Source: Patescibacteria group bacterium (GTDB taxonomy: Bacteria > Patescibacteriota > Microgenomatia > UBA8517). Taken from it: a stretch of DNA of 64,000 nucleotides. How positions within the stretch are numbered: position 1 is the stretch's first letter; each line of letters begins with the position of its first letter. The stretch is from assembly GCA_038062915.1 (NCBI GenBank), contig JBBTWD010000002.1, positions 5,189-69,188 on the forward strand, in the 5' to 3' direction. Made by a program: the position numbers and the translations under genes. Below the pieces are notes generated by a model that had not been told where the DNA came from, did no database searches, and saw only the letters and a list, made by a program, of their open reading frames with translations. This document shows positions 1 to 64,000 of the stretch, one piece after another.

Positions 1-1577
1 TGTGGCTCACGAAGAGTGACAAGCATTACAAATTTAGGTTTGTCATATGGTGCAAATCCAATAAAACTTGCGTTTGTTTTTTCATCGTCATAATGGCCTG
101 CAATTGGAATTTGTGCAGTACCTGTTTTACCTGCCACTTTAAAACCTCTTAAATTTGTCCATTTAGCTTCTCCATTTTTCGCGGCTTGTGCCATCATTGC
201 CGTAATTTCGTCAGCAGATTCAGCGCTTATCACTCTCACATTCTCCTCTTTTTGTGTAGTTGTGACGATTCTAGGTGTGGTCAAAATCCCGTCATTGGCA
301 ATAGCGCTAACCGCTCTAACGATTTGGATTGGGGTAGTTGCGACACCTTGTCCAAACGATGCGGTAGCTAGATCAACAATGTTCCATGTTCCCTTTTTTC
401 GCAGTCCGGGCGAAGCCTCACCTTGTAAATCAATTCCAGTGGGCTTGCCTATGCCAAATTTGTCTAAATAATCATATAAAACATCTGCCCCCAACTTTTG
501 ACCTACAAATGTCATACCGACATTGTCAGAATGAACGATGACGTCGGTCATCTCAGAATCAGGAAAATATTTTCTATCCCAAGTTTCTATTGAGTATTTA
601 TCTACTTTTACTGGCCCATCACAAATGTCACATTTAGAGTCAGGCTCTATAACACCAGCATCAAGTGCCGAGGACATTACAATAACTTTGAATATACTTC
701 CAGGTTCAAATGAATCTGAAATTGCGGGATTTTTAAAAAATAAGTCACCATATTCCCAATACTGACCCGGGTCATATGAAGGATAGGACTCCATTCCCAA
801 AATTGCTCCGCTGGCAGGATCCATAACAATAATACTACCCCCCTTAGCTCCATATTTTTCCATGCCTTCTTTTAATTTGTTATATAGCGTAATTTGTATT
901 CTCTTATCCAAACTTGTTACAAGTTCAGTACCTGAAACAACCTCGGTTTGCCTGGCGTTGCCAAGTAGAATCGGGGAACCAGCCGCTCCAGTTTCCCTTC
1001 CTAAAAATCCACTTTTTCCCGACAATGGTAAATCGTAATATCCCTCTAAACCAAAATAACCTACATTCTCACCTTCAATATTTTTTCCTACAAACCCCAA
1101 GAGTTGCCCGGCCACAGAAGCTTCTGGGTAAAATCTAGATTCCATGGACTCAAAACTAATTCCAACTAGACCCATAGCTTCAATGTTTCTTTTTTCATCT
1201 AAGGTTAACTTTTCTTTAAGCGAAACCCATACTAAATCTTTTTTTTCCAAAAGTTCAACAATCCTATCTTTTTCGACTGGGTCATCACTTAACACTCGAG
1301 CAATTTTAGATGGATCATCTTTGATCTTTGTGGGATTTGCTATTACTCGCCAAACTTCGGACCTTATAGCCCAAAAGCTTCCGTCTGGAGCCATAATTTG
1401 CCCCCTAGGGGCTTTTAAAATCTGAGTAGACCTATATTGAGATTTTGCCTGCATGCCCAATTCTTCGCCCTTAATAATTTGCCAATATGAAAGCCTCACA
1501 ATTAACCCAAAAAAAAGAATCAAAAAGACAACGGAGAGTACCTTAATTTTATCTAGCTGCCACTCCCTCATTTTCAT
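1..1577 (-). CDS. ftsI: Penicillin-binding protein (peptidoglycan D,D-transpeptidase, FtsI/PBP2-like); 3' end beyond window
   Basis: Not in the ORF track because no stop codon occurs before the window edge. Manual minus-strand translation from the ATG at 1577 gives MKMREWQLDKIKVLSVVFLILFFGLIVRLSYWQIIKGEELGMQAKSQ.... It has an N-terminal TM anchor and in-frame motifs SIFK (SxxK), SDN (SxN) and KTGT. It stays open to position 1. It sits after ftsL in the dcw cluster and overlaps ftsL by about 29 nt. Confidence 0.75.
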   Translation of the reverse strand, partial: MKMREWQLDKIKVLSVVFLILFFGLIVRLSYWQIIKGEELGMQAKSQYRSTQILKAPRGQIMAPDGSFWAIRSEVWRVIANPTKIKDDPSKIARVLSDDPVEKDRIVELLEKKDLVWVSLKEKLTLDEKRNIEAMGLVGISFESMESRFYPEASVAGQLLGFVGKNIEGENVGYFGLEGYYDLPLSGKSGFLGRETGAAGSPILLGNARQTEVVSGTELVTSLDKRIQITLYNKLKEGMEKYGAKGGSIIVMDPASGAILGMESYPSYDPGQYWEYGDLFFKNPAISDSFEPGSIFKVIVMSSALDAGVIEPDSKCDICDGPVKVDKYSIETWDRKYFPDSEMTDVIVHSDNVGMTFVGQKLGADVLYDYLDKFGIGKPTGIDLQGEASPGLRKKGTWNIVDLATASFGQGVATTPIQIVRAVSAIANDGILTTPRIVTTTQKEENVRVISAESADEITAMMAQAAKNGEAKWTNLRGFKVAGKTGTAQIPIAGHYDDEKTNASFIGFAPYDKPKFVMLVTLREP

Positions 1578-1821
1578 TTATATAAACAATCTCTGTAGCT
1601 GAAGTAAAACCCAGTTCTTTACTTTTTTCTTCAAGATTCGACATCGAAATTCCACGAACAATTGACTCTCTTAACTCTCCCTGTTTAGCCATTAACATCC
1701 CTTCTTCAAGGTTTAATTTTGATATCTGACTCCCCGTAGCCACAGCCTCGATCGTCAAAAATACCGAAGTTGCGGCAAATACGGCAAAAACTACTATTAA
1801 AATGTATTTAAATTTTTTCAT
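1549..1821 (-). CDS. ftsL: Cell division protein FtsL-like (small bitopic membrane protein)
   Basis: 90 aa with an N-terminal TM helix followed by a coiled-coil-like region; positioned between rsmH and the PBP gene. Confidence 0.5.
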   Translation of the reverse strand: MKKFKYILIVVFAVFAATSVFLTIEAVATGSQISKLNLEEGMLMAKQGELRESIVRGISMSNLEEKSKELGFTSATEIVYINENEGVAAR

Positions 1822-2635
1822 ATATTCTTAATTTTGCGCTCCTGGCCCTGGGATTGCGCCTAATTTCACCTGCTCCAGGCAATATAAGCCTATTTTTAGC
1901 AAATTCCTTGGCTATCCTATCCTCACCCGAATGGAAACTTATGACAATTAACTTTCCACCAGGTTTTAAAAGTTCAAAAGCCTTTGGTAAAACATCCCTT
2001 AAATTATCAAGCTCGCTATTAACTGCAATTCTAACTGCTAAAAAAGGTAATGTAGCAGGATTTAAACTTGACTTCGATTTTAATTCTCGACAAATTTTTA
2101 AAAGACCCCCTATGGTTGTTGGTTTCTCTAAAAATATTCTTCTGGCCAGCCATCTTGCATTGCCCATTTCCATTGTCGTTTCAAATAAGCTAATTAACTG
2201 ATCTTCTCTAAGGCCGTTAAGTAAATCGGCGGCTGTTACCCCCTGAACTTCGGGGTTGAGCCTCATATCCAAACCAGATTCGAGATTTGAGCTGCCGAAA
2301 GAGAAACCTCGATCGTCACCTGTCAAATGCAAATTTGTAACTCCCAAGTCAAAAAGTATCCCGGAAACTTTATTAAAATCATTTTCTTTGGCGATTTTAT
2401 CTATACCAATAAAGTTCCCTAAAATAAAATTGCCTCCAGGTACTCTTTTTTTTGCAATCGCCAACATCTTAGGATCTGCTTCAATCCCTAAAACTTCACC
2501 ACCAGCTTTAATAATTTCTAATGAATGGCCTCCAGTCCCTAGTGTTGCGTCTATATATTGCGAGCTTTTATTAATGTGCAAATTCTCTAAAACTTCTCGA
2601 ACCATTACTGATTCGTGGTATTTGTCATTTATCAT
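1808..2635 (-). CDS. rsmH: 16S rRNA (cytosine1402-N4)-methyltransferase RsmH/MraW
   Basis: Contains GTGGHS, an SFHSGEDRI-like motif and a SAM-MTase fold signature; located in the mraZ-rsmH-ftsL-ftsI order. Confidence 0.9.
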   Translation of the reverse strand: MINDKYHESVMVREVLENLHINKSSQYIDATLGTGGHSLEIIKAGGEVLGIEADPKMLAIAKKRVPGGNFILGNFIGIDKIAKENDFNKVSGILFDLGVTNLHLTGDDRGFSFGSSNLESGLDMRLNPEVQGVTAADLLNGLREDQLISLFETTMEMGNARWLARRIFLEKPTTIGGLLKICRELKSKSSLNPATLPFLAVRIAVNSELDNLRDVLPKAFELLKPGGKLIVISFHSGEDRIAKEFAKNRLILPGAGEIRRNPRARSAKLRIYEKI

Positions 2636-3059
2636 TCTTTGACAATTCTTCTATATATCCTGGCGCTTCTTTTATAATTAATTTCTCTCTTTCTTCCCAA
2701 ACCTGACTATTCCAAATTTCTACTCTGTCTCCTACACCTAAAAAATATATATCTTCACCTAAATGACCGTATAAAACTAAATTTTCAGGTATAACTATTC
2801 GTCCTTGATCATCAGGAATTACTTCGTAGGCTGAACTAAAAATAAAATGTTCAGACCCTCTGACAGGATTAGTTATCAAGTTCGTTCTTCCTGTAATTCT
2901 TGTTAAAAGTGCGTTTAGTAAACTTTTAGCTACTAATACTAAACATTCCTCGTACCATTTGGCGACAATAATTGCTTCCCCTAATTCGTGACGAAGTGGA
3001 GCAGGAATAGAAGTTCTGTGATTGACTGCAAGCTTTGCCGGATATGTTCCTAAAAGCAT
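2625..3059 (-). CDS. mraZ: Transcriptional regulator MraZ
   Basis: Two MraZ half-domains including DDQGRIVIPENL. The ORF is open up to 3095, but the start is probably the internal Met (MLLGTYPAKL...) at 3059. Confidence 0.75.
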   Translation of the reverse strand: MLLGTYPAKLAVNHRTSIPAPLRHELGEAIIVAKWYEECLVLVAKSLLNALLTRITGRTNLITNPVRGSEHFIFSSAYEVIPDDQGRIVIPENLVLYGHLGEDIYFLGVGDRVEIWNSQVWEEREKLIIKEAPGYIEELSKNDK

Positions 3060-3090
3060 ATAAATTACTAGTGGAGCCGGGCAGGCTCTC

Positions 3091-3117
3091 TCCATTTCTC
3101 ACCATTACTAACCATTA
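3091..3117 (-). promoter_or_regulatory. Three direct repeats (TAATGGT/AAATGGA on the coding strand) at 10-bp spacing upstream of mraZ; candidate MraZ operator
   Basis: Plus-strand sequence is tccattt(c) / accatta(c) / accatta(t), starting at 3091, 3101 and 3111. Confidence 0.3.
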
Positions 3118-3182
3118 TTCATCTTCTTTCACGAACTGTCAACCCCAATTTTCACCGAACAAAATATATCATCCGAGGCTAT

Positions 3183-3704
3183 TTATTTTGAAGAGAAAGT
3201 TTTGGTACCGTCGGCAAATGTGTCCATTGTAACCTCAAAGGCACCTTTTTTAGGAGAAGTCAAGGTAAACTGTGTCGAAAGTTTGCCGATTAATTTACCC
3301 TTACTATCCCTAAATCTAATTGTGATTGTTCCTCCAGTTACCCCTTCATCATATCTAAATTTACCTGATGATTCTGAACCCAATAGTAAATCTCGGGTAA
3401 CATCATTCCCATCTAATTTAACCGTCCCAGGAACACCTTGTGTTCTACCATCAGGCAGAGAATATAGAAGTTCATAATCGAGCGAAGTGGCTCCAGAAAC
3501 TTTGATTTTTTCGATCATAAGTTTTAACCAATGACCATCGGAGGTAGGGATCAACGATACTAGTGGTCTCTCACCTACGGGGATCTCTTTTACAGTTTCT
3601 TCTTCCTCTTCCCCATTATTACGGGAGTTTTTAACAAAAACAAAAGCACCAACAACTACAAAAAGCCCAACCCCAAGAAGTATTAATGGCAGATACTTTT
3701 TCAT
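3183..3704 (-). CDS. Hypothetical membrane-anchored protein
   Basis: N-terminal TM helix, a Glu-rich linker and a soluble domain; no family recognised. Confidence 0.45.
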   Translation of the reverse strand: MKKYLPLILLGVGLFVVVGAFVFVKNSRNNGEEEEETVKEIPVGERPLVSLIPTSDGHWLKLMIEKIKVSGATSLDYELLYSLPDGRTQGVPGTVKLDGNDVTRDLLLGSESSGKFRYDEGVTGGTITIRFRDSKGKLIGKLSTQFTLTSPKKGAFEVTMDTFADGTKTFSSK

Positions 3705-3717
3705 TTATCTAGTTTAT

Positions 3718-4980
3718 TTATATCCCAATTTTATTGTGAAAGTAATCAGAAAGTTTGTCAATGGCGATTCTTTCTTGTTTAGCGGTATCTCGGTCGCGGA
3801 CGGTTACAGAATCGTCATCAAGTGTTTGAAAATCAACGGTGACACACCATGGTGTTCCTATCTCGTCCTGCGCAAAATAACGTTTGCCAATATTTCCTCT
3901 ATCATCCCAAGCTACTGACAAAAATCGAGATTTGAGTAAGAGATAGAGATCACGTGCCTTCGAAACTAATTCTAATTTGTTAGATAGAAGTGGAAAAATG
4001 GCAACTTTATAGGGGGCTAATTTGGGATTAAGTTTAAGATAAACCCTTTTTTCGTCCTCATGGTAAGCATTGATTAGGAAAAACAAAGTGGCACGGTCAA
4101 CACCACCCGAAGTCTCTATTACCCAAGGAGTGTATTCTTCATTAGTTAGTTCATCTTTATATGTTAGATTATGATTTTTAAGATCAAATTCTCCCCTATG
4201 GTGTATTCCTTCAAATTCGCTCCAACCAAAAGGGGCATCGTATTCGATGTCTGTGGCATATTTGGCATAGTGTGCCCTTTTTTCTGGTTCGTGGTCTTTA
4301 AATCTTAATTTATTTTTATCCATTCCCAAACTTTCGTACCATTTAACTCTTTTATCCTTCCAATATTCAAAAGTTTCTTTTGAACCTTGATCATCAGGCT
4401 TCATAAAATACTCAAGTTCCATCTGTTCGAATTCGCGTGATCTAAAAGTTAGGTTCCCTGGTGTAATTTCATTTCTAAAAGCTTTACCAATCTGGGCAAT
4501 TCCAAATGGGATTTTAATTCTTGTAGAATCTGTAATATTTTTAAAATTAACAAATACACCTTGAGTTATTTCTCCTCGTAAGTAAGATTTTTCTTTCGGT
4601 TCCGTAGTTCCTAAAAAAACCTCTGTCATCAAATTAAAAGTTTTTTCTTTCGTCCATGAATCATGCTCATGAGAAGCTTTTTGATCGTCTCTAAACCGTT
4701 TGTGGCAAATCTTGCATTCAATCAGTGGGTCACTAAGGGCTTTAAGATGCCCAGACTTTTCCCAAACTTGAGGGTTCATAATAATTGCAGCATCAAGCCC
4801 CACAACGTCTTCGCGGGAGTAAACTATACTTTTCCACCACTCACGCTTTATGTTATTTTTGAGTTCAACCCCAAGTGGTCCATAATCCCAAAAACCTTGA
4901 TAACCACCATATATTTCGCTTCCTTGAAAAATAAATCCCCGTCTTTTAACCAAACTCGCAATCTTCTCCATAATGTCCAT
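3718..4980 (-). CDS. glyQS: Glycine--tRNA ligase (dimeric class II GlyRS)
   Basis: RRGFIFQGSEIYGGYQGFWDYGPLGVELKNNIKREWW matches the conserved GlyRS N-terminus; class II motifs are present. Confidence 0.9.
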   Translation of the reverse strand: MDIMEKIASLVKRRGFIFQGSEIYGGYQGFWDYGPLGVELKNNIKREWWKSIVYSREDVVGLDAAIIMNPQVWEKSGHLKALSDPLIECKICHKRFRDDQKASHEHDSWTKEKTFNLMTEVFLGTTEPKEKSYLRGEITQGVFVNFKNITDSTRIKIPFGIAQIGKAFRNEITPGNLTFRSREFEQMELEYFMKPDDQGSKETFEYWKDKRVKWYESLGMDKNKLRFKDHEPEKRAHYAKYATDIEYDAPFGWSEFEGIHHRGEFDLKNHNLTYKDELTNEEYTPWVIETSGGVDRATLFFLINAYHEDEKRVYLKLNPKLAPYKVAIFPLLSNKLELVSKARDLYLLLKSRFLSVAWDDRGNIGKRYFAQDEIGTPWCVTVDFQTLDDDSVTVRDRDTAKQERIAIDKLSDYFHNKIGI

Positions 4981-5016
4981 GCCTTGATTATAACCTTGTG
5001 TATAATGATTATCTAG

Positions 5017-6033
5017 ATGTTTAACAAATACAAATTTGTCATTATATCCATCCTAGTGTTTTTAATTGGATTTTTCGGGAGCTATTTTGTTCTTTCATTA
5101 ACTCAAAAACCAAAGACGATAGACAAAACAATAACCGCTAGTGGAACAGATGAAGATATCCAAGCTCCTTTTGAGCCCATTAACAACCTGGAGTCATACA
5201 ATCTGGCACTACTTGGTTCTGGTGGTGAGGGACACTCTGGAGGAACTTTGACTGACAGTATTATCGTCGTAAGTATTAACTCTAAAAATAATATAGTCAG
5301 CCTCATTTCCATCCCTCGGGATCTATGGGTTCCTGGTAACCGTAAAATTAATGCCGAGATATCAGCTAACGGTTTCGGAGGATTAAAAAGCACGCTCCAG
5401 GGAATAACAGGGCTTGAAGTGCAAAATTATATTTCAGTAGACTTCACAGGACTAACTAGAATCATTGATGACTTGAGAGGAATAGAAGTTAATATTCCCA
5501 AAACTTTTGATGATTATTTTTATCCTGTCAAAGGTCGTGAAAATGAAACTTGTGGAATGTCTAATGAAAAGATTGCCGAGTTTCATCAGAAATATTCTGG
5601 TTTTGAATTAGAAAAGCAATTTACTTGCAGATATGAGACTATCCATTTTGAAAAAGGATTAACCAAAATTACAGGGGAAGAAGCGCTAAAGCTTGCCAGG
5701 TCCAGACACGGAGATAGCGATTTTGGCAGAAGTGCCCGTCAATTTGCAATTCTAAAAGGGGTGTTGGGTAAATTAATTTCGACAGACGCTCTAAACAATA
5801 TCGACGATATTTATAAATCTATGGGAAAAATTGTAAAAACCGACATTGATCTAAAAACAACAAAAGACCTTGTTAAAACGTTTGGGGACCCAAATTCCTA
5901 CAAAATAACAGAAATTCAACTTTCCACAACTAATGTATTAAATGAAGGAAAAAGCTCTGCTGGTGCATATATACTTTTCCCCAAAGCTGGAAATTTTAAT
6001 TTTTCGGAAATTAAAAGTTACTTAGCAAAATAA
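5017..6033 (+). CDS. LytR-CpsA-Psr (LCP) family cell-wall polymer ligase
   Basis: N-terminal TM helix; LCP core reads LLGSGGEGHSGGTLTDSIIVVSIN...ISIPRDLWVP...ARSRHGDSDFGRSARQ. Confidence 0.85.
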   Translation: MFNKYKFVIISILVFLIGFFGSYFVLSLTQKPKTIDKTITASGTDEDIQAPFEPINNLESYNLALLGSGGEGHSGGTLTDSIIVVSINSKNNIVSLISIPRDLWVPGNRKINAEISANGFGGLKSTLQGITGLEVQNYISVDFTGLTRIIDDLRGIEVNIPKTFDDYFYPVKGRENETCGMSNEKIAEFHQKYSGFELEKQFTCRYETIHFEKGLTKITGEEALKLARSRHGDSDFGRSARQFAILKGVLGKLISTDALNNIDDIYKSMGKIVKTDIDLKTTKDLVKTFGDPNSYKITEIQLSTTNVLNEGKSSAGAYILFPKAGNFNFSEIKSYLAK

Positions 6034-6064
6034 AGGAAACATATTGTACTGTTCTGGTGTTAAA

Positions 6065-6646
6065 TTAGAAAAGGCTTGCTTGTTTTTCATCTTCTTTTTT
6101 GGGATAGTTAAAATCTACTTTTACTTCATGCGTCTCATTCCAAAAATCAATATATTTTAAATATCCGTTTTTCATTCCAAAGTCGTAGATATCTTTTGTA
6201 ATAGCTACATCCATTTCACAATATTTTTTAAGCTTAGCTAGACTTTCGCTGTCTCCCTTATTCCAATACTTAATAGCATTCTCACCACTATCATTTTTGG
6301 TTAAATTAAGAGTGGCCCTAGCAAGAGCATCAAGTGAAACTCTTTTACCCAAGTATTCCTTAATTTTAGCTAAAATATCAAAATGTGGAAGTTTGGACCA
6401 ATGACTAGGTAAATAGAGAGAAAGTGCTGGAACATCAAAGGTAATTGAGTTAAAACCGATAATCCTATCTGCTTTTTCAAAAATCTTGAACATTTCAGGA
6501 AAATCTTTTTCCCAAAAGCTCATCATTTTACCTTCAACATAAAGTGAGACTATTGATACACCCAAGTCAGCTGGGTCGCTCCCCGCAATCTCATCAAAAA
6601 ACTTCTTCGTCTCACAATCAAAAACAACTTCAATTTTTGTATTCAT
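6065..6646 (-). CDS. 3'-5' exonuclease, DnaQ-like DEDDy family
   Basis: Exo I VVFDCETK (DxE), Exo II GFNSITFD, Exo III YCEMDVAITKDIY (Yx3D). Confidence 0.6.
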   Translation of the reverse strand: MNTKIEVVFDCETKKFFDEIAGSDPADLGVSIVSLYVEGKMMSFWEKDFPEMFKIFEKADRIIGFNSITFDVPALSLYLPSHWSKLPHFDILAKIKEYLGKRVSLDALARATLNLTKNDSGENAIKYWNKGDSESLAKLKKYCEMDVAITKDIYDFGMKNGYLKYIDFWNETHEVKVDFNYPKKEDEKQASLF

Positions 6647-7131
6647 GAAATTAGTTTTCTCTTGAAATTTTCTCCAGTAATAATTTTCTTTCCTGTTCTT
6701 TTTTCAAGCGCCAATCGCGCATTTTTTGCAATCCTACCACCTTTTTTGGCCGGAATCTTATTCTCTTTTAATCCCTTCGCTTGTTCTGTTTCCGCAATTT
6801 GTCTAATTGATTGTATAATTCTAAAAAGAGTTTCTGTGTCTGCTGTATCTGTTAAATACCTTTTTCCGTCTTGAGAAACCATTTTCAGTTGTACGATTTT
6901 TTCGTACAACTTACTTCCATCTTGTTTTAACTTCAGCTTTAAATCGGTCCAATATCTTCTTGGTATTGTGCTCCCTGTCAACACTTCAATAATATCAATC
7001 ACTGAGAAATACCATTTCTCTTTTTTATCGTCCCATAATCTCCGGACAGTTTTACCCTGAAATGAAATGATTTTATCTTCCATAACCATTATGGATATAT
7101 TGTATCTGAAGTTGATAACGGTGTTAAGCAA
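6643..7131 (-). CDS. Bro-N domain protein (DinD/antirepressor-like)
   Basis: FQGKTVRRLWDDKKEKWYFSVIDIIEVLTGS...RRYWTDLK...DGKRYLTDTADTETLFRII resembles the Bro-N fold; the start is possibly an internal Met. Confidence 0.5.
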   Translation of the reverse strand: MLNTVINFRYNISIMVMEDKIISFQGKTVRRLWDDKKEKWYFSVIDIIEVLTGSTIPRRYWTDLKLKLKQDGSKLYEKIVQLKMVSQDGKRYLTDTADTETLFRIIQSIRQIAETEQAKGLKENKIPAKKGGRIAKNARLALEKRTGKKIITGENFKRKLIS

Positions 7132-7166
7132 CTCTATTTTACCAAAAAAACTTCAAACATATCAAT

Positions 7167-7910
7167 TTAACCTTCTGGAAGAATAAATGAAAGACTGTAC
7201 ATTACAAAAACTCCAGCAATTACAAGTAGGGCTTTTATGAATGTTCTTTTTTTAGTATCGTTTTCACCTATTTCTGGTAAAAAATCAGATGCCCCTAGAT
7301 ACAAAAATACTCCTGCAGCAACTGCCAATACAATTGCTAAAGTGTCGCTATTTATATCGGGAACCAAAAAGTAAACTAAAAAGGCGCCGGGTATTGTTGC
7401 CAGTGCCGAAAAAAAATTCGCAAAAAATGCCTTTTTAGTGGACCAACCCCTGGATATCAAAACTCCAAAGTCCCCGATTTCGTGTGGAGTTTCATGTAAA
7501 AAAGTGGAAAGGGCAACGACAAGGCCTAGATTAGGGTTTGCTACAAATGCCGCCCCAATTGCGATTCCATCAATCAAATTGTGAATTGTGTCTCCAAAAA
7601 GAACCAAAGGAATTGAAGATTTTTTCTCTCCTCCATCGTGACCTTCATGGTGATGCATTAAAGCAAAATATTTTTCAAAAAGAAATGATGCCAAAAAAGC
7701 TATTAAAATGTAAAAAAATCCTGTCTCTCCAAGTATTTCGGTTGTTTCAGGCATCAAATGAAGCATCGAGACAGAAAGAAGTACCCCAGCAGCAAATGGG
7801 ATTGCATAGATAGAAAGTGTTTTAGCCCAAGATTCTTTAAAAAGAAAAACTACTCCACCAATAAGTCCAGCTACGCTACCCAGAATAGTCAAACCCAAAA
7901 GCATTAACAT
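7167..7910 (-). CDS. zupT: ZIP family metal (zinc) transporter
   Basis: Multi-TM protein with HHHEGHDGGE loop, HNLIDGIAIG and HETPHEIGDFGVL motifs. Confidence 0.85.
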   Translation of the reverse strand: MLMLLGLTILGSVAGLIGGVVFLFKESWAKTLSIYAIPFAAGVLLSVSMLHLMPETTEILGETGFFYILIAFLASFLFEKYFALMHHHEGHDGGEKKSSIPLVLFGDTIHNLIDGIAIGAAFVANPNLGLVVALSTFLHETPHEIGDFGVLISRGWSTKKAFFANFFSALATIPGAFLVYFLVPDINSDTLAIVLAVAAGVFLYLGASDFLPEIGENDTKKRTFIKALLVIAGVFVMYSLSFILPEG

Positions 7911-7913
7911 AAA

Positions 7914-8462
7914 TTATTCTAACATTGATTTACCTACTCGGATACTCGAAAGTTGTCTTTCGATTACCTCTTCTAATTTTTCATCGTGATTAGATAAAAC
8001 ATTTCCTTTTGGCCAATAACCCAAGATAGTTAGAAGTCTTAAAACAAAATCTAATCGAAGCGCTTTTAACTCAACAGTGGATTTAAGTTTTCCAAGATTT
8101 TCAATAATTAAATTGTAAACTTCTAGATTGACTTCGTTGCCATGAGTAATTTTTCCGATTACTTCGCAAAAATAATAAGCGAGGGAAACTTTCTTTAAAT
8201 TATTCCGAATTTCTTTAAAGTCATCAATAACATCAGCTTCGGTCATTAAATCTAGACCATGGCCACTAACAGCTTGATAGTTAACTAAATTAAATATTTC
8301 AATATGCCCCCTTTTATGACTTTTGGGGCGTCTCACACCCTTTGCTATTAATGAGGTTTTACCATGATTTTTTGAATAAATAACTAAAATTCTATCTGCT
8401 TCTCCAAAATTCCGTCTAGCTAAAACAACACCGATATCAGAATAAGAATGTGGTTTCGTCAA
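7914..8462 (-). CDS. recO: DNA repair protein RecO (short form)
   Basis: N-terminal OB-fold pattern GVVLARRNFGEADRILVIYSKNHGKTSLIAKGVRRPKS. Confidence 0.75.
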   Translation of the reverse strand: MTKPHSYSDIGVVLARRNFGEADRILVIYSKNHGKTSLIAKGVRRPKSHKRGHIEIFNLVNYQAVSGHGLDLMTEADVIDDFKEIRNNLKKVSLAYYFCEVIGKITHGNEVNLEVYNLIIENLGKLKSTVELKALRLDFVLRLLTILGYWPKGNVLSNHDEKLEEVIERQLSSIRVGKSMLE

Positions 8463-10429
8463 ATTTTGATTTTGATTTCCTTGTCAGTTGTGAGGAAGAA
8501 CTCTTCTTCAAATTTACCTAAATTAATTGTATAAAGAGGGCCATCAGTTCCTGGTTGTTTTTGGATTAAAATATTATAGCTTTTACTAAATTTCATAGGA
8601 AGTCGATATTTAAAAGTAACTTTAACTACCCCCTCGGGTCGCAGTTTATATAAACCTGCAAAAACAGTTTTACCTAAATCTTCATAGGATTGGGCTTTAT
8701 CTTCTAACCCTGTAGCCTCAATAAGCTCACTGCCTTTAGGTACATAAACCCTGACCCAACTTGGAAGTACAGAATTAAGCCAACCGTCGTGCTTTTCCGG
8801 ATTATTATAGGTAAGTGTAATGGTTTTAACAATACCTCCACCCTTTTCTATCTCAATCTCCTGGCCCACCTCGTGCTTTACATATAAATTTGATTTTCTG
8901 CCACCCAAATTCGAGTCGTTTATATGAAGATAGTCACCCTGATATTCCTCGATTTTACCTGCAATTCCAAAATCACTTACAGCTTTTTGAACTTTTTCAT
9001 CAAATAGGTAAAACAGAACATGTTTCTCGGTAACAGATTTATATGCCGCCCCAAATAACGCTGGTAATTTTTCTTTAGGTTGACCCAGAGCATTGGCTAG
9101 TACCGAATTCATTAAGGGTCCGATAATTTTTTTACGGTTGTCATAATTTGGAGGTGTAAAGACAATTTTGCCAGACACAGGATCCCAAACAATGGGTCCT
9201 TCGGTATCTGCAAAGCTCTCAAGCTCGTAAATTACTTGAGGGCAATTACATTTGGGCTCAACTAGCGTGCTAAAATTCCCAAATCCAGGGACGCCAATAG
9301 GTCCGATTGCGTTTAATAAATTAACAAGAAGCTGGGTATCTACTCCGATTATTCCATCAAACTCTTCAATCCCCACACTTTTAGCTTCCTGACTAAAAAG
9401 CTTCATACTCTCCTCAAAATCGGGGGACCAATTCATATCTCTCAAGCGCCAATTTTTCGAAAGAACGTAAGGACCCTTAATATAAGCGATGATAGGGTCG
9501 GGTGCTGGGATATTTGGTTTGTATTTTGCATCCAAATTATAAATATCATTAGAAGAAACTGGCTCGAATTTTGCATTTTCTACTTTTGTAACTGAATATG
9601 CTGTAAGAAATCCTCCGGTGGGACGAAGTTCTTTATCATTCTGGAAAAGGACCAGATATTTACGTGGTCCATCAATCCCTAAAATGTACGGGGCTATTTC
9701 TAAAAGTGGTTTGCCTTCAGTCACAAAGTCCGTTCCCTGATCAATGAAGAATTGAGCTTTAATAATAATTTTCTTAATTTCTTTTCCTTTGAATTTGTCC
9801 GGATATCTTTCAGGGTCAATTTCGTCAATTTCTGTTTTTACTATCTTAAGTTTTGACGAGATCTCATCAAGCTTAGGTATGATGTCAGGGATTGCTTTAA
9901 CTATAAAATCGATTCTCTCTTGTGTTGTTTTTGCTCCATCTACTTCTGATGTATATCCTAAAACGTCAGCGTACGGTAGCGCAGTTGTGACAACAATGTC
10001 AAAAGCGTCAAGGCCAGCATCGCCCGCCTTTATAATATGGCCCAAGTCTTTAGTGTAACCACCTAAAAAGGGTATTATTCTAGTCCAAGAAAAAATAAAA
10101 TAGCTCGTTCTAACCCTGCTTAAGTCTTTTTTAACATTTGGAATTTCATTTTTAACTGCAGATAAATTCCCAGTATCAGCAAGAGTGGCAAGTTTTTGGG
10201 ATGAAACTAACAAATTTTGTCCACTTTGATAAACAAAAAAAGCAGGAATAATAATTCCTAAAAGGAGAATACCTAAAACTACAGCAATAACTTGTAGAGT
10301 TTTTTTTGAAACTCTGGGTTTAACCTCAAGTTCTGGTTGAGGTTGAGGGCTACTTCCTAAATCAATTTTCGGAATTAAGACAGATTCTTCCATACTTATA
10401 AATATAATATCACACTGCTCCCTTACCAC
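8459..10429 (-). CDS. DUF4012-like membrane-anchored extracytoplasmic protein
   Basis: N-terminal TM helix; QNDKELRPTGGF motif recalled as the DUF4012 signature. The family is often linked to LCP and capsule loci. Confidence 0.45.
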   Translation of the reverse strand: MVREQCDIIFISMEESVLIPKIDLGSSPQPQPELEVKPRVSKKTLQVIAVVLGILLLGIIIPAFFVYQSGQNLLVSSQKLATLADTGNLSAVKNEIPNVKKDLSRVRTSYFIFSWTRIIPFLGGYTKDLGHIIKAGDAGLDAFDIVVTTALPYADVLGYTSEVDGAKTTQERIDFIVKAIPDIIPKLDEISSKLKIVKTEIDEIDPERYPDKFKGKEIKKIIIKAQFFIDQGTDFVTEGKPLLEIAPYILGIDGPRKYLVLFQNDKELRPTGGFLTAYSVTKVENAKFEPVSSNDIYNLDAKYKPNIPAPDPIIAYIKGPYVLSKNWRLRDMNWSPDFEESMKLFSQEAKSVGIEEFDGIIGVDTQLLVNLLNAIGPIGVPGFGNFSTLVEPKCNCPQVIYELESFADTEGPIVWDPVSGKIVFTPPNYDNRKKIIGPLMNSVLANALGQPKEKLPALFGAAYKSVTEKHVLFYLFDEKVQKAVSDFGIAGKIEEYQGDYLHINDSNLGGRKSNLYVKHEVGQEIEIEKGGGIVKTITLTYNNPEKHDGWLNSVLPSWVRVYVPKGSELIEATGLEDKAQSYEDLGKTVFAGLYKLRPEGVVKVTFKYRLPMKFSKSYNILIQKQPGTDGPLYTINLGKFEEEFFLTTDKEIKIKI

Positions 10430-11060
10430 TTATCATTATAAATGGAGTTTTGACTATTATTAGGATATCTAAAAGTAGAGATTTTTTTCTAGCGTAGTAT
10501 GCATCCATTTCGATTCGCTTATCAAAATTGATCTCACTTCTTCCTGAAACTTGCCAAAAACCCGTAACTCCGGGTTTGACAGTCTGCGTTTCTTTAATAG
10601 ACCCCTCTGTACCAGGATATTGCATTTTCTGCTCTGTAAGCTCATCGGCATGATAAGGTCTTGGCCCCACAAGGCTCATCTCACCCCTTAAAACGTTAAA
10701 AAGTTGCGGCATCTCATCAATAGAATACTTTCTCATAAATTTACCAAATCTTGTAACTCTTGGGTCATTGTGCAATTTAAAACTAGATTTCTTATACTCT
10801 TTATAAAGTTTTTTAAATCGTGGGTCCTTTGTTATCAACCGATCCGAATTAACCGGCATTGATCGAAATTTATACAACCTAAATATTTTGCCATCCTTCC
10901 CAATCCTTCTCATATGGGCATTGTTCTTTTCTACAAGCACAGGACCAGGAGCGGTCAACTTTGTTATCATCGAAGCCACAAGCATTACAGGAGAAAATAA
11001 AACAATTAAAAAAATCGAGGATAAAATATCTATTATTCTTTTAACTATTTCGTAGTACAT
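10410..11060 (-). CDS. Polyprenyl-phosphate sugar-1-phosphate transferase (Bac_transf family, WbaP/CpsE-like initiating enzyme)
   Basis: KRIIDILSSIFLIVLFSPVMLV...GKDGKIFRLYKFRSM...DEMPQLFNVLRGEMSLVGPRP. Confidence 0.85.
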   Translation of the reverse strand: MYYEIVKRIIDILSSIFLIVLFSPVMLVASMITKLTAPGPVLVEKNNAHMRRIGKDGKIFRLYKFRSMPVNSDRLITKDPRFKKLYKEYKKSSFKLHNDPRVTRFGKFMRKYSIDEMPQLFNVLRGEMSLVGPRPYHADELTEQKMQYPGTEGSIKETQTVKPGVTGFWQVSGRSEINFDKRIEMDAYYARKKSLLLDILIIVKTPFIMISGKGAV

Positions 11061-11061
11061 T

Positions 11062-12204
11062 TTATAGAAGCTCTTTTCTGTTTTCCTCTTTTAGTTTTTC
11101 AACTATTTTCTTAACACTTTGTGCGCGACTTTTGGTTGTTACCAACAGTGCGTCTTCGGTATCGACTATAACGAGATTGTCCACGTCAACTACTGCAATG
11201 AGCCTTCTATCTGTATATATCAAAGCGTCAGTTGTGTCGATATTTATAACTTCAGCTTTATTTTCTTCTTTAGTTATTATCACATTGCCACCATGATCCT
11301 TTGGGATATTTTCCCAAACTTCTTTCCAATCACCTATATCAGTCCATCCATAATCAGCAATTGCCATAATAAAATTCTTGGCTTTTTCGCTTACCGCATA
11401 ATCAACTGATATGTCAGGTAAGTCCTCATATACAGATTTTGTCGTTTCTGATTCATTTTTTTGCCCTAAAGCATCGGCTATTTTCTGCATGCCATTTGCT
11501 ATTTTAGGAGCGTGTAGATTCAAGGCATTAAGGAAACTCTGTGCTCCCCAAACATATTGATTGGCATTCCAAAAATATTTTCCTGATTGCAAATATTCCT
11601 TTGCAACACTCAATTCTGGCTTTTCTGTAAACCCTTCTAATTTAAATATATGTTTACCGTCGGATTCACTTAATTTGTCTCCCAATTTAATATACCCGTA
11701 ACCAACATTTGGATATGTCGGTTTAATACCAATAGCCAACAATAAATCCTTTTCATATACTGCCCCAGCACAGGAAAGTAAATTTTTTAAATACTCTCTT
11801 TGGGGGTCAACTAGATGATCCGCTGCTTCGTTTAGAATAACTGCCTTAGAATCTTTTTTTAAAATATAGACAGCTCCTAGCGCGTGCGCAGCCGCAGTAT
11901 TTCTTTTCATCGGTTCAACAATAATATTTTCGGCTAGAAATTCGGGTACCTCATCTATAATTTCTTTTTTATATTGGCTAGAAGTCGTCACTGCAAAAAT
12001 TTTCTCCCAGGGAAGAATTTTGTTAAAACGATACGAAGTGATCTGGGTTAAAGTTTTATTATCAAAAAGCTTTAAAAATTGTTTTGGAGAGTTAACTCTT
12101 GAAACCGGCCATAGACGCGTTCCGCCACCCCCAACCACCAACAAAGCGAATAAGTGCTTTTTGTAGTCGTCTCTTGAAAACTTCTTTAGAAAATTTTTGA
12201 GCAT
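11062..12204 (-). CDS. manC: Mannose-1-phosphate guanylyltransferase (GDP-mannose pyrophosphorylase)
   Basis: LVVGGGGTRLWPVSR...PKQF N-terminus. The annotated ATG overlaps the upstream ORF by 113 nt; an internal TTG/GTG start at LLVV is possible. Confidence 0.8.
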   Translation of the reverse strand: MLKNFLKKFSRDDYKKHLFALLVVGGGGTRLWPVSRVNSPKQFLKLFDNKTLTQITSYRFNKILPWEKIFAVTTSSQYKKEIIDEVPEFLAENIIVEPMKRNTAAAHALGAVYILKKDSKAVILNEAADHLVDPQREYLKNLLSCAGAVYEKDLLLAIGIKPTYPNVGYGYIKLGDKLSESDGKHIFKLEGFTEKPELSVAKEYLQSGKYFWNANQYVWGAQSFLNALNLHAPKIANGMQKIADALGQKNESETTKSVYEDLPDISVDYAVSEKAKNFIMAIADYGWTDIGDWKEVWENIPKDHGGNVIITKEENKAEVINIDTTDALIYTDRRLIAVVDVDNLVIVDTEDALLVTTKSRAQSVKKIVEKLKEENRKELL

Positions 12205-12640
12205 TGGCTATTAGCGTTCTTCTATTAAAGCTCATTTTATCAAACTTTTCAATTGCACGAGTCAAACTCTCTTCATTTTGTTCATCAAATAAAATCCCAG
12301 TCTGATTATCTATAACAGTGTCAAGAGCTCCGCCTTTCTTGTGTGCAATTACTGGAACACCCAAGCTCTGTGCTTCAACTGCAACAATTCCAAAATCCTC
12401 CTCTTGTGGCATTATCAAAGCTTTGGCATTTTTATAATAATCTATTAATACTTCATCGCTAACTTGACCAACAAATTTAATATTGCTATATGCCATATGC
12501 TTTAAGCTATATGTACGACTTCCAGTGCCAATAATTACTAGTTTTTTATTTAGTTTATTAAAAGTTTTAACCAAAAGTTCAACTTTTTTATAATTTACCA
12601 GTCGACCCACATATAAATAATACTCTTTCAGGTTTTGCAT
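12092..12640 (-). CDS. GT4 glycosyltransferase, C-terminal (Glycos_transf_1) half only
   Basis: YYLYVGRLVNYKKVELLV...EDFGIVAVEAQSLGVPVIA. No N-domain; overlaps the N-half ORF by 13 nt in another frame. Confidence 0.6.
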   Translation of the reverse strand: MQNLKEYYLYVGRLVNYKKVELLVKTFNKLNKKLVIIGTGSRTYSLKHMAYSNIKFVGQVSDEVLIDYYKNAKALIMPQEEDFGIVAVEAQSLGVPVIAHKKGGALDTVIDNQTGILFDEQNEESLTRAIEKFDKMSFNRRTLIANAQKFSKEVFKRRLQKALIRFVGGWGWRNASMAGFKS

Positions 12641-13182
12641 GATGGAAATATTACTTCAGAATCTCGATCGTAATATTTTTTAATTCTTCTTTTTACTTCA
12701 GTTGATATTGCAATTATTTTATCAGGACGAGTAGACGCAATTTTGTCCCAAGCTCTCAGATAGTTGATAACTGGTTTTGAAATAAACCGCAAAATCGGAT
12801 TTTTAAAATACAAATCATAATGACTCCATAAATAACGAGTAGGTGTCAACATGTAGCAAATGTGTTTTGTACCCGGTTTTGTAATAATTCCTTTTGCCGC
12901 CTCACTAGTAACCGAAATTGCCAAATCATACTCATTAAAATTAAATTGCTCAAAAGCTAGGGGCATTAGCCATCCCAATCCCTCATGCCAACTTTTGGCA
13001 AAAGGAATTTTTTGTATAAATGAAGTGTGGATTTTGGGGAAAATCTTTGCCCAAGCCGCATTTTTTTGATCATAAACAGAAGTATAAAGTGGTGCGTCAG
13101 GGAACATTTCATGGAGAGTTAAAAGTACCCTCTCCGCCCCACCCCACTTATTTACCCTGTCATACACAATAGCCGTTTTCAT
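12628..13182 (-). CDS. GT4 glycosyltransferase, N-terminal (Glyco_trans_4-like) half only
   Basis: IVYDRVNKWGGAERVLLTLHEMF...; ends ...SEVIFPSCKT immediately before the YYLYVGRL of the next ORF. Confidence 0.6.
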   Translation of the reverse strand: MKTAIVYDRVNKWGGAERVLLTLHEMFPDAPLYTSVYDQKNAAWAKIFPKIHTSFIQKIPFAKSWHEGLGWLMPLAFEQFNFNEYDLAISVTSEAAKGIITKPGTKHICYMLTPTRYLWSHYDLYFKNPILRFISKPVINYLRAWDKIASTRPDKIIAISTEVKRRIKKYYDRDSEVIFPSCKT

Positions 13183-13185
13183 CGT

Positions 13186-13215
13186 TTGAATTTTACACCA
13201 AAAACCGTTTATACT
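13186..13215 (+). promoter_or_regulatory. Candidate sigma70-like promoter for the TrpR-like gene (TTGAAT, 18-bp spacer, TATACT)
   Basis: Hexamers read directly at 13186-13191 and 13210-13215. Confidence 0.3.
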
Positions 13216-13243
13216 AAACTTATATCCGTATACTAGTACATAG
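13205..13243. promoter_or_regulatory. Operator-like repeats CCGTTTATACTA / CCGTATACTAGTACA overlapping the putative +1 region
   Basis: Near-palindrome ccgtatactagtacatag (13226-13243); 14 of 15 positions match the perfect palindrome downstream of the same gene. Confidence 0.35.
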
Positions 13244-13249
13244 ATTTAA

Positions 13250-13660
13250 ATGAGAAGATATAAATTTCTACTTAAAGAGGAAGTGTTTGAGGCTTTAAAT
13301 AAGTTAAGGGCTGCGTTTTTGGCAGCAAAAGATGGCAATGAAGTTGAAGAAATCATAAGAGGAATACTAACCAGCGACGAAAGAATTAAAATCGGAAGAA
13401 GAATTTTGATTTCTCAACTTCTAGATGAAGGGCTTACTTTTGAAGCTATTAGTAAAGATTATAGAATCGGGAAGCAAACTGCACTCCAAGTGCAAAAATT
13501 AAAAGATAGATACCCAAAGTGCTTTGAATTAATTAGTCAAAGGGTGGAAAAGGTAGAAATAGAATTTGGTAAAAAAGCTTATATTAAAACAGGTAATCCC
13601 AAATATCTCAAAAAATTTATTGAGTATACAGGGTTTAAAAGAACAGATGTTAAAAGGTAG
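13250..13660 (+). CDS. Small helix-turn-helix protein, TrpR/YerC-YecD-like
   Basis: 136 aa; the pattern DERIKIGRRILISQLLDEGLTFEAISKDYRIGKQTALQVQK resembles the Trp-repressor-like fold family; the only plus-strand gene in a minus-strand block. Confidence 0.5.
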   Translation: MRRYKFLLKEEVFEALNKLRAAFLAAKDGNEVEEIIRGILTSDERIKIGRRILISQLLDEGLTFEAISKDYRIGKQTALQVQKLKDRYPKCFELISQRVEKVEIEFGKKAYIKTGNPKYLKKFIEYTGFKRTDVKR

Positions 13661-13666
13661 TTTGTA

Positions 13667-13686
13667 TCCGTGTACTAGTACACGGA
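13667..13686 (+). terminator. Perfect 20-bp palindrome tccgtgtactagtacacgga followed by TTTTT; intrinsic terminator and/or second operator copy
   Basis: Read directly from the sequence; it overlaps the stop codon of the convergent GT4 C-half ORF. Confidence 0.45.
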
Positions 13687-14187
13687 TTTTTCATAAACAT
13701 TTAACGTTTCTTTGACCATTTTGTGCCAGCTGTAGCGCTTGACGAATTTTTGAGCGTAGGTGATTTTAGATTTTCTCTCGAATTCAGACAAATTTAGTGC
13801 CATCTTTAAAACCTTTATAATTGAATTTGAATCAAGCGGATTAAAATATATAGCTGCATTTTTGTAAACTTCTCGGAATACTGGAATATCACTACATAAA
13901 ACCAGGGTCCCTGCTTTCATCGCTTCAATTCCAGGAAGTCCAAAACCTTCTGAAAGAGACGGAAACACAAAAGCAATTGAATTTTTATAAAGACTTTTAA
14001 GTTTGTTATCTGGTACAAATCCCAAAAGTTTTACGTATTTGTTTTTATTTACTTCGAGTCTTTTAGTGAATACATCTCTACTTGAAGCTATACATAAATT
14101 TACCTTTAGTAAATTAATTGCACTAATTAATCTATCAAGGTTTTTATGTGGATAGGCACTACCCACATATAAAAAATAACTATTCAT
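13675..14187 (-). CDS. GT4 glycosyltransferase, C-terminal half only
   Basis: YFLYVGSAYPHKNLDRLISAIN...FPSLSEGFGLPGIEAMKAGTLVLCS; overlaps the N-half ORF by 8 nt. Confidence 0.6.
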   Translation of the reverse strand: MNSYFLYVGSAYPHKNLDRLISAINLLKVNLCIASSRDVFTKRLEVNKNKYVKLLGFVPDNKLKSLYKNSIAFVFPSLSEGFGLPGIEAMKAGTLVLCSDIPVFREVYKNAAIYFNPLDSNSIIKVLKMALNLSEFERKSKITYAQKFVKRYSWHKMVKETLNVYEKSVY

Positions 14188-14698
14188 ATATTACCTCCAC
14201 TTTTTCATTTTTTATTTTGTAACAGTTAACTAGTTCGTTTTTAATGACACTACTTGGAACTATTATTCTGACCGAACCCATAACAGCTTTTGCAAATGAT
14301 ATGTAATAACCAAGTCGCCAAATTTGGTAAATAGGAAACGGTCTGGTTGTGGCCTCCCCGCCAATAAACTTATGCATAATAAGATCATGAATTGTTACAA
14401 TAAATCTTCCAAAGTAAAAAAGTGGTACGTTGAAATGGGGAAAGTGAACAATATCTGGTTTATATTTTGAGATAAGAAAAGGAAGATAAAGTTGCTCTGA
14501 AAAACTATAATGTCTAAAATCTGCTTTAACTTTTTGCCAACTTTTAGGTAAATTTATACCAAGTTTATCTTTTCTTAGCAATATTACATATTTATTCACT
14601 TTGTCAATTTTTGCCAGATTTTCTACTAAATTCATTGTATATCTACCGTTGCCTGCATGTTCTGGGCCGTAAATTCTGGCGTCGATCAATATTTTCAA
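14180..14698 (-). CDS. GT4 glycosyltransferase, N-terminal half only
   Basis: MKILIDARIYGPEHAGNGRYTMNLVENL... GT-B N-domain; ends ...KVEVIYE. Confidence 0.6.
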   Translation of the reverse strand: MKILIDARIYGPEHAGNGRYTMNLVENLAKIDKVNKYVILLRKDKLGINLPKSWQKVKADFRHYSFSEQLYLPFLISKYKPDIVHFPHFNVPLFYFGRFIVTIHDLIMHKFIGGEATTRPFPIYQIWRLGYYISFAKAVMGSVRIIVPSSVIKNELVNCYKIKNEKVEVIYE

Positions 14699-15567
14699 TG
14701 AAGTATGGTTCTAACAAAACGACCCAATTTCAATAACTTTATTCCAGTTAAAACAAGAAGATTTATAGGTAACGGGTAACGTTTCCATAGAAACTTCTTG
14801 TAAAAAATTTCCATTGAATTAACTGAAGCCATCCGAAACTTTAGACGTGAAGTTAGTGGGACTTTTTTCTTTGTTTCATTTTTTCCTTTAGAAGCTCCTT
14901 TAAGATGAAGTATGGAAACTTTTGGAAAGTAATAAATTTTATAACCCTTTTCTTTAATTTTCCAACAAAGATCAATATCCTCTCCATCAAGAAAATATTC
15001 TTCAGAAAACCAGTTAACTTCATCTAAAATTTTCTTACGCGTTAGAAAAAATGCCCCCTGGATAACTTCCACTTCGTGTGTCAAATTTTCATTTACATCC
15101 CTATACCAATATAATTTGCCGTTCCCCAAAATCAACCTATTAAAGGAAATCAAAGGTGTAGGAAATCTCCGTCTTGAATCGGGATCCAGCTTCCCATTAA
15201 CCAAAACTGTTTTACAAGTCACAGCCCCAATGTTTTTATTGCTGTTTAAATATTTGATCGTTTCTCTAATTGTGTTTTTATATACAACTGTATCGGAATT
15301 AAGAAAAAGGATGTTTTTGCCCATGGCGACTTTTCTTGCAGCGTTATTACCCTTAGCAAATCCCAGGTTATCATCGTTTTTAATAAGCTTGACGTTTGAG
15401 AAATCGCTTTCAACCATTTCAATACTTCCGTCAATTGAACCATTATCGGCAACAATAACCTCAAATAAAGCCTCACCCTTTACCTTTTTTAATGAATTAA
15501 GACAATCACGAAGAAGGTCTTTTGTATTAAAACTAAGAATTATTATTGAGAGTTCGAGTTTGTTCAT
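14695..15567 (-). CDS. GT2 family glycosyltransferase
   Basis: LSIIILSFNTKDLL...VIVADNGSIDGS...LFLNSDTVV (DXD). Confidence 0.85.
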   Translation of the reverse strand: MNKLELSIIILSFNTKDLLRDCLNSLKKVKGEALFEVIVADNGSIDGSIEMVESDFSNVKLIKNDDNLGFAKGNNAARKVAMGKNILFLNSDTVVYKNTIRETIKYLNSNKNIGAVTCKTVLVNGKLDPDSRRRFPTPLISFNRLILGNGKLYWYRDVNENLTHEVEVIQGAFFLTRKKILDEVNWFSEEYFLDGEDIDLCWKIKEKGYKIYYFPKVSILHLKGASKGKNETKKKVPLTSRLKFRMASVNSMEIFYKKFLWKRYPLPINLLVLTGIKLLKLGRFVRTILH

Positions 15568-15576
15568 AATCGCAGA

Positions 15577-16776
15577 TTATATCAAACTATGTTTGTTATA
15601 GATTTGATCTAGATATTGGCTCATTTTATACCAACTATACTTTTCTTCAACCAGCTTCCTGGCATTTGTTGAAATTTTTTTCGCAAACTTTTCATCCGAA
15701 AGAATATTAACAGTCGCCTCCGCCATTGATTCTGGATCATCCTTGATGATAATATTAACTCCGTCAGTCGCACCCAATCCTTCAGATCCCACAGAGGTTG
15801 TAATAAGGGGAAGCTTGGCTGCCATTGCCCCGAAATGCTTCAGTCTGGTTCCCCCCGGCCCCTTTAGAGGGGAAACAAAAGCCGAGGCTTTATAATAAGC
15901 ATTCCTTATACCTTCCTGGTCATCTTCTTTTAAATTATCTACGAATATTCTTTTAGATTTTCTCGATAAAATATTTTTCGGGATATATTGACCAACAATC
16001 CATATTTTAACTTTTGGATTTTTGGACCATATGAAAGGGGCAACATCATTTAATAAAAGTTCTGCGGCTTCGATATTTTGCAGCCACTTGAAGTTTGCTA
16101 CAAACAATACTTTTTGTTCATTTTCATTCCATGATGTTTTTAATTTAAAAAAATCTAAATTCACTCCATTGGGTACAAGACCCACTTCAAGTTTTGGGGC
16201 TAGGTCAAGCATTACTCTTTTATCCTCTTGCGACACAGCAACAACTCCATCAGCTTTCTTCCAAAACTTAGTTTCCCAAAATCTAAGCTTTGCCACATCT
16301 ATAGAAAGAAGCAATCTTAACAAGAGATTTTTAAGTCCCTCTACATAATGCTTATAAACAAGGTATTCGATAGTCTGTTCTACTAAAAGAATAGGAACTT
16401 TAGTACTAGGAATATGGGGCATAACATAAAAAGTCTCTGCATGAATCAAGTCATACTTATTTTTTTGGATTTCTTCTTTAACGGCAGATCTTTCTTTCGA
16501 TGAAAGATTTCTAATAACTAAAAATGGATAAGGACCAAAACCAGTTAATAGAATATTACGTAGAGTCCAGGGAGATTTTGACCTTTTAAAGACTTTAACC
16601 TTTTTACAATATTTTTCTAGTTCAGGAATAAACCTTTTTTCTGAATCATCCTTGATTAATGAAAATAATGTAATCTCATGTTTTTTACTTAAGTGCTTTA
16701 TTAGATTATACGATCTAATTTGCCCACCAGAAGATGGAGGAAAGGGTAAATACGGCGTGAGCATTAATATTTTCAT
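15577..16776 (-). CDS. GT4 family glycosyltransferase
   Basis: MKILMLTPYLPFPPSSGGQIRSYNL... N-terminus and a Glycos_transf_1 C-domain. Confidence 0.85.
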   Translation of the reverse strand: MKILMLTPYLPFPPSSGGQIRSYNLIKHLSKKHEITLFSLIKDDSEKRFIPELEKYCKKVKVFKRSKSPWTLRNILLTGFGPYPFLVIRNLSSKERSAVKEEIQKNKYDLIHAETFYVMPHIPSTKVPILLVEQTIEYLVYKHYVEGLKNLLLRLLLSIDVAKLRFWETKFWKKADGVVAVSQEDKRVMLDLAPKLEVGLVPNGVNLDFFKLKTSWNENEQKVLFVANFKWLQNIEAAELLLNDVAPFIWSKNPKVKIWIVGQYIPKNILSRKSKRIFVDNLKEDDQEGIRNAYYKASAFVSPLKGPGGTRLKHFGAMAAKLPLITTSVGSEGLGATDGVNIIIKDDPESMAEATVNILSDEKFAKKISTNARKLVEEKYSWYKMSQYLDQIYNKHSLI

Positions 16777-18140
16777 AATTTTGCGTGAAGGTCGAGGATA
16801 ATGTATTTGTCGGTTTTAACTAATGTTTTAAATTTTTTGGCAAAGTTAACTGAATCTATACCTCCTATATCAAGAGAGACATAATAATCTGCACCTTTTT
16901 TAATAATATTTTCTATAGAATCATCAACGGCTGGCCAACCACGTCTTTTAGTTTGATATAAAAATGCCGTATCTCCGTTATATGGGATTATAATTTCAGC
17001 ATCTTTTGGTAATTTTTCATCAACTATCTTGCCCACTTCCATTAACTCTGGATGATTAATTTGATAAAAAGGCTTGATTCTATCCCATCCAATCAAAAAC
17101 ATCACCAAAATTGATGTTAACAATATTATTTTTGATCGTTTCCAAAGTGAAATTGATCCCAGGGCAAGGGTCATGGCAATCATTGGTATTATTAATATTT
17201 GGTAATAATCGTGTCGAACGTTGGCAGTTGCAACCACCGTCAGGTAGGTAATCGCACCAATTACAAAATATAAATTAAATTTATTCTTCAGTTTTATAGT
17301 AAGCCCAAAAACAAATGGAGCAACTCCCCCAGCGCCTAAAATCAAAATTCCAATTCGCTCTCCAAATAACCATCTGAAAAAGGCGGGGTGAAATCTAATT
17401 CTATCCCCATTAAAAGCCCATTTATAAAATGGGATACCTTCAGGAAATTGACTAATCCACAATCTCCAAAAAATAAAGGGGCTAAATACCAAAAAACCAA
17501 ATGCTAAATTTTTTTTGAAATTTTCTTTTTTTAATAATTCAGGTATCAGTGGAAATAAATATACAGCAAAAAATGGCTTTTGAAGAAAAGCTAGTCCAAA
17601 AAGCATTCCTGATAAGAACGTATTAATTCCGAAAAAATAAAGGCCAGAAATAGCAAAAAGTACCCCCAAAGGATCTGGTAAAACTACTCTGGTAAAATAA
17701 ATGTTAAAAGGCAAAAACATATAAAAAAAGGAGACAACTAACCCGACCTTAACTGAATAATGTTTTTTTCCTAATAAAAATAAAAAGAGACCTGTGATGG
17801 TTGATATAAATGCAGTCAATATCCTACCCCATTTTTCTAGACTGAATCTGCCAAACAAGTTAAAAAGGGACGCATGAACTGCGTTATAAATAGGGAGTTC
17901 TACCATCCGATATCCATTTGGGTTAAAAATACCCGTTTGTATACTTGATATATCGTCATATTTGGGACGCAACATATCAATTCCATTTTGAGCAAAGTTT
18001 CGTGACACAGAAGCGGTATCAGCCTGACGCCACGAATGCCAATCTGCAATTGGACTATCTACTTTGTAAAGTCTCACTAAAAAGCCCAAAATTATTATTA
18101 CTGATAATATTATATACTCAAGTCTAAATATTTTGTTCAT
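16773..18140 (-). CDS. Polytopic membrane protein, GT-C-like glycosyltransferase (ArnT/PMT-like)
   Basis: About 11 TM helices; charged first loop HSWRQADTASVSRNF; about 100-aa C-terminal soluble domain. Confidence 0.45.
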   Translation of the reverse strand: MNKIFRLEYIILSVIIILGFLVRLYKVDSPIADWHSWRQADTASVSRNFAQNGIDMLRPKYDDISSIQTGIFNPNGYRMVELPIYNAVHASLFNLFGRFSLEKWGRILTAFISTITGLFLFLLGKKHYSVKVGLVVSFFYMFLPFNIYFTRVVLPDPLGVLFAISGLYFFGINTFLSGMLFGLAFLQKPFFAVYLFPLIPELLKKENFKKNLAFGFLVFSPFIFWRLWISQFPEGIPFYKWAFNGDRIRFHPAFFRWLFGERIGILILGAGGVAPFVFGLTIKLKNKFNLYFVIGAITYLTVVATANVRHDYYQILIIPMIAMTLALGSISLWKRSKIILLTSILVMFLIGWDRIKPFYQINHPELMEVGKIVDEKLPKDAEIIIPYNGDTAFLYQTKRRGWPAVDDSIENIIKKGADYYVSLDIGGIDSVNFAKKFKTLVKTDKYIILDLHAKL

Positions 18141-19455
18141 TTAGTTTCTTTTGTATCAAATACACGGACATTCCTATCATAAGCCAAAAGGTTGTAACAA
18201 ATTTTGATGCCTCAAAGACATCAATAAATAACGCATTTAAAAGTGTTCCTAAAATTCCTCCCGCAGTTCCTGTTATAACAGCTTGTTCTATCTTTGAAAA
18301 ACTGCTAATCAAGGGTCTTATTCTAATAAAAAGATGGCCGACTCGTACGATTATTAAAACAAAAGCTGAAAAACCCAATATTCCCACCTCTCCCAAAAGT
18401 CTTAAATAATCATTGTCTGTTGCTAGACTTATAGAAGAATACCCGGTTCCTAGAAGCGGATTTTTCAAAAATGCTCGAATTGCCCTTGGCCACTCTGCAT
18501 TAAGTCTTATTGAGGTTGATCTATCTTCAATGACTGGCGGTTTTTGTGTAGACACCAATAGCTCTTGAGCCTTAACCGTTGGGGTTAAGTAAGAAAAAAT
18601 ATTTCTTAAATTTGAATATCGTCCTAAAAGATTCATGCTCGACCCAAACAAAATAATACTTAAAATAAACACGAAAATGATTTCTTTGTATTTTTTGATA
18701 AAAAAAAGGGCAAATGCGGTTGATAAAAAATAGGATAGAATTGAAATTCTAGATAGTGTTCCAGCTAAAAGCCACAATCCCATTATAACCACAGAACCTA
18801 ATATAATTTTTTGAGTTTTTCCCCCAAGAGTAAAAAAAAGGACTACAAAAGTAGGCAGGATTAACACTAAATAGCTCGCCAAATCATAATGTCCTGCAAA
18901 TGTTGAGCTTAAATGGCTACCAGAAGTCCATTTTAATGCTACACCTTTTGAATATTCTTGATCTTGTGTAATTATAACTGGCCAACCAAAATATCTTTGC
19001 CCGAATCCATAGATAAATGCAACAATAATAACAATTATTAATGACTTAAACAAAAATGACAAAGTATTTTTATAATTTTTATCATCTCTAAAAATTAAGT
19101 AACCCAAGAAGAATGGGATAAAATACTCAATTCTTCGTATAAAATGTAAAAGACTAATGTGGAGCGTTACAGTTCCTGTAACTAAGTTGGCCGAAAGAAG
19201 AGAGATAAAACCAACTGCAAGAAATAAAAATATCGAGTTTACTATATTATTTTTAAAATGAATTTTTAAGTTTGAGACAAATTTAATAAATACATAAATA
19301 GCCACAAGAACAATCAAAAAGTCCTCGACCCTGACAGAAACATATGTCCCAGGGATATGAATAAAGGGAAACTTTGGATAAAGCGGGATAATAATAATTA
19401 AAGCCGCACCTAAATATTTAACAATTTTGTCAAGCAATCCTAAAAGCTTTTGCAT
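18124..19455 (-). CDS. O-antigen ligase/polymerase-like (Wzy_C/WaaL family) membrane protein
   Basis: Multi-TM protein; LNAEWPRAIRAFLKNPLLGTGYSS...DNDYLRLLGEVGILGF resembles the Wzy_C signature. Confidence 0.55.
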   Translation of the reverse strand: MQKLLGLLDKIVKYLGAALIIIIPLYPKFPFIHIPGTYVSVRVEDFLIVLVAIYVFIKFVSNLKIHFKNNIVNSIFLFLAVGFISLLSANLVTGTVTLHISLLHFIRRIEYFIPFFLGYLIFRDDKNYKNTLSFLFKSLIIVIIVAFIYGFGQRYFGWPVIITQDQEYSKGVALKWTSGSHLSSTFAGHYDLASYLVLILPTFVVLFFTLGGKTQKIILGSVVIMGLWLLAGTLSRISILSYFLSTAFALFFIKKYKEIIFVFILSIILFGSSMNLLGRYSNLRNIFSYLTPTVKAQELLVSTQKPPVIEDRSTSIRLNAEWPRAIRAFLKNPLLGTGYSSISLATDNDYLRLLGEVGILGFSAFVLIIVRVGHLFIRIRPLISSFSKIEQAVITGTAGGILGTLLNALFIDVFEASKFVTTFWLMIGMSVYLIQKKLNEQNI

Positions 19456-20371
19456 AAATTTTTACCGAATCCAACCCCTCGAGAATACCAAAAAGAATAA
19501 TTCTACCCAGTGCTCCCACCTTAAGAAACATTCTCAAAACCGGATATTGCCAACGTGGATAATGTTTGGAATAAAATTTTTTAACTCCTTCGTACTCCTT
19601 AAGTAGGGCAAATTCGCTGGTTTTAGAACTTGCACCTCCCAAATGTGTAATCTTCCATTTAGGTAAATACCAAACCTCATATCCAAGATTTTTTATTCTA
19701 AAACATAAATCGACCTCTTCAACATACATAAAAAAAGTCTCATCCCATCCATTAGTTTGCTTTAAAATTTCTTTTCGAGTTAAAAGATAGGCTCCAGTTA
19801 CCCAATCAAGTTGTTTTTTGGATCCGTAAAAATCAGTCCCTTTTGAAAAAAATGATTTTGAATGAAGTGGGTGGAATGGCTTAATCAGTTTATCCACAAA
19901 TGGAAAGTCTTGAATTATCATCCAAGAAAAAACTCGTAGTAAAGTCGGAAAATATCCACCTGTAGCTTGAAGACTACCATCTTTATTTTTTAACCCACTG
20001 CTTGATACCCCAACCTTTGGGTTTTTCTTCATATGGTCAACCATCTCACCCAAAACATTATCGTGTATCAAGGTATCTGAATTTAAAAACAAGATGTATT
20101 CCCCACTGGAATTTTTGGTACCAATATTATTACCTGTAGCAAAACCTAAATTTTTTGAATTTCTAATTACTTTCGCTCCCAAACTCATAGATATTTTTAC
20201 AGAATCATCGGCTGATGCATTATCAACAACTATAATTTCATAAGTTACACCCTTTGTGTATTTTTTAACTGATTTAATACAAGAAGCTAAAATGCTACTT
20301 GTATTAAAGCTTACAATTACAATTGAGAGATCCATTATATCCAAAGTTTCCTTTTTGATGTTTTTACCCAT
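19430..20371 (-). CDS. GT2 family glycosyltransferase
   Basis: LSIVIVSFNTSSIL...IIVVDNASADDS...LFLNSDT. Confidence 0.85.
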   Translation of the reverse strand: MGKNIKKETLDIMDLSIVIVSFNTSSILASCIKSVKKYTKGVTYEIIVVDNASADDSVKISMSLGAKVIRNSKNLGFATGNNIGTKNSSGEYILFLNSDTLIHDNVLGEMVDHMKKNPKVGVSSSGLKNKDGSLQATGGYFPTLLRVFSWMIIQDFPFVDKLIKPFHPLHSKSFFSKGTDFYGSKKQLDWVTGAYLLTRKEILKQTNGWDETFFMYVEEVDLCFRIKNLGYEVWYLPKWKITHLGGASSKTSEFALLKEYEGVKKFYSKHYPRWQYPVLRMFLKVGALGRIILFGILEGLDSVKIYAKAFRIA

Positions 20372-20847
20372 TCATTAATCAAAACCCACATAACAAACAT
20401 TGTGGCAATGCCAATAAAAATCCTGATAAAAATATTAGACCCAACATATTTAATTATGGTTTTTTGCTTGTAACCAACGCCGTTTGCTGTCAGGATTTCT
20501 TTGTCAGGTGTAGGTTCATAACCGTTAATATATAAAGATTCACGCATAGGGTGGACTATTTCTTCTAAAAACGAGCTACTTGTTTGGTCACGGACTAAAG
20601 TTTTTGCCATCTCTGGAGGATAATTAAGGCGTACCCCCCATTTAAACTCTTTAGAATAATGGCTTATAAGCTGGTCACGTGTCACATTTGTATAATAGCC
20701 ACGCCTTAATGGAGTTTCTCTGTCTGCCGGTTGATCCGACGGCATAAAATCCCATAATGCTGTAGGGAACTTGGGTTCTGGGAGTGATAAATAAATCAAA
20801 AAAAGTAGGCTAAATACTATATACAATATACTAAATACATTCTTCAT
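20335..20847 (-). CDS. Hypothetical membrane protein (TM helices at N- and C-termini)
   Basis: ORF with hydrophobic termini; no family recognised. Confidence 0.4.
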   Translation of the reverse strand: MKNVFSILYIVFSLLFLIYLSLPEPKFPTALWDFMPSDQPADRETPLRRGYYTNVTRDQLISHYSKEFKWGVRLNYPPEMAKTLVRDQTSSSFLEEIVHPMRESLYINGYEPTPDKEILTANGVGYKQKTIIKYVGSNIFIRIFIGIATMFVMWVLINEWVKTSKRKLWI

Positions 20848-21401
20848 TGGAATAATCTAGCCCTGCCTAGTTTATATTGAGGATTTTTGTTTGTGCGCTC
20901 ACCAATAATTTTTGCTGGAACCCCTCCGACTATTGCAAAATCGGCAACATCTTTGGTTACAACCGCCCCAGCCGCAATAATTGCCCCGCGGCCAATTTTA
21001 ACCCCAGGCAAAATTGTTACCCTGGGACCTATAAAAACGAAGTCCCCTATTTCGACACTTCCATAGCTAGCAGAAAAATTATCACTGTTAACGTCATGTT
21101 CAGAGTTATAAATCATCACACTTGAAGCTATGTCAACATGACTACCTATGGTGAGTTTTTCTCTACCGTCCAAAAATGCATGGTCACCAATAATAGTATC
21201 TTCGCCTATTTCAATGTTTTCCGGTTGAAAAAAATTAGCCCACATATGAATAGTTGAGCCTTTTCCTATTTTCATCCCAAAAAATCTGTATTTAAATTTG
21301 CGGATGGTATGTGACGGAATATGTCCTACCCATCTTAAATACATAAGCTCTGTGTCAAGCCAATAATTGTATAGACGGTTAATTATTTTTTGTATTAACA
21401 T
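20844..21401 (-). CDS. Hexapeptide-repeat (LbH) sugar O-acetyltransferase
   Basis: IGDHAFLDG...IGSHVDIASSVMIYNSEHD...IGDFVFIGPRVTILPGVKIGRGAIIAAGAVV. Confidence 0.8.
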   Translation of the reverse strand: MLIQKIINRLYNYWLDTELMYLRWVGHIPSHTIRKFKYRFFGMKIGKGSTIHMWANFFQPENIEIGEDTIIGDHAFLDGREKLTIGSHVDIASSVMIYNSEHDVNSDNFSASYGSVEIGDFVFIGPRVTILPGVKIGRGAIIAAGAVVTKDVADFAIVGGVPAKIIGERTNKNPQYKLGRARLFQ

Positions 21402-22518
21402 TTTTTAAAATATCTAATGTTTGCCTTGCCGTCTTCTCCCAAGAAAACTCTCTGGCCTGCAATACTCCAGCAGCAGATATACCATTATACTTTTTTTTAT
21501 CGGCCGAGAGAACTTCTATTAAACCTTTACCAATACTATCAATACTATTAGGGTCAACTAAAATTCCGGCATTGCCAACCACTTCGGGAAGCGAACCAAC
21601 ATTTGAGACAACTACAGGTACCCCACAAGCCATAGCATATAAGGCATCAAGACCAAACCCTTCCCAAAATGACGGAAGGACAAAAACTTTAGCACCAGCA
21701 ATAAGTGCCGGTTTATCTTTTTCTGGAATAAAGCCTGTTTGTACGGTCCAGGGCCATAAGCCCAATTTTTTGACCTTTGCATAAATTGAATCATAAAGCC
21801 AACCCTTTTTTCCAGCTATTACTAGCCTCAAAGTCGGATAGTTGACCCTAATCTTATCGAATGTATCTATAAGGCCTTCGACATTCTTGCTTGGCTTGAG
21901 TGTGCCCAAATATAAGATATAGTCATCAACTATGGAGTACTTATTTCTAATACGTCGCACATCTTCATCCGAAATATTACTATTAAATCTTTTTGAATCA
22001 TATCCTAGATATGTAACGTAAACTTTCTGTTTGGAGAATGGATAGTGTCGTACAATGTCACTTTTTGTGCTATTTGATATCGTAATAATTCTTTTTGACG
22101 CTAAAATTGAGACAGCACTCCACCATTTCAACTGCCAAAACACTTTTTTCTCAAATTGTTCCGTATATTTGAGGTATCCGAGATCCATAATTGCGCAAAC
22201 TCTAGGCATCGGTGTTATGATCGGCGTATAGTGGCTTGGTGAGAATAAAATGTCTATCTTATCTGGATTTTTAAATAGATATGGCATTAAGTTTTTGATA
22301 ATCCAAAAGTTACTTCCATGAATAATTTTATATTTGAATTTTTGCGTTTCTTTCGGAAGATCAGATAGAGGTTTATCTTTAAGATATACTATAAGACAAT
22401 CTTGGCACTCACCCTTTTCCTGTAGTTTCCTAAGATTACGGATAATTTGAAAGGCATATTCATTTACCCCCACACGCCCCTTAACATTAGCCTCATTTCC
22501 ATCAATTCCAATAACCAT
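21379..22518 (-). CDS. GT4 family glycosyltransferase
   Basis: Glycos_transf_1 C-domain with EGFGLDALYAMACGVPVVVSNVGSLPEV. Confidence 0.85.
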   Translation of the reverse strand: MVIGIDGNEANVKGRVGVNEYAFQIIRNLRKLQEKGECQDCLIVYLKDKPLSDLPKETQKFKYKIIHGSNFWIIKNLMPYLFKNPDKIDILFSPSHYTPIITPMPRVCAIMDLGYLKYTEQFEKKVFWQLKWWSAVSILASKRIITISNSTKSDIVRHYPFSKQKVYVTYLGYDSKRFNSNISDEDVRRIRNKYSIVDDYILYLGTLKPSKNVEGLIDTFDKIRVNYPTLRLVIAGKKGWLYDSIYAKVKKLGLWPWTVQTGFIPEKDKPALIAGAKVFVLPSFWEGFGLDALYAMACGVPVVVSNVGSLPEVVGNAGILVDPNSIDSIGKGLIEVLSADKKKYNGISAAGVLQAREFSWEKTARQTLDILKNVNTKNN

Positions 22519-22570
22519 GATCTGATTATATCTCGTTGACAGGTTATCTGAAACAAGAATATTATGTATT

Positions 22571-22804
22571 ATGAATAAGAAGGATAAACAAGATTTCTAT
22601 GATCTTTTCGGAGAAAGTTTTAGAGAGGTAGTTCTTCCTGAACTAGAAAAAATTGATAATAGATTAGATGTGATTGAAAGTGACTTAAAGGGTGTAAAAA
22701 TGACCACTGAATCACTCGATCGGAAATCTGAAGCCCAACAAACAAGGCTTGATAGACACGGAAAAAACATCGAAACCCTCAAACACAAATTCGTCACTGC
22801 TTAG
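22571..22804 (+). CDS. Small hypothetical coiled-coil protein
   Basis: 77-aa ORF filling the only gap between two minus-strand GT4 genes; charged and helical; weak support. Confidence 0.3.
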   Translation: MNKKDKQDFYDLFGESFREVVLPELEKIDNRLDVIESDLKGVKMTTESLDRKSEAQQTRLDRHGKNIETLKHKFVTA

Positions 22805-23852
22805 CTTCATTATATACATCCAGAGTCATTTTTGCAGTTTTAGTCCAGGAGAAGTCTTTGACACGAGCAAGACCTTTTTTGATAAGGCCCTTGGGGCCAC
22901 GAAGTGCTTTCTCGATCCCGTCTGCAATTGAATTTATATTATATGGATCAACTAAGATTGCCGCATCTCCTGATACTTCAGGCATGGAAGAAAGGTTGGA
23001 AGTAACCACAGGTACACAGCAATTAAAAGCATCAAGTATTGGAATCCCAAAGCCTTCATAAAGTGAAGGAAATACTAAAACTTGAGATCCTGTTAGTAGG
23101 GCAGATAAATCATTATTTTCAATATGACCCAAAAATCTAACTCCCCGCTCATCTTGAAAACTCGTTCCTTTTTTTTCACCAATAATTATTAATTTTAAAT
23201 TTTTTCCGAATTTTGAAAGATGGTAAGCCTCAATTATTCTTTGTGTATTTTTCCAGGGCTTGGTTCCAATCGAAATTATGTAGTCCTCACGAATTCCATA
23301 TTTTGTTTTTATTCTAACTACATCATCACTTGAAGCTTTTATTAGGTTGGGAGCTTCTGGAATAACTCTTATTATATGTTCAGAAAAACCTAAATCAATC
23401 AAATCGTTTTTAGTACTCTCGCTGGGAACGATTATCTTTTTGGATTCTTTAGCTACCCACTCAAGTCTTTTTTTATGAGTAGATATAATAATAGATGGTG
23501 TAAGCTTTGGGAATTTAATGGGGATAATGTCATGAACTGTTGTAACTTTGATAGCACTAGAGGGTGGCTCAGCCCAATCAGAAGTGTGAACTATATCAAC
23601 TCTTCCTATTAACCTTTCAATGGGTAGAATGTGTAATTTGTTCCAAACAATATCTGCTAGAATTGGGGGGATTGGAAAAATTTTTGTTTGAGGAAAAAAA
23701 TTCAAAACATCACGTTTTCTCCTTAATGATCCAGCATAAAGTACGTATTCGTTTTTACCGTCAATTTGAAGCAAACTCTTAACAAGGTTTTCTCGGTAAT
23801 GAGAAACACCTGTTCCATAAACAATCTGACTAATATCAATCGCAATAATCAT
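22794..23852 (-). CDS. GT4 family glycosyltransferase
   Basis: EGFGIPILDAFNCCVPVVTSNLSSMPEV. Confidence 0.85.
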   Translation of the reverse strand: MIIAIDISQIVYGTGVSHYRENLVKSLLQIDGKNEYVLYAGSLRRKRDVLNFFPQTKIFPIPPILADIVWNKLHILPIERLIGRVDIVHTSDWAEPPSSAIKVTTVHDIIPIKFPKLTPSIIISTHKKRLEWVAKESKKIIVPSESTKNDLIDLGFSEHIIRVIPEAPNLIKASSDDVVRIKTKYGIREDYIISIGTKPWKNTQRIIEAYHLSKFGKNLKLIIIGEKKGTSFQDERGVRFLGHIENNDLSALLTGSQVLVFPSLYEGFGIPILDAFNCCVPVVTSNLSSMPEVSGDAAILVDPYNINSIADGIEKALRGPKGLIKKGLARVKDFSWTKTAKMTLDVYNEAKQ

Positions 23853-25210
23853 TTAACTACCATAATTTCTATATTTTCAATTCTTTCTACTGTTTTATAT
23901 TTATCTTCAATATATTTATTAATTTTTGGCATAAAGGAAATAAGTTTGTGACCCTCCACTTCTGATGTTAAATCTCTAATAACTACTCTGGGAGAGTCAC
24001 TAATTACAGCCTCGAGTATTCTATCCTCCACCTCAATCATAAACCAAGGGAACTGAAAAACAAAGATATTACCTGGTGGGAGCCTGTCTGCCAATTGATA
24101 AATATGCGGAAGGGTTCCCAAAGCAAATATCTTTTCATCAGCAGATGATAATCTTTGAATTTCAGCTACAACTTTATTTTCTGAACTACCAAAAAATAAA
24201 ACTCTATCTCCCATATTTCCCCTATAGAATTGAGTTAAAAGAAATATTGAAGTTAAAGCATAAACAGCTATCAACATTTTCAAGTACTTCTTTTTGATAA
24301 GCCGATTAATTGAAATAGCACTCAAAAGTGCAACAAATGGCAAGCTTGGCTGAAGATGAATAAAATCAAATCTTGCATAAATAGAAGCCATGGACCCCAT
24401 TAAAAATATACCAATCAAAATTACATCATTCCTATACTTACCGCTAAAGAGAGAAAAAATGGCAAATCCATAGACTCCAATCACGCGAACCCACTGGCTA
24501 AAAATTCCAAACTTCCTACCCATCTCGGCAAATGTAGTTAGATTAAATGTAATTGTCCAAAATATAAAGTCTTTCCAAACCCCCAAGTTAGTTATATATA
24601 AAGACAAAAAAGTCACAGGTAAAATCACCCCAAACCCAAAAATAACTAACGACCTAAACTTTTTCTCTTTAAATAAAATGTAAATTCCAACTAAAACAAT
24701 TAGAGGCAATATTATTTGTTTAAATAAAAGTGCTAACCCTAAGAAAAATCCTGACCAAAAAACCCTCTTTACTTTAAAGAGGTAAAGCGAAGTAAGTGTA
24801 AAAATAGGTAAAAAGGAATCAATCCAGAGTACCCAGCCTTCAAAATATGGTTGCCAGGTCAGGAAAAAGAGATTGGGGATAAATAACCAGCTTTGCTGTA
24901 AAGATTTGAGATTGGATTTAAAAATTTGTTTTCCGACTAGAAATAAAAGGATGTGGATAATGGCTACAGTTCCATACTGCCAAAGTCTTGCAGATCCCGG
25001 CGTATTCATTCCTAGGCTACCCAAATTAATAGGGAAAAACATAAGCCCCTGGAAATGCTGATCTAATATATCCCTATAGGGAACAAGGCCATGGTTGGTT
25101 AAATAGGGATAAACAAAAAGCTCAGGATAAGGAAGAAAATTAAGTTTACTTAAAATTAAAACATTAGCCAAAATTATTAATATTAAAAAAATCATATTTG
25201 CCTCTCCCAC
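23849..25210 (-). CDS. Polytopic membrane protein, putative GT-C-like glycosyltransferase
   Basis: About 11 TM helices plus an approximately 120-aa C-terminal soluble domain. Confidence 0.4.
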   Translation of the reverse strand: MGEANMIFLILIILANVLILSKLNFLPYPELFVYPYLTNHGLVPYRDILDQHFQGLMFFPINLGSLGMNTPGSARLWQYGTVAIIHILLFLVGKQIFKSNLKSLQQSWLFIPNLFFLTWQPYFEGWVLWIDSFLPIFTLTSLYLFKVKRVFWSGFFLGLALLFKQIILPLIVLVGIYILFKEKKFRSLVIFGFGVILPVTFLSLYITNLGVWKDFIFWTITFNLTTFAEMGRKFGIFSQWVRVIGVYGFAIFSLFSGKYRNDVILIGIFLMGSMASIYARFDFIHLQPSLPFVALLSAISINRLIKKKYLKMLIAVYALTSIFLLTQFYRGNMGDRVLFFGSSENKVVAEIQRLSSADEKIFALGTLPHIYQLADRLPPGNIFVFQFPWFMIEVEDRILEAVISDSPRVVIRDLTSEVEGHKLISFMPKINKYIEDKYKTVERIENIEIMVVK

Positions 25211-25893
25211 TTTTTAACCCAGATTTCGAGATAATAAATAGCCATAAGATATGAAAGTACAAAACCTCTCCAACCATCAAGAAATCCAAGCCTATAGAAA
25301 TATCTAACCAAAAAATGGTAAATAGGGTTTTCGTTTTTTGTTTCCAAGCTTGAATATTTATTCATCATTGTTAAAAATTCTGAAACAGTATCGTATTGGT
25401 AATGAATTTTGGGATTTTTTAATTTTCCTATCTTTCCACGAACCTCAAGCTCTTCATGAACTTCCCCCACCCATTTCCCCATTCCTTTTTTCCAAAGCCA
25501 AACATGTCTATCTAATTCCGGTTGCCAACGAGTATATTTAATAAATTTCCCAAAAATAATATTTTTCCTAGGTATAGAATATGCGCTATATATAGTACTT
25601 TTAGTGACTTCCTCTATCTCGGGTGCAAGTTCCTGCGTTATTTCTTCATCACCGTCTATTGATAAAATCCAATCTCCACCGGTTTTTTCTAAGGCAAAAT
25701 TTTTCTGATTGGCATAATTATCGAACTTTCGAAAAAAAACTCGCGCGCCAAATTTTTTAGCGATTTTAACAGTTTCATCAGTGCTTCCCGAGTCAATCAC
25801 TATAATTTCATCTGCAATATTTTTTACAGATTCTAAACATTTAGTTAAGTTTTTTTCTTCGTTTAAGGTAATTATTGTAACTGAGAGTTTCAT
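25192..25893 (-). CDS. GT2 family glycosyltransferase (WaaE/KdtX-like)
   Basis: LSVTIITLNEEKNLTKCLESV...IIVIDSGSTDET...SIDGDEE. Confidence 0.8.
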   Translation of the reverse strand: MKLSVTIITLNEEKNLTKCLESVKNIADEIIVIDSGSTDETVKIAKKFGARVFFRKFDNYANQKNFALEKTGGDWILSIDGDEEITQELAPEIEEVTKSTIYSAYSIPRKNIIFGKFIKYTRWQPELDRHVWLWKKGMGKWVGEVHEELEVRGKIGKLKNPKIHYQYDTVSEFLTMMNKYSSLETKNENPIYHFLVRYFYRLGFLDGWRGFVLSYLMAIYYLEIWVKKWERQI

Positions 25894-26774
25894 ATTAAGC
25901 TTTTAAATAATTCCTCATATTTTATTCTAATTTTATCCCAAGAAAAATTTTCTGCCTGACCTCTTGGCTTGTCACTCCAATTAATTTTCAAAGCTTTTCT
26001 AATAGCTTCCGAAAGTTCTTTTGGATTTTTCGGACTATCGACAAAGATTCCGGCATCTGCCACTATCTCGCGCCGGATTGGATCGTCAGTTGTAACCACA
26101 GGAAGATTGGATGCCATTGCTTCCAGAAATACCAAACCAAACGCTTCCCAGGGATGTGGCACAAAACAAAACACATCTGCCTTTTTATAAATTTCAGGCA
26201 TTTTATTAAATGAGGTTTCAATTGGATTTCCTTTCCCAACAGCTAGAAATTCGGCATCTGGGATGAATTCAACAGCCTCTTTGACTAGTTCAATTCGTTT
26301 ACTTGGAGTGTTTGCTCCAACAAAAAGAATTATATTTTTACCACCCGAAAGGGGGGAACGCTTTGGTTTTGTCTTAGCTGGTGTAAACCTCTTAATGTCC
26401 ACCGCATGTGGAATCATAACTACTTTTGTCCAAGGTAATTTGAATTTTTCAGCCCACTGTTTTTGATATGTCGAAAATGCGACAAAAACATCAGGGGAAC
26501 ATAATAAATTCCATTTGTCATCAGCTCCAAGACCCGAATGACCAAAAACCACCATCGGCTTACCTTTAACCCATGTTACTAAACGACATAGAAAGACCTG
26601 CCAGTGGCCATTAGTTGGAATAACTACATCAAAATTAGTCCAGTATTTTAATGAGTCCCAAAATTTAGTAAATATCTCTACTTCACTATTCAAATTATTT
26701 TTTACTTCTTCCGCCCAGGTTTCAGCTCCCCTGTTATTAATTCCACTATAAAAACTTAGAATTGCTATTTTCAT
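25890..26774 (-). CDS. GT4 family glycosyltransferase (compact)
   Basis: FVPHPWEAFGLVFLEAMASNLPVVTTDD. Confidence 0.75.
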   Translation of the reverse strand: MKIAILSFYSGINNRGAETWAEEVKNNLNSEVEIFTKFWDSLKYWTNFDVVIPTNGHWQVFLCRLVTWVKGKPMVVFGHSGLGADDKWNLLCSPDVFVAFSTYQKQWAEKFKLPWTKVVMIPHAVDIKRFTPAKTKPKRSPLSGGKNIILFVGANTPSKRIELVKEAVEFIPDAEFLAVGKGNPIETSFNKMPEIYKKADVFCFVPHPWEAFGLVFLEAMASNLPVVTTDDPIRREIVADAGIFVDSPKNPKELSEAIRKALKINWSDKPRGQAENFSWDKIRIKYEELFKSLI

Positions 26775-26801
26775 GATATTCTAACAAGCTCTGCTTATAT
26801 A

Positions 26802-27494
26802 TCAGTTAATAAATCTATATTTAATTAAAGTCCAGATGGCTTTAAAACCATCTTTCCATGTTATCTTCTTCCCCTCATCATAACCCCTGGGGTTTACTTT
26901 TATGGGAACTTCATAAATTTTATATCCGGCTTTTAAAATTTTTGCTGTGATTTCTGGTTCAAATTCAAATCTATTTGATTCTAACTTAATATTTTTTAGA
27001 ACATCTTTCCTAAAGACCTTATAACCTGTTTCCATATCTGTTAGATTATTGCTGTATAAAATTCTTGTTGCGAAACTTAATAGTTTATTTCCAAAATAAT
27101 GTGTCAAGAATGGCGTATGTTTCTTTCCAAAAATTTTAACAGGGTAATTTTTAAGTCTCGTTCCATAAACTATACTAGCTTCGCCGTTTAAAATTGGTTG
27201 AAGGAGCTTGAGGTAGTCATTTGGATCATATTCCAGATCAGCATCCTGAATGAGAATTATTTCTCCAACGGATTTCTTAATACCAGTTCTAACCGCTGCC
27301 CCCTTACCCAAGTTAACGTTGTGGCGCAAAAGCTTAATTCCCGATAGCTTACTTAAAATTTCAAAGCTATTATCACTTGATGCATCATCAATAACAACAA
27401 TTTCCTTTTGAATCTTTATTTTTTTAACTCTTCGGATAATTTCCTTTATGGTTGCTTCTTCGTTAAAAACGGGGATAACAATTGTTAATATCAC
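26802..27494 (-). CDS. GT2 polyprenyl-phosphate hexose synthase (Dpm1/GtrB/ArnC-like)
   Basis: LTIVIPVFNEEATIKEIIRRV...IVVIDDASSDNS...LIQDADLEYDP. Confidence 0.8.
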   Translation of the reverse strand: MILTIVIPVFNEEATIKEIIRRVKKIKIQKEIVVIDDASSDNSFEILSKLSGIKLLRHNVNLGKGAAVRTGIKKSVGEIILIQDADLEYDPNDYLKLLQPILNGEASIVYGTRLKNYPVKIFGKKHTPFLTHYFGNKLLSFATRILYSNNLTDMETGYKVFRKDVLKNIKLESNRFEFEPEITAKILKAGYKIYEVPIKVNPRGYDEGKKITWKDGFKAIWTLIKYRFIN

Positions 27495-28144
27495 TTTTTT
27501 TCTCCTATAACCAAAACAGACAATCCAAATGGTGGTCTGACAAATTTTTCAACAAACAAAAACAATTTTGCAATTTTATCAAAAAAATTTAGCTGTCCTT
27601 GGGAAATAATTCTTTTCTTTAAAACTTTTCCGTTTATGAACCAACCAAGTAGGCCTAACCAGTTTAAATGGCGAATAACCATTAGCGAATAACCATTAGC
27701 TATTAGTAAATCAGACACTGATTTTTTGGAATATCGCCGGAAGTGGCCAAGCTCTTTATCTATTTGTCCATATGCCCAATTATGTGCAGGGACTAGTAAA
27801 ATTAATTTGCCTCCAATATTTAACAGTTCATACATATTCTTAAGCGCTTTTTTATCATTCTTTATATGTTCCAGGACATTCATGCAAACAATTGTGTCAA
27901 AAGTTCTTTTACCAAAAAAATACTTTCCTTTTTCTATGTCGCCATAATTTGCGTTTTTGTAGCTAGAGTCATAATCGATCGCAGTAACTTTTCCATACTT
28001 ACTTAATTTTGAAGTAAAGTTCCCAATTCCGGCTCCTACTTCCAAAATTTCTCCCCTCAAATATGTTGATATTTGTTTTAAAAGCCAATTATTGTACCAA
28101 ACAGCGGAACTCATAATTTCAAGTGTTTTTTCTCCCGTTTCCAT
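27491..28144 (-). CDS. Class I SAM-dependent methyltransferase
   Basis: ILEVGAGIGNFTS motif I; LNVLEHI. Confidence 0.75.
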   Translation of the reverse strand: METGEKTLEIMSSAVWYNNWLLKQISTYLRGEILEVGAGIGNFTSKLSKYGKVTAIDYDSSYKNANYGDIEKGKYFFGKRTFDTIVCMNVLEHIKNDKKALKNMYELLNIGGKLILLVPAHNWAYGQIDKELGHFRRYSKKSVSDLLIANGYSLMVIRHLNWLGLLGWFINGKVLKKRIISQGQLNFFDKIAKLFLFVEKFVRPPFGLSVLVIGEKK

Positions 28145-28174
28145 TTAAGTAACCTCTAGATTATACTAGATTCG

Positions 28175-29992
28175 ATGTGCGGCATCGCAGGTAAAATTCA
28201 ATTTGGAAATAAAGTTGTTGAAAAAAAGGATCTTTTATTGATGTCTCAAAAAATCATACATAGAGGTCCAGATGATGAGGGGTTATATGTATCAGACGAT
28301 AAAAAAGTGGGATTGGTTAATAGGAGACTTGCAATAATTGATCTATCTAAAAATGGACATATGCCGATGGTCTACAAAAATAAGTATGTAATTACATATA
28401 ATGGTGAGGTATATAACTTTCAAAGCGAAAGAAGGTTATTAGAAAAACAGGGATACAGGTTTAATTCTAATTCAGATACAGAAGTAATTCTTGCTCTTTA
28501 TGACAAATATGGAGTTTCATGTCTTGAGCATCTAAGGGGAATGTTTGCTTTTGCAATTTACGACAAAGTAAATAATAAAGTTTTTATAGCTCGGGACAGA
28601 CTGGGTAAAAAACCGGTAAAATATTACCTCTCCTCCGAAGTTTTTATTTTTGCTTCAGAGCTTAAAGCGATTCTTACACAAGATGAGGTTAAAAAAGAAC
28701 CTGATTACGAAGCCATTGGCAATTACCTAACTTTTGGATACGTTCCATCTCCCCTCACGGGATTTGTCGGAATAAAAAAACTTGAACCTGGTCATTATTT
28801 AATAATAGATCTTAAGAACCCAAAATTAAAAAAAGAAAAATATTGGAAACCTAACTTTTCAAAAAAGCTATCTCTATCAGAGAACGATTGGAAAGAAAAA
28901 ATTTTAACCACACTTGAGGAATCTACCAAGCTTCGTATGATTTCTGATGTTCCTATTGGTGTTTTTCTTTCAGGGGGAGTCGACTCAAGCGCCGTAACTG
29001 CCATGATGGCCAAAAATTCAAATACGCCTGTTAAAACTTTTACAATTGGGTTTAAAGAGAAATCACATGATGAAAGGGGGTATGCAAAAAAAATTTCAGA
29101 GATGTATCAAACAGACCACACGGAGTTCATGGTTGAACCAGAGTCTATTGAGATTTTGCCGAAATTAATCCGTCAGTTCGAAGAACCTTATGCCAATTCA
29201 AGCTTTATCATTTCTTACCTTGTAGCAAAAGCTGCGAGGCAAAAAGTGACTGTAATTTTAAATGGTGACGGAGGGGATGAAAATTTTGCTGGGTACGATT
29301 CAAGGATGGTTAGATTAAATAGAGATGTCAGTGCAGACAGATTTGGCCCCCTTCTTAATACAATCGGGCTACAACTTGCCAAACTTTTGGGTAAAAATCA
29401 AATAATTAAGTTTTTAGAAAAACGAAAAACCCCCTTAGCCGACAGATACTTGTCCTATAATTGCTACTTCGATGGAGATATTCAATCACACATTCTGGTT
29501 AGAAATAAATTTGATGAATCAGGTGCCTCTGATCTTCGGGATAGAGCTTTATATTATGACCTAACTCAATATTTCCCCGACGATCTTTTGGCAAAATCTG
29601 ATTTAAGCAATATGTTGGTTTCACTCGAAGGAAGATCCCCATTTGCTGACCATAAAATGGTTGAGCTTGCCTGTCAAATTCCTTTTGATTTAAAATATAA
29701 AAATGGGATTACAAAATATATTCTCAAAAAATCTCTTGAAGATATCGTTCCAAAAGAAAATATGTATAGGCAGAAGAAAGGGTTTTCAATTCCTCTCGGA
29801 AATTGGTTTTCAGGAAATCTTAAAAAATACGCCGAGGATAAATTATTAAAAAAGAACACTTTTGTATCAAAATTGATTGGAACTGAAAAAATTAAAGTTC
29901 TACTTGAATCTCATAGCAGTAAAAATGATATGGGGCTAAAACTTTGGAATTTACTGGCATTGCAGCTTTGGTTTGATGATTATTTTAATTAA
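28175..29992 (+). CDS. asnB: Asparagine synthase (glutamine-hydrolysing)-like amidotransferase (AsnB/WbpS-like)
   Basis: MCGIAGKIQF Ntn-Cys2; SGGVDSS PP-loop. Confidence 0.85.
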   Translation: MCGIAGKIQFGNKVVEKKDLLLMSQKIIHRGPDDEGLYVSDDKKVGLVNRRLAIIDLSKNGHMPMVYKNKYVITYNGEVYNFQSERRLLEKQGYRFNSNSDTEVILALYDKYGVSCLEHLRGMFAFAIYDKVNNKVFIARDRLGKKPVKYYLSSEVFIFASELKAILTQDEVKKEPDYEAIGNYLTFGYVPSPLTGFVGIKKLEPGHYLIIDLKNPKLKKEKYWKPNFSKKLSLSENDWKEKILTTLEESTKLRMISDVPIGVFLSGGVDSSAVTAMMAKNSNTPVKTFTIGFKEKSHDERGYAKKISEMYQTDHTEFMVEPESIEILPKLIRQFEEPYANSSFIISYLVAKAARQKVTVILNGDGGDENFAGYDSRMVRLNRDVSADRFGPLLNTIGLQLAKLLGKNQIIKFLEKRKTPLADRYLSYNCYFDGDIQSHILVRNKFDESGASDLRDRALYYDLTQYFPDDLLAKSDLSNMLVSLEGRSPFADHKMVELACQIPFDLKYKNGITKYILKKSLEDIVPKENMYRQKKGFSIPLGNWFSGNLKKYAEDKLLKKNTFVSKLIGTEKIKVLLESHSSKNDMGLKLWNLLALQLWFDDYFN

Positions 29993-30864
29993 TATCCAGA
30001 TTTGCTTACTCTAAGCAATTTACGTTTAATTAATTTAAGTGGCGTCTCAATACTCGCCCTAGCCATATAAATACAACCTCTCCTTAACCATGGATTGCTA
30101 ACAATGTCCGGTTTTTCCCTAAAAAAAACCTCTGGATAGTAAAAATCGAGTGGAAATGATTTTCCCAATTCATATTTATACTTCAAATTTCGCTTCGGAA
30201 CATCAAAATCAAAATTTTTAGTAGATCTAGAAAGATTAGTAAAATGTAGATAAGAAGGTTTATTAATAAATTCTCTTCTTGCCTGCTCCATGTTTTGAAT
30301 CAAAACATTGTCCTTGTTGAAAAAACCCTGTTGACCGTGAGGTTTTGCAACGTTCAAACCATCAATTTTTCGATTGACCGCACGAGTATTAAAAAATCCT
30401 ATCTTACTATCAATCATGTACATACCTGCGGTTTCATCTTGAAAGTGATAAATATCTCCAATAAGATTTGTGTATTTATTGACAATCGTGTCCAAACCAT
30501 CTCCTTTAGCCTTAATGACAGAGACTAAATGGCGAATGCTATCCTGCCACCAAACTTCATCGCCATCAACTAGAATAAACCAATCAGTTTGGGTTTCTTC
30601 AAGCATTTTTTGTCTAACCAAAGTAAACTCATTCATATCAACTTTTCCTACTTCTTTAAAGTAAACCTTACCTGGCCTTGATTTTTCAATCTCCTTAATA
30701 ATTCCAATGGTTTTGTCGGTACTTCCAGTATCCCAAATAAAAATCTTGTCTACAAAATCGATTACACTCATAACACTAAACCATAAATATTTTTCTTCGT
30801 TTTGAACTAGTGTGTGAATTGTTATTGATTTGCTCATTTTTTGGATAGTTTGAAGAAATACCAA
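29989..30864 (-). CDS. GT2-like glycosyltransferase
   Basis: IWDTGSTDKT and a VDGDE DXD-like motif; weaker match. Confidence 0.5.
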   Translation of the reverse strand: MVFLQTIQKMSKSITIHTLVQNEEKYLWFSVMSVIDFVDKIFIWDTGSTDKTIGIIKEIEKSRPGKVYFKEVGKVDMNEFTLVRQKMLEETQTDWFILVDGDEVWWQDSIRHLVSVIKAKGDGLDTIVNKYTNLIGDIYHFQDETAGMYMIDSKIGFFNTRAVNRKIDGLNVAKPHGQQGFFNKDNVLIQNMEQARREFINKPSYLHFTNLSRSTKNFDFDVPKRNLKYKYELGKSFPLDFYYPEVFFREKPDIVSNPWLRRGCIYMARASIETPLKLIKRKLLRVSKSGY

Positions 30865-32105
30865 ATTGAAGATAGCGCTATAAATATTTGTCCAATTAAG
30901 ACAACCAAGCTTGTTCCCACGATTGAATATCGAGGAATAAAAATTATGCTGGTAACTAATATTATCACCATGTGAGCTATTCCCATGTAAAAGAAAAATT
31001 GAGGCTTGCTAAAATAAAATATTACACTGTCTCTGAATGGGGCGGTAGAAAAAAATATTGCCATTGCAACAACAAGGATTAGAAATGGCATAGTTGCGCT
31101 GTCAAAGTCACTCCCCGCAAACTTGAAAACAAAATGACCAATTATTACTAATGCTATTGAGCTGACTGTCGCAAGTCCCGATGTAAACAAAACGGATTTT
31201 ATGGTGTAGGCTAAATTCTTTTTGTTTGTGCTAAGTGAGGCAAATTTTGGTGCAGTAACCGCACCGATCGCTATCATTAACTGGGGAATGATTTGAGAGA
31301 TTTGGAGTGCCAGTCCATAAACTCCAAGTGAAGATAAGCTTAAATATCTTGCAGTAAAATACAACTCAATTCGAGACCCAATTGTTGAAACAATTACAAA
31401 AGCGGTTACCCATTTATTAAAACTAAAAAGATCGGGTAAATAAGCAAGAACTCCTTTTGAAAACAAAAATCTTTTACCCAAAAATATAAATGAAAACAAA
31501 AATCCTAAAAAGGGCAATACTAAATATATTACTGCCGCGGAGTAAGCACCAAGCGACTGAAACTTAAAAAGGAGAAGAATCATTAAAAGTCTTATCAGAT
31601 TTGTTCCAATAAAAAGTCCGCTCCATAAAAAATATTTTTCAAGAGACTGCGAAAGGGAGGTTGAAAAAGAGAAAAGAATTTGAGCCAAAACTCCAACGCC
31701 AATTAAAACAATAATCGAGGTTAACTCTGGTTTTTGTAAAACTAGCGATGAAATACTACCAGAGAAAATAAAAATTAACAAAAAAATAGTTAACCCTGAA
31801 ATAAATTTAATACCCAATGAAAGCTTAATAAGTTTATTTTGAATGTCAGGATTGTCTTTATATTTTGGGATAAATCTTACAATCCCTTGATCGCTTCCTA
31901 AATCTACAATCCCGGTCAGAAGTGCTATCGAAGTTGTAAAAATTGTAAATACACCAAACTCCGATGAACCTAAGAATTTAGCTAAAAGAAAATAAAAAAT
32001 AGCACCCAAAGCTCCATTAATCATCGTGCTAATCAGGGTAATTGAAGAGTTGCGAAAAGTACTAGTTAGGAAAATTTCTTTGAACATACTAAAAATATTA
32101 TACAA
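30834..32105 (-). CDS. wzx: Wzx-type oligosaccharide flippase (MOP superfamily, polysaccharide biosynthesis protein)
   Basis: About 12 TM helices; N-terminus ...MINGALGAIFYFLLAKFLGSSEFGVF... typical of Polysacc_synt. Confidence 0.75.
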   Translation of the reverse strand: MYNIFSMFKEIFLTSTFRNSSITLISTMINGALGAIFYFLLAKFLGSSEFGVFTIFTTSIALLTGIVDLGSDQGIVRFIPKYKDNPDIQNKLIKLSLGIKFISGLTIFLLIFIFSGSISSLVLQKPELTSIIVLIGVGVLAQILFSFSTSLSQSLEKYFLWSGLFIGTNLIRLLMILLLFKFQSLGAYSAAVIYLVLPFLGFLFSFIFLGKRFLFSKGVLAYLPDLFSFNKWVTAFVIVSTIGSRIELYFTARYLSLSSLGVYGLALQISQIIPQLMIAIGAVTAPKFASLSTNKKNLAYTIKSVLFTSGLATVSSIALVIIGHFVFKFAGSDFDSATMPFLILVVAMAIFFSTAPFRDSVIFYFSKPQFFFYMGIAHMVIILVTSIIFIPRYSIVGTSLVVLIGQIFIALSSIWYFFKLSKK

Positions 32106-34777
32106 GAAGTTAGTGTGGTAAGGCTTACAATTAACCCCGGAACAATATACTTCTGTGGGGCAAAGTAAAGATCGTATTCACCATCACCATCAATCCAAAA
32201 CCCATTAATCAAACTATATAGGCTATACCCTTTGTTGGAATTTAGTTCCCAGCCACTATCAAATATATCTGAAAAGAATAATGTGGTAGGACTTTTTAAT
32301 CCTTCAATTTTAATTTTGTAATGTGTAGGCGCAAGCGTCTCATAAATTACTTTGGCCTTGTTTTCACCTTTAAATAAGTCCGCACTAAACTTTATGATTT
32401 TTCCTTCGCTTTCTAGGCTTTTCACTTTTTGAATTAGTTCTTTTTCTTCTTTCAAAGAAAGTGTTACCAGAGAATTGACTATATTTATATCGCCTTTAGT
32501 TTTAATATCTAAATTGAAATCTTTCAAAACTTCGCCTATTCTTATCCAGTGAAAATCTGCTTTATCATAAATTGCTTTTTTTAATTTAATCTCTATCTTT
32601 TCAGGTTCCTTAATTTTAGTGTTAGCTTCCCCTATTTTCGTTTTTTCTTGCCAAAACTCAACTGTTTCCCCCCTACTACTTTCCATTACCCTTGCATACA
32701 GTACGCCGCCTTTCCTTAATTCGGGATTCATAATTCTTAATTCTAGGTTTCCCTCCGCAATAGCCCAACCACTTCCGTAATCAAAATCTAAATTATCAAT
32801 CCCATACTTCCCTTGCAAAAAATTCCGCAACCAAACCAGGTCAACCGCTTCCCTCTTCCACCAGCCTTCGCCAAAGCTTCGGCTGGCAGGCCATTCCGTT
32901 TGATTGGGGCTAAAATCCAAATCAGCACTTGGGGAAATAAATTTATCTTTATCAACCAAGGAAATGGCTAAATCGGTTAAGTTTTTATCGTATAAAATTA
33001 TCTTTGCGTCAAACAGATCATAGGTTCCAGATTTTTCTTCGATAAATATTAAGGCATTATTAGAAAATTTGGCTCCAAAATTTTTGATTTCTTGATAAAT
33101 CCTATCTGATCCAAGTATAAAATATGTGTTTTGGGAAAGGAAAAATTTGTCTTTATTTTCTTTTGTTTTAAATACTGGAACCGGAAAATCTGAAACCTTT
33201 CCTAAAATCCAAGGAAGGGTACTAATTTGATCATGAAAAGTATTGTAATAATCTACTTTCTCTTTACCCATGTCGTCGCGTTTTGGATCAAAATATGGAT
33301 AAGCTATATATTTTATACCTGATATATCAAACAACTCACCCATATAATTCCCTTCTCTTATAAAATTCTGTGTCTCATAGTTGCCGACCGTGCTAACTGC
33401 AAAGGGTCGAAGTGATTGCAGCCGACTTGCTTCAAGTGATGGGTGAAGGGGTGAGGCGTATCCCAACGGAGGTCTAGATGGGATCCAAAAAATTCGTCCG
33501 AAACTCTTATCATTTTCGAATATGGTAGTAAGTGTAGAATACCCACTTTCATATCGGGGAGTCGAAAATGTACCAGTCATTTTTCCTAAATAAACTGGTC
33601 GGATTAAATATAAAAAATATAATACAACTAAAAGCGGAAAAACCACCTTAAGTTTTAAATATTTTTTTGTTATTACGTCAACAGTAAATGCGATCAAAAC
33701 AGAGTAGGAAAGAGCAATTAAAAAGAAAAACTTAGTCGAATCTCTAAACAGAGAAAATCCAGGAATATTAGTAAATAGCCAAGTATAGGTACCTGCCAGT
33801 GGTGAATTTGCCCCTTTTGCTAAAAAAACAGAAATAAGTGCAACTACAGCCCAAAACCAAACTTCTTTAATCTTCCATCTTAAAACTGGGGCTAAAAATG
33901 CAAGAATTGGAATTAAAAGAAACTCCTTCCTGAATGGTGGGATTTTCCCAAATATATTTTCGTGCCAGTGGGGCTGGAGTAAGGTTAAAGAATGTTTAAG
34001 CTGTGTAAAATTTAAGTCTGAAGTTTTTGTAAGATCTGAAAATCTGGCACTTGAAAGTGGGTATTTAATAAACGGAGCTATCCAGTAAATGTTAAGGGCG
34101 ATAAAAATGATCGCTACGATGAATCCACTCTTTATCCACTCAAAATTCCATCCAAAAAAAATAAACCTTAATATTAATAAAATTGCCAAAATATATACAA
34201 ACCTAATATCTAAAATTCCCAAAACCCACATAGCAAGGCCAGAATATATTTTATATTTAAACTCACTTTTAATTGAATTTAAAAAAAGTAAATATGCTGT
34301 AGGAAACCATGCATAAGCTAATCCTATACCCAGTTGACCTCCATCAATTAAAAGTAGTATGTAAGTATTTGATAAATAAAAAAATACCGCTACAAACCTC
34401 CCTACTTGAGATAATTTTAATTTCTTAAGCAAGTTCCAAATGCTATATATACCCACTAAAAGTGTGGGGATAATAAACATTAACCGCTCTAAAATTTCAA
34501 ATGTAAACCCAAAATTGGTAAATATCCCTGCAGTAAAATCCATTAGCCACGACCAAAGCGTGAAAACTGAATAGCCACCGAAGCCTATTGAGCCTCTTAA
34601 AAACCAAAGCTGTGGAATATTAAGTTGGATTTTTAAATCAGGTGAAGAAACATTAGGAAAATCGGTAGCTACCCTGGGGCCAGATGGCCACCATTTCCAA
34701 TAAACCACCGCAAGTAAAATAATTAGCAAAATTAAATATTTACGCTCTTTGAGCCATGTGTATAATTGATTAATCAT
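32066..34777 (-). CDS. Giant polytopic membrane protein, GT-C-like (903 aa; paralog of 36537..40070 and 47338..49239)
   Basis: About 430-aa multi-TM N-terminal half, about 440-aa extracytoplasmic domain and a C-terminal TM anchor. Confidence 0.45.
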   Translation of the reverse strand: MINQLYTWLKERKYLILLIILLAVVYWKWWPSGPRVATDFPNVSSPDLKIQLNIPQLWFLRGSIGFGGYSVFTLWSWLMDFTAGIFTNFGFTFEILERLMFIIPTLLVGIYSIWNLLKKLKLSQVGRFVAVFFYLSNTYILLLIDGGQLGIGLAYAWFPTAYLLFLNSIKSEFKYKIYSGLAMWVLGILDIRFVYILAILLILRFIFFGWNFEWIKSGFIVAIIFIALNIYWIAPFIKYPLSSARFSDLTKTSDLNFTQLKHSLTLLQPHWHENIFGKIPPFRKEFLLIPILAFLAPVLRWKIKEVWFWAVVALISVFLAKGANSPLAGTYTWLFTNIPGFSLFRDSTKFFFLIALSYSVLIAFTVDVITKKYLKLKVVFPLLVVLYFLYLIRPVYLGKMTGTFSTPRYESGYSTLTTIFENDKSFGRIFWIPSRPPLGYASPLHPSLEASRLQSLRPFAVSTVGNYETQNFIREGNYMGELFDISGIKYIAYPYFDPKRDDMGKEKVDYYNTFHDQISTLPWILGKVSDFPVPVFKTKENKDKFFLSQNTYFILGSDRIYQEIKNFGAKFSNNALIFIEEKSGTYDLFDAKIILYDKNLTDLAISLVDKDKFISPSADLDFSPNQTEWPASRSFGEGWWKREAVDLVWLRNFLQGKYGIDNLDFDYGSGWAIAEGNLELRIMNPELRKGGVLYARVMESSRGETVEFWQEKTKIGEANTKIKEPEKIEIKLKKAIYDKADFHWIRIGEVLKDFNLDIKTKGDINIVNSLVTLSLKEEKELIQKVKSLESEGKIIKFSADLFKGENKAKVIYETLAPTHYKIKIEGLKSPTTLFFSDIFDSGWELNSNKGYSLYSLINGFWIDGDGEYDLYFAPQKYIVPGLIVSLTTLTSCIIFLVCSKKFS

Positions 34778-34778
34778 C

Positions 34779-36224
34779 GTGTTTAAAAAATATTTTCCTT
34801 TTATCCTTATTTATTCGATTGTAATTTTTTTGTACTATCCGGTCCTTTTTACATACTTCTCTCATGATGATTTTTTCCACTTTAAAGTTAGTATAACAGA
34901 CAGAGGTCTCGGGGAAATTATTAAGCTATTTGAGTTTTACCCATTTGACTCACGGGGGATTGCCTTTTATAGGCCGATATTTAGAGAGTTTTTGTATAAT
35001 AATTTTTATTATTTATTTGGGCTTAATCCACTACCTTTCAGGGTCTTTCAGTTTCTTATCCATTTCGTAAATATTTATCTTGTCTTTAGATTGGTACAAA
35101 AAATATACAAGAACAAAATTGTTTCATTTTTCACCTCTTTTTTCTTCGGGATTTGTACAGCAAATGTCGCTTCATTTTATTACTTGGCAGGGGGGATTCA
35201 AGTCCAAGGAGCTACGATGTTTATATTATCAACACTTATCTTGTTTGAAAAATATCCGGTTCTTTCGTTTATAACTTTCCTAGGAGCAATTTCCTCACAT
35301 GAGCTAGCTGCAACAGTCCCCATTCTCCTAATCGGCTTAATACTAATTAAGCATAAATTTAAAGATGGTTTAAAACAGATATGGATTCTTTGGCCCTATT
35401 TCATAGTTGTAGGAATTTATCTCTACATCAACCTAAAAATTATTGGTTATTCTACGAGTGAAACCCAATATAGTCCTGTCTTAAATCCAAAGACGACTAT
35501 TAACACTTTAGCCTGGTATGGTGGATGGGCGCTGGGGCTCCCTGAAACGCTTATAGACTTCGTTGGTCCCGGATTTAAATTAAATCCCAGTTTAATGAGA
35601 TTTTGGGGAAACTATTATAAAATAATTTTTCCTTCTTTTTTTGCCTCCGCTACCTTGATTGTTTTCTATTTAATTCAATCAGCACTATCGAAAAGTAGAA
35701 TATTTAAAGACAAACGATTTTGGTTTTTTATAATTTGGTTCCTGATAATTTTACTCCCCGTATTATTCCTTCCACAACATAAGTCAACATATTATTTATA
35801 TCCAGCATTACCGGCATTCTGGGCAGTACTAGGGATAATATCGTATAAAATGTCAAGGATATTGTTTGTAATTCTGGTTATATCTTTAGTTAGCTTATCT
35901 ACATCATCTGCAATTTTAGGCAGATCAACTTATTGGGCTTCTAGTCGGGGGAAACTGGCAGAAAAAATCATTAACAGCGTGAAGTTAAAATATCCTACTC
36001 TACCGGTAGGCTCGGGGGTTTACTTCATAAATGACTCAACATATCCATTCGTAGCCCAAGATTGGAAAGGCACATCCAAGCAGGCGTCATATGCGCTTAA
36101 CGGCGAAGACGGATTACAGCTTGTTTATAAGGATAAATTATTGAGGGTGTTTTATGAGGACAGTGGCGGAATACCTGACGAGTTTCCAATAGATAAAATA
36201 AAACCCATCGTTGCCATATATTAG
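34779..36224 (+). CDS. Polytopic membrane protein, GT-C-like
   Basis: About 12 TM helices; FSHDDFFHF in the first loop. Confidence 0.4.
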   Translation: MFKKYFPFILIYSIVIFLYYPVLFTYFSHDDFFHFKVSITDRGLGEIIKLFEFYPFDSRGIAFYRPIFREFLYNNFYYLFGLNPLPFRVFQFLIHFVNIYLVFRLVQKIYKNKIVSFFTSFFFGICTANVASFYYLAGGIQVQGATMFILSTLILFEKYPVLSFITFLGAISSHELAATVPILLIGLILIKHKFKDGLKQIWILWPYFIVVGIYLYINLKIIGYSTSETQYSPVLNPKTTINTLAWYGGWALGLPETLIDFVGPGFKLNPSLMRFWGNYYKIIFPSFFASATLIVFYLIQSALSKSRIFKDKRFWFFIIWFLIILLPVLFLPQHKSTYYLYPALPAFWAVLGIISYKMSRILFVILVISLVSLSTSSAILGRSTYWASSRGKLAEKIINSVKLKYPTLPVGSGVYFINDSTYPFVAQDWKGTSKQASYALNGEDGLQLVYKDKLLRVFYEDSGGIPDEFPIDKIKPIVAIY

Positions 36225-36544
36225 TCTTTCTTTAAAATCTGAAACAGTATGATTACAACCAATGTTCCAAAACCAGTACTTGCCGCCATTACAGCCATGT
36301 CGCGTAATTGAAAAATTTCTAATATTGAGGATGATATATAAAAAATCCCTACAGTTAAAAACCAAAAAAACAATTTAATTTTTGGATATTTATATATAAT
36401 AAAAATTAAAACCGTGAATAAACCTGCCTGTATTACTGGCCACAACGGATTAGTCAAAAAACCACTATTTAAAAACCAAAAGAAAGCAAAAACAAATAAA
36501 AGTAAGGCTATAGATTTTATATATTTTAGTATTTTCTTAATCAT
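36221..36544 (-). CDS. Small membrane protein (3 TM helices)
   Basis: ORF between two GT-C-like genes; hydrophobic. Confidence 0.35.
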   Translation of the reverse strand: MIKKILKYIKSIALLLFVFAFFWFLNSGFLTNPLWPVIQAGLFTVLIFIIYKYPKIKLFFWFLTVGIFYISSSILEIFQLRDMAVMAASTGFGTLVVIILFQILKKD

Positions 36545-39500
36545 TACGTTTTTTCCTTAAAAAGAATATTCCTACAACCACACTTGAAATAGTTGCAACT
36601 GCCGAAAACGTAATTCCCTTGTAAAATCTTTTTTGTGGAATAAATTCGATTTTTATTAAATATTCACCAGGATCTTCGTTTAGATACCATAGGTTACCAT
36701 ATCCGTTGGCTAAAAAATGGCGTTTTTCGGGTAAAACATATGACACCCCATCTTTAGTTAATGAAACTTTCCACTCTGGGTGAAAAGTTGTAAGAAAAAC
36801 CAGTGAAGTTGGACCATTCAATAATAGTCTACCCTCGTAGTAAGAAGGAGAAATCTGATTGATATCAATTTTTTGCCTATTTCTAACACCATCTTTTGCA
36901 ATATCAATAGATCTTAAAAACACATCATTAACCAAAAGTCGTTTAACAGATATATTTCGTATAGCGAAATCACTTTCTCTGTTGTAATCCTCACCGATTT
37001 CTTTGATTTTACATGCAACTTTATCGCCCAATATGGCCAAACAATTGTTCCAAGGCTCGCCATTAATTTTAACAACAGCTTCGGTAGTATTTAATCTAGG
37101 TTCAAAAAAGATTGACCCTGAATTCCAATAAAAGCTGTAATTATCCTTGTCATATATTTTATCTATCGACATATACCTTCTACCATTTACATCCCAGTCA
37201 GAGTCTTGCATCACTTGCAAAATGGGTCCCCGACCTTTTTTTATCCAATAATCAAAATCAACCCGATAAATACTATTTTTATCAAAGTCTTTTATATTAA
37301 ATGAGAGGCTTGAAGAATCAGTTTTAGAAGTATGAAAATCAAAAACTGGTTGAGTTGCATCACCAATCTGTTTAACCGATCCAGTTAATTGCCATTCTTG
37401 ACTGCCAATTTCAGGCGAAAGATTGACAGAGTCAACCATATTATAACTAATTTCGTGCAAACCCTTATCCAACTTAATAGTGCCAAACGAGAGAAACCCC
37501 ATTTTTAAATTTGCACTAAGCACTTTGACCTCGTTGTCAATTTGAAAGACTAGAGTTTTCAAACCACCTTGGTATTGAGAGTCACTTGGGGAATTTTTTA
37601 ATAATATCTCGTACTCAACATCTTTTTGGACATCAAATCTAAACACTTTTCGACCGTATTTACTCATTCCTATGTCTTCCTTTAATTCGTAAAACGGTAC
37701 GAATCCTAAATCGGACAACTTAATCTTCATATTCTCAAGTGCACTCAAATTATTCAGATCTTTTAAAACTATCTCATGCCTGGCGAGCATGGTTTTTAAT
37801 ATCAATTTTTCAGTTTTATCTACTAGTCCTCCCACCTGTCTTTGATTTATGATCTCGACTGCTTTATCAAACCTCTTGCTGTAATTAGCAATCATACGAT
37901 TGGCTAATTTAATATTCCCCTTTTCTGTTAACCGATGGGCTTCAGATAATCTTTTGCCGGCATGATCTAGTTCTACAAAATGCTTATTCATAGCAGGTGA
38001 TGAGACAAGTTGTACTTGTTCTTTTATCAAGATTAAGGAGTAAAAAAGAGAGTCGGGTAAAAAACGTGGCCTTGGAAGCTCTGCTAGCGCATTTTCTTTA
38101 TAAGCAAGGGGGGAAGACGGAGTTAGAATGGTATGAGTCGAGGTTATGGAATAATTCAAATTGCTTTGAGCTGACAACTCGTCTTGATTGTCATTTACTG
38201 GTGTTGCAAAAAACACGGGCCAAGATTCATTTTCATAAATCTCAGGCCAAATGGAAAAACCAATACTACCACCGGTTAAAACATTATAAACTTCTGCTGT
38301 AAACACCTTTGGTGTAAAAAAACTATCGTCAATTTCATAGATCACCAAATCACCAAAAGTTACTTTTTTCTGAATAAAACTTATTTGGAATAAAACTTTT
38401 TCGATAGCGTCCGGATTAACCAATACTCTTGCCTTCCAATCAATATCTTTATGCAAAACGATATATCTAATATTTAAATTTGAGAATACATTTGCCAGGC
38501 TTTTTTGATCAAAACTATTCGAAGTAAAAATGATATTTATAGAAGCTAGACTATGATCCACTTGTTCGAGTCCGAAACCATTTGAAACTGATGGAGTTGA
38601 GAATAGGAGTGAGCTTGGCTCAATTCCATTATATCCCTTTTCCCATGAATAAGTAACAGCGTCGCCAGTAACAAATGGCAAATGAAGAATTCTTCCAGAT
38701 TTATTTTCATCCTTAATCCAGGCGTTTGCTCTTATATAATCTTCAGGAACCTCAACCAATGCTGATTGTGATTTACTTCCAAAGATTTCTCCAAGCCACA
38801 TTGGCCAAGGGTAAATAATAAACTCAAGGACTAAAAGTGTGGAAATAAATACATAAGCCAAAATTCTCTTACCTGAAAATTTGGATTTTAGGAAAAAACA
38901 AATCTTTTCTATTCCTATTGGAAATATAAAGGCCGATGCAAAAGGAATCAATATCCCAAATTTTTCAAATGGATTACGAAACGCGCCCAAAAGAAATGAC
39001 TTACTGAAAGCCAAAAGAAAAGGATGTCCGAATGGGGCAGCTGTTCCTTTTGAGACAAAAATTGCTAACAAGAATAAGAAAATCCATACATAAAAATGTC
39101 TTTTTTTGCTAACTATAATCGAATAAATACCAATCAAAGTAACTAAAGGTATTGACCAGGAAATTAACTGCATTAAAAAATGACCATACCCACCAACCCA
39201 TATGTTTTCACCGAAAGTATAAAAGGAGTTGATACCACGCAGTACAACCGATATCGGGTTTTGATTGCTCAAAGAAAGAAGTGTCGCAATACTCGCATAA
39301 ATTGAATGTATTTGGGCAAATAATGTCGGACCGGTCGTCCAAAATGGATAAAGCCACCAAATATTGATAGCTAACCAGGAAACAAATACTAAAATAAGAA
39401 TTTTTAGATTTCTAAAAAAATTGTTCCAAATTGAATAAGTTAAAATAGGTATCCATATAATGACCATAAACGATAAACTGCCATATATATATGAGAAGGC

Positions 39501-40070
39501 GAATGATATGAAAAGAAAAACTAGATACCAAAAGAGACGTTTGGATTTTATCAATTTAATATAAACATAAGTTATAAGGGGCATCATTGCAGCTAAGAAA
39601 AATGAGGTATGAACAAACCTATGCCATATTTGAACTTCCATGTAGGGATTTAGCATGTAAAAAAGTGCGGCGATGAAAGATAAAACTCTTGATTTTGAAG
39701 ATGTTGCTTCAAAAAAAAGCAAATACATCCCTAAACCTGTAAGAAAGAGTAGTGTCGAAAAAAGAATCGCTTGAATCGCTACAGGAGACATACCTACGGT
39801 TTGCAATATGGCTAAAGTAGAATATAGGGGGATTGAAGTTAAAGCGCTAGGATAAGGAAATCCTGGGGCATGTACATCCCACCAGATATCTTTTACAATG
39901 GATGAAAGACGTATGGGATTGTAAGTAGGAAGACCAACATCCCCACCGCCATATAGAATACCTGTCCGAAACCAACTTAAAATCATAATGACAGTAATGG
40001 CTAAAAAAATACTTAATGGCCAAATATGGTAGCGTGCCTTAGAAAGAAGACTATTTACTTTTTTTAACAT
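36537..40070 (-). CDS. Giant polytopic membrane protein, GT-C-like (1177 aa)
   Basis: N-terminus IMILSWFRTGILYGGGDVGL...AIQAILFSTLLFLTGLGMYLLF is paralogous to 47338..49239; about 700-aa extracytoplasmic domain; C-terminal TM anchor. Confidence 0.45.
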   Translation of the reverse strand: MLKKVNSLLSKARYHIWPLSIFLAITVIMILSWFRTGILYGGGDVGLPTYNPIRLSSIVKDIWWDVHAPGFPYPSALTSIPLYSTLAILQTVGMSPVAIQAILFSTLLFLTGLGMYLLFFEATSSKSRVLSFIAALFYMLNPYMEVQIWHRFVHTSFFLAAMMPLITYVYIKLIKSKRLFWYLVFLFISFAFSYIYGSLSFMVIIWIPILTYSIWNNFFRNLKILILVFVSWLAINIWWLYPFWTTGPTLFAQIHSIYASIATLLSLSNQNPISVVLRGINSFYTFGENIWVGGYGHFLMQLISWSIPLVTLIGIYSIIVSKKRHFYVWIFLFLLAIFVSKGTAAPFGHPFLLAFSKSFLLGAFRNPFEKFGILIPFASAFIFPIGIEKICFFLKSKFSGKRILAYVFISTLLVLEFIIYPWPMWLGEIFGSKSQSALVEVPEDYIRANAWIKDENKSGRILHLPFVTGDAVTYSWEKGYNGIEPSSLLFSTPSVSNGFGLEQVDHSLASINIIFTSNSFDQKSLANVFSNLNIRYIVLHKDIDWKARVLVNPDAIEKVLFQISFIQKKVTFGDLVIYEIDDSFFTPKVFTAEVYNVLTGGSIGFSIWPEIYENESWPVFFATPVNDNQDELSAQSNLNYSITSTHTILTPSSPLAYKENALAELPRPRFLPDSLFYSLILIKEQVQLVSSPAMNKHFVELDHAGKRLSEAHRLTEKGNIKLANRMIANYSKRFDKAVEIINQRQVGGLVDKTEKLILKTMLARHEIVLKDLNNLSALENMKIKLSDLGFVPFYELKEDIGMSKYGRKVFRFDVQKDVEYEILLKNSPSDSQYQGGLKTLVFQIDNEVKVLSANLKMGFLSFGTIKLDKGLHEISYNMVDSVNLSPEIGSQEWQLTGSVKQIGDATQPVFDFHTSKTDSSSLSFNIKDFDKNSIYRVDFDYWIKKGRGPILQVMQDSDWDVNGRRYMSIDKIYDKDNYSFYWNSGSIFFEPRLNTTEAVVKINGEPWNNCLAILGDKVACKIKEIGEDYNRESDFAIRNISVKRLLVNDVFLRSIDIAKDGVRNRQKIDINQISPSYYEGRLLLNGPTSLVFLTTFHPEWKVSLTKDGVSYVLPEKRHFLANGYGNLWYLNEDPGEYLIKIEFIPQKRFYKGITFSAVATISSVVVGIFFLRKKRND

Positions 40071-40737
40071 TTATCTTTTTGTATGCCACAAAAACATAAT
40101 CTGCAAACGTCTGATCCCAATAATATAATGGGGAAATTACAATATTAAATAAAAACAATAATTTCTTTATTAAATCTGATTTTACTCTATGAACCAAACC
40201 GACCTCCCCAAGCAACCAACGGTTACCATACTTTAAGGTTTTATAACCCAGTCTCTTAAAATCTTTTGGAAAAAAGTGTGATAGATGCAATTGTAATTTA
40301 TTACCATCAACCGCGGGGTGGTACATTTCACCAATTGGAGTAGCTATAATAACTTGCTTTTTAGCTATCCGTTCTAAATCCTTTATAAATTTAGTTGCAT
40401 CATGGGGTGGGAGGTGTTCAATAACGTGTGAGGCAATAACAATGTCAAAACTTCTGGCAGGAAACTTCATTTTTCTAATATCGCTTAGGACATACTTATC
40501 ATGGAGCTTGCTTCTTCTGGCTTGGCTAATATATTTTTCAAATAAATCTACTCCCACAACATAATCGGGCTTTAATACCATTCTTATTAATCTCATTGGA
40601 TAACCCTGTCCACAACCAACGTCTAAGATACTCGACCCTGATCTATCTATAACTTTGCAAACAGGGTCTACAAGCATGTCCAACCAAAGTTTGATAGGGA
40701 ATAATGATTTATCGATTTTTTTATATATTTTTAACAT
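40051..40737 (-). CDS. Class I SAM-dependent methyltransferase (small, about 200 aa)
   Basis: ILDVGCGQGYPM...FDIVIASHVIEHL...QVIIATPIG...HPAVDGN. Confidence 0.75.
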   Translation of the reverse strand: MLKIYKKIDKSLFPIKLWLDMLVDPVCKVIDRSGSSILDVGCGQGYPMRLIRMVLKPDYVVGVDLFEKYISQARRSKLHDKYVLSDIRKMKFPARSFDIVIASHVIEHLPPHDATKFIKDLERIAKKQVIIATPIGEMYHPAVDGNKLQLHLSHFFPKDFKRLGYKTLKYGNRWLLGEVGLVHRVKSDLIKKLLFLFNIVISPLYYWDQTFADYVFVAYKKINVKKSK

Positions 40738-42250
40738 TTTTGTAAGCTACCATGTAGTAATTAGCCAGCGGTTGAATAAAATAGGTTAGCCAATTAACGA
40801 GGAGTATAAGTGAATAAATTAACTTTTTCCATACACCATTTTGGTATCTGTCTATTAATCCCCCAATACCTTCAATCTCGCTTCTACCCATTTTTATTAC
40901 TTTGTATCCCCTAGCTATCAACTCATCTGGCATAAATCCTGATTTATGTAGTTGAAGGCGATTACCATCAACAGCTGGGTGAAATGTCCTTCCAATTGGC
41001 ATAGATATAATAACTTGCTTTTTAGCTATCTTTTCTAAATTGTCTAGAACCCTTAAAGATTCATCTTTTCTTATGTGTTCTAAAACCTGCAGGGCAATAA
41101 CAATATCAAAAGACTTATTCTCAAACGGCAAATTCCTGACATCAGCTAGTGAATATGAATCATGTATTCCCTTTCTTCTACATTCATTGATATAGGGTTT
41201 AAAAAGATCAACTCCATGGACAAACTTAAATTTTATTTTTTCTTTTAAAACCTGCATTGGAAGTCCACCCCCGCAAGCTACATCTAAAATGGTTTTACCC
41301 GATGTATCAATAACCCTACAAACCGGGTCAACCAATGAAATCAAGAAAAGTTTTAATGGGAAAAAAGAATAATCGATTCCGGAAATAATTCCCTTCCAAT
41401 AATTAGACAAAACATCAAATCTTGCAGTCATTAAAATAATTAAAGAATGTAAAACGATGTAAATTGGCTCGTAAAAAAACATAAAGACTAGAAAGTTGTT
41501 TTTTTGTGCATGTTTTTTCATAAATATGATCTTATTTTTACTTACTCTAAATGATCTCTCGGGAGTTGTTATCCCCAACCATTGAAGCCAGGGGTTAATA
41601 AATGTTTTTTTAGCTCCCGTATGCCAAGCGCGAGATTTCGGAACATAAAATATTTTATACCCAGCTTTTCTAGCTCTTATGGAGAAGTCAGAATCTTCAT
41701 AGGGAATAAAGATTTCCTCATCGTAGTCTCCAATTTTATCAAACACATCCCGCCTTACCAACCAAGTACATCCGGCCATTGGAATTTCGATTACTTTCTC
41801 AAACTGACCTACATCTTTTTGGTGAACTCCAATGCCAAAAACTCTGCCGGTTTTAAGGTTAATGCCATGTCCAACTCCTTGAATAATATCTGGCTTTCCC
41901 ATTTCATAAATTTTAGGTTGGACTATTCCAATTTTAGAGTCAGTTGTTATAACTTTAATAAGTTCTTTAACCATCTGTCTGTCTGCAACAGCATCGTCAT
42001 CCATGAATAAAACAAATTGACCTTTAGTATGGAGTAGCCCTAAATTTCTTCCTCCCGCACCCCCCAGATTTGTTTCACTTCTAATAACATTAATGCTTGA
42101 GGTTTTCTTGACTCGTTGGCTTGAGGCATTGTCGACAACAACAATTTCATCAATTTTCTGTGACTGAGCTAATATTGATTTAAGACATAGTGAAAGTTCC
42201 TTGTTGCGGTTTCTTGTTACAATTACTACTGATATGGAAGGCTTGTTCAT
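40721..42250 (-). CDS. Bifunctional GT2 glycosyltransferase - SAM methyltransferase fusion
   Basis: N-terminal SVVIVTRNRNKELSLCL...IVVVDNASS...FMDDDAV; C-terminal ILDVACGGGLPM...FDIVIALQVLEHI...QVIISMPIG...HPAVDGN. Confidence 0.75.
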   Translation of the reverse strand: MNKPSISVVIVTRNRNKELSLCLKSILAQSQKIDEIVVVDNASSQRVKKTSSINVIRSETNLGGAGGRNLGLLHTKGQFVLFMDDDAVADRQMVKELIKVITTDSKIGIVQPKIYEMGKPDIIQGVGHGINLKTGRVFGIGVHQKDVGQFEKVIEIPMAGCTWLVRRDVFDKIGDYDEEIFIPYEDSDFSIRARKAGYKIFYVPKSRAWHTGAKKTFINPWLQWLGITTPERSFRVSKNKIIFMKKHAQKNNFLVFMFFYEPIYIVLHSLIILMTARFDVLSNYWKGIISGIDYSFFPLKLFLISLVDPVCRVIDTSGKTILDVACGGGLPMQVLKEKIKFKFVHGVDLFKPYINECRRKGIHDSYSLADVRNLPFENKSFDIVIALQVLEHIRKDESLRVLDNLEKIAKKQVIISMPIGRTFHPAVDGNRLQLHKSGFMPDELIARGYKVIKMGRSEIEGIGGLIDRYQNGVWKKLIYSLILLVNWLTYFIQPLANYYMVAYKNVKNI

Positions 42251-42267
42251 CTCGAAGGTATTATAAA

Positions 42268-43308
42268 CTACCAGCGTTTACTTGCCAAAAAAGTTTTAAA
42301 ACCTTGAAGTGTTTGCCCCTTTATTAGAAATGGTATAAACGCTTGACTGTCCGAAAGCTTTCTTTTCCCCTGAACAGATGACCTTTTGTTCATAAGTATG
42401 GAAAAATTCAGGATAGCCCAGACAATCGCCTTAAACCTGGCCAAACCAAATCTCCAAAGGCCTTTGTAAAATATTTCAAATAATCCGGAAGCGATATAAA
42501 TTAAAAAAATCACGGGTATTGACTTAATTGCATTCACGAAATTGTAATTTTTAATTACAGTAGAAATTCTATTTTTATTAAACCAGAATTTTATTTCAGC
42601 CTTTAATTTAGCGCTCACTCTCGATGTTGAAGACCCTCGCTTATGATAAACAATAGCTTCTGGGAAACAGTAAATCTTATAGCCAAGAAGTCGCAACCTC
42701 AAGGATAAATCCATATCTTCATAACCAATTCGATAATCGGGGTCAAGAATCCCAACTTCAGGAATAAGACTGGCTCTAAAAAGAGACGTAGATCCAGTAA
42801 CTGATAAAACCTCCCTCAACTTGTTATATTGCCCCATGTCTTCTTCCCCCCCACCCAAGGTTACGGGGTTACCAAATATATCCATCGACTCTCCAACACT
42901 ATCAATTTTTTTGTGGTCAAAATATGAAAGAACCTTTCCTTGAATTTGACCAGCTTCGGGGTGGCTGTCCATAAAATTTACCAATTTCTCAATTGCACCT
43001 TTTGCAAAATATATATCGTTATTCAAAAAGAAAATATATTTCCCACTGGATTTTTTAATTGCCATGTTAATACCTTTGGTCATATTATTTACCGGGTTTT
43101 GTATTATTTGAAGCCTTTTATCATGGCCAAAATGCTTTCTAACCTCTCTAACACTATCATCAGAGGAAACCATATCAACAAAAAAAATTTCAAAATCCTT
43201 AAAACTTCCATTTAAGAAATCCTTGAAGAAGTCACCCAAAAGTCCCAATTCCCAACCATTATAATTAGTTACAATCGCACTGACTAAGGGTGATTTTTTG
43301 TTTACCAT
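42268..43308 (-). CDS. GT2 family glycosyltransferase with C-terminal TM segment
   Basis: VSAIVTNYNG...FVDMVSSDDS...FFLNNDIY; paralog of the GT2 domain in 40721..42250. Confidence 0.8.
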   Translation of the reverse strand: MVNKKSPLVSAIVTNYNGWELGLLGDFFKDFLNGSFKDFEIFFVDMVSSDDSVREVRKHFGHDKRLQIIQNPVNNMTKGINMAIKKSSGKYIFFLNNDIYFAKGAIEKLVNFMDSHPEAGQIQGKVLSYFDHKKIDSVGESMDIFGNPVTLGGGEEDMGQYNKLREVLSVTGSTSLFRASLIPEVGILDPDYRIGYEDMDLSLRLRLLGYKIYCFPEAIVYHKRGSSTSRVSAKLKAEIKFWFNKNRISTVIKNYNFVNAIKSIPVIFLIYIASGLFEIFYKGLWRFGLARFKAIVWAILNFSILMNKRSSVQGKRKLSDSQAFIPFLIKGQTLQGFKTFLASKRW

Positions 43309-43365
43309 AACTTTAAAATATTGTATCTTACTATTGACAAAAAATCCTCTCTGCTGTAGTTTTAC

Positions 43366-44640
43366 GTGGTTATGAAAAATTTAAAGGTGCCAGGTAAGGT
43401 AAGACCAATTACTTCTTGTCAGGCTTGTCAGAGTAAAAACTTATACAAATTTATTAATTTTGGTCCTATGCCAAAACCAAATATTTATATGACAAGGGAG
43501 GAAGCTCTGGAACAAGGTTTACAAACTTTCCAACTTGACGCAAGTCTTTGTACCGACTGTGGATTGGTCCAATTGGGCGAGATCGTGCCTTCAGAGGAAC
43601 TATTCGCCGAAAATTATGCCTACCGAACCCCAGAGGCTATGAGGCCCGATTTTAAAGAAAGTGCAGAAGAAACTGCTTCACTTGCTGGAATAAAAAAAGG
43701 GGCAAAAGTACTTGAGATTGGCAGTAATATTGGTATCTGCCTTGATGAATACAGGAAAATGGGCATGAAGGTTCTTGGAGTAGACCCCGCCACAATATAT
43801 GCAAAACAAGCCAACAAATCAGGAATTGAAACAATTATTGAACCATTTACTCCATCCCTTGCCGACAACATCGTCAGAGAAAAAGGAAAAATGGATGTTG
43901 TAACCGCGGCTAATGTTCTTCAACATATCCCCGATCTTGTTGGAACAATTGAAGGAATCAGAAAGGTATTGGCCCCCAATGGGGTATTTTCTTTGGAATT
44001 CCCATACTTGGGAGATATATTAAATAATACCGACTTCGATACCTTCTATGCAGAACACTATTACTACCTTTCCCTAGCTCCACTCCAGAAAATATTCGAG
44101 TCGATGGGAATGACGATGGTTCATGCAAAAAAACTACCTCAAATCCATAATGGTTCCATGAGAATTTTTGTAAAACATGGCCGTGGATCAACAAATATGA
44201 GTAGAGACCTCTGGTTAATGATAAAGGATGAAGAAGACTCCGGATTTCTTAACCCAAAAAAGTTTTCAGATTTTAAGTCCCGAGTAGATAACATAGTTCA
44301 TCAAATAAACATGCATTTGTATGTTGCCAAAGCTAGAGGTGAACATGTGGTGGCCCATGGATGTTCTGCAAAGTTTGTAACACTTACCAACTATATGCAT
44401 ATTGGGGAAGATGTTATTTCTTACGTAGCCGATAACACAGATGTAAAACAAGGTAAGGTGACTCCGGGTATGGGCATCCCTGTAGTTTCGGAGGAAAAAT
44501 TAATGAATGACGCACCAGATATTATTTTTAATGGAATCAGAAACTTCTATAATTACAATAAAGAAAAGTACGACAAAATAAAAAAGAAAAATCCAAAAAC
44601 CAAAATCCTCATGCCGATTCCAGAGGTTTACTATCTTTAA
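43366..44640 (+). CDS. NDP-hexose C-methyltransferase-like (zinc-ribbon + MTase + C-MT C-terminal domain; TylCIII family)
   Basis: CQAC...x33...CTDCGLVQL zinc ribbon; VLEIGSNIGI motif I; C-terminal domain present. Confidence 0.7.
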   Translation: MVMKNLKVPGKVRPITSCQACQSKNLYKFINFGPMPKPNIYMTREEALEQGLQTFQLDASLCTDCGLVQLGEIVPSEELFAENYAYRTPEAMRPDFKESAEETASLAGIKKGAKVLEIGSNIGICLDEYRKMGMKVLGVDPATIYAKQANKSGIETIIEPFTPSLADNIVREKGKMDVVTAANVLQHIPDLVGTIEGIRKVLAPNGVFSLEFPYLGDILNNTDFDTFYAEHYYYLSLAPLQKIFESMGMTMVHAKKLPQIHNGSMRIFVKHGRGSTNMSRDLWLMIKDEEDSGFLNPKKFSDFKSRVDNIVHQINMHLYVAKARGEHVVAHGCSAKFVTLTNYMHIGEDVISYVADNTDVKQGKVTPGMGIPVVSEEKLMNDAPDIIFNGIRNFYNYNKEKYDKIKKKNPKTKILMPIPEVYYL

Positions 44641-45553
44641 AATTATTACTGATGTAATCGGTGACCGCCTCTTTCCATGTAGGAAACTCCATATCTAATA
44701 GCTCTTCTGTCTTTTTGACCTTTAGGCCTCCATTGGGGTTATATGGAGATTTTTTACCTATTAACTTTTCATAATCTAGTATTGAACCGGGTTTTACTTC
44801 ATTGTCAATTTTTATTTGCTTAGCTAAAAATGTACCGATTTCGAAAGGCGTGGTAATTTCACGACAAGCTACATGGAACTTACCGACTAACTTATTTGAG
44901 ATAATATTTTTTAAAGCATCACCTAAAACCGATATGTAGGTGGGGCTAAACTTTTGATCATTAAAAAGTGGTCTGTCTTTTTTAATGCCTTCAATAAGTT
45001 TTAAAACATAATCTTTATTCATATCCCTACTGCCAAAAGGATAAGCGATTCTAACAATTGAAAATTTGTCGCAATATTTTTCTACTACTTCCTCTGCTTT
45101 TCTTTTAGTAAATCCGTACCAATCCACCGTCCCATCATTAACGAGTTTGTCGTACTCATCAAATGGGCCATTCCCGCCGTAAAAAACATTGTCTGTCGAT
45201 ATATAACTTAAATAGAGACCACCTTGTCTACAAACTTTTGCAACATTAGATGTTCCTTCAACATTCAATTTCCAAGCGAGACCATCTTTATTACCAATTT
45301 CAGCCAATGAACCCTTAACATCCGTGTAGGCGGCTAAATTTAAGACAACGTCTATCCCGCTTTGCCTAATAAAATTTTGGAGCGATTCGAAGTCTAAAAT
45401 GTCAACGTCGTTAGAAGAAACAAATAATAAATTCTGTGCAAGGTCCACGTATAATTCCTTGAGCCTGCTTCCTATAAAACCAGATCCACCCAAGACCAAT
45501 GTTTTAGGATATGGTAGGGTCGTCATATTTATAAATTGTAATCCTTGACACAA
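44609..45553 (-). CDS. RmlD-like NAD(P)H-dependent 4-ketosugar reductase (dTDP-4-dehydrorhamnose reductase family)
   Basis: LVLGGSGFIGS...YISTDNVFYG...YGFTKRKAEE; RmlD substrate-binding pattern. Confidence 0.7.
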   Translation of the reverse strand: MCQGLQFINMTTLPYPKTLVLGGSGFIGSRLKELYVDLAQNLLFVSSNDVDILDFESLQNFIRQSGIDVVLNLAAYTDVKGSLAEIGNKDGLAWKLNVEGTSNVAKVCRQGGLYLSYISTDNVFYGGNGPFDEYDKLVNDGTVDWYGFTKRKAEEVVEKYCDKFSIVRIAYPFGSRDMNKDYVLKLIEGIKKDRPLFNDQKFSPTYISVLGDALKNIISNKLVGKFHVACREITTPFEIGTFLAKQIKIDNEVKPGSILDYEKLIGKKSPYNPNGGLKVKKTEELLDMEFPTWKEAVTDYISNNFKDSKPLESA

Positions 45554-46161
45554 AAAAGACCACCACTAATTTTTGGGATAAAATAACTAACAGGTGTAAA
45601 TAAATAATATAATGCCTGCTTTATTCGAAGAAATTTATCTTCAAGAAGCAATGGGATTTTTAAACCAAGCCCATAAACACTATAACCAAACTTTTTAAAA
45701 TCAGAGACCTTCCATATTGATTTATGTTCATCTTCTTTTTCTCCATGGAGTGTGTCAAAAAAAAGATTTGGTGTAGAAACAATTGCCCTGCCCTTGCATA
45801 CCCTATCTATTTCTCTTAATAATATTAGTCCGTCTTTCTTTTTAAGGTGTTCTATAACCTCTGTACAAATCAGAAAATCAATACTTTTATCCTTAAATGG
45901 AAGTTTTGGTAAACCTGCATGAACAAGCTTGTCGTAAATATTGAAATGACGGCAAAAATCAAGACATGCAGTGTTAATATCCATCCCGATAAGTTTTGCC
46001 CCACTCCAATCCCTTGTGGCACGAATAAGCGATCCATTTAGTCCCCTTCCGCAACCGACATCAAGTATTGTCTTTCCAATGAGAATAGGCGTAAAGTAAG
46101 AAATAAATGGGTGTAAAAAAAGGGGGTGGGTTCCTCCGGGGGCATAATTAATCTTTAACAT
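45529..46161 (-). CDS. Class I SAM-dependent methyltransferase (third paralog of the small MTase family)
   Basis: ILDVGCGRGLNG...IDFLICTEVIEHL...AIVSTPN. Confidence 0.75.
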   Translation of the reverse strand: MLKINYAPGGTHPLFLHPFISYFTPILIGKTILDVGCGRGLNGSLIRATRDWSGAKLIGMDINTACLDFCRHFNIYDKLVHAGLPKLPFKDKSIDFLICTEVIEHLKKKDGLILLREIDRVCKGRAIVSTPNLFFDTLHGEKEDEHKSIWKVSDFKKFGYSVYGLGLKIPLLLEDKFLRIKQALYYLFTPVSYFIPKISGGLFCVKDYNL

Positions 46162-47353
46162 GTTCCAATACCTCCCTTGCTCGCAGGTCCCATGACCAAT
46201 TTTTGCTAATCATCTCTAACGCCTCTTTGCCAATCTTTTCTCTGATTTTATTATTAGATAGCAAATTTAAAATTTCCTTTGCAAATTCATCCAAATCTCC
46301 GATCTTTACTTTGACCATTCCTTTTGGATAATAGGAGGAATATGATTTAAGATCAAAGCCAATACAGGGTATGCCAAATGCCATAGCTTCAGCAGAAGCC
46401 ATACCACCACTATCATAAAGTGCGGGGTGAACTACAATTTTTGACTCTGAAAAAGTTTGATATTTTTTGTCCCCGTCAAAAACATAACCCAAGAGGTCAA
46501 TGTTATCCTCTAATTTTGCGTCTTTAATTTTTGATTTAACATTCTTCATTAATGGACCATCTCCGATCATTACCAGTTTGGCATTTTTATTTTTAACTAC
46601 AACCTTTTTCCAAATTTCTATAATCTCGACAACACCTTTTTGGGGATGGAACCTACCTTGAAAAACCGCATCATACACCTTGGGTAGATTTTTATTTATG
46701 AATTTCCAATTTTCAATCTTTTTTACGTCCACCGCACCAAGAACAACAATAGTTTTACCCTTTTTATCAAGCCCAGGGAACTCTTTTCTTTCTCCCTCGT
46801 TGTTAACTAAAACAAAATCTGAAAATTTGGAAATTATGGGTTTAATAGGAAACTGGCTTAACCAATAGAGAAGTGCTTTAAATCTATATTTCTCTTCTCT
46901 CGCTCCTTCGGCATATCCCCTAAAGGGGTTTGGGGCCGTCTGATACCAAGTTGCAACCCACTTAATATTTGGGTAACGAATTTTCAAAATAAAGCATGGT
47001 AAAGTGTCCATCCAAAAATCAGACGCGCTGTACAATATAGTCTCTTTTTTGTTTTGAAGTTTAATCGATAACCCAAGTCTAATTCCTTCTATAATTCTGG
47101 CAAAATAATTTACTACAAAACCTAGGTCACTCCATGGTTTCATTGAAGAAATTTTAAAAGCTATATTTTTACTTTTTAAATCTTGTCTTTTACACATTTG
47201 GTAACCTTCAGTCCAAAGATAAATATTAATTTTAGACTTTTTACTCCACCGTCTCGCAAATTCTATAAATATCCTGTCACTACCAGAAAGACCTACTCCA
47301 AGGGCCCCCAATGCGAAAATTTTTATATTTTGAGTTTTTATTGCCATGGCCAT
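46148..47353 (-). CDS. GT4 family glycosyltransferase
   Basis: Glycos_transf_1 C-domain with GGMASAEAMAFGIPCIGFD. Confidence 0.8.
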   Translation of the reverse strand: MAMAIKTQNIKIFALGALGVGLSGSDRIFIEFARRWSKKSKINIYLWTEGYQMCKRQDLKSKNIAFKISSMKPWSDLGFVVNYFARIIEGIRLGLSIKLQNKKETILYSASDFWMDTLPCFILKIRYPNIKWVATWYQTAPNPFRGYAEGAREEKYRFKALLYWLSQFPIKPIISKFSDFVLVNNEGERKEFPGLDKKGKTIVVLGAVDVKKIENWKFINKNLPKVYDAVFQGRFHPQKGVVEIIEIWKKVVVKNKNAKLVMIGDGPLMKNVKSKIKDAKLEDNIDLLGYVFDGDKKYQTFSESKIVVHPALYDSGGMASAEAMAFGIPCIGFDLKSYSSYYPKGMVKVKIGDLDEFAKEILNLLSNNKIREKIGKEALEMISKNWSWDLRAREVLEHVKD

Positions 47354-49239
47354 ATTTTAAAAATCAAGTCTACTCTATAACTCCCGGCCTTATCAATATC
47401 CCAAGCATTAGCATAGCCGTAAGCTACGAAATGGTCAAATATGACCTCCTTATTAATTCTTGCTATCCATAAAGGGCTGAATGAGTTCCTAAGTATTATT
47501 TTAAATGGTTTATTTGCATTGGTTACATTAACGACATAATGACCCGGACTAATTTTCTGATAATTGTTGGGGGTGTAATTTAAGTTTTTATAAATATCTA
47601 AAAATCCTATAGATTTTAAAAATTTAATTTGGCTATATTTCTTTAAATTTTCTTTTATTTCCGCGGACGAGCTAGCATTACTATATTTGGGATCAATCTC
47701 ATTATGCAAAATGAAATATTCTATATCCATTTCTGAAAGCAGGTTGTCAATATTTTTATTTTGGGTAAATGTATTATATAGAGACATATATTTATCATCA
47801 GCAAGATTATAGCGAACAGTTTTTGAAACTACTGGATCTGAAAACAATATATCACTAGGCTCAAGGCCGTAATATGAAGTTTCTCCCCAATCATACTTGA
47901 CACCCTCCCCTGGAATCATTGGCAAGGATAATATCCGCCCAGTAATACCCAGGGCTTTGACATAATCATCAGCGACTTTGTAATCATTTGGAACCCTAAC
48001 CGATGCGGCTGGAGAGAAAGGCCCTTGTCCCCACATTGGCCAAACCAAAACTATAAGAGTAAGGGGGATAAAAAATCCAACCAATATAAATTTCCAAATG
48101 TGCGTCGCTTTCTGATATATAAATCCAAAACCGTAAGCAAAAAATAAACTATAAACCATAAGCCATACCGTTCCAAACTTTTCATATGAACTTCTAAAAG
48201 CTCTAGCAAACGAAACGTTCTCAAATAAAAATCCAAATAAAGCGTTTCCAAGTGGCGGATTTGTTCCCTTACAAATAAAAAGTCCAATAATTGCCAAGGT
48301 CATTAAGTATTTATATTCTTTTAAAATCCTAGCTTTGACAAAACCGAAAATAGTGATTGCTAAAATTGCAAAACTAACAAAATAAGATAAACTTCCTTTA
48401 TAAAAGTTGCCCCAATAATTTAAGCGCTCAAAAAAGAATTTGTGCCTAAGAAGTAATACATCACTTATTTTTGAATCCACACTCACCCCACCCAAACTCG
48501 CCAAATCATATTTCCAATCATGAATGTTTGAAATTACAGTAGATTGCAATTTAAAGTATGGATAAATCCACCAAATGTTAAATAAAGTCCAAATAAAAAT
48601 TCCTAAAACAATCCTTGGTATATAAGTTTTTTTGAAACGAAATATTGAAAATAACAATGAGACTGACCAAAAAGATATTATAAAGGCAGGATGTGAATAT
48701 GCCGAAGAAAACAGAACTGAAAAAATGCCAAACAAAAATAGATGTTTACATTTTCCCTCACTAAACCATTTAATCCATAAAAACAAAAGTAGAGGCAGTG
48801 AGGCCCAAGCGAAAAAACCAGCAAATACAAACCTGGCCCAAACCTGTGACTGCGTGTATAAGTTTAGTATGTAAAATAAACCAGCAAGTAAAGATATAGT
48901 TTTTCGATTTTCACCGAAAAAATATTTAGCCAAAAAATACATTCCAATTCCAGCGCTTGATGTTAGTACCCAAAATAAGATAGCTTGAATAGTTGAAGGA
49001 TTAAAAAAATAACTTAGTAAATAAGTAAAAAAGTAAACGGGAATTCTAGGTAACCAAAAAGGGCTTGGGTAACCCAGGCCCATATCAATCCAACTAGATC
49101 CATATGTAGAAGCCATCTTAATCGAATTCCAGGTAGATAAACTTTCTTCTCCACCTGCGAAAAAGTTTCCATTTCTAAACCAAGAGAAAATAACTATCGA
49201 AGAAATAAAAAGTAAAACAAAAATATATTTTTTATTCAT
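47338..49239 (-). CDS. Large polytopic membrane protein, GT-C-like (633 aa)
   Basis: IVIFSWFRNGNFFAGGEESL...TIQAILFWVLTSSAGIGMYFLAKYFF and the loop VPNDYKVADDYVKALGITGRILSLPMIPGEG parallel the 1177-aa protein. Confidence 0.45.
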   Translation of the reverse strand: MNKKYIFVLLFISSIVIFSWFRNGNFFAGGEESLSTWNSIKMASTYGSSWIDMGLGYPSPFWLPRIPVYFFTYLLSYFFNPSTIQAILFWVLTSSAGIGMYFLAKYFFGENRKTISLLAGLFYILNLYTQSQVWARFVFAGFFAWASLPLLLFLWIKWFSEGKCKHLFLFGIFSVLFSSAYSHPAFIISFWSVSLLFSIFRFKKTYIPRIVLGIFIWTLFNIWWIYPYFKLQSTVISNIHDWKYDLASLGGVSVDSKISDVLLLRHKFFFERLNYWGNFYKGSLSYFVSFAILAITIFGFVKARILKEYKYLMTLAIIGLFICKGTNPPLGNALFGFLFENVSFARAFRSSYEKFGTVWLMVYSLFFAYGFGFIYQKATHIWKFILVGFFIPLTLIVLVWPMWGQGPFSPAASVRVPNDYKVADDYVKALGITGRILSLPMIPGEGVKYDWGETSYYGLEPSDILFSDPVVSKTVRYNLADDKYMSLYNTFTQNKNIDNLLSEMDIEYFILHNEIDPKYSNASSSAEIKENLKKYSQIKFLKSIGFLDIYKNLNYTPNNYQKISPGHYVVNVTNANKPFKIILRNSFSPLWIARINKEVIFDHFVAYGYANAWDIDKAGSYRVDLIFKIWPWQ

Positions 49240-49242
49240 TCT

Positions 49243-50268
49243 CTAAAAAAGATTTTTAAGCGAATCCGACATCATTCTCCTTCCGGTTTTATTGTTAATA
49301 AAACTCCAAAGAAGTGTGTCTGTTACGGCTATTGTAATAATTGGTTCAGTGAGAAGCACCCAATCCCTATGCTTTAAAAAACGAATAAACCCACGAATTA
49401 ACGCTGGAAAAAATAAATTTGCATAAACTACAAATAACATCAATCGAAAAACTTCCCATTTATTCTTAGTGTTTAAAATTGTGTAATGATATTTTCCATA
49501 GGCTGGGAAAAAATGCATTCCCAAATTTCGCGTTCTTTTTTGAAGTAAATGTTTAAAGTTCTTAACGTGATAATGATAATAGCCAGCATCCGGGACATAG
49601 CCAAAATAAGGGTACCCGGATCTAACACAATTAATTAAAAAATCATGATCAAAATAATTTTTAGTAGTCCAATTTGGCGTTTTCTTTAAATATTTTATAC
49701 GATAAAACATACGAGCTGCCGGCGGAATTTTTTTATCTTCGAACTTACAGACTATATAATCGTTTTTCTTTTCTATAAAAGACTTTTCCACTTTCAAAAA
49801 AAGAAATTCCAAAAGTGGATCACACTGCGAATAATGATAAGAAAGATATCTACAGACCCAATGCATATCACTTTTTGGATACTCTTTTGTAAAAGTTGCC
49901 ACCAATCTAGAATCGTCTAAAAGTGGTTTAATCATTTCTTTAATGAAGTTTTTATTTCTTAAAACAATATCCTGTTCTAGATAAAACACAAATTCACCTT
50001 TTACTTTATGCAGGCCCTTAACCCAATTTGAATATAAATTACCTTCTGGATGAAGTAGAACACCAACATCATATTTTTTTGCAATTTTGACACTTTCATC
50101 TTGAGAGCCATTATCGACAACGACTACATCAATAAGGTTTTTAGGGTAATCTAATTTTTTAACAGACTCCAGGCATTTGCCTACACCACTCCCCCCATTA
50201 AATGTCAGAAGAATAAAGGATACTTTCGGCCATTTAGTTTGTTTTTGCATATTTAATAAAATTATCAA
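49243..50268 (-). CDS. GT2 family glycosyltransferase
   Basis: VSFILLTFNGGSGVGKCLESV...VVVVDNGSQDES. Confidence 0.8.
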   Translation of the reverse strand: MIILLNMQKQTKWPKVSFILLTFNGGSGVGKCLESVKKLDYPKNLIDVVVVDNGSQDESVKIAKKYDVGVLLHPEGNLYSNWVKGLHKVKGEFVFYLEQDIVLRNKNFIKEMIKPLLDDSRLVATFTKEYPKSDMHWVCRYLSYHYSQCDPLLEFLFLKVEKSFIEKKNDYIVCKFEDKKIPPAARMFYRIKYLKKTPNWTTKNYFDHDFLINCVRSGYPYFGYVPDAGYYHYHVKNFKHLLQKRTRNLGMHFFPAYGKYHYTILNTKNKWEVFRLMLFVVYANLFFPALIRGFIRFLKHRDWVLLTEPIITIAVTDTLLWSFINNKTGRRMMSDSLKNLF

Positions 50269-51166
50269 CTACATCACGCCAACTTCCAAACTTTATTCCC
50301 AACCTTTTTTGGGTTTCCCCAATTTTTAGGCCACCATATTTTGGATAACGATTTGAATTTTGCATAAGATACCCATCAATACTGGTTCTTTCTACCACCC
50401 CGCTTTTAGAACGAGATTTTAAAATTAAATACTCTGCCATTTTAAAGGGAGTTGTTAAGTCGCGACTTGCGGCATGGAAAATCCCACTAATTTTCTTTTC
50501 CAACAATTTTTCAATTACCAAAGTAATTTCCGGGATGTAAGATAATGTAATAAACTGATCTTCAAAAAGCGGATAAAGCTTATTTCTATCATATAGCCAC
50601 AACACCTTCCCCACGTAATCTAGTTTGGGATCATATACCGGCCTAACTACGTTACCAATTCTAACAACACAGCTGTTTGGGTTGTCCTTTAGAACAATTT
50701 TCTCTGCTAGGTTCTTGGTCCAACCGTACCAGGACAGACTTTTCATATTTGATTCAGTTAAATCATTTTCTGAATATGGACCTTTTTTGGGTCCTTCGCC
50801 ACTAAAAACATAATCTGTAGATATATGTATTAGACGAATCTTTGAAGATTTACAAATTTTAACAATATTCTTTATTCCAATTACGTTTGTAACCCATGCA
50901 CTCCCTTTTTTATCCCCCCGTTGTTCTTCAGCTGTATTTGCGTTTCTGTGGGCTGCAAAATTTATAATTACCTCTGGCTTATTTACTTCGACATACCTTT
51001 TTAGGGCCATAAAATCTGCAACATCAAGATCATTGTGAGGTGGGCACAATAAATCAATCATTTTTTTATCTCTTATAAGTTTATCTACAAACGCAGATCC
51101 AACAAGCCCCGTGGCCCCCGTAATTAATACTGTTTGCCTTTTCATATGCTTTTGTCTAATATTCAC
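50234..51166 (-). CDS. RmlD-like 4-ketosugar reductase (second paralog)
   Basis: VLITGATGLVGS...HISTDYVFSGEG...YGWTKNLAE. Confidence 0.7.
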   Translation of the reverse strand: MNIRQKHMKRQTVLITGATGLVGSAFVDKLIRDKKMIDLLCPPHNDLDVADFMALKRYVEVNKPEVIINFAAHRNANTAEEQRGDKKGSAWVTNVIGIKNIVKICKSSKIRLIHISTDYVFSGEGPKKGPYSENDLTESNMKSLSWYGWTKNLAEKIVLKDNPNSCVVRIGNVVRPVYDPKLDYVGKVLWLYDRNKLYPLFEDQFITLSYIPEITLVIEKLLEKKISGIFHAASRDLTTPFKMAEYLILKSRSKSGVVERTSIDGYLMQNSNRYPKYGGLKIGETQKRLGIKFGSWRDVVDNFIKYAKTN

Positions 51167-51182
51167 ATATTATAGAGGAAAT

Positions 51183-52355
51183 ATGAAAATTAAAAACAAA
51201 GAAAAAACAATTATTTATGTAAACTTTGCGCCATACGAAAATGCCGGTGGAATATTAGATTTCCTAAAAAAGAAATTTAAATATGTAGCACTTTTTTCAT
51301 TTAGTTTTCATCGTCTAAACAAGAGGCTGGAAAATAACAAATTGAAAGTTTATTTTTCAGGAAAAAAAGTAGATTCAAAAAATTTGTTTGATTTCCAAGT
51401 CCCTGAAAAACTAATATTCCTTTTTTTACCTATCCGTTCTATTCTTATTTTCCTTCAGATAATTTTTTACACTATCTATCTAACCTATACATATGGAGGA
51501 TTCGAAAACTATTTTACAGTCAACGCTTTTACTGCATGGACAGGAAATATTCTTAAGAAAACAGGTTTTGTTAAAAAAACTATTTTCTGGGTTTATGACT
51601 ACTATCCCCCGTTTCATGAAAATAAAACCATTGTTTTTATGCGGTGGCTTTATTGGCAGTTCGATAAATGGGCAACCAAATCAGACATGTTGGTCTTTTT
51701 AAATAGTCGGATTGTAAAACTTAGAAAAGAGATTGGAGTACTTAGTGATAGGGATAGGTATAAAATAATTCCGATAGGAACAACCAATAAATCAAAAAGG
51801 GGGTCAAGAAATTTGAAACCAAACTCAAAAATTAAATTAGTTTTTTTAGGCGTAATGAAAAAGAGTCAAGGTCTTAATCTCATTTTCGAATGTTCAAATC
51901 AAATCGCCACAACTTTTCCTAATTTAGAAATTAATATTATCGGAGACGGCCCGGATTTAGAATATTTTAAAAGTAATGGCGAAAAAACGAATCTCAAAAT
52001 AAAATATCATGGATATCCATCAGATAATGATATCGATGAAATACTGGGCAAAAGCCATATTGGAATTGCTACATATATCCCGAACCAAGAGAACGTTTCC
52101 TATTACGGCGATCCATCGAAAATTAAAGGGTATTTAAGCTTTGGTCTACCCGTGATAACAACAAACGTCTTTGAATTTTCTAAAGAAATAAAAAGTTTCA
52201 ATGCTGGAGTACTAATTGGTTATAAAAAAGAAAATATGATTAAAGCAATTACTAAAATTGTTAATAATTATAGCTTTTATAGGTCGGGTGCTAAAAAACT
52301 GGCTAAAAAATACTATTATAAAAATCTCTACCCCAATATGTTTAAACCCTACTAG
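51183..52355 (+). CDS. GT4/GT-B family glycosyltransferase
   Basis: C-domain NIIGDGPDLEYF...SFGLPVITTNV. Start set at MKIKNKEK (51183); the longer ORF from 51111 would overlap the divergent rmlD-like gene. Confidence 0.6.
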   Translation: MKIKNKEKTIIYVNFAPYENAGGILDFLKKKFKYVALFSFSFHRLNKRLENNKLKVYFSGKKVDSKNLFDFQVPEKLIFLFLPIRSILIFLQIIFYTIYLTYTYGGFENYFTVNAFTAWTGNILKKTGFVKKTIFWVYDYYPPFHENKTIVFMRWLYWQFDKWATKSDMLVFLNSRIVKLRKEIGVLSDRDRYKIIPIGTTNKSKRGSRNLKPNSKIKLVFLGVMKKSQGLNLIFECSNQIATTFPNLEINIIGDGPDLEYFKSNGEKTNLKIKYHGYPSDNDIDEILGKSHIGIATYIPNQENVSYYGDPSKIKGYLSFGLPVITTNVFEFSKEIKSFNAGVLIGYKKENMIKAITKIVNNYSFYRSGAKKLAKKYYYKNLYPNMFKPY

Positions 52356-53448
52356 TGTAGCTCGAAATTATTGCCTCAATATTTTTGTCACCATATCTTT
52401 TAATAACAAACTTTCGAGTATTTTTAGATAATTCTTTAAGTTTATCAGGTTTATTGTAAAAGTATTCGATAGCCCTTTTAATATTTATTGGAGTTACATC
52501 AATTAATTTACCAACAGTTTCATCTATCACACCTGGGATTGCTCCCCTATTTGAAGCAATAATAGGTGTACCACAAGCCAACGCTTCAAGAATAACCCTG
52601 CCAAATCCTTCGTCATGAGTAGAGGGAACTATAACTATATCTGCGCCGGAATAATAAATGGATAAATCGTCTTGAGAAATTTTACCAATATAATATTTTT
52701 GCACTTTTGATTCTAACGGGCCAGAACCTGCAATTTTAAGTTTAATACCTTTACTTAATAATTTAGCTGCGGAAAGAAGTTCTGATATTCCCTTTTCGGG
52801 AACTAAACGGCCGACAAAAAGAACTATAAATTGTTTTCCCCACCCAAGTTTTTTCTTAGATTCACCTTTATCAAGAGGTTTAAATTTTTTAAGATTTACC
52901 CAACTTACAAAAATACTGATTTTATTTTTATCTTTAACTATTTTTTTTATCTCACCCATTGATTGATGTGATAAGCAAAGAATATGATCAGTTTTGTTTA
53001 AGACCCAATTAATAAATTTAGAATAAAACCCCGACTTTGGAAAATTATATATATTATGTGTGGAGATTACAGTTCTTATACCAAATATTTTTCCCCAAAT
53101 TACAGCTGTGGTTCCTGCTACTAAACCATGTGCGTGAATTACATCTGGCCGATCAAATAAAATTATGAGTGAACTTACAACAAATATGCCTGGAAAAAGA
53201 TATAAGAATTCTAATATTGGCTTATCTACAAATGTATAAAATAATCCAGGCAACCAGGGAATTCGTAAAATTTTCAGACGTTTATGCCTCTCTAATACAC
53301 TTGATGCAATCTTGGTTTGTAGTGCCTTGTAGGCAAGAACAAAAACTTTATGCTTTTTATCTACCAAACCCAAAACAAGATCATTGATATGAGTTTCCAC
53401 TCCACCAATATTCGGACTAAAATGTGGGCTAATTTGTAGTATCTTCAT
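52342..53448 (-). CDS. GT4 family glycosyltransferase
   Basis: HDEGFGRVILEALACGTPIIASNRGAIPGV. Confidence 0.85.
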   Translation of the reverse strand: MKILQISPHFSPNIGGVETHINDLVLGLVDKKHKVFVLAYKALQTKIASSVLERHKRLKILRIPWLPGLFYTFVDKPILEFLYLFPGIFVVSSLIILFDRPDVIHAHGLVAGTTAVIWGKIFGIRTVISTHNIYNFPKSGFYSKFINWVLNKTDHILCLSHQSMGEIKKIVKDKNKISIFVSWVNLKKFKPLDKGESKKKLGWGKQFIVLFVGRLVPEKGISELLSAAKLLSKGIKLKIAGSGPLESKVQKYYIGKISQDDLSIYYSGADIVIVPSTHDEGFGRVILEALACGTPIIASNRGAIPGVIDETVGKLIDVTPINIKRAIEYFYNKPDKLKELSKNTRKFVIKRYGDKNIEAIISSYTSRV

Positions 53449-53468
53449 GATATTCTAACAAGCTTTGC

Positions 53469-54305
53469 TTATTTTTTGAAATATTTACCAACAATATACC
53501 CAATTCCCCCACCCAAAAGTTCAAAAGAAAACATTATAAACATTCCCATGCCCAAAACCGGATGAAAAATAACTTTTTTCCAATTCTTATAAAATACAGG
53601 TCTAAAAAAATATATCGTTTTGGGAGAAAATGGAGAAATGTTTTGTTTTTTTAAATATTTGTGAGCATTAACGGCATAATAATATTTTTTTCTTATTAAA
53701 CTTGCTAAACCCAGTATTTGTTCATTGTGAATTATTTCTGATTTAATTCTTCCAATTTTATATCCCCGTTTTTTTATTGATTCAGCCAAATCCCAATCTT
53801 CGGGGCCTATAATTGCTTCATCAAAACCACCAACTTTTTCAAAAACTGCTCGATTAAAAAATCTTGCCGCATCTGTAATTTGATCTCCAGCGGAATTATA
53901 AAACGATCTCTCGTAAGCTTTAATCTTTTCCCAAAAAGTTTTACCGACTGATTTTTCAGGTATTACAATTCCCCCTATCTTTTTATCTATTTTTATCTCT
54001 TTAACGCAATCTGCAATTACATTGGTTGTTAATTCCATATCGGAGTCAAGAAAAAGAAGAAATTCTCCTTTTGCTTTATTTGCGCCAAAATTTCGCTGGG
54101 TACTTCTTTCCAAATGTTTTCTTGTGTAAACACCTGGGGAATATTTTTTAGCGACTTTTAGCGTATCATCGGTTGAAGCGTCGTCTATAACAATAGTTTC
54201 TATTTTTTTATATTTTTGTTTTGAAATTGAAATTAATAGTTTTTTTATTAAATCGGGGCGATTGTATACCGGGATTATTACAGAAACTAAGGATTTATTT
54301 TTCAT
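53469..54305 (-). CDS. GT2 family glycosyltransferase
   Basis: VSVIIPVYNRPDLIKKLL...IVIDDASTDDT...LFLDSDM. Confidence 0.85.
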   Translation of the reverse strand: MKNKSLVSVIIPVYNRPDLIKKLLISISKQKYKKIETIVIDDASTDDTLKVAKKYSPGVYTRKHLERSTQRNFGANKAKGEFLLFLDSDMELTTNVIADCVKEIKIDKKIGGIVIPEKSVGKTFWEKIKAYERSFYNSAGDQITDAARFFNRAVFEKVGGFDEAIIGPEDWDLAESIKKRGYKIGRIKSEIIHNEQILGLASLIRKKYYYAVNAHKYLKKQNISPFSPKTIYFFRPVFYKNWKKVIFHPVLGMGMFIMFSFELLGGGIGYIVGKYFKK

Positions 54306-54309
54306 ATTT

Positions 54310-55245
54310 TCATTTATTAGCTAAGTACCAATCAATTGTTTTATTAAGTCCCGTTTCAAATGACATCTTTGATTCAAAACCAAACTCACGCCTTGCACGA
54401 GTTGTGTCTAACTTTCGTCTGGGCTGGCCATCAGGTTTTGTTTTATCCCAAACAATCTTACCTTTAAATCCAATTAGCCTTTTTATGGTTTTTGCCAAGT
54501 CTTTGACCGAAATTTCAAAACCAGCCCCTAAATTTACAGGCTCTGATTTATTATATTTTTCTGTTGCAAGTAAAATTCCATTAACAACATCGTCTATAAA
54601 TAAAAATTCTCGAGTTGCTTCTCCAGTCCCCCAAACTACAACTTCCTTCTTATTATTTTCTTTGGCTTCTAAAAATTTACGTATTAATGCGGGTATGACG
54701 TGAGAAGAGGCTAAATCAAAATTTTCCCCAGGACCATATAAATTTACAGGTAAAAGAAAAATGGCATTAAATCCATATTGTTGCCTATAGGTCTGGGCTT
54801 GAACCAACTGCATTAATTTAGCAAGACCATAGGGTGCATTGGTTTCTTCTGGATAGCCCTGCCACAAACTTTCCTCTTTAAAGGGAATCTGTGTAAATTT
54901 GGGATACGAACAAATCGTACCTATCGCTACAAACTTTTTAACACCAGCTAAACGCGCGGCTTTCATCATATTTACACCCATTAAAATATTGTCTTCAAAC
55001 AAATCCGCGGGAAATTCCCTATTAAATCCGATTCCTCCAACTTTGGCGGCTAAATGTATAACAATATCTTGATTTTTACAGACCTTTAGGCATGTTTTAA
55101 AATTCCTAAGATCATTTTTTGAATTTTTGGTAACTGAAATATCAACACCCTCAATATCCTTCAATTTTAATACCAAATGTTTCCCAACAAATCCGGATGC
55201 GCCAGTCACAAGTACCTTTTTGTTTCTCCAGAAACCTTTATTCAT
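54310..55245 (-). CDS. fcl: GDP-L-fucose synthase (GDP-4-keto-6-deoxymannose 3,5-epimerase/4-reductase)
   Basis: Matches E. coli Fcl blocks: LAAKVGGI..N..FPADF, VNLYGPGENFDLASSHVIPALIRKF, VVWGTGEATREFLFIDD, KPDGQPRRKLDTTRA. Confidence 0.8.
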   Translation of the reverse strand: MNKGFWRNKKVLVTGASGFVGKHLVLKLKDIEGVDISVTKNSKNDLRNFKTCLKVCKNQDIVIHLAAKVGGIGFNREFPADLFEDNILMGVNMMKAARLAGVKKFVAIGTICSYPKFTQIPFKEESLWQGYPEETNAPYGLAKLMQLVQAQTYRQQYGFNAIFLLPVNLYGPGENFDLASSHVIPALIRKFLEAKENNKKEVVVWGTGEATREFLFIDDVVNGILLATEKYNKSEPVNLGAGFEISVKDLAKTIKRLIGFKGKIVWDKTKPDGQPRRKLDTTRARREFGFESKMSFETGLNKTIDWYLANK

Positions 55246-57011
55246 TTTTGTTTAATAATACTTTTTCGTATTTCTTGAGTTATATCTAATAAATCTCCGT
55301 TTTTAGTAAACTTGAAAGCAAAAACTTGATTTAAGCTAATTTTTTCTTGAGGATAACCAAGACGTAAAAAGGCTTTACCGTCTGTGACTGTTGAAACTAC
55401 TTCAGTGTAAATATTTGTAAATGTCGGTATTAGACTTGCATCTTTAATTTTATACTCCAAAGCCATTCGAGGGGGGAAGCCAAAAAGAATGGTGTTGTTT
55501 GCAAGGCCTGGATTTTCCTTGTCATCAAAATAAAAGACAAGCAATTTATTTGGATATTCCCTTGGTAAATATCTAAATAGTTTACTCCACATTAAGTCAG
55601 TTACCGCTACGTTCCTCGTAGCGTAGAGGTTGTTCATATATTTTCTATCGTTTTTAATGTTAAAAGTGAGCATCGTTAATAAAATAACTGTTGTTAAAAA
55701 AGCAACTCTTATATTGATTTTTGAGGCGATTACAAGAAGTGAGGAAAGTGTTATTGCTACCCCTGCCAAACTTAATGTTAAATATCGGCCATCAGAACCC
55801 ATAATCGCTCCGGGATTAAAAACTAATGGTACGATAAATGATGTGAGTATAAGAATTGGCCCAGAAGCCATGCCGACCCATTCAATGTTTTTTTTCTCTA
55901 ACTTTGATATAAAAAGGATATATATAGCCCAAATAAGAAAAGTGATAAAAAATATTCCGATAAAAGTATTTATTAAGATTAAATACATTCCTTGATCGTG
56001 TGGGAATTGCTTGAACACAAAAAAAGTAAGCGTAAAATTGGTAATCAAAATTAATAGTATAAAAAGATAGTTTTTTAGTTTTTGGATAGTTATGCTTGAA
56101 AATATAAAAAATATTATTGATTCAACGATGAGGCCAATTGCGATAAACCACTTATACCAATTAGCCCCAATAAGTAGCGTGATAGATCCAAGATTAGGAG
56201 TAAATAGATCCGGCAAAAAAGCTTTACCTAGATTGGTTATAAAGGCGCTAATAAAAGTGTAGTCCCCCGTCTGAAACATACGAGTAATTACCGTTAAGTT
56301 GATAATATTTGTTGCATGCACTTCGCCAAAAAAACCCATTCTATAAACTGCAAGTGCAGACAATGACAGACAAATCTGTCTAATCAATGTTGTTTTAAGG
56401 GTAGCCTGGGCTATCGCCACTGCAAAAATAAAATCAAAAAATAATACAAACGGTAAAAGACCGTGACTTCTAATTGGATTGACTGCCAAGCTTACTGCAA
56501 ATAAAACACAACCAATGGCAAACTTCCAATAAGTACCTTTGAAGGAACCTATCAGAAAAGTCAGAGAGATAAATAAAAACAAGGTTACCAAATAAACATT
56601 CATATGAAGTACATAGTTGGAGGATTCAATACCGCTATATCCAATTGCGATAAATAAACTTCCAATTAACGCAGCCGCCTTAGATTTGATAAATTTGGAT
56701 AAAAATATATATCCTGCAAATGCAGTCAATACCCTTAAGCCCATGGAAACAAGAAAGTATCCATAACTAGCATACTCAAAAAAATGTCGAATAATAATCA
56801 AGCAAAGATTCATCACTCCCCACGGTTGGGTATAACCGCTCAAGGAAAAGAAGGGAAACTGATTTCCAGGACCATAATGCTTATCAATTACATAAAACAT
56901 GAACCAATCGTCACCAAAAAGTGAAAATTGGAGCGATTTACCAAAAGCAATGTAAATTAATAACGAAAATAATAATGTAACTGATAAATAGATAAACAAT
57001 TTAATCTTCAT
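55242..57011 (-). CDS. Polytopic membrane protein, GT-C-like glycosyltransferase
   Basis: About 13 TM helices; DDW in the first loop; about 130-aa C-terminal soluble domain. Confidence 0.4.
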   Translation of the reverse strand: MKIKLFIYLSVTLLFSLLIYIAFGKSLQFSLFGDDWFMFYVIDKHYGPGNQFPFFSLSGYTQPWGVMNLCLIIIRHFFEYASYGYFLVSMGLRVLTAFAGYIFLSKFIKSKAAALIGSLFIAIGYSGIESSNYVLHMNVYLVTLFLFISLTFLIGSFKGTYWKFAIGCVLFAVSLAVNPIRSHGLLPFVLFFDFIFAVAIAQATLKTTLIRQICLSLSALAVYRMGFFGEVHATNIINLTVITRMFQTGDYTFISAFITNLGKAFLPDLFTPNLGSITLLIGANWYKWFIAIGLIVESIIFFIFSSITIQKLKNYLFILLILITNFTLTFFVFKQFPHDQGMYLILINTFIGIFFITFLIWAIYILFISKLEKKNIEWVGMASGPILILTSFIVPLVFNPGAIMGSDGRYLTLSLAGVAITLSSLLVIASKINIRVAFLTTVILLTMLTFNIKNDRKYMNNLYATRNVAVTDLMWSKLFRYLPREYPNKLLVFYFDDKENPGLANNTILFGFPPRMALEYKIKDASLIPTFTNIYTEVVSTVTDGKAFLRLGYPQEKISLNQVFAFKFTKNGDLLDITQEIRKSIIKQK

Positions 57012-58054
57012 TTTATAATTCTATATAAAACATCAAAAAACCAGCTTTGAATAGGATGTGGAGATCGGGAATTTATAACCTTCCAGCTTTTTGGGATCGG
57101 GTAATTTTCTTTCCTAATGAATTGATTGTCTGAAACTCTTGATCTTATCCACTGTTTTGTGTAAAAAAAACTTTTTGTTATTCTTTCTATCTCTTGAAGA
57201 TAATTTTTTATTTGAGGCCTTCTCATCTCATGTAGAGAGCTAATATTGACTATCAAATCAACATAATTTTTGGGCAACAAATGTATTTGATTGGCCATTA
57301 AAAATCGTATTCTACTAGCCTTAAATTCTTTCTCAATTTTATTAAATGATTCAAATTTTCTGTAATAAAAAATCTTTTCGTTAGGAAAAACTTTAGATAA
57401 GTACCACTGTGACACAAAAAGAGCTGGGGGGATGTCTATCACGGTATAATTTATTTTTCTCATAAACTTAAGAAATATATATGCCGTTCTACCATATCCT
57501 GCACCCAATTCAGCAACTTCCTTCACTGTATTTTTGTCAATTTGATCCATAATGGTGTAAAACTCATACACAGAATTGCAAAGATCTTGTGAAATAGTTT
57601 TACCTTTATAAAATATGGTAAAGGGATTGCCGACAGTCGGTTCTTTAATTTTTTCAAAAATATTTAAGTGATCAAATTTAGAAACAAAATCAAATAAACA
57701 CGCGACATAAATTTTATAAAAATAGGCAAAAATTGGATGAAACTTTTTTATTCCGTCTTGCTTTTGAGCAAAATCATTAAATTCAACTGAAGTAAACGGC
57801 TTTAGGTTAACTTTTAAAATCTGTGAGACTATAACAGGAAATTCATGAATATAGATTCCAAAAATATTCCAGCCAAAACCAAAATATTTTCCATTTATAG
57901 ACCGCTTAAAATTCTTAAGGCCCGATTTATTAATTTGATTATTATGCACCATATTAAGACCTTCCCAAAAACTAGATGGGTGAAAGATTTTAGGGCTAGA
58001 TTTTAAATCACTTAACATTTCGTTTAAACCTATGCCTTTTAGCTTGTCATTCAT
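57008..58054 (-). CDS. Putative sugar O-methyltransferase (class I SAM-MTase)
   Basis: N-terminal FHPSSFWE; motif I VAELGAGYGRTAY; size and pattern recalled from the 'putative sugar O-methyltransferase' family. Confidence 0.45.
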   Translation of the reverse strand: MNDKLKGIGLNEMLSDLKSSPKIFHPSSFWEGLNMVHNNQINKSGLKNFKRSINGKYFGFGWNIFGIYIHEFPVIVSQILKVNLKPFTSVEFNDFAQKQDGIKKFHPIFAYFYKIYVACLFDFVSKFDHLNIFEKIKEPTVGNPFTIFYKGKTISQDLCNSVYEFYTIMDQIDKNTVKEVAELGAGYGRTAYIFLKFMRKINYTVIDIPPALFVSQWYLSKVFPNEKIFYYRKFESFNKIEKEFKASRIRFLMANQIHLLPKNYVDLIVNISSLHEMRRPQIKNYLQEIERITKSFFYTKQWIRSRVSDNQFIRKENYPIPKSWKVINSRSPHPIQSWFFDVLYRIIK

Positions 58055-58083
58055 TAGTAGTATAATAACACAGCCTTCTTAAG

Positions 58084-58842
58084 ATGCCCAAAATGATGAA
58101 TAGAAACAAAAAAATATTTGCAATACTAATTTCGTATAACGCCGAAAAGACCTTGGAAAAATTTTATAAAAACTTTCCTAAACATTTATTTAGTAAGATC
58201 ATTCTAGTTGATGATGCATCGCATGATAGAACTTACTATCTAGCCAAAAAACTTGGCATCAAATCATATCGAAATCCGAAAAATTTAGGCTATGGTGGAA
58301 ATATGAAAAGGGCAATGTCTATTGGCCTTAAATTGGGCGGAGATGTTTTGGTTGATATCCACCCAGATGGAGAATATAAGCCATCTGCAATAGTACCCGC
58401 ATTAAAAAAGATTGAGAAGGGTGCTTTACTTGTATTGGGTAACAGATTCCATTCATCTAATGATCCCCTCAAAAGCGGTATGTATGTTTGGAAATATTTT
58501 CCCATTAAAATCTTGAATTTTATTAGCCGGCTAATTCTAGGATTAAAAATCAATGATTATCATCAAGGATTTAGGGTCTATACCAGAGAATTGCTGAATA
58601 AAATTAATTATGGGGATGATTCGACTGGATTCCTTTTTAGTTTTGAATTAATAGCTCAAGCTGCATTTTGGAAAATTTCAGTAGCACAGGTTCCTGTTGA
58701 TACAAAATATACGGGTAAAAAAAGAGGTGCTACTCTTAAAAAGAGTATCGCTTACTCTTTAGAAATCTTTTGGGTATTACTACTTTATATACTTGCTAAA
58801 ATCGGACTAAAAAATAAAATATTCCTCAAACCAAACTCTTAA
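58084..58842 (+). CDS. GT2 polyprenyl-phosphate hexose synthase-like (Dpm1/GtrB-like)
   Basis: FAILISYNAEKTLEKF...ILVDDASHDRT...C-terminal TM helix. Confidence 0.7.
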   Translation: MPKMMNRNKKIFAILISYNAEKTLEKFYKNFPKHLFSKIILVDDASHDRTYYLAKKLGIKSYRNPKNLGYGGNMKRAMSIGLKLGGDVLVDIHPDGEYKPSAIVPALKKIEKGALLVLGNRFHSSNDPLKSGMYVWKYFPIKILNFISRLILGLKINDYHQGFRVYTRELLNKINYGDDSTGFLFSFELIAQAAFWKISVAQVPVDTKYTGKKRGATLKKSIAYSLEIFWVLLLYILAKIGLKNKIFLKPNS

Positions 58843-59950
58843 TTAAAATTAAACTCTGTCTTATTGATTTTCCCCAGGTAAACTTCTTACTCCAGGAAAT
58901 TGCATTTTTTGACATCCTTTCCCAAGATTTGGAATCTTTGCATAATTTTATTGCATTTTCCGCCAAGCTTTTAAAGTCCCCCAATGGAGACAGTAAACCA
59001 GTTTTTTCATTAACCACAGAGTCCTTGATACCAGAAACAAGGTAACCAATCGCTGGGGTACCAACAGAATTTGCCTCAATGTTAACTAGTCCCCATCCTT
59101 CTCTTATCGAGGGATTTATAAAAACATGGGCGCCAGATAAAAGTTCAAACTTTTTTTTGTCATTAACATATCCCCAAAATTTTATATCTTCACTTATATT
59201 TAATTTATTACTAATGGTTTTAAGTTCAGTTAAATAATTTTTAGTCCCCCAGCCCACTACCCAAAACTGCCATCCAGCTTCTTTAATGTTTATTAAACTA
59301 AAGGCCTTGAGGGCATCTTCTATCCCCTTATCTTTTGCTAGGGCACCTAAAAAAATGGCCGTTTTTCTTGTCTGCCTATTTCGATCAACTTTGATTGGAT
59401 TGACACCGTTATAAACTATCTTTATATTCTCTTTTGGCACACCCCAATTTACTAAATCTGTTTTTGTTGACTCGGAAACTGTCATAAATGGAATGTTTTT
59501 ATATAAAAAATTAAACATTATTGGTTCAAAAACAGTGCCAATAATTCCTGGTATATAATTTAATGGCCTTGGCCAAGGGTTAAACCACCAAACTTCTTTA
59601 GCCACTTCGTGAATAAGGGCAAGTTTTTTTGTCCTTACATAGATTGGAGTAAAAAATGGAATCCCATGAAATTCATCGACAACTAAATCATATTTGGGAT
59701 GTTTGTTAAATAAATACCAATAAAACGCTTTAATTTTAACCCCAAAGACATCTCCCCCTTTTCGTATTATTTCGACGCCATCAATAAACTCAGTTTCTTT
59801 CGCATTCTTAAAATACGATGTGAAGAGTGTAACTTTATTACCAGCCTTAACCCACCCTTTTGCATGCTCAAAGGTGGCAATTTCAGCGCCACCAGACAAG
59901 GGATGTTTTAGTCCCCTCCATGAAAATATTAAAATCTTTAGTTTTCTCAT
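58826..59950 (-). CDS. GT4 family glycosyltransferase
   Basis: REGWGLVNIEANSVGTPAIGYLVSGIKD. Confidence 0.85.
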   Translation of the reverse strand: MRKLKILIFSWRGLKHPLSGGAEIATFEHAKGWVKAGNKVTLFTSYFKNAKETEFIDGVEIIRKGGDVFGVKIKAFYWYLFNKHPKYDLVVDEFHGIPFFTPIYVRTKKLALIHEVAKEVWWFNPWPRPLNYIPGIIGTVFEPIMFNFLYKNIPFMTVSESTKTDLVNWGVPKENIKIVYNGVNPIKVDRNRQTRKTAIFLGALAKDKGIEDALKAFSLINIKEAGWQFWVVGWGTKNYLTELKTISNKLNISEDIKFWGYVNDKKKFELLSGAHVFINPSIREGWGLVNIEANSVGTPAIGYLVSGIKDSVVNEKTGLLSPLGDFKSLAENAIKLCKDSKSWERMSKNAISWSKKFTWGKSIRQSLILIKSLV

Positions 59951-59969
59951 GTCCCTTAATAATTCCTAA

Positions 59970-59977
59970 TGTATAAT
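59970..59977 (+). promoter_or_regulatory. Candidate -10 element TGTATAAT 18 nt upstream of the 59995 ATG
   Basis: Hexamer TATAAT with an upstream TG, read directly from the sequence; no clear -35. Confidence 0.3.
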
Positions 59978-59994
59978 AGCCTAGATAACAGTAA

Positions 59995-61752
59995 ATGAAA
60001 AATTTTCTTTCTGCAAACAGGGCATGGATTCTTGTTTTAGCGCTTGCCTTTCTTTTGCGGACTATTGGGATACATCTAAATCCAGTTGGCCTAAGCCACG
60101 ATGACGAGCTTAATGAATTAATCAACGCTAAATCACTTGCCATAGCCGGAGTTCACGCTCCTGGCCATGTAGCAGGAGTATTTACTCCTAACGATGAATG
60201 CCCGGGTAACTGTATTCACGGAGAACTGGGTCCATTTATTCTTATTCCTTGGATGAGAATTTTTCCCCTAGATATATTTTGGTCAAAAATACCATTCATT
60301 GCAGTAGCGTCGCTTATCGTTTTCTCAACTGGTAAACTCTTCGAAAATCTATCTAAAAATCGCGCTATTGGTCTATTTGTAGGTACTCTTGTCGCAATCA
60401 ATCCATGGGCAATACACTTTGGAAGAACTGCCTATTTTACAACATTTTCATATGCTTTTTATCTTTTAGCTGCATATTTTTTTACACGGAAAAAGTCCTA
60501 TAGGGCCAATCTTTTTTACGGCGCATTGCTCTCCATAATTGCCTCTCTTTTCTACTTTGGTACCAAACCAATCCTTCCATTAATTATTATCTGGGGGATT
60601 TGCTACAATCTTTTCCAATTTAAAAAACATTATCTAAAGTTTACGGCTTTAATTATTTCCCTGACTTTAATTGCAATTGTTACATACTCCATAATACTTT
60701 CAAATTCATTTGCTGGAAGACGTATTGGTGAAATAAATATCGAAAATACAGCAACAATTGTAAACCAACAAAGGCGAGTCTCACTTGAAATTCCGTTAGT
60801 AAGGGATTTATTTATCAATAAATATATTGTGCATGTCGGGATTAGAATTGAGAAATTTATTGGTTTTTTCTCGCCAACATTTTTATATGTAAAAAGCGAA
60901 GGTAGTACTGATCTTTATTATGATTCTAACCACGCTTATAATTATTTAGCCGATTTTGCATTTTTGATATTTGGGGTAATGGCACTTGCCACCAGCTTTC
61001 CAACCGCCATTTTTGTATTGTCCCTGCTTTTAATATCGGTCGTCCCCGCCGCCATAAAGATTACGGGAGATACTATTTACACACTTCGAGCTGGGCTTGC
61101 ATATCCAATACTGACAGGAGTTTCTGGCTGGGGAATCTATTATCTATTTATAAAGTTTTCTGGCTGGTCAAGAAAAATAGTTATCTTTGTGATTATCCTA
61201 ATTTACACCGTCTCACTTAGTTACTTCTTAACTATGTATTGGTATAGAACCCCATTTGATAAAAGTATGGGCTGGTATTTTCATAAGCGGGCAGTGGCAA
61301 ATTACATTACAAGAATTAGAGAAAAAAGTGATAAAAAAATAATAGTTGTTACAGCCCAACCCGCCGACACCTTTAATGAGTATGTATTTTTTGGCGATCT
61401 TTATAACACCAAGGCTGATATTTTAGATGTTAATAAGGTCTATGATTCACAAAAATACGAATATAAAAATACCAAATTTGTAAATAACTGTGATGAACTT
61501 ACCCAAAAAGAAATAATAAGTGGATCGATCATTTTCATCGAACAAGGCGTTGACTGTCTTATTAATCAAAAGGGTACTGCAAAAATTGCAAATCCAAGGG
61601 ATGGAGGGGGAATATATGATATTGTTAATGAAAATCTGTGTGCCGGCTATCCTAAAGCAAGATTTCCTTATCCTCGAAAAATTTCTGACTTCAGTATCGA
61701 AAGATTATCCGACAGCGAGTTTTGCAAACTGTGGATCACTAACCCCGATTAA
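59995..61752 (+). CDS. GT-C glycosyltransferase, PMT/ArnT (GT39/GT83)-like
   Basis: About 12 TM helices; LSHDDELNEL acidic motif in the first extracytoplasmic loop; about 150-aa C-terminal soluble domain. Confidence 0.5.
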   Translation: MKNFLSANRAWILVLALAFLLRTIGIHLNPVGLSHDDELNELINAKSLAIAGVHAPGHVAGVFTPNDECPGNCIHGELGPFILIPWMRIFPLDIFWSKIPFIAVASLIVFSTGKLFENLSKNRAIGLFVGTLVAINPWAIHFGRTAYFTTFSYAFYLLAAYFFTRKKSYRANLFYGALLSIIASLFYFGTKPILPLIIIWGICYNLFQFKKHYLKFTALIISLTLIAIVTYSIILSNSFAGRRIGEINIENTATIVNQQRRVSLEIPLVRDLFINKYIVHVGIRIEKFIGFFSPTFLYVKSEGSTDLYYDSNHAYNYLADFAFLIFGVMALATSFPTAIFVLSLLLISVVPAAIKITGDTIYTLRAGLAYPILTGVSGWGIYYLFIKFSGWSRKIVIFVIILIYTVSLSYFLTMYWYRTPFDKSMGWYFHKRAVANYITRIREKSDKKIIVVTAQPADTFNEYVFFGDLYNTKADILDVNKVYDSQKYEYKNTKFVNNCDELTQKEIISGSIIFIEQGVDCLINQKGTAKIANPRDGGGIYDIVNENLCAGYPKARFPYPRKISDFSIERLSDSEFCKLWITNPD

Positions 61753-62539
61753 TCCAGTTTTTTTTGTTCGAATAACTGTAAAAGCGCAATATTTTGAGTC
61801 TATAAAAAACTGCTAGAGTGTCGATAAATGTAAACCAGATTGTTCTTACAAACCCTTTATTGATAATGGTAGATGTACCAAAATCCATTTTTAGTTCTAT
61901 TGGGGCCTCAAATATTCTACCAAAACCCAGGGACCTGGCAACAGAAAGCATTTCTATATCAAAAGCAAATTCTTTGACGAGAAGTCTCGGTAAAATTTTT
62001 TCTACGACCTCTCTTCTAAAAAATTTCATACCCACTTGAGTGTCTCTCACATTCAACCCAAAAAGAACCTTGACCATTATTTGATAGCCAAAGGACAAAA
62101 TTTTTCTTTGCCACGGGTAAACGACTTTAGAGGCGGGATGTCTCTTTGAACCGATGATAATATCTGCGCCGTACCACTCAAAATGTTCTAGAAGCATTGA
62201 GATACTGTTTGGGTCAATATCAAGACCTTCATCTACAAAACCCACAATCTGCCCCTTGGCTTTCGACATACCAAACCTAACAGCCTCTCCCTTGCCACGA
62301 TTTTGTAGGTAGCCAACAATTCTAATTTGTTTAGGAAATCTCCTAGCTATCTTATTGGCTTTTTTAAATGTTCCGTCAACCTCGATACCGTCTATAACAC
62401 AAATAATTTCATAATTGTACCTTATCTCATCTAAAACTTTCTTGATCTTAAGAAGACTCTTGGCAATAGATTTTTCTGCCCTATAGGCTGGAATTACGAT
62501 TGAGACTACTTTTACTAAAGTTGTAGGTTTCATATCCAA
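61739..62539 (-). CDS. GT2 polyprenyl-phosphate hexose synthase-like (Dpm1/GtrB-like)
   Basis: VVSIVIPAYRAEKSI...IICVIDGIEVDGT...GFVDEGLDIDP. Confidence 0.75.
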   Translation of the reverse strand: MDMKPTTLVKVVSIVIPAYRAEKSIAKSLLKIKKVLDEIRYNYEIICVIDGIEVDGTFKKANKIARRFPKQIRIVGYLQNRGKGEAVRFGMSKAKGQIVGFVDEGLDIDPNSISMLLEHFEWYGADIIIGSKRHPASKVVYPWQRKILSFGYQIMVKVLFGLNVRDTQVGMKFFRREVVEKILPRLLVKEFAFDIEMLSVARSLGFGRIFEAPIELKMDFGTSTIINKGFVRTIWFTFIDTLAVFYRLKILRFYSYSNKKNWINRG

Positions 62540-63761
62540 AGTATATTAACAAACTAACTAGCAAAAGAATAGCTGAAAGCAAGGAAACTTTAATTATAGT
62601 AAGTATAGAATCATGAAAGATAAAAATTCCAATTATCTGAAAAATTGAGAAAATAAGCGGTAAAATTACAACCTTTACTTTATTTATAGACAGGTAAAAT
62701 GAACAAATTAAACTAGTTAGACTATAAATTGCAGCGAAAAGACCAAACCAAATTAGATATTTATCTCCCCCCAAAAATCCATTGCCATAAAGTGTTTTTA
62801 TAGCAACGTCTGGTAAAAACTTATAAAAAACCAGTACAACTATTGAAGCTACAAAAGTCAAAAGTAAACTAACAAAAAAAATGCCCAAATACTTTTGACC
62901 CCTTGAGAATTTTTTTGATATCATGGGAAACATAACGGCACCGATTGGAGCAGTTCCAAAAAGTATTATTCTGCCCAATGTCGAAAGTGAAGCATATATA
63001 CCAGCATCATGTGGACCAATAAAATGTTTTGCCAATAGAATATCTGTGGTTAAAAACGATGTTGAGGTTAATGAAAAAATAAAAGCCGGTAATGTGTATG
63101 AAAATATTTCTCTGTTAATGTTAATTTTTTTATCTTTGGAAAAAAATGTATAACCCTTCAAAAAATATAGAGTAATAAAAAAACCAATTATTCCAGAAAT
63201 AACTATTCCCAAAACTGCGCCAAAAACAGAAAATCCTAAATAAACCAAAAGTACTCCCAAAATTAATCTTAATAGCAATTCAACATTTAAAGAAACCACC
63301 ATTTGATTAAATTTTAAGATACCTTGAAGAAACGCTCTTAAAACTAAAGATAGCAATGAGAAAAATAAAAAAAACGGAACTACGAATATGCTTTTCAGTT
63401 CGACGTTCAAAAATCTAGAAAATACAGGTGAGAGAATTAAAGTTAAAACAAGAAGGGTGGAAGCTATTGCAAAACTTTTTCGGTTAAACCAAGAGAAAAT
63501 GTAATTTTCTTCGTTTTTACTTTTAGCACTAGACGCAAACTTTATAACTACCATGCTTAAAAATGTAAATATTGCAGAGAACATGGTGGCCAGTGAAATT
63601 ACCGCAGCAAGTTCCCCATAATGAATGGGTCCCAAGAGCCTTCCTATGATAAGGTGGTAAACAAATGCCAAAAAGTTAGCAAAATTACTGCCTATTACCA
63701 TGACTGCGCTACTTGTAAAAAATGGATGGGAGGTTATGTATTTAATTTTTTTCATCATCAT
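62481..63761 (-). CDS. wzx: Wzx-type flippase (MOP superfamily), second copy
   Basis: About 12 TM helices; Polysacc_synt-like N-terminus; overlaps the downstream GT2 by 59 nt. Confidence 0.7.
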   Translation of the reverse strand: MMMKKIKYITSHPFFTSSAVMVIGSNFANFLAFVYHLIIGRLLGPIHYGELAAVISLATMFSAIFTFLSMVVIKFASSAKSKNEENYIFSWFNRKSFAIASTLLVLTLILSPVFSRFLNVELKSIFVVPFFLFFSLLSLVLRAFLQGILKFNQMVVSLNVELLLRLILGVLLVYLGFSVFGAVLGIVISGIIGFFITLYFLKGYTFFSKDKKININREIFSYTLPAFIFSLTSTSFLTTDILLAKHFIGPHDAGIYASLSTLGRIILFGTAPIGAVMFPMISKKFSRGQKYLGIFFVSLLLTFVASIVVLVFYKFLPDVAIKTLYGNGFLGGDKYLIWFGLFAAIYSLTSLICSFYLSINKVKVVILPLIFSIFQIIGIFIFHDSILTIIKVSLLSAILLLVSLLIYFGYETYNFSKSSLNRNSSL

Positions 63762-63776
63762 ATGTAAAAACGCATA

Positions 63777-64000
63777 TCAAGCAACCCAATAGCCCCTAAT
63801 AAAAAGCATTTCTAATAAAATACCCAACATTGCTGAAAAAAGAATAGCAGGCCGCAGGTATTTCTTATATTGTCTAATTAAATGGGGAAAAAGTAGAAAA
63901 ATTGAGATTAAAACATATCTAGGCATTGAGGAAAATGTCCCTGTGAATGTTGGTAGTAAAAGTGCACCAATTGAAAAAACCCAGTAACTTAATCTCATTT
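63777..64000 (-). CDS. Membrane protein, C-terminal fragment (5' part probably upstream of the window)
   Basis: Hydrophobic 73-aa ORF ending at 63777; the reading frame is open to the window edge. Confidence 0.3.
   Translation of the reverse strand, partial: MRLSYWVFSIGALLLPTFTGTFSSMPRYVLISIFLLFPHLIRQYKKYLRPAILFSAMLGILLEMLFIRGYWVA

Follow-up and report, generated by a model that had tools for sequence, protein, structure and literature searches.

Dpm1-like GT2 genes in a cell-surface glycan island

The window, the whole stretch of 64,000 nucleotides analysed here, is part of a ~55-kb cell-surface glycan island in a Microgenomates-type Patescibacteria (CPR) genome. The host is an uncultivated ultrasmall Patescibacteria bacterium. 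The 51 genes of the island include at least nine GT-C-like genes, and 11 GT2 genes lie in the window, three of them Dpm1-like. The island also encodes a Bac_transf priming enzyme, ManC (GDP-mannose), Wzy_C, a second Wzx and an LCP ligase, a set that suits a polymer of the wall or cell surface with decorations added outside. A preliminary description had paired the three Dpm1-like GT2 genes with polytopic GT-C genes lying directly beside them. Every ORF it named was found at the coordinates given (Table 1). Of the adjacency, only that of GT2_2 and GT-C_A stands, although the two are convergent; GT2_1 is one gene away from both GT-C_A and GT-C_B, and GT2_3 is two genes away from GT-C_C.

Table 1 Features discussed in the text, with positions in the window.
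Feature	Coordinates	Strand	Length	Description
GT-C_C	23849..25210	-	453 aa	Polytopic PMT_2/GT39-like GT-C
GT2_3	26802..27494	-	230 aa	Most canonical Dpm1-like GT2
Second Wzx	30834-32105			Very different from the Wzx at 62481-63761
Small ORF	36224-36544			4 TM helices
GT2 (40721 type)	40721-42250			Contains a GT2 part
GT2 (53469 type)	53469-54305			
GT-C_B	55242..57011	-	589 aa	Polytopic GT-C glycosyltransferase, C-terminal alpha/beta domain
O-methyltransferase	57008..58054	-		Putative sugar O-methyltransferase, NanM-type (TIGR04371 3e-43, 148 bits, cut-off 44)
GT2_1	58084..58842	+	252 aa	Dpm1-like GT2, C-terminal hydrophobic helix 222-240
GT4	58826..59950	-		GT4 glycosyltransferase (PF00534 1.4e-33)
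GT-C_A	59995..61752	+	585 aa	~11 TM helices, remote relative of PMT_2
GT2_2	61739..62539	-	266 aa	Dpm1/GtrB-like, conserved amphipathic C-terminus
Wzx	62481..63761	-	426 aa	Wzx/MOP-type polytopic flippase candidate (PF01943 2.6e-20, PF13440 3e-11)
PF04188 GT-C	63777..64000	-		Mannosyl_trans2, PIG-V-like; 3' end, gene extends beyond the window

All three GT2s match PF00535 in Pfam, with E-values of 2e-17 (GT2_1), 1e-23 (GT2_2) and 6e-34 (GT2_3). In the PDB, each is most similar in sequence to the P. furiosus Dol-P-Man synthase (DPMS, 5mlz), at 2.7e-7, 1e-13 and 2.9e-17, respectively. This is the sole PDB match of GT2_1 (residues 7-205), and the alignment with GT2_3 covers residues 3-224. GtrB sll0501 and ArnC are the next PDB matches of GT2_2 (3e-10 and 2e-6) and of GT2_3. 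A joint profile of the three GT2s matches DPMS at 2.5e-28, GtrB at 1.6e-22 and ArnC at ~1e-18, and these families fill the top seven sequences, with the ArnC E-value just marginally ahead of the next, unrelated GT2. Two control GT2s matched chondroitin synthase or 5tze instead, and the top NCBIfam match is a polyprenyl-P family in none of the eight other GT2s of the window. The Dpm1-like character proposed for the three GT2s is thus borne out by sequence matches, and only these three of the 11 window GT2s resemble polyprenyl-phosphate glycosyltransferases across the whole catalytic domain.

The top NCBIfam matches are PpgS, AglJ and Dol-P-hexose transferase for GT2_1 (all far under cut-off), PgfS and ArnC for GT2_2 (both weak), and AglJ (8e-37) and PpgS (2e-25) for GT2_3. 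Since the best scores of 60, 49 and 127 bits are far under the cut-offs of 325-529 bits for these equivalogs, none of the three GT2s is orthologous to a named enzyme. They are mutual closest paralogues at 27-30% identity and share the motifs N.GKG, D..(Q/T)G.K/R, F.(F/S).E and E.P. At the DXD position, GT2_3 has the canonical DAD of polyprenyl-P GT2s, from which the D-x-G of GT2_2 (6/6 aligned orthologues) and the H-P-D of the GT2_1 family (3/3) depart; each variant is kept within its own family, which argues against decay. The C-terminus of GT2_1 has one predicted TM helix, whereas those of GT2_2 and GT2_3 are amphipathic only, and GT2_3 also carries an R..G.K-type C-terminal motif. No GacJ/DPM3-like partner for the GT2s was identified. 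Comparison with orthologues suggests that the true start of GT2_2 is the ATG at 62533.

Three polytopic GT-C families

The preliminary description had expected PF13231 or PF02366 to identify the GT-C proteins. Neither profile matches GT-C_A, GT-C_B or GT-C_C, even at E<10. All three are nevertheless GT-Cs, as claimed, on the evidence of AlphaFold models and fold matches for GT-C_A and GT-C_B and of PF13231 in orthologues of GT-C_C. Acidic residues in the first extracytoplasmic loop after TM1 are conserved in all three families. Profile-profile comparison among the families is weak (probability 18-51%), and the oligosaccharyltransferase motif WWDxG occurs in none of their 32, 23 and 24 aligned members.

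The loop LSHDDELNEL noted earlier in GT-C_A occupies residues 33-42, directly after TM1, and its D37 and E38 are invariant among the 32 family members. The C-terminal extracytoplasmic domain of GT-C_A contains four nearly invariant cysteines. The top fold matches of its AlphaFold model are all GT-C, with ALG12 as the closest structure and with equal TM-scores of ~0.46 for ArnT and PglB. Its only sequence link is to PMT_2/PMT, and its remote relatives P0080 and P0081 pass PF13231.

GT-C_B has no Pfam or NCBIfam match and belongs to a family without a Pfam model; unlike GT-C_A and GT-C_C, which have indirect links, it has no link to PF13231 or PF02366. Its AF2 model (pLDDT 85.5) finds only GT-C structures among the top 10 Foldseek PDB matches (STT3 at 4.4e-4, ArnT, DPY19). 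G33-D34-D35 directly after TM1 is invariant, and the family comprises 1504 representative clusters (E<=1e-3). The protein is identical (100%) to NCBI AAB535_00330, which is labelled 'hypothetical protein'. For GT-C_C, 402 homologues were found; among those listed at 42-70% identity, ~60% carry PF13231, and E30 and D50 in loop 1 are invariant. Some of the homologues are named 'glycosyltransferase family 39'.

Conserved gene neighbourhoods

Within the window, GT2 and GT-C genes are not significantly closer than expected by chance (permutation p=0.38; 9 GT-C-like among 51 island genes), because the 55-kb island has at least nine GT-C-like genes. Comparative synteny supports a coupling of GT2 and GT-C genes, but with pairs other than those first proposed.

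The closeness of GT2_1 to GT-C_A is not conserved, and the conserved partner of GT2_1 is GT-C_B. The two genes adjoin divergently, with or without the O-methyltransferase, in three orthologous loci of 47-72% identity, and they lie on opposite strands in L007, L008, JGI ct0L7kEc and L015. The GT2_1 orthologues opposite GT-C_B in L007 and L008 are 61-64% identical, and JGI ct0L7kEc has a putative 248-aa GT2 at the equivalent place. In the window, the O-methyltransferase lies between GT2_1 and GT-C_B and is transcribed the same way as GT-C_B. GT2_1 is divergent from this methyltransferase/GT-C_B unit, with 29 bp separating its start codon from that of the methyltransferase, and an orthologue of the methyltransferase is found at the equivalent position in L007 and L015. 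Among distant GT2_1 homologues on unrelated metagenome contigs, polytopic neighbours are enriched (26% vs 7%, odds ratio 4.6, p=2e-6); three of the 10 neighbours tested match PMT/PMT_2, two of them passing the gathering score and the third weakly.

The GT-C_B family also occurs in natural fusions: in five representative proteins of ~880-900 aa, a GT-C_B-family domain follows a GT2 at the N-terminus. One of these GT2s shares 43% identity with the 53469 gene product, the other four share 43-51% with the GT2 portion of the 40721 product, and none has detectable identity to GT2_1. Since these fusions carry non-Dpm1 GT2 types, it is not secure that GT2_1 alone makes the donor for GT-C_B. In L008 and JGI ct0L7kEc, the gene immediately downstream of GT-C_B encodes a GT2 whose Pfam profile is that of the 53469 gene.

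GT-C_A adjoins GT2_2 in the window, but a true GT-C_A orthologue lies within two genes of GT2_2 in just 3/80 species. GT-C_A orthologues often stand alone or adjoin a methyltransferase, and two are set amid unrelated genes. The conserved neighbours of GT2_2 are different. The Wzx gene is directly upstream of GT2_2 on the same strand in 71/80 species, and in the window its 3' end overlaps the GT2_2 5' end. A PF04188 GT-C is found at most three genes upstream of GT2_2 in 53/75 species loci, as the first gene of a GT-C - Wzx - GT2_2 cassette. The fragment at the end of the window is 63-66% identical to the C-termini of the L004 and L007 PF04188 proteins (tblastn). The GT4 gene also belongs to the conserved module, with an orthologue no more than two genes downstream of GT2_2 in 64/79 species loci. 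Thus, a GT2, a flippase candidate and a GT-C are all encoded with conserved linkage. That the window lacks a GtrA was confirmed, the only small 4-TM ORF in a TM scan having no Pfam match. Because GtrA is absent from the window, the Wzx-like protein is the flippase candidate, which is accordingly of the Wzx type and not of the GtrA type.

GT-C_C shares an operon with GT2_3 and lies two genes downstream of it. GT2_3 orthologues of 55-64% identity hold the equivalent operon position in L010 and L011, and the operon MTase-GT2_3-GT4-GT2-PMT_2 recurs in Woesebacteria and Daviesbacteria. The comparisons above show which families and folds the proteins belong to, that the acidic loop motifs are conserved and that gene order is retained.

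A lipid-phosphate-sugar model, its alternatives and known systems

We propose, with moderate confidence, that the three GT2s make lipid-P-sugars that are flipped and then used by external GT-C enzymes. On the cytoplasmic side, the Dpm1/GtrB-like GT2s would charge polyprenyl (undecaprenyl) phosphate with one sugar residue taken from a nucleotide sugar. Flipping of this lipid-P-sugar would follow; the window offers just one candidate for that step, the Wzx/MOP-type protein whose gene overlaps GT2_2. On the outer side, GT-C enzymes would take the sugar from the flipped donor and attach it to a glycopolymer or a protein. In the best-supported arrangement, one module would comprise GT2_1, the NanM-type O-methyltransferase and GT-C_B; another the PF04188-type GT-C, Wzx and GT2_2, with GT-C_A as an additional or lineage-specific consumer; and a third GT2_3 and the PMT_2-like GT-C_C. 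We infer what the lipid and final acceptors and the sugar are, that a flipping step takes place, and how GT-Cs and donors are matched. The general reading of the preliminary description, a donor system of Dpm1/GtrB-like GT2s and GT-Cs, is therefore retained on the strength of homology with controls, fold and synteny, while its pairings are corrected. The excess of at least nine GT-C-like genes over just three Dpm1-like GT2s in the window counts against the model, as do the NCBIfam scores under cut-off, the narrow lead of ArnC in the joint profile, the DXD variants of GT2_1 and GT2_2, the lack of a TM helix in GT2_2 and GT2_3 and of any identified GacJ/DPM3-like partner, the chance-level proximity in the window, the frequent isolation of GT-C_A orthologues and the non-Dpm1 GT2 domains of the GT-C_B fusions.

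Wzx proteins classically flip Und-PP-oligosaccharides, and the three GT2s could instead be ordinary cytoplasmic extenders of an Und-PP repeat unit primed by Bac_transf and flipped as an oligosaccharide by Wzx. The GT-Cs would then be independent, acting as polymerases, ligases or transferases on other donors, and the neighbourhood would merely be a shared island. The full Wzx/Wzy-type toolkit of the island (Bac_transf, two Wzx, Wzy_C, LCP) is in keeping with this, as are the non-significant closeness of GT2 and GT-C genes in the window, the NCBIfam scores far under cut-offs, the non-canonical DXD in 2/3 GT2s and the frequent separation of GT-C_A from any GT2. However, just these three GT2s, and not the eight others, best match DPMS/GtrB/ArnC from end to end of the catalytic domain, polytopic/PMT_2 neighbours are enriched around GT2_1-family genes in unrelated metagenome contigs, and the second, very different Wzx is available for the repeat unit; we consider this explanation unlikely.

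The GT-C_B fusions raise another possibility, which we regard as somewhat less likely still: the partner of GT-C_B would be a membrane-anchored GT2 of the 53469 or 40721 type, making a lipid-linked donor or preparing the acceptor, and GT2_1 would serve another GT-C. The five fusions and, in two loci, the GT2 downstream of GT-C_B that shares the Pfam profile of the 53469 gene speak for it. Yet each of the close orthologous loci examined has a GT2_1 orthologue next to GT-C_B, neither the 53469 nor the 40721 type resembles known polyprenyl-P transferases, and a fusion indicates a shared pathway rather than a donor-consumer relation. The least probable reading is that GT-C_A and/or GT-C_B are oligosaccharyltransferase-like and move a Wzx-flipped Und-PP glycan en bloc onto proteins, for instance S-layer or pilin subunits, given that WWDxG occurs in no member of the three families, that the sequence link of GT-C_A is solely to PMT_2/PMT and that ArnT and PglB score equally as its fold matches.

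The GT2/flippase/GT-C logic of the model is already known, and the genes here are a further example of a known system type. One known counterpart combines Dpm1/DPMS with Dol-P-Man-dependent GT-Cs (PMT, PIG-V/GT76, ALG3/9/12) or, in mycobacteria, Ppm1 with PimE/PMT. Archaeal DPMS is the best match of all three GT2s, GT-C_A is nearest to ALG12, a PIG-V-like PF04188 GT-C heads the cassette and ManC is in the island. The single C-terminal TM helix of GT2_1 resembles that of yeast Dpm1. On the other hand, identity is low, 2/3 GT2s have no DAD, and the lipid here would be a bacterial polyprenol. The ArnC/ArnT system (Und-P-L-Ara4FN synthase and lipid A transferase) likewise combines a GT2 with a PMT_2-type GT-C, and ArnC and ArnT are among the top PDB and fold matches, respectively, but the ArnA, B, D, E and F genes, including an ArnE/F-type flippase, are absent. 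CPR bacteria are generally considered monoderm and without lipid A.

In the O-antigen glucosylation system GtrA/GtrB/Gtr(type) and the Gram-positive systems CsbB/GtcA/YfhO, GtlA/GtlB and CsdAB-CflA, Und-P-hexose is synthesised by a GT2 and moved by a flippase before a GT-C transfers the sugar on the outside; the GT2 gene is often next to the GT-C gene, and several pairs can share one flippase (PMC8035078). Their GT2s have two C-terminal TM helices, whereas those described here have one (GT2_1) or none (GT2_2, GT2_3). The window has no gene for a GtrA-family protein, and the GT-C families are not Gtr-type or YfhO. The closer precedent for the GT2_2 cassette is GacI/GacJ/GacK/GacL of Streptococcus pyogenes, which adds GlcNAc as a side chain to the group A carbohydrate; its polysaccharide cluster encodes a GtrB-like GT2 without a TM helix, a candidate flippase of the Wzx type and a polytopic GT-C (PMC8035078; bioRxiv 10.1101/180810). 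The Wzx-type GacK is the proposed flippase (PMC8035078). The composition matches, and both pathways include an LCP ligase and a priming transferase. The systems differ in that no GacJ/DUF2304-like small partner was found here and that the GT-C is PF04188-type and/or of the unclassified GT-C_A family, not GacL-like. The host here is a CPR bacterium, and the cassette has overlapping Wzx and GT2 genes whose linkage is kept in 71/80 species.

It is tempting to speculate, although we consider this doubtful, that in Microgenomates-type CPR the Wzx/MOP protein whose gene overlaps that of a TM-less Dpm1-like GT2 is a dedicated polyprenyl-monophosphate sugar flippase. If so, the GT-C/Wzx/GT2_2 cassette would unite transferase, flippase and synthase in one small unit that is complete in itself and supplies a remarkably large GT-C set (at least nine in 55 kb), which includes the GT-C_A and GT-C_B families without a Pfam model.

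Gene content of the surface-glycan island

Annotation of nearly all ORFs with Pfam and NCBIfam models shows that ~8.4–64 kb of the window (G+C ~34%) is a single very large surface-glycan island. It encodes a DUF4012 protein, a Bac_transf priming transferase, ManC, many GT4 and 11 GT2 glycosyltransferases, several methyltransferases, RmlD-like reductases, Fcl, AsnB, a Wzy_C protein, two Wzx-type proteins and at least nine GT-C-like polytopic proteins. This density of GT-C genes, at least nine per 55 kb, is unusually high. Window proteins are 100% identical to AAB535_00330 and AAB535_00350, both annotated as "hypothetical protein" in a Patescibacteria MAG, and relatives were found in Woesebacteria, Daviesbacteria, Levybacteria and Amesbacteria. 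A promoter and terminator scan of 54–64 kb gave fewer sites than shuffled sequences and was uninformative. In each of two neighbouring GT4 genes, the N-domain (Glyco_transf_4) and the C-domain (Glycos_transf_1) lie on separate, overlapping ORFs; frameshifts, errors in the assembly or true two-polypeptide GT-B enzymes may explain this.

Positions of the features discussed in the text
Feature	Position	Strand	Remarks
LCP ligase	5017–6033		just upstream of the island
Split GT4	12092–13182	−	Glyco_transf_4 12628–13182, Glycos_transf_1 12092–12640; 13-nt overlap
Second split GT4	13675–14698	−	Glyco_transf_4 14180–14698, Glycos_transf_1 13675–14187; 8-nt overlap
GT-C-like	16773–18140		weak PMT_2 match (3.8e-4); related to GT-C_C
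GT-C_C	23849–25210	−	polytopic
GT2 abutting GT-C_C	25192–25893	−	SunS-like or Glyco_tranf_2_4-type
GT2_3	26802–27494	−	Dpm1-like
Second cassette	29989–34777	−	GT2 29989–30864, Wzx-type 30834–32105, polytopic 32066–34777
GT-C-like of second cassette	32066–34777	−	903 aa, polytopic; weak relation to AftD-like GT-Cs
GT-C-like	34779–36224		FSHDDFFHF just after TM1; no family match
Small ORF	36224–36544	−	107 aa, four predicted TM helices
GT-C-like (AftD-like)	36537–40070		PF11847 GT-C_AftD (6e-17) and DUF5667
GT-C-like	47338–49239		paralogue of 36537–40070 (33% identity over 564 aa, 2e-70)
GT-C_B	55242–57011	−	polytopic
O-methyltransferase	57008–58054	−	NanM-type
GT2_1	58084–58842	+	Dpm1-like
GT4	58826–59950	−
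GT-C_A	59995–61752	+	polytopic
GT2_2	61739–62539	−	Dpm1-like
Wzx-type protein	62481–63761	−	gene overlaps GT2_2
PF04188-type GT-C, C-terminus	63777–64000	−	last 224 bases of the window

Three Dpm1-like GT2s and three GT-C families

All ORFs named in the preliminary description are present, and the Dpm1-like class it gave to GT2_1, GT2_2 and GT2_3 is borne out by PDB-sequence matches and a joint profile, both with control GT2s. The best PDB-sequence match of each is the Dol-P-Man synthase (DPMS) of P. furiosus, spanning the entire catalytic domain. The next matches of GT2_2 and GT2_3 are GtrB and ArnC; GT2_1 matches DPMS alone. A joint profile of the three families and their orthologues ranks DPMS (2.5e-28), GtrB (1.6e-22) and ArnC (~1e-18) highest, whereas two other window GT2s match chondroitin synthase or 5tze instead. 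The top NCBIfam matches are PpgS, AglJ and Dol-P-hexose transferase for GT2_1 and GT2_3 and PgfS and ArnC for GT2_2, all scoring far under the equivalog cut-offs; a polyprenyl-P transferase family is the top match of none of the eight other window GT2s. The three are mutually closest paralogues. Only GT2_3 carries the canonical DAD at the DXD position; every GT2_2 orthologue has D-x-G there, and every GT2_1 orthologue H-P-D. A TM helix is predicted for GT2_1 alone among the three.

The polytopic proteins are less readily placed. Assignment of GT-C_A to PF13231/PF02366 had been proposed as a check and fails as stated: GT-C_A, GT-C_B and GT-C_C all lack a match even at E<10. Searches of the PDB with the GT-C_A sequence and its family profile returned nothing, or chance bromodomain matches. 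By sequence, GT-C_B links to none of the known families; the predicted model (pLDDT 85.5) matches GT-C enzymes, and G33-D34-D35 after TM1 is invariant. The GT-C_B profile finds 1504 representative clusters, which makes it a large unannotated GT-C family. Most GT-C_C homologues (42–70% identical) contain PF13231, and some carry GT39 in their names. Profile–profile comparison among the three families gave only weak matches (probability 18–51%), so sequence does not justify uniting them in a single family. Since the WWDxG motif of oligosaccharyltransferases is absent from all three, an oligosaccharyltransferase role was rejected as the main explanation.

Partner genes inferred from synteny

With nine GT-C-like genes among 51 island genes, the chance that three random genes lie equally close to a GT-C is 38%. 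Pairing therefore cannot be judged inside the window, and synteny was used instead. The resulting picture upholds a coupling of Dpm1-like GT2 and GT-C genes in kind and corrects the specific adjoining pairs first proposed.

For GT2_2, we surveyed the neighbourhoods in 80 species-level genomes. The gene immediately upstream, on the same strand, is Wzx-type in 71/80 species, a PF04188 (Mannosyl_trans2) GT-C lies at most three genes upstream in 53/75, and an orthologue of the GT4 between GT2_1 and GT-C_A follows GT2_2 in 64/79. The PF04188-type C-terminus at the right end indicates that this conserved GT-C–Wzx–GT2_2 cassette is present here and cut by the window edge. True GT-C_A orthologues lie within two genes of GT2_2 in only 3/80 species and can occur among unrelated genes; GT-C_A was accordingly rejected as an obligate partner of GT2_2. 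Upstream of the Wzx–GT2_2 pair (loci L013–L092), 45 of the 80 species have PMT_2-like GT-C genes, one to three in tandem; mapped loci run from these through a small GT2 and a GT4 to the PF04188 GT-C, and here the tandem genes would be expected just past the right end of the window. At 15 loci, the place of GT-C_A after GT2_2 is taken by a protein of ~675 aa that has a signal-like segment at its N-terminus and only two predicted TM segments.

GT2_1 is instead associated with GT-C_B. Orthologues of GT-C_B at 72%, 50% and 47% identity all have a 248–260-aa GT2 immediately upstream on the opposite strand, sometimes with a NanM-type methyltransferase between; the GT2s of L007 and L008 are 61–64% identical to GT2_1, and GT-C_A is absent from the three loci. 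Among distant GT2_1 homologues (33–40% identity, unrelated metagenome contigs), 34/131 adjacent genes encode polytopic proteins (at least six TM helices and 400 aa), versus 15/213 genes at least three positions away (odds ratio 4.6, p=2e-6). Ten such neighbours were tested: two exceed the gathering score of PMT or PMT_2, one has a weak PMT_2 match and TPR repeats, and a fourth has TPR repeats only.

Natural fusions also occur in the GT-C_B family (P0303, P0318, P0327, P0332, P0333, P0372). Five representative proteins carry an N-terminal GT2; in the sixth, an NAD-dependent epimerase is fused with the family's C-terminal part. The fused GT2 domains resemble the GT2 at 53469–54305 or the GT2 part of 40721–42250, not GT2_1. 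Such non-Dpm1 GT2s are either further suppliers of GT-C_B or enzymes that work on the acceptor. At L009, six tandem genes for ~580–640-aa proteins without Pfam domains, one a 28% identical relative of GT-C_B, have a single GT2 nearby.

GT2_3 belongs to an operon, MTase–GT2_3–GT4–GT2–GT-C_C–GT4, that is syntenic in Woesebacteria and Daviesbacteria. The GT2 directly abutting GT-C_C is unlike GT2_3 and is an alternative partner of GT-C_C. Its homologues (34–67% identity) lie directly beside PMT/PMT_2 genes in L004, L006, L010 and L011, a second recurrent GT2/GT-C pairing; this GT2 type is not known to make lipid-P-sugars.

Proposed glycosylation modules and candidate flippase

Multi-component transmembrane glycosylation modules are the best-supported reading, which we hold with moderate confidence. 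The Dpm1-like GT2s would make polyprenyl-P-sugars on the inner face, a flippase would translocate them, and GT-C enzymes would use them to glycosylate a surface polymer or protein; we infer the sugar and its acceptor, and likewise which donor serves which GT-C. With three Dpm1-like GT2s versus at least nine GT-C-like proteins in the island, donors must be shared or come from elsewhere. The reported lack of a GtrA-type protein in the window holds, and the Wzx-type protein overlapping GT2_2 is a candidate flippase. Together with GT2_2 and a GT-C, it corresponds to the variant proposed in S. pyogenes, with the cytoplasmic GT2 GacI, the Wzx-type flippase GacK and the GT-C GacL (PMC8035078; 10.1101/180810). 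CflA of L. lactis was dropped as a Wzx-type precedent, being GtrA-type according to a review.

The preliminary description was largely right in observation and right in kind in interpretation, with its pairings now corrected and a flippase candidate added. The system is of a known kind, of which this is an uncharacterised member including two GT-C families without a Pfam model. Our literature search found no experimental study of any Patescibacteria surface glycan pathway and no CPR-specific description of such glycosylation systems. Patescibacteria live attached to host cells, and surface glycans are therefore likely central to their lifestyle. Judging from this locus, they probably use a Gram-positive-style scheme of lipid-P-sugar synthase, flippase and outside-acting GT-C, and do so very extensively. 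The analysis gives a fold and a likely role to two widespread families annotated as "hypothetical protein". The tight conservation of the Wzx–GT2 overlap provides genetic access to the unsettled question of which proteins flip polyprenyl-monophosphate sugars. Otherwise, the system is of an expected kind.

The gene order PF04188 GT-C–Wzx–GT2_2 is matched by a second cassette, in which all genes overlap; its GT2 is SunS-like, not Dpm1-like, and its Wzx, unrelated to the first, could serve an Und-PP-linked repeat unit. The small ORF at 36224–36544 was rejected as a GtrA or GacJ analogue, having no family match (no Pfam match at E≤1) and not lying near any Dpm1-like GT2. It directly follows the AftD-like GT-C gene, overlapping its end, and could encode a small membrane-bound accessory subunit.
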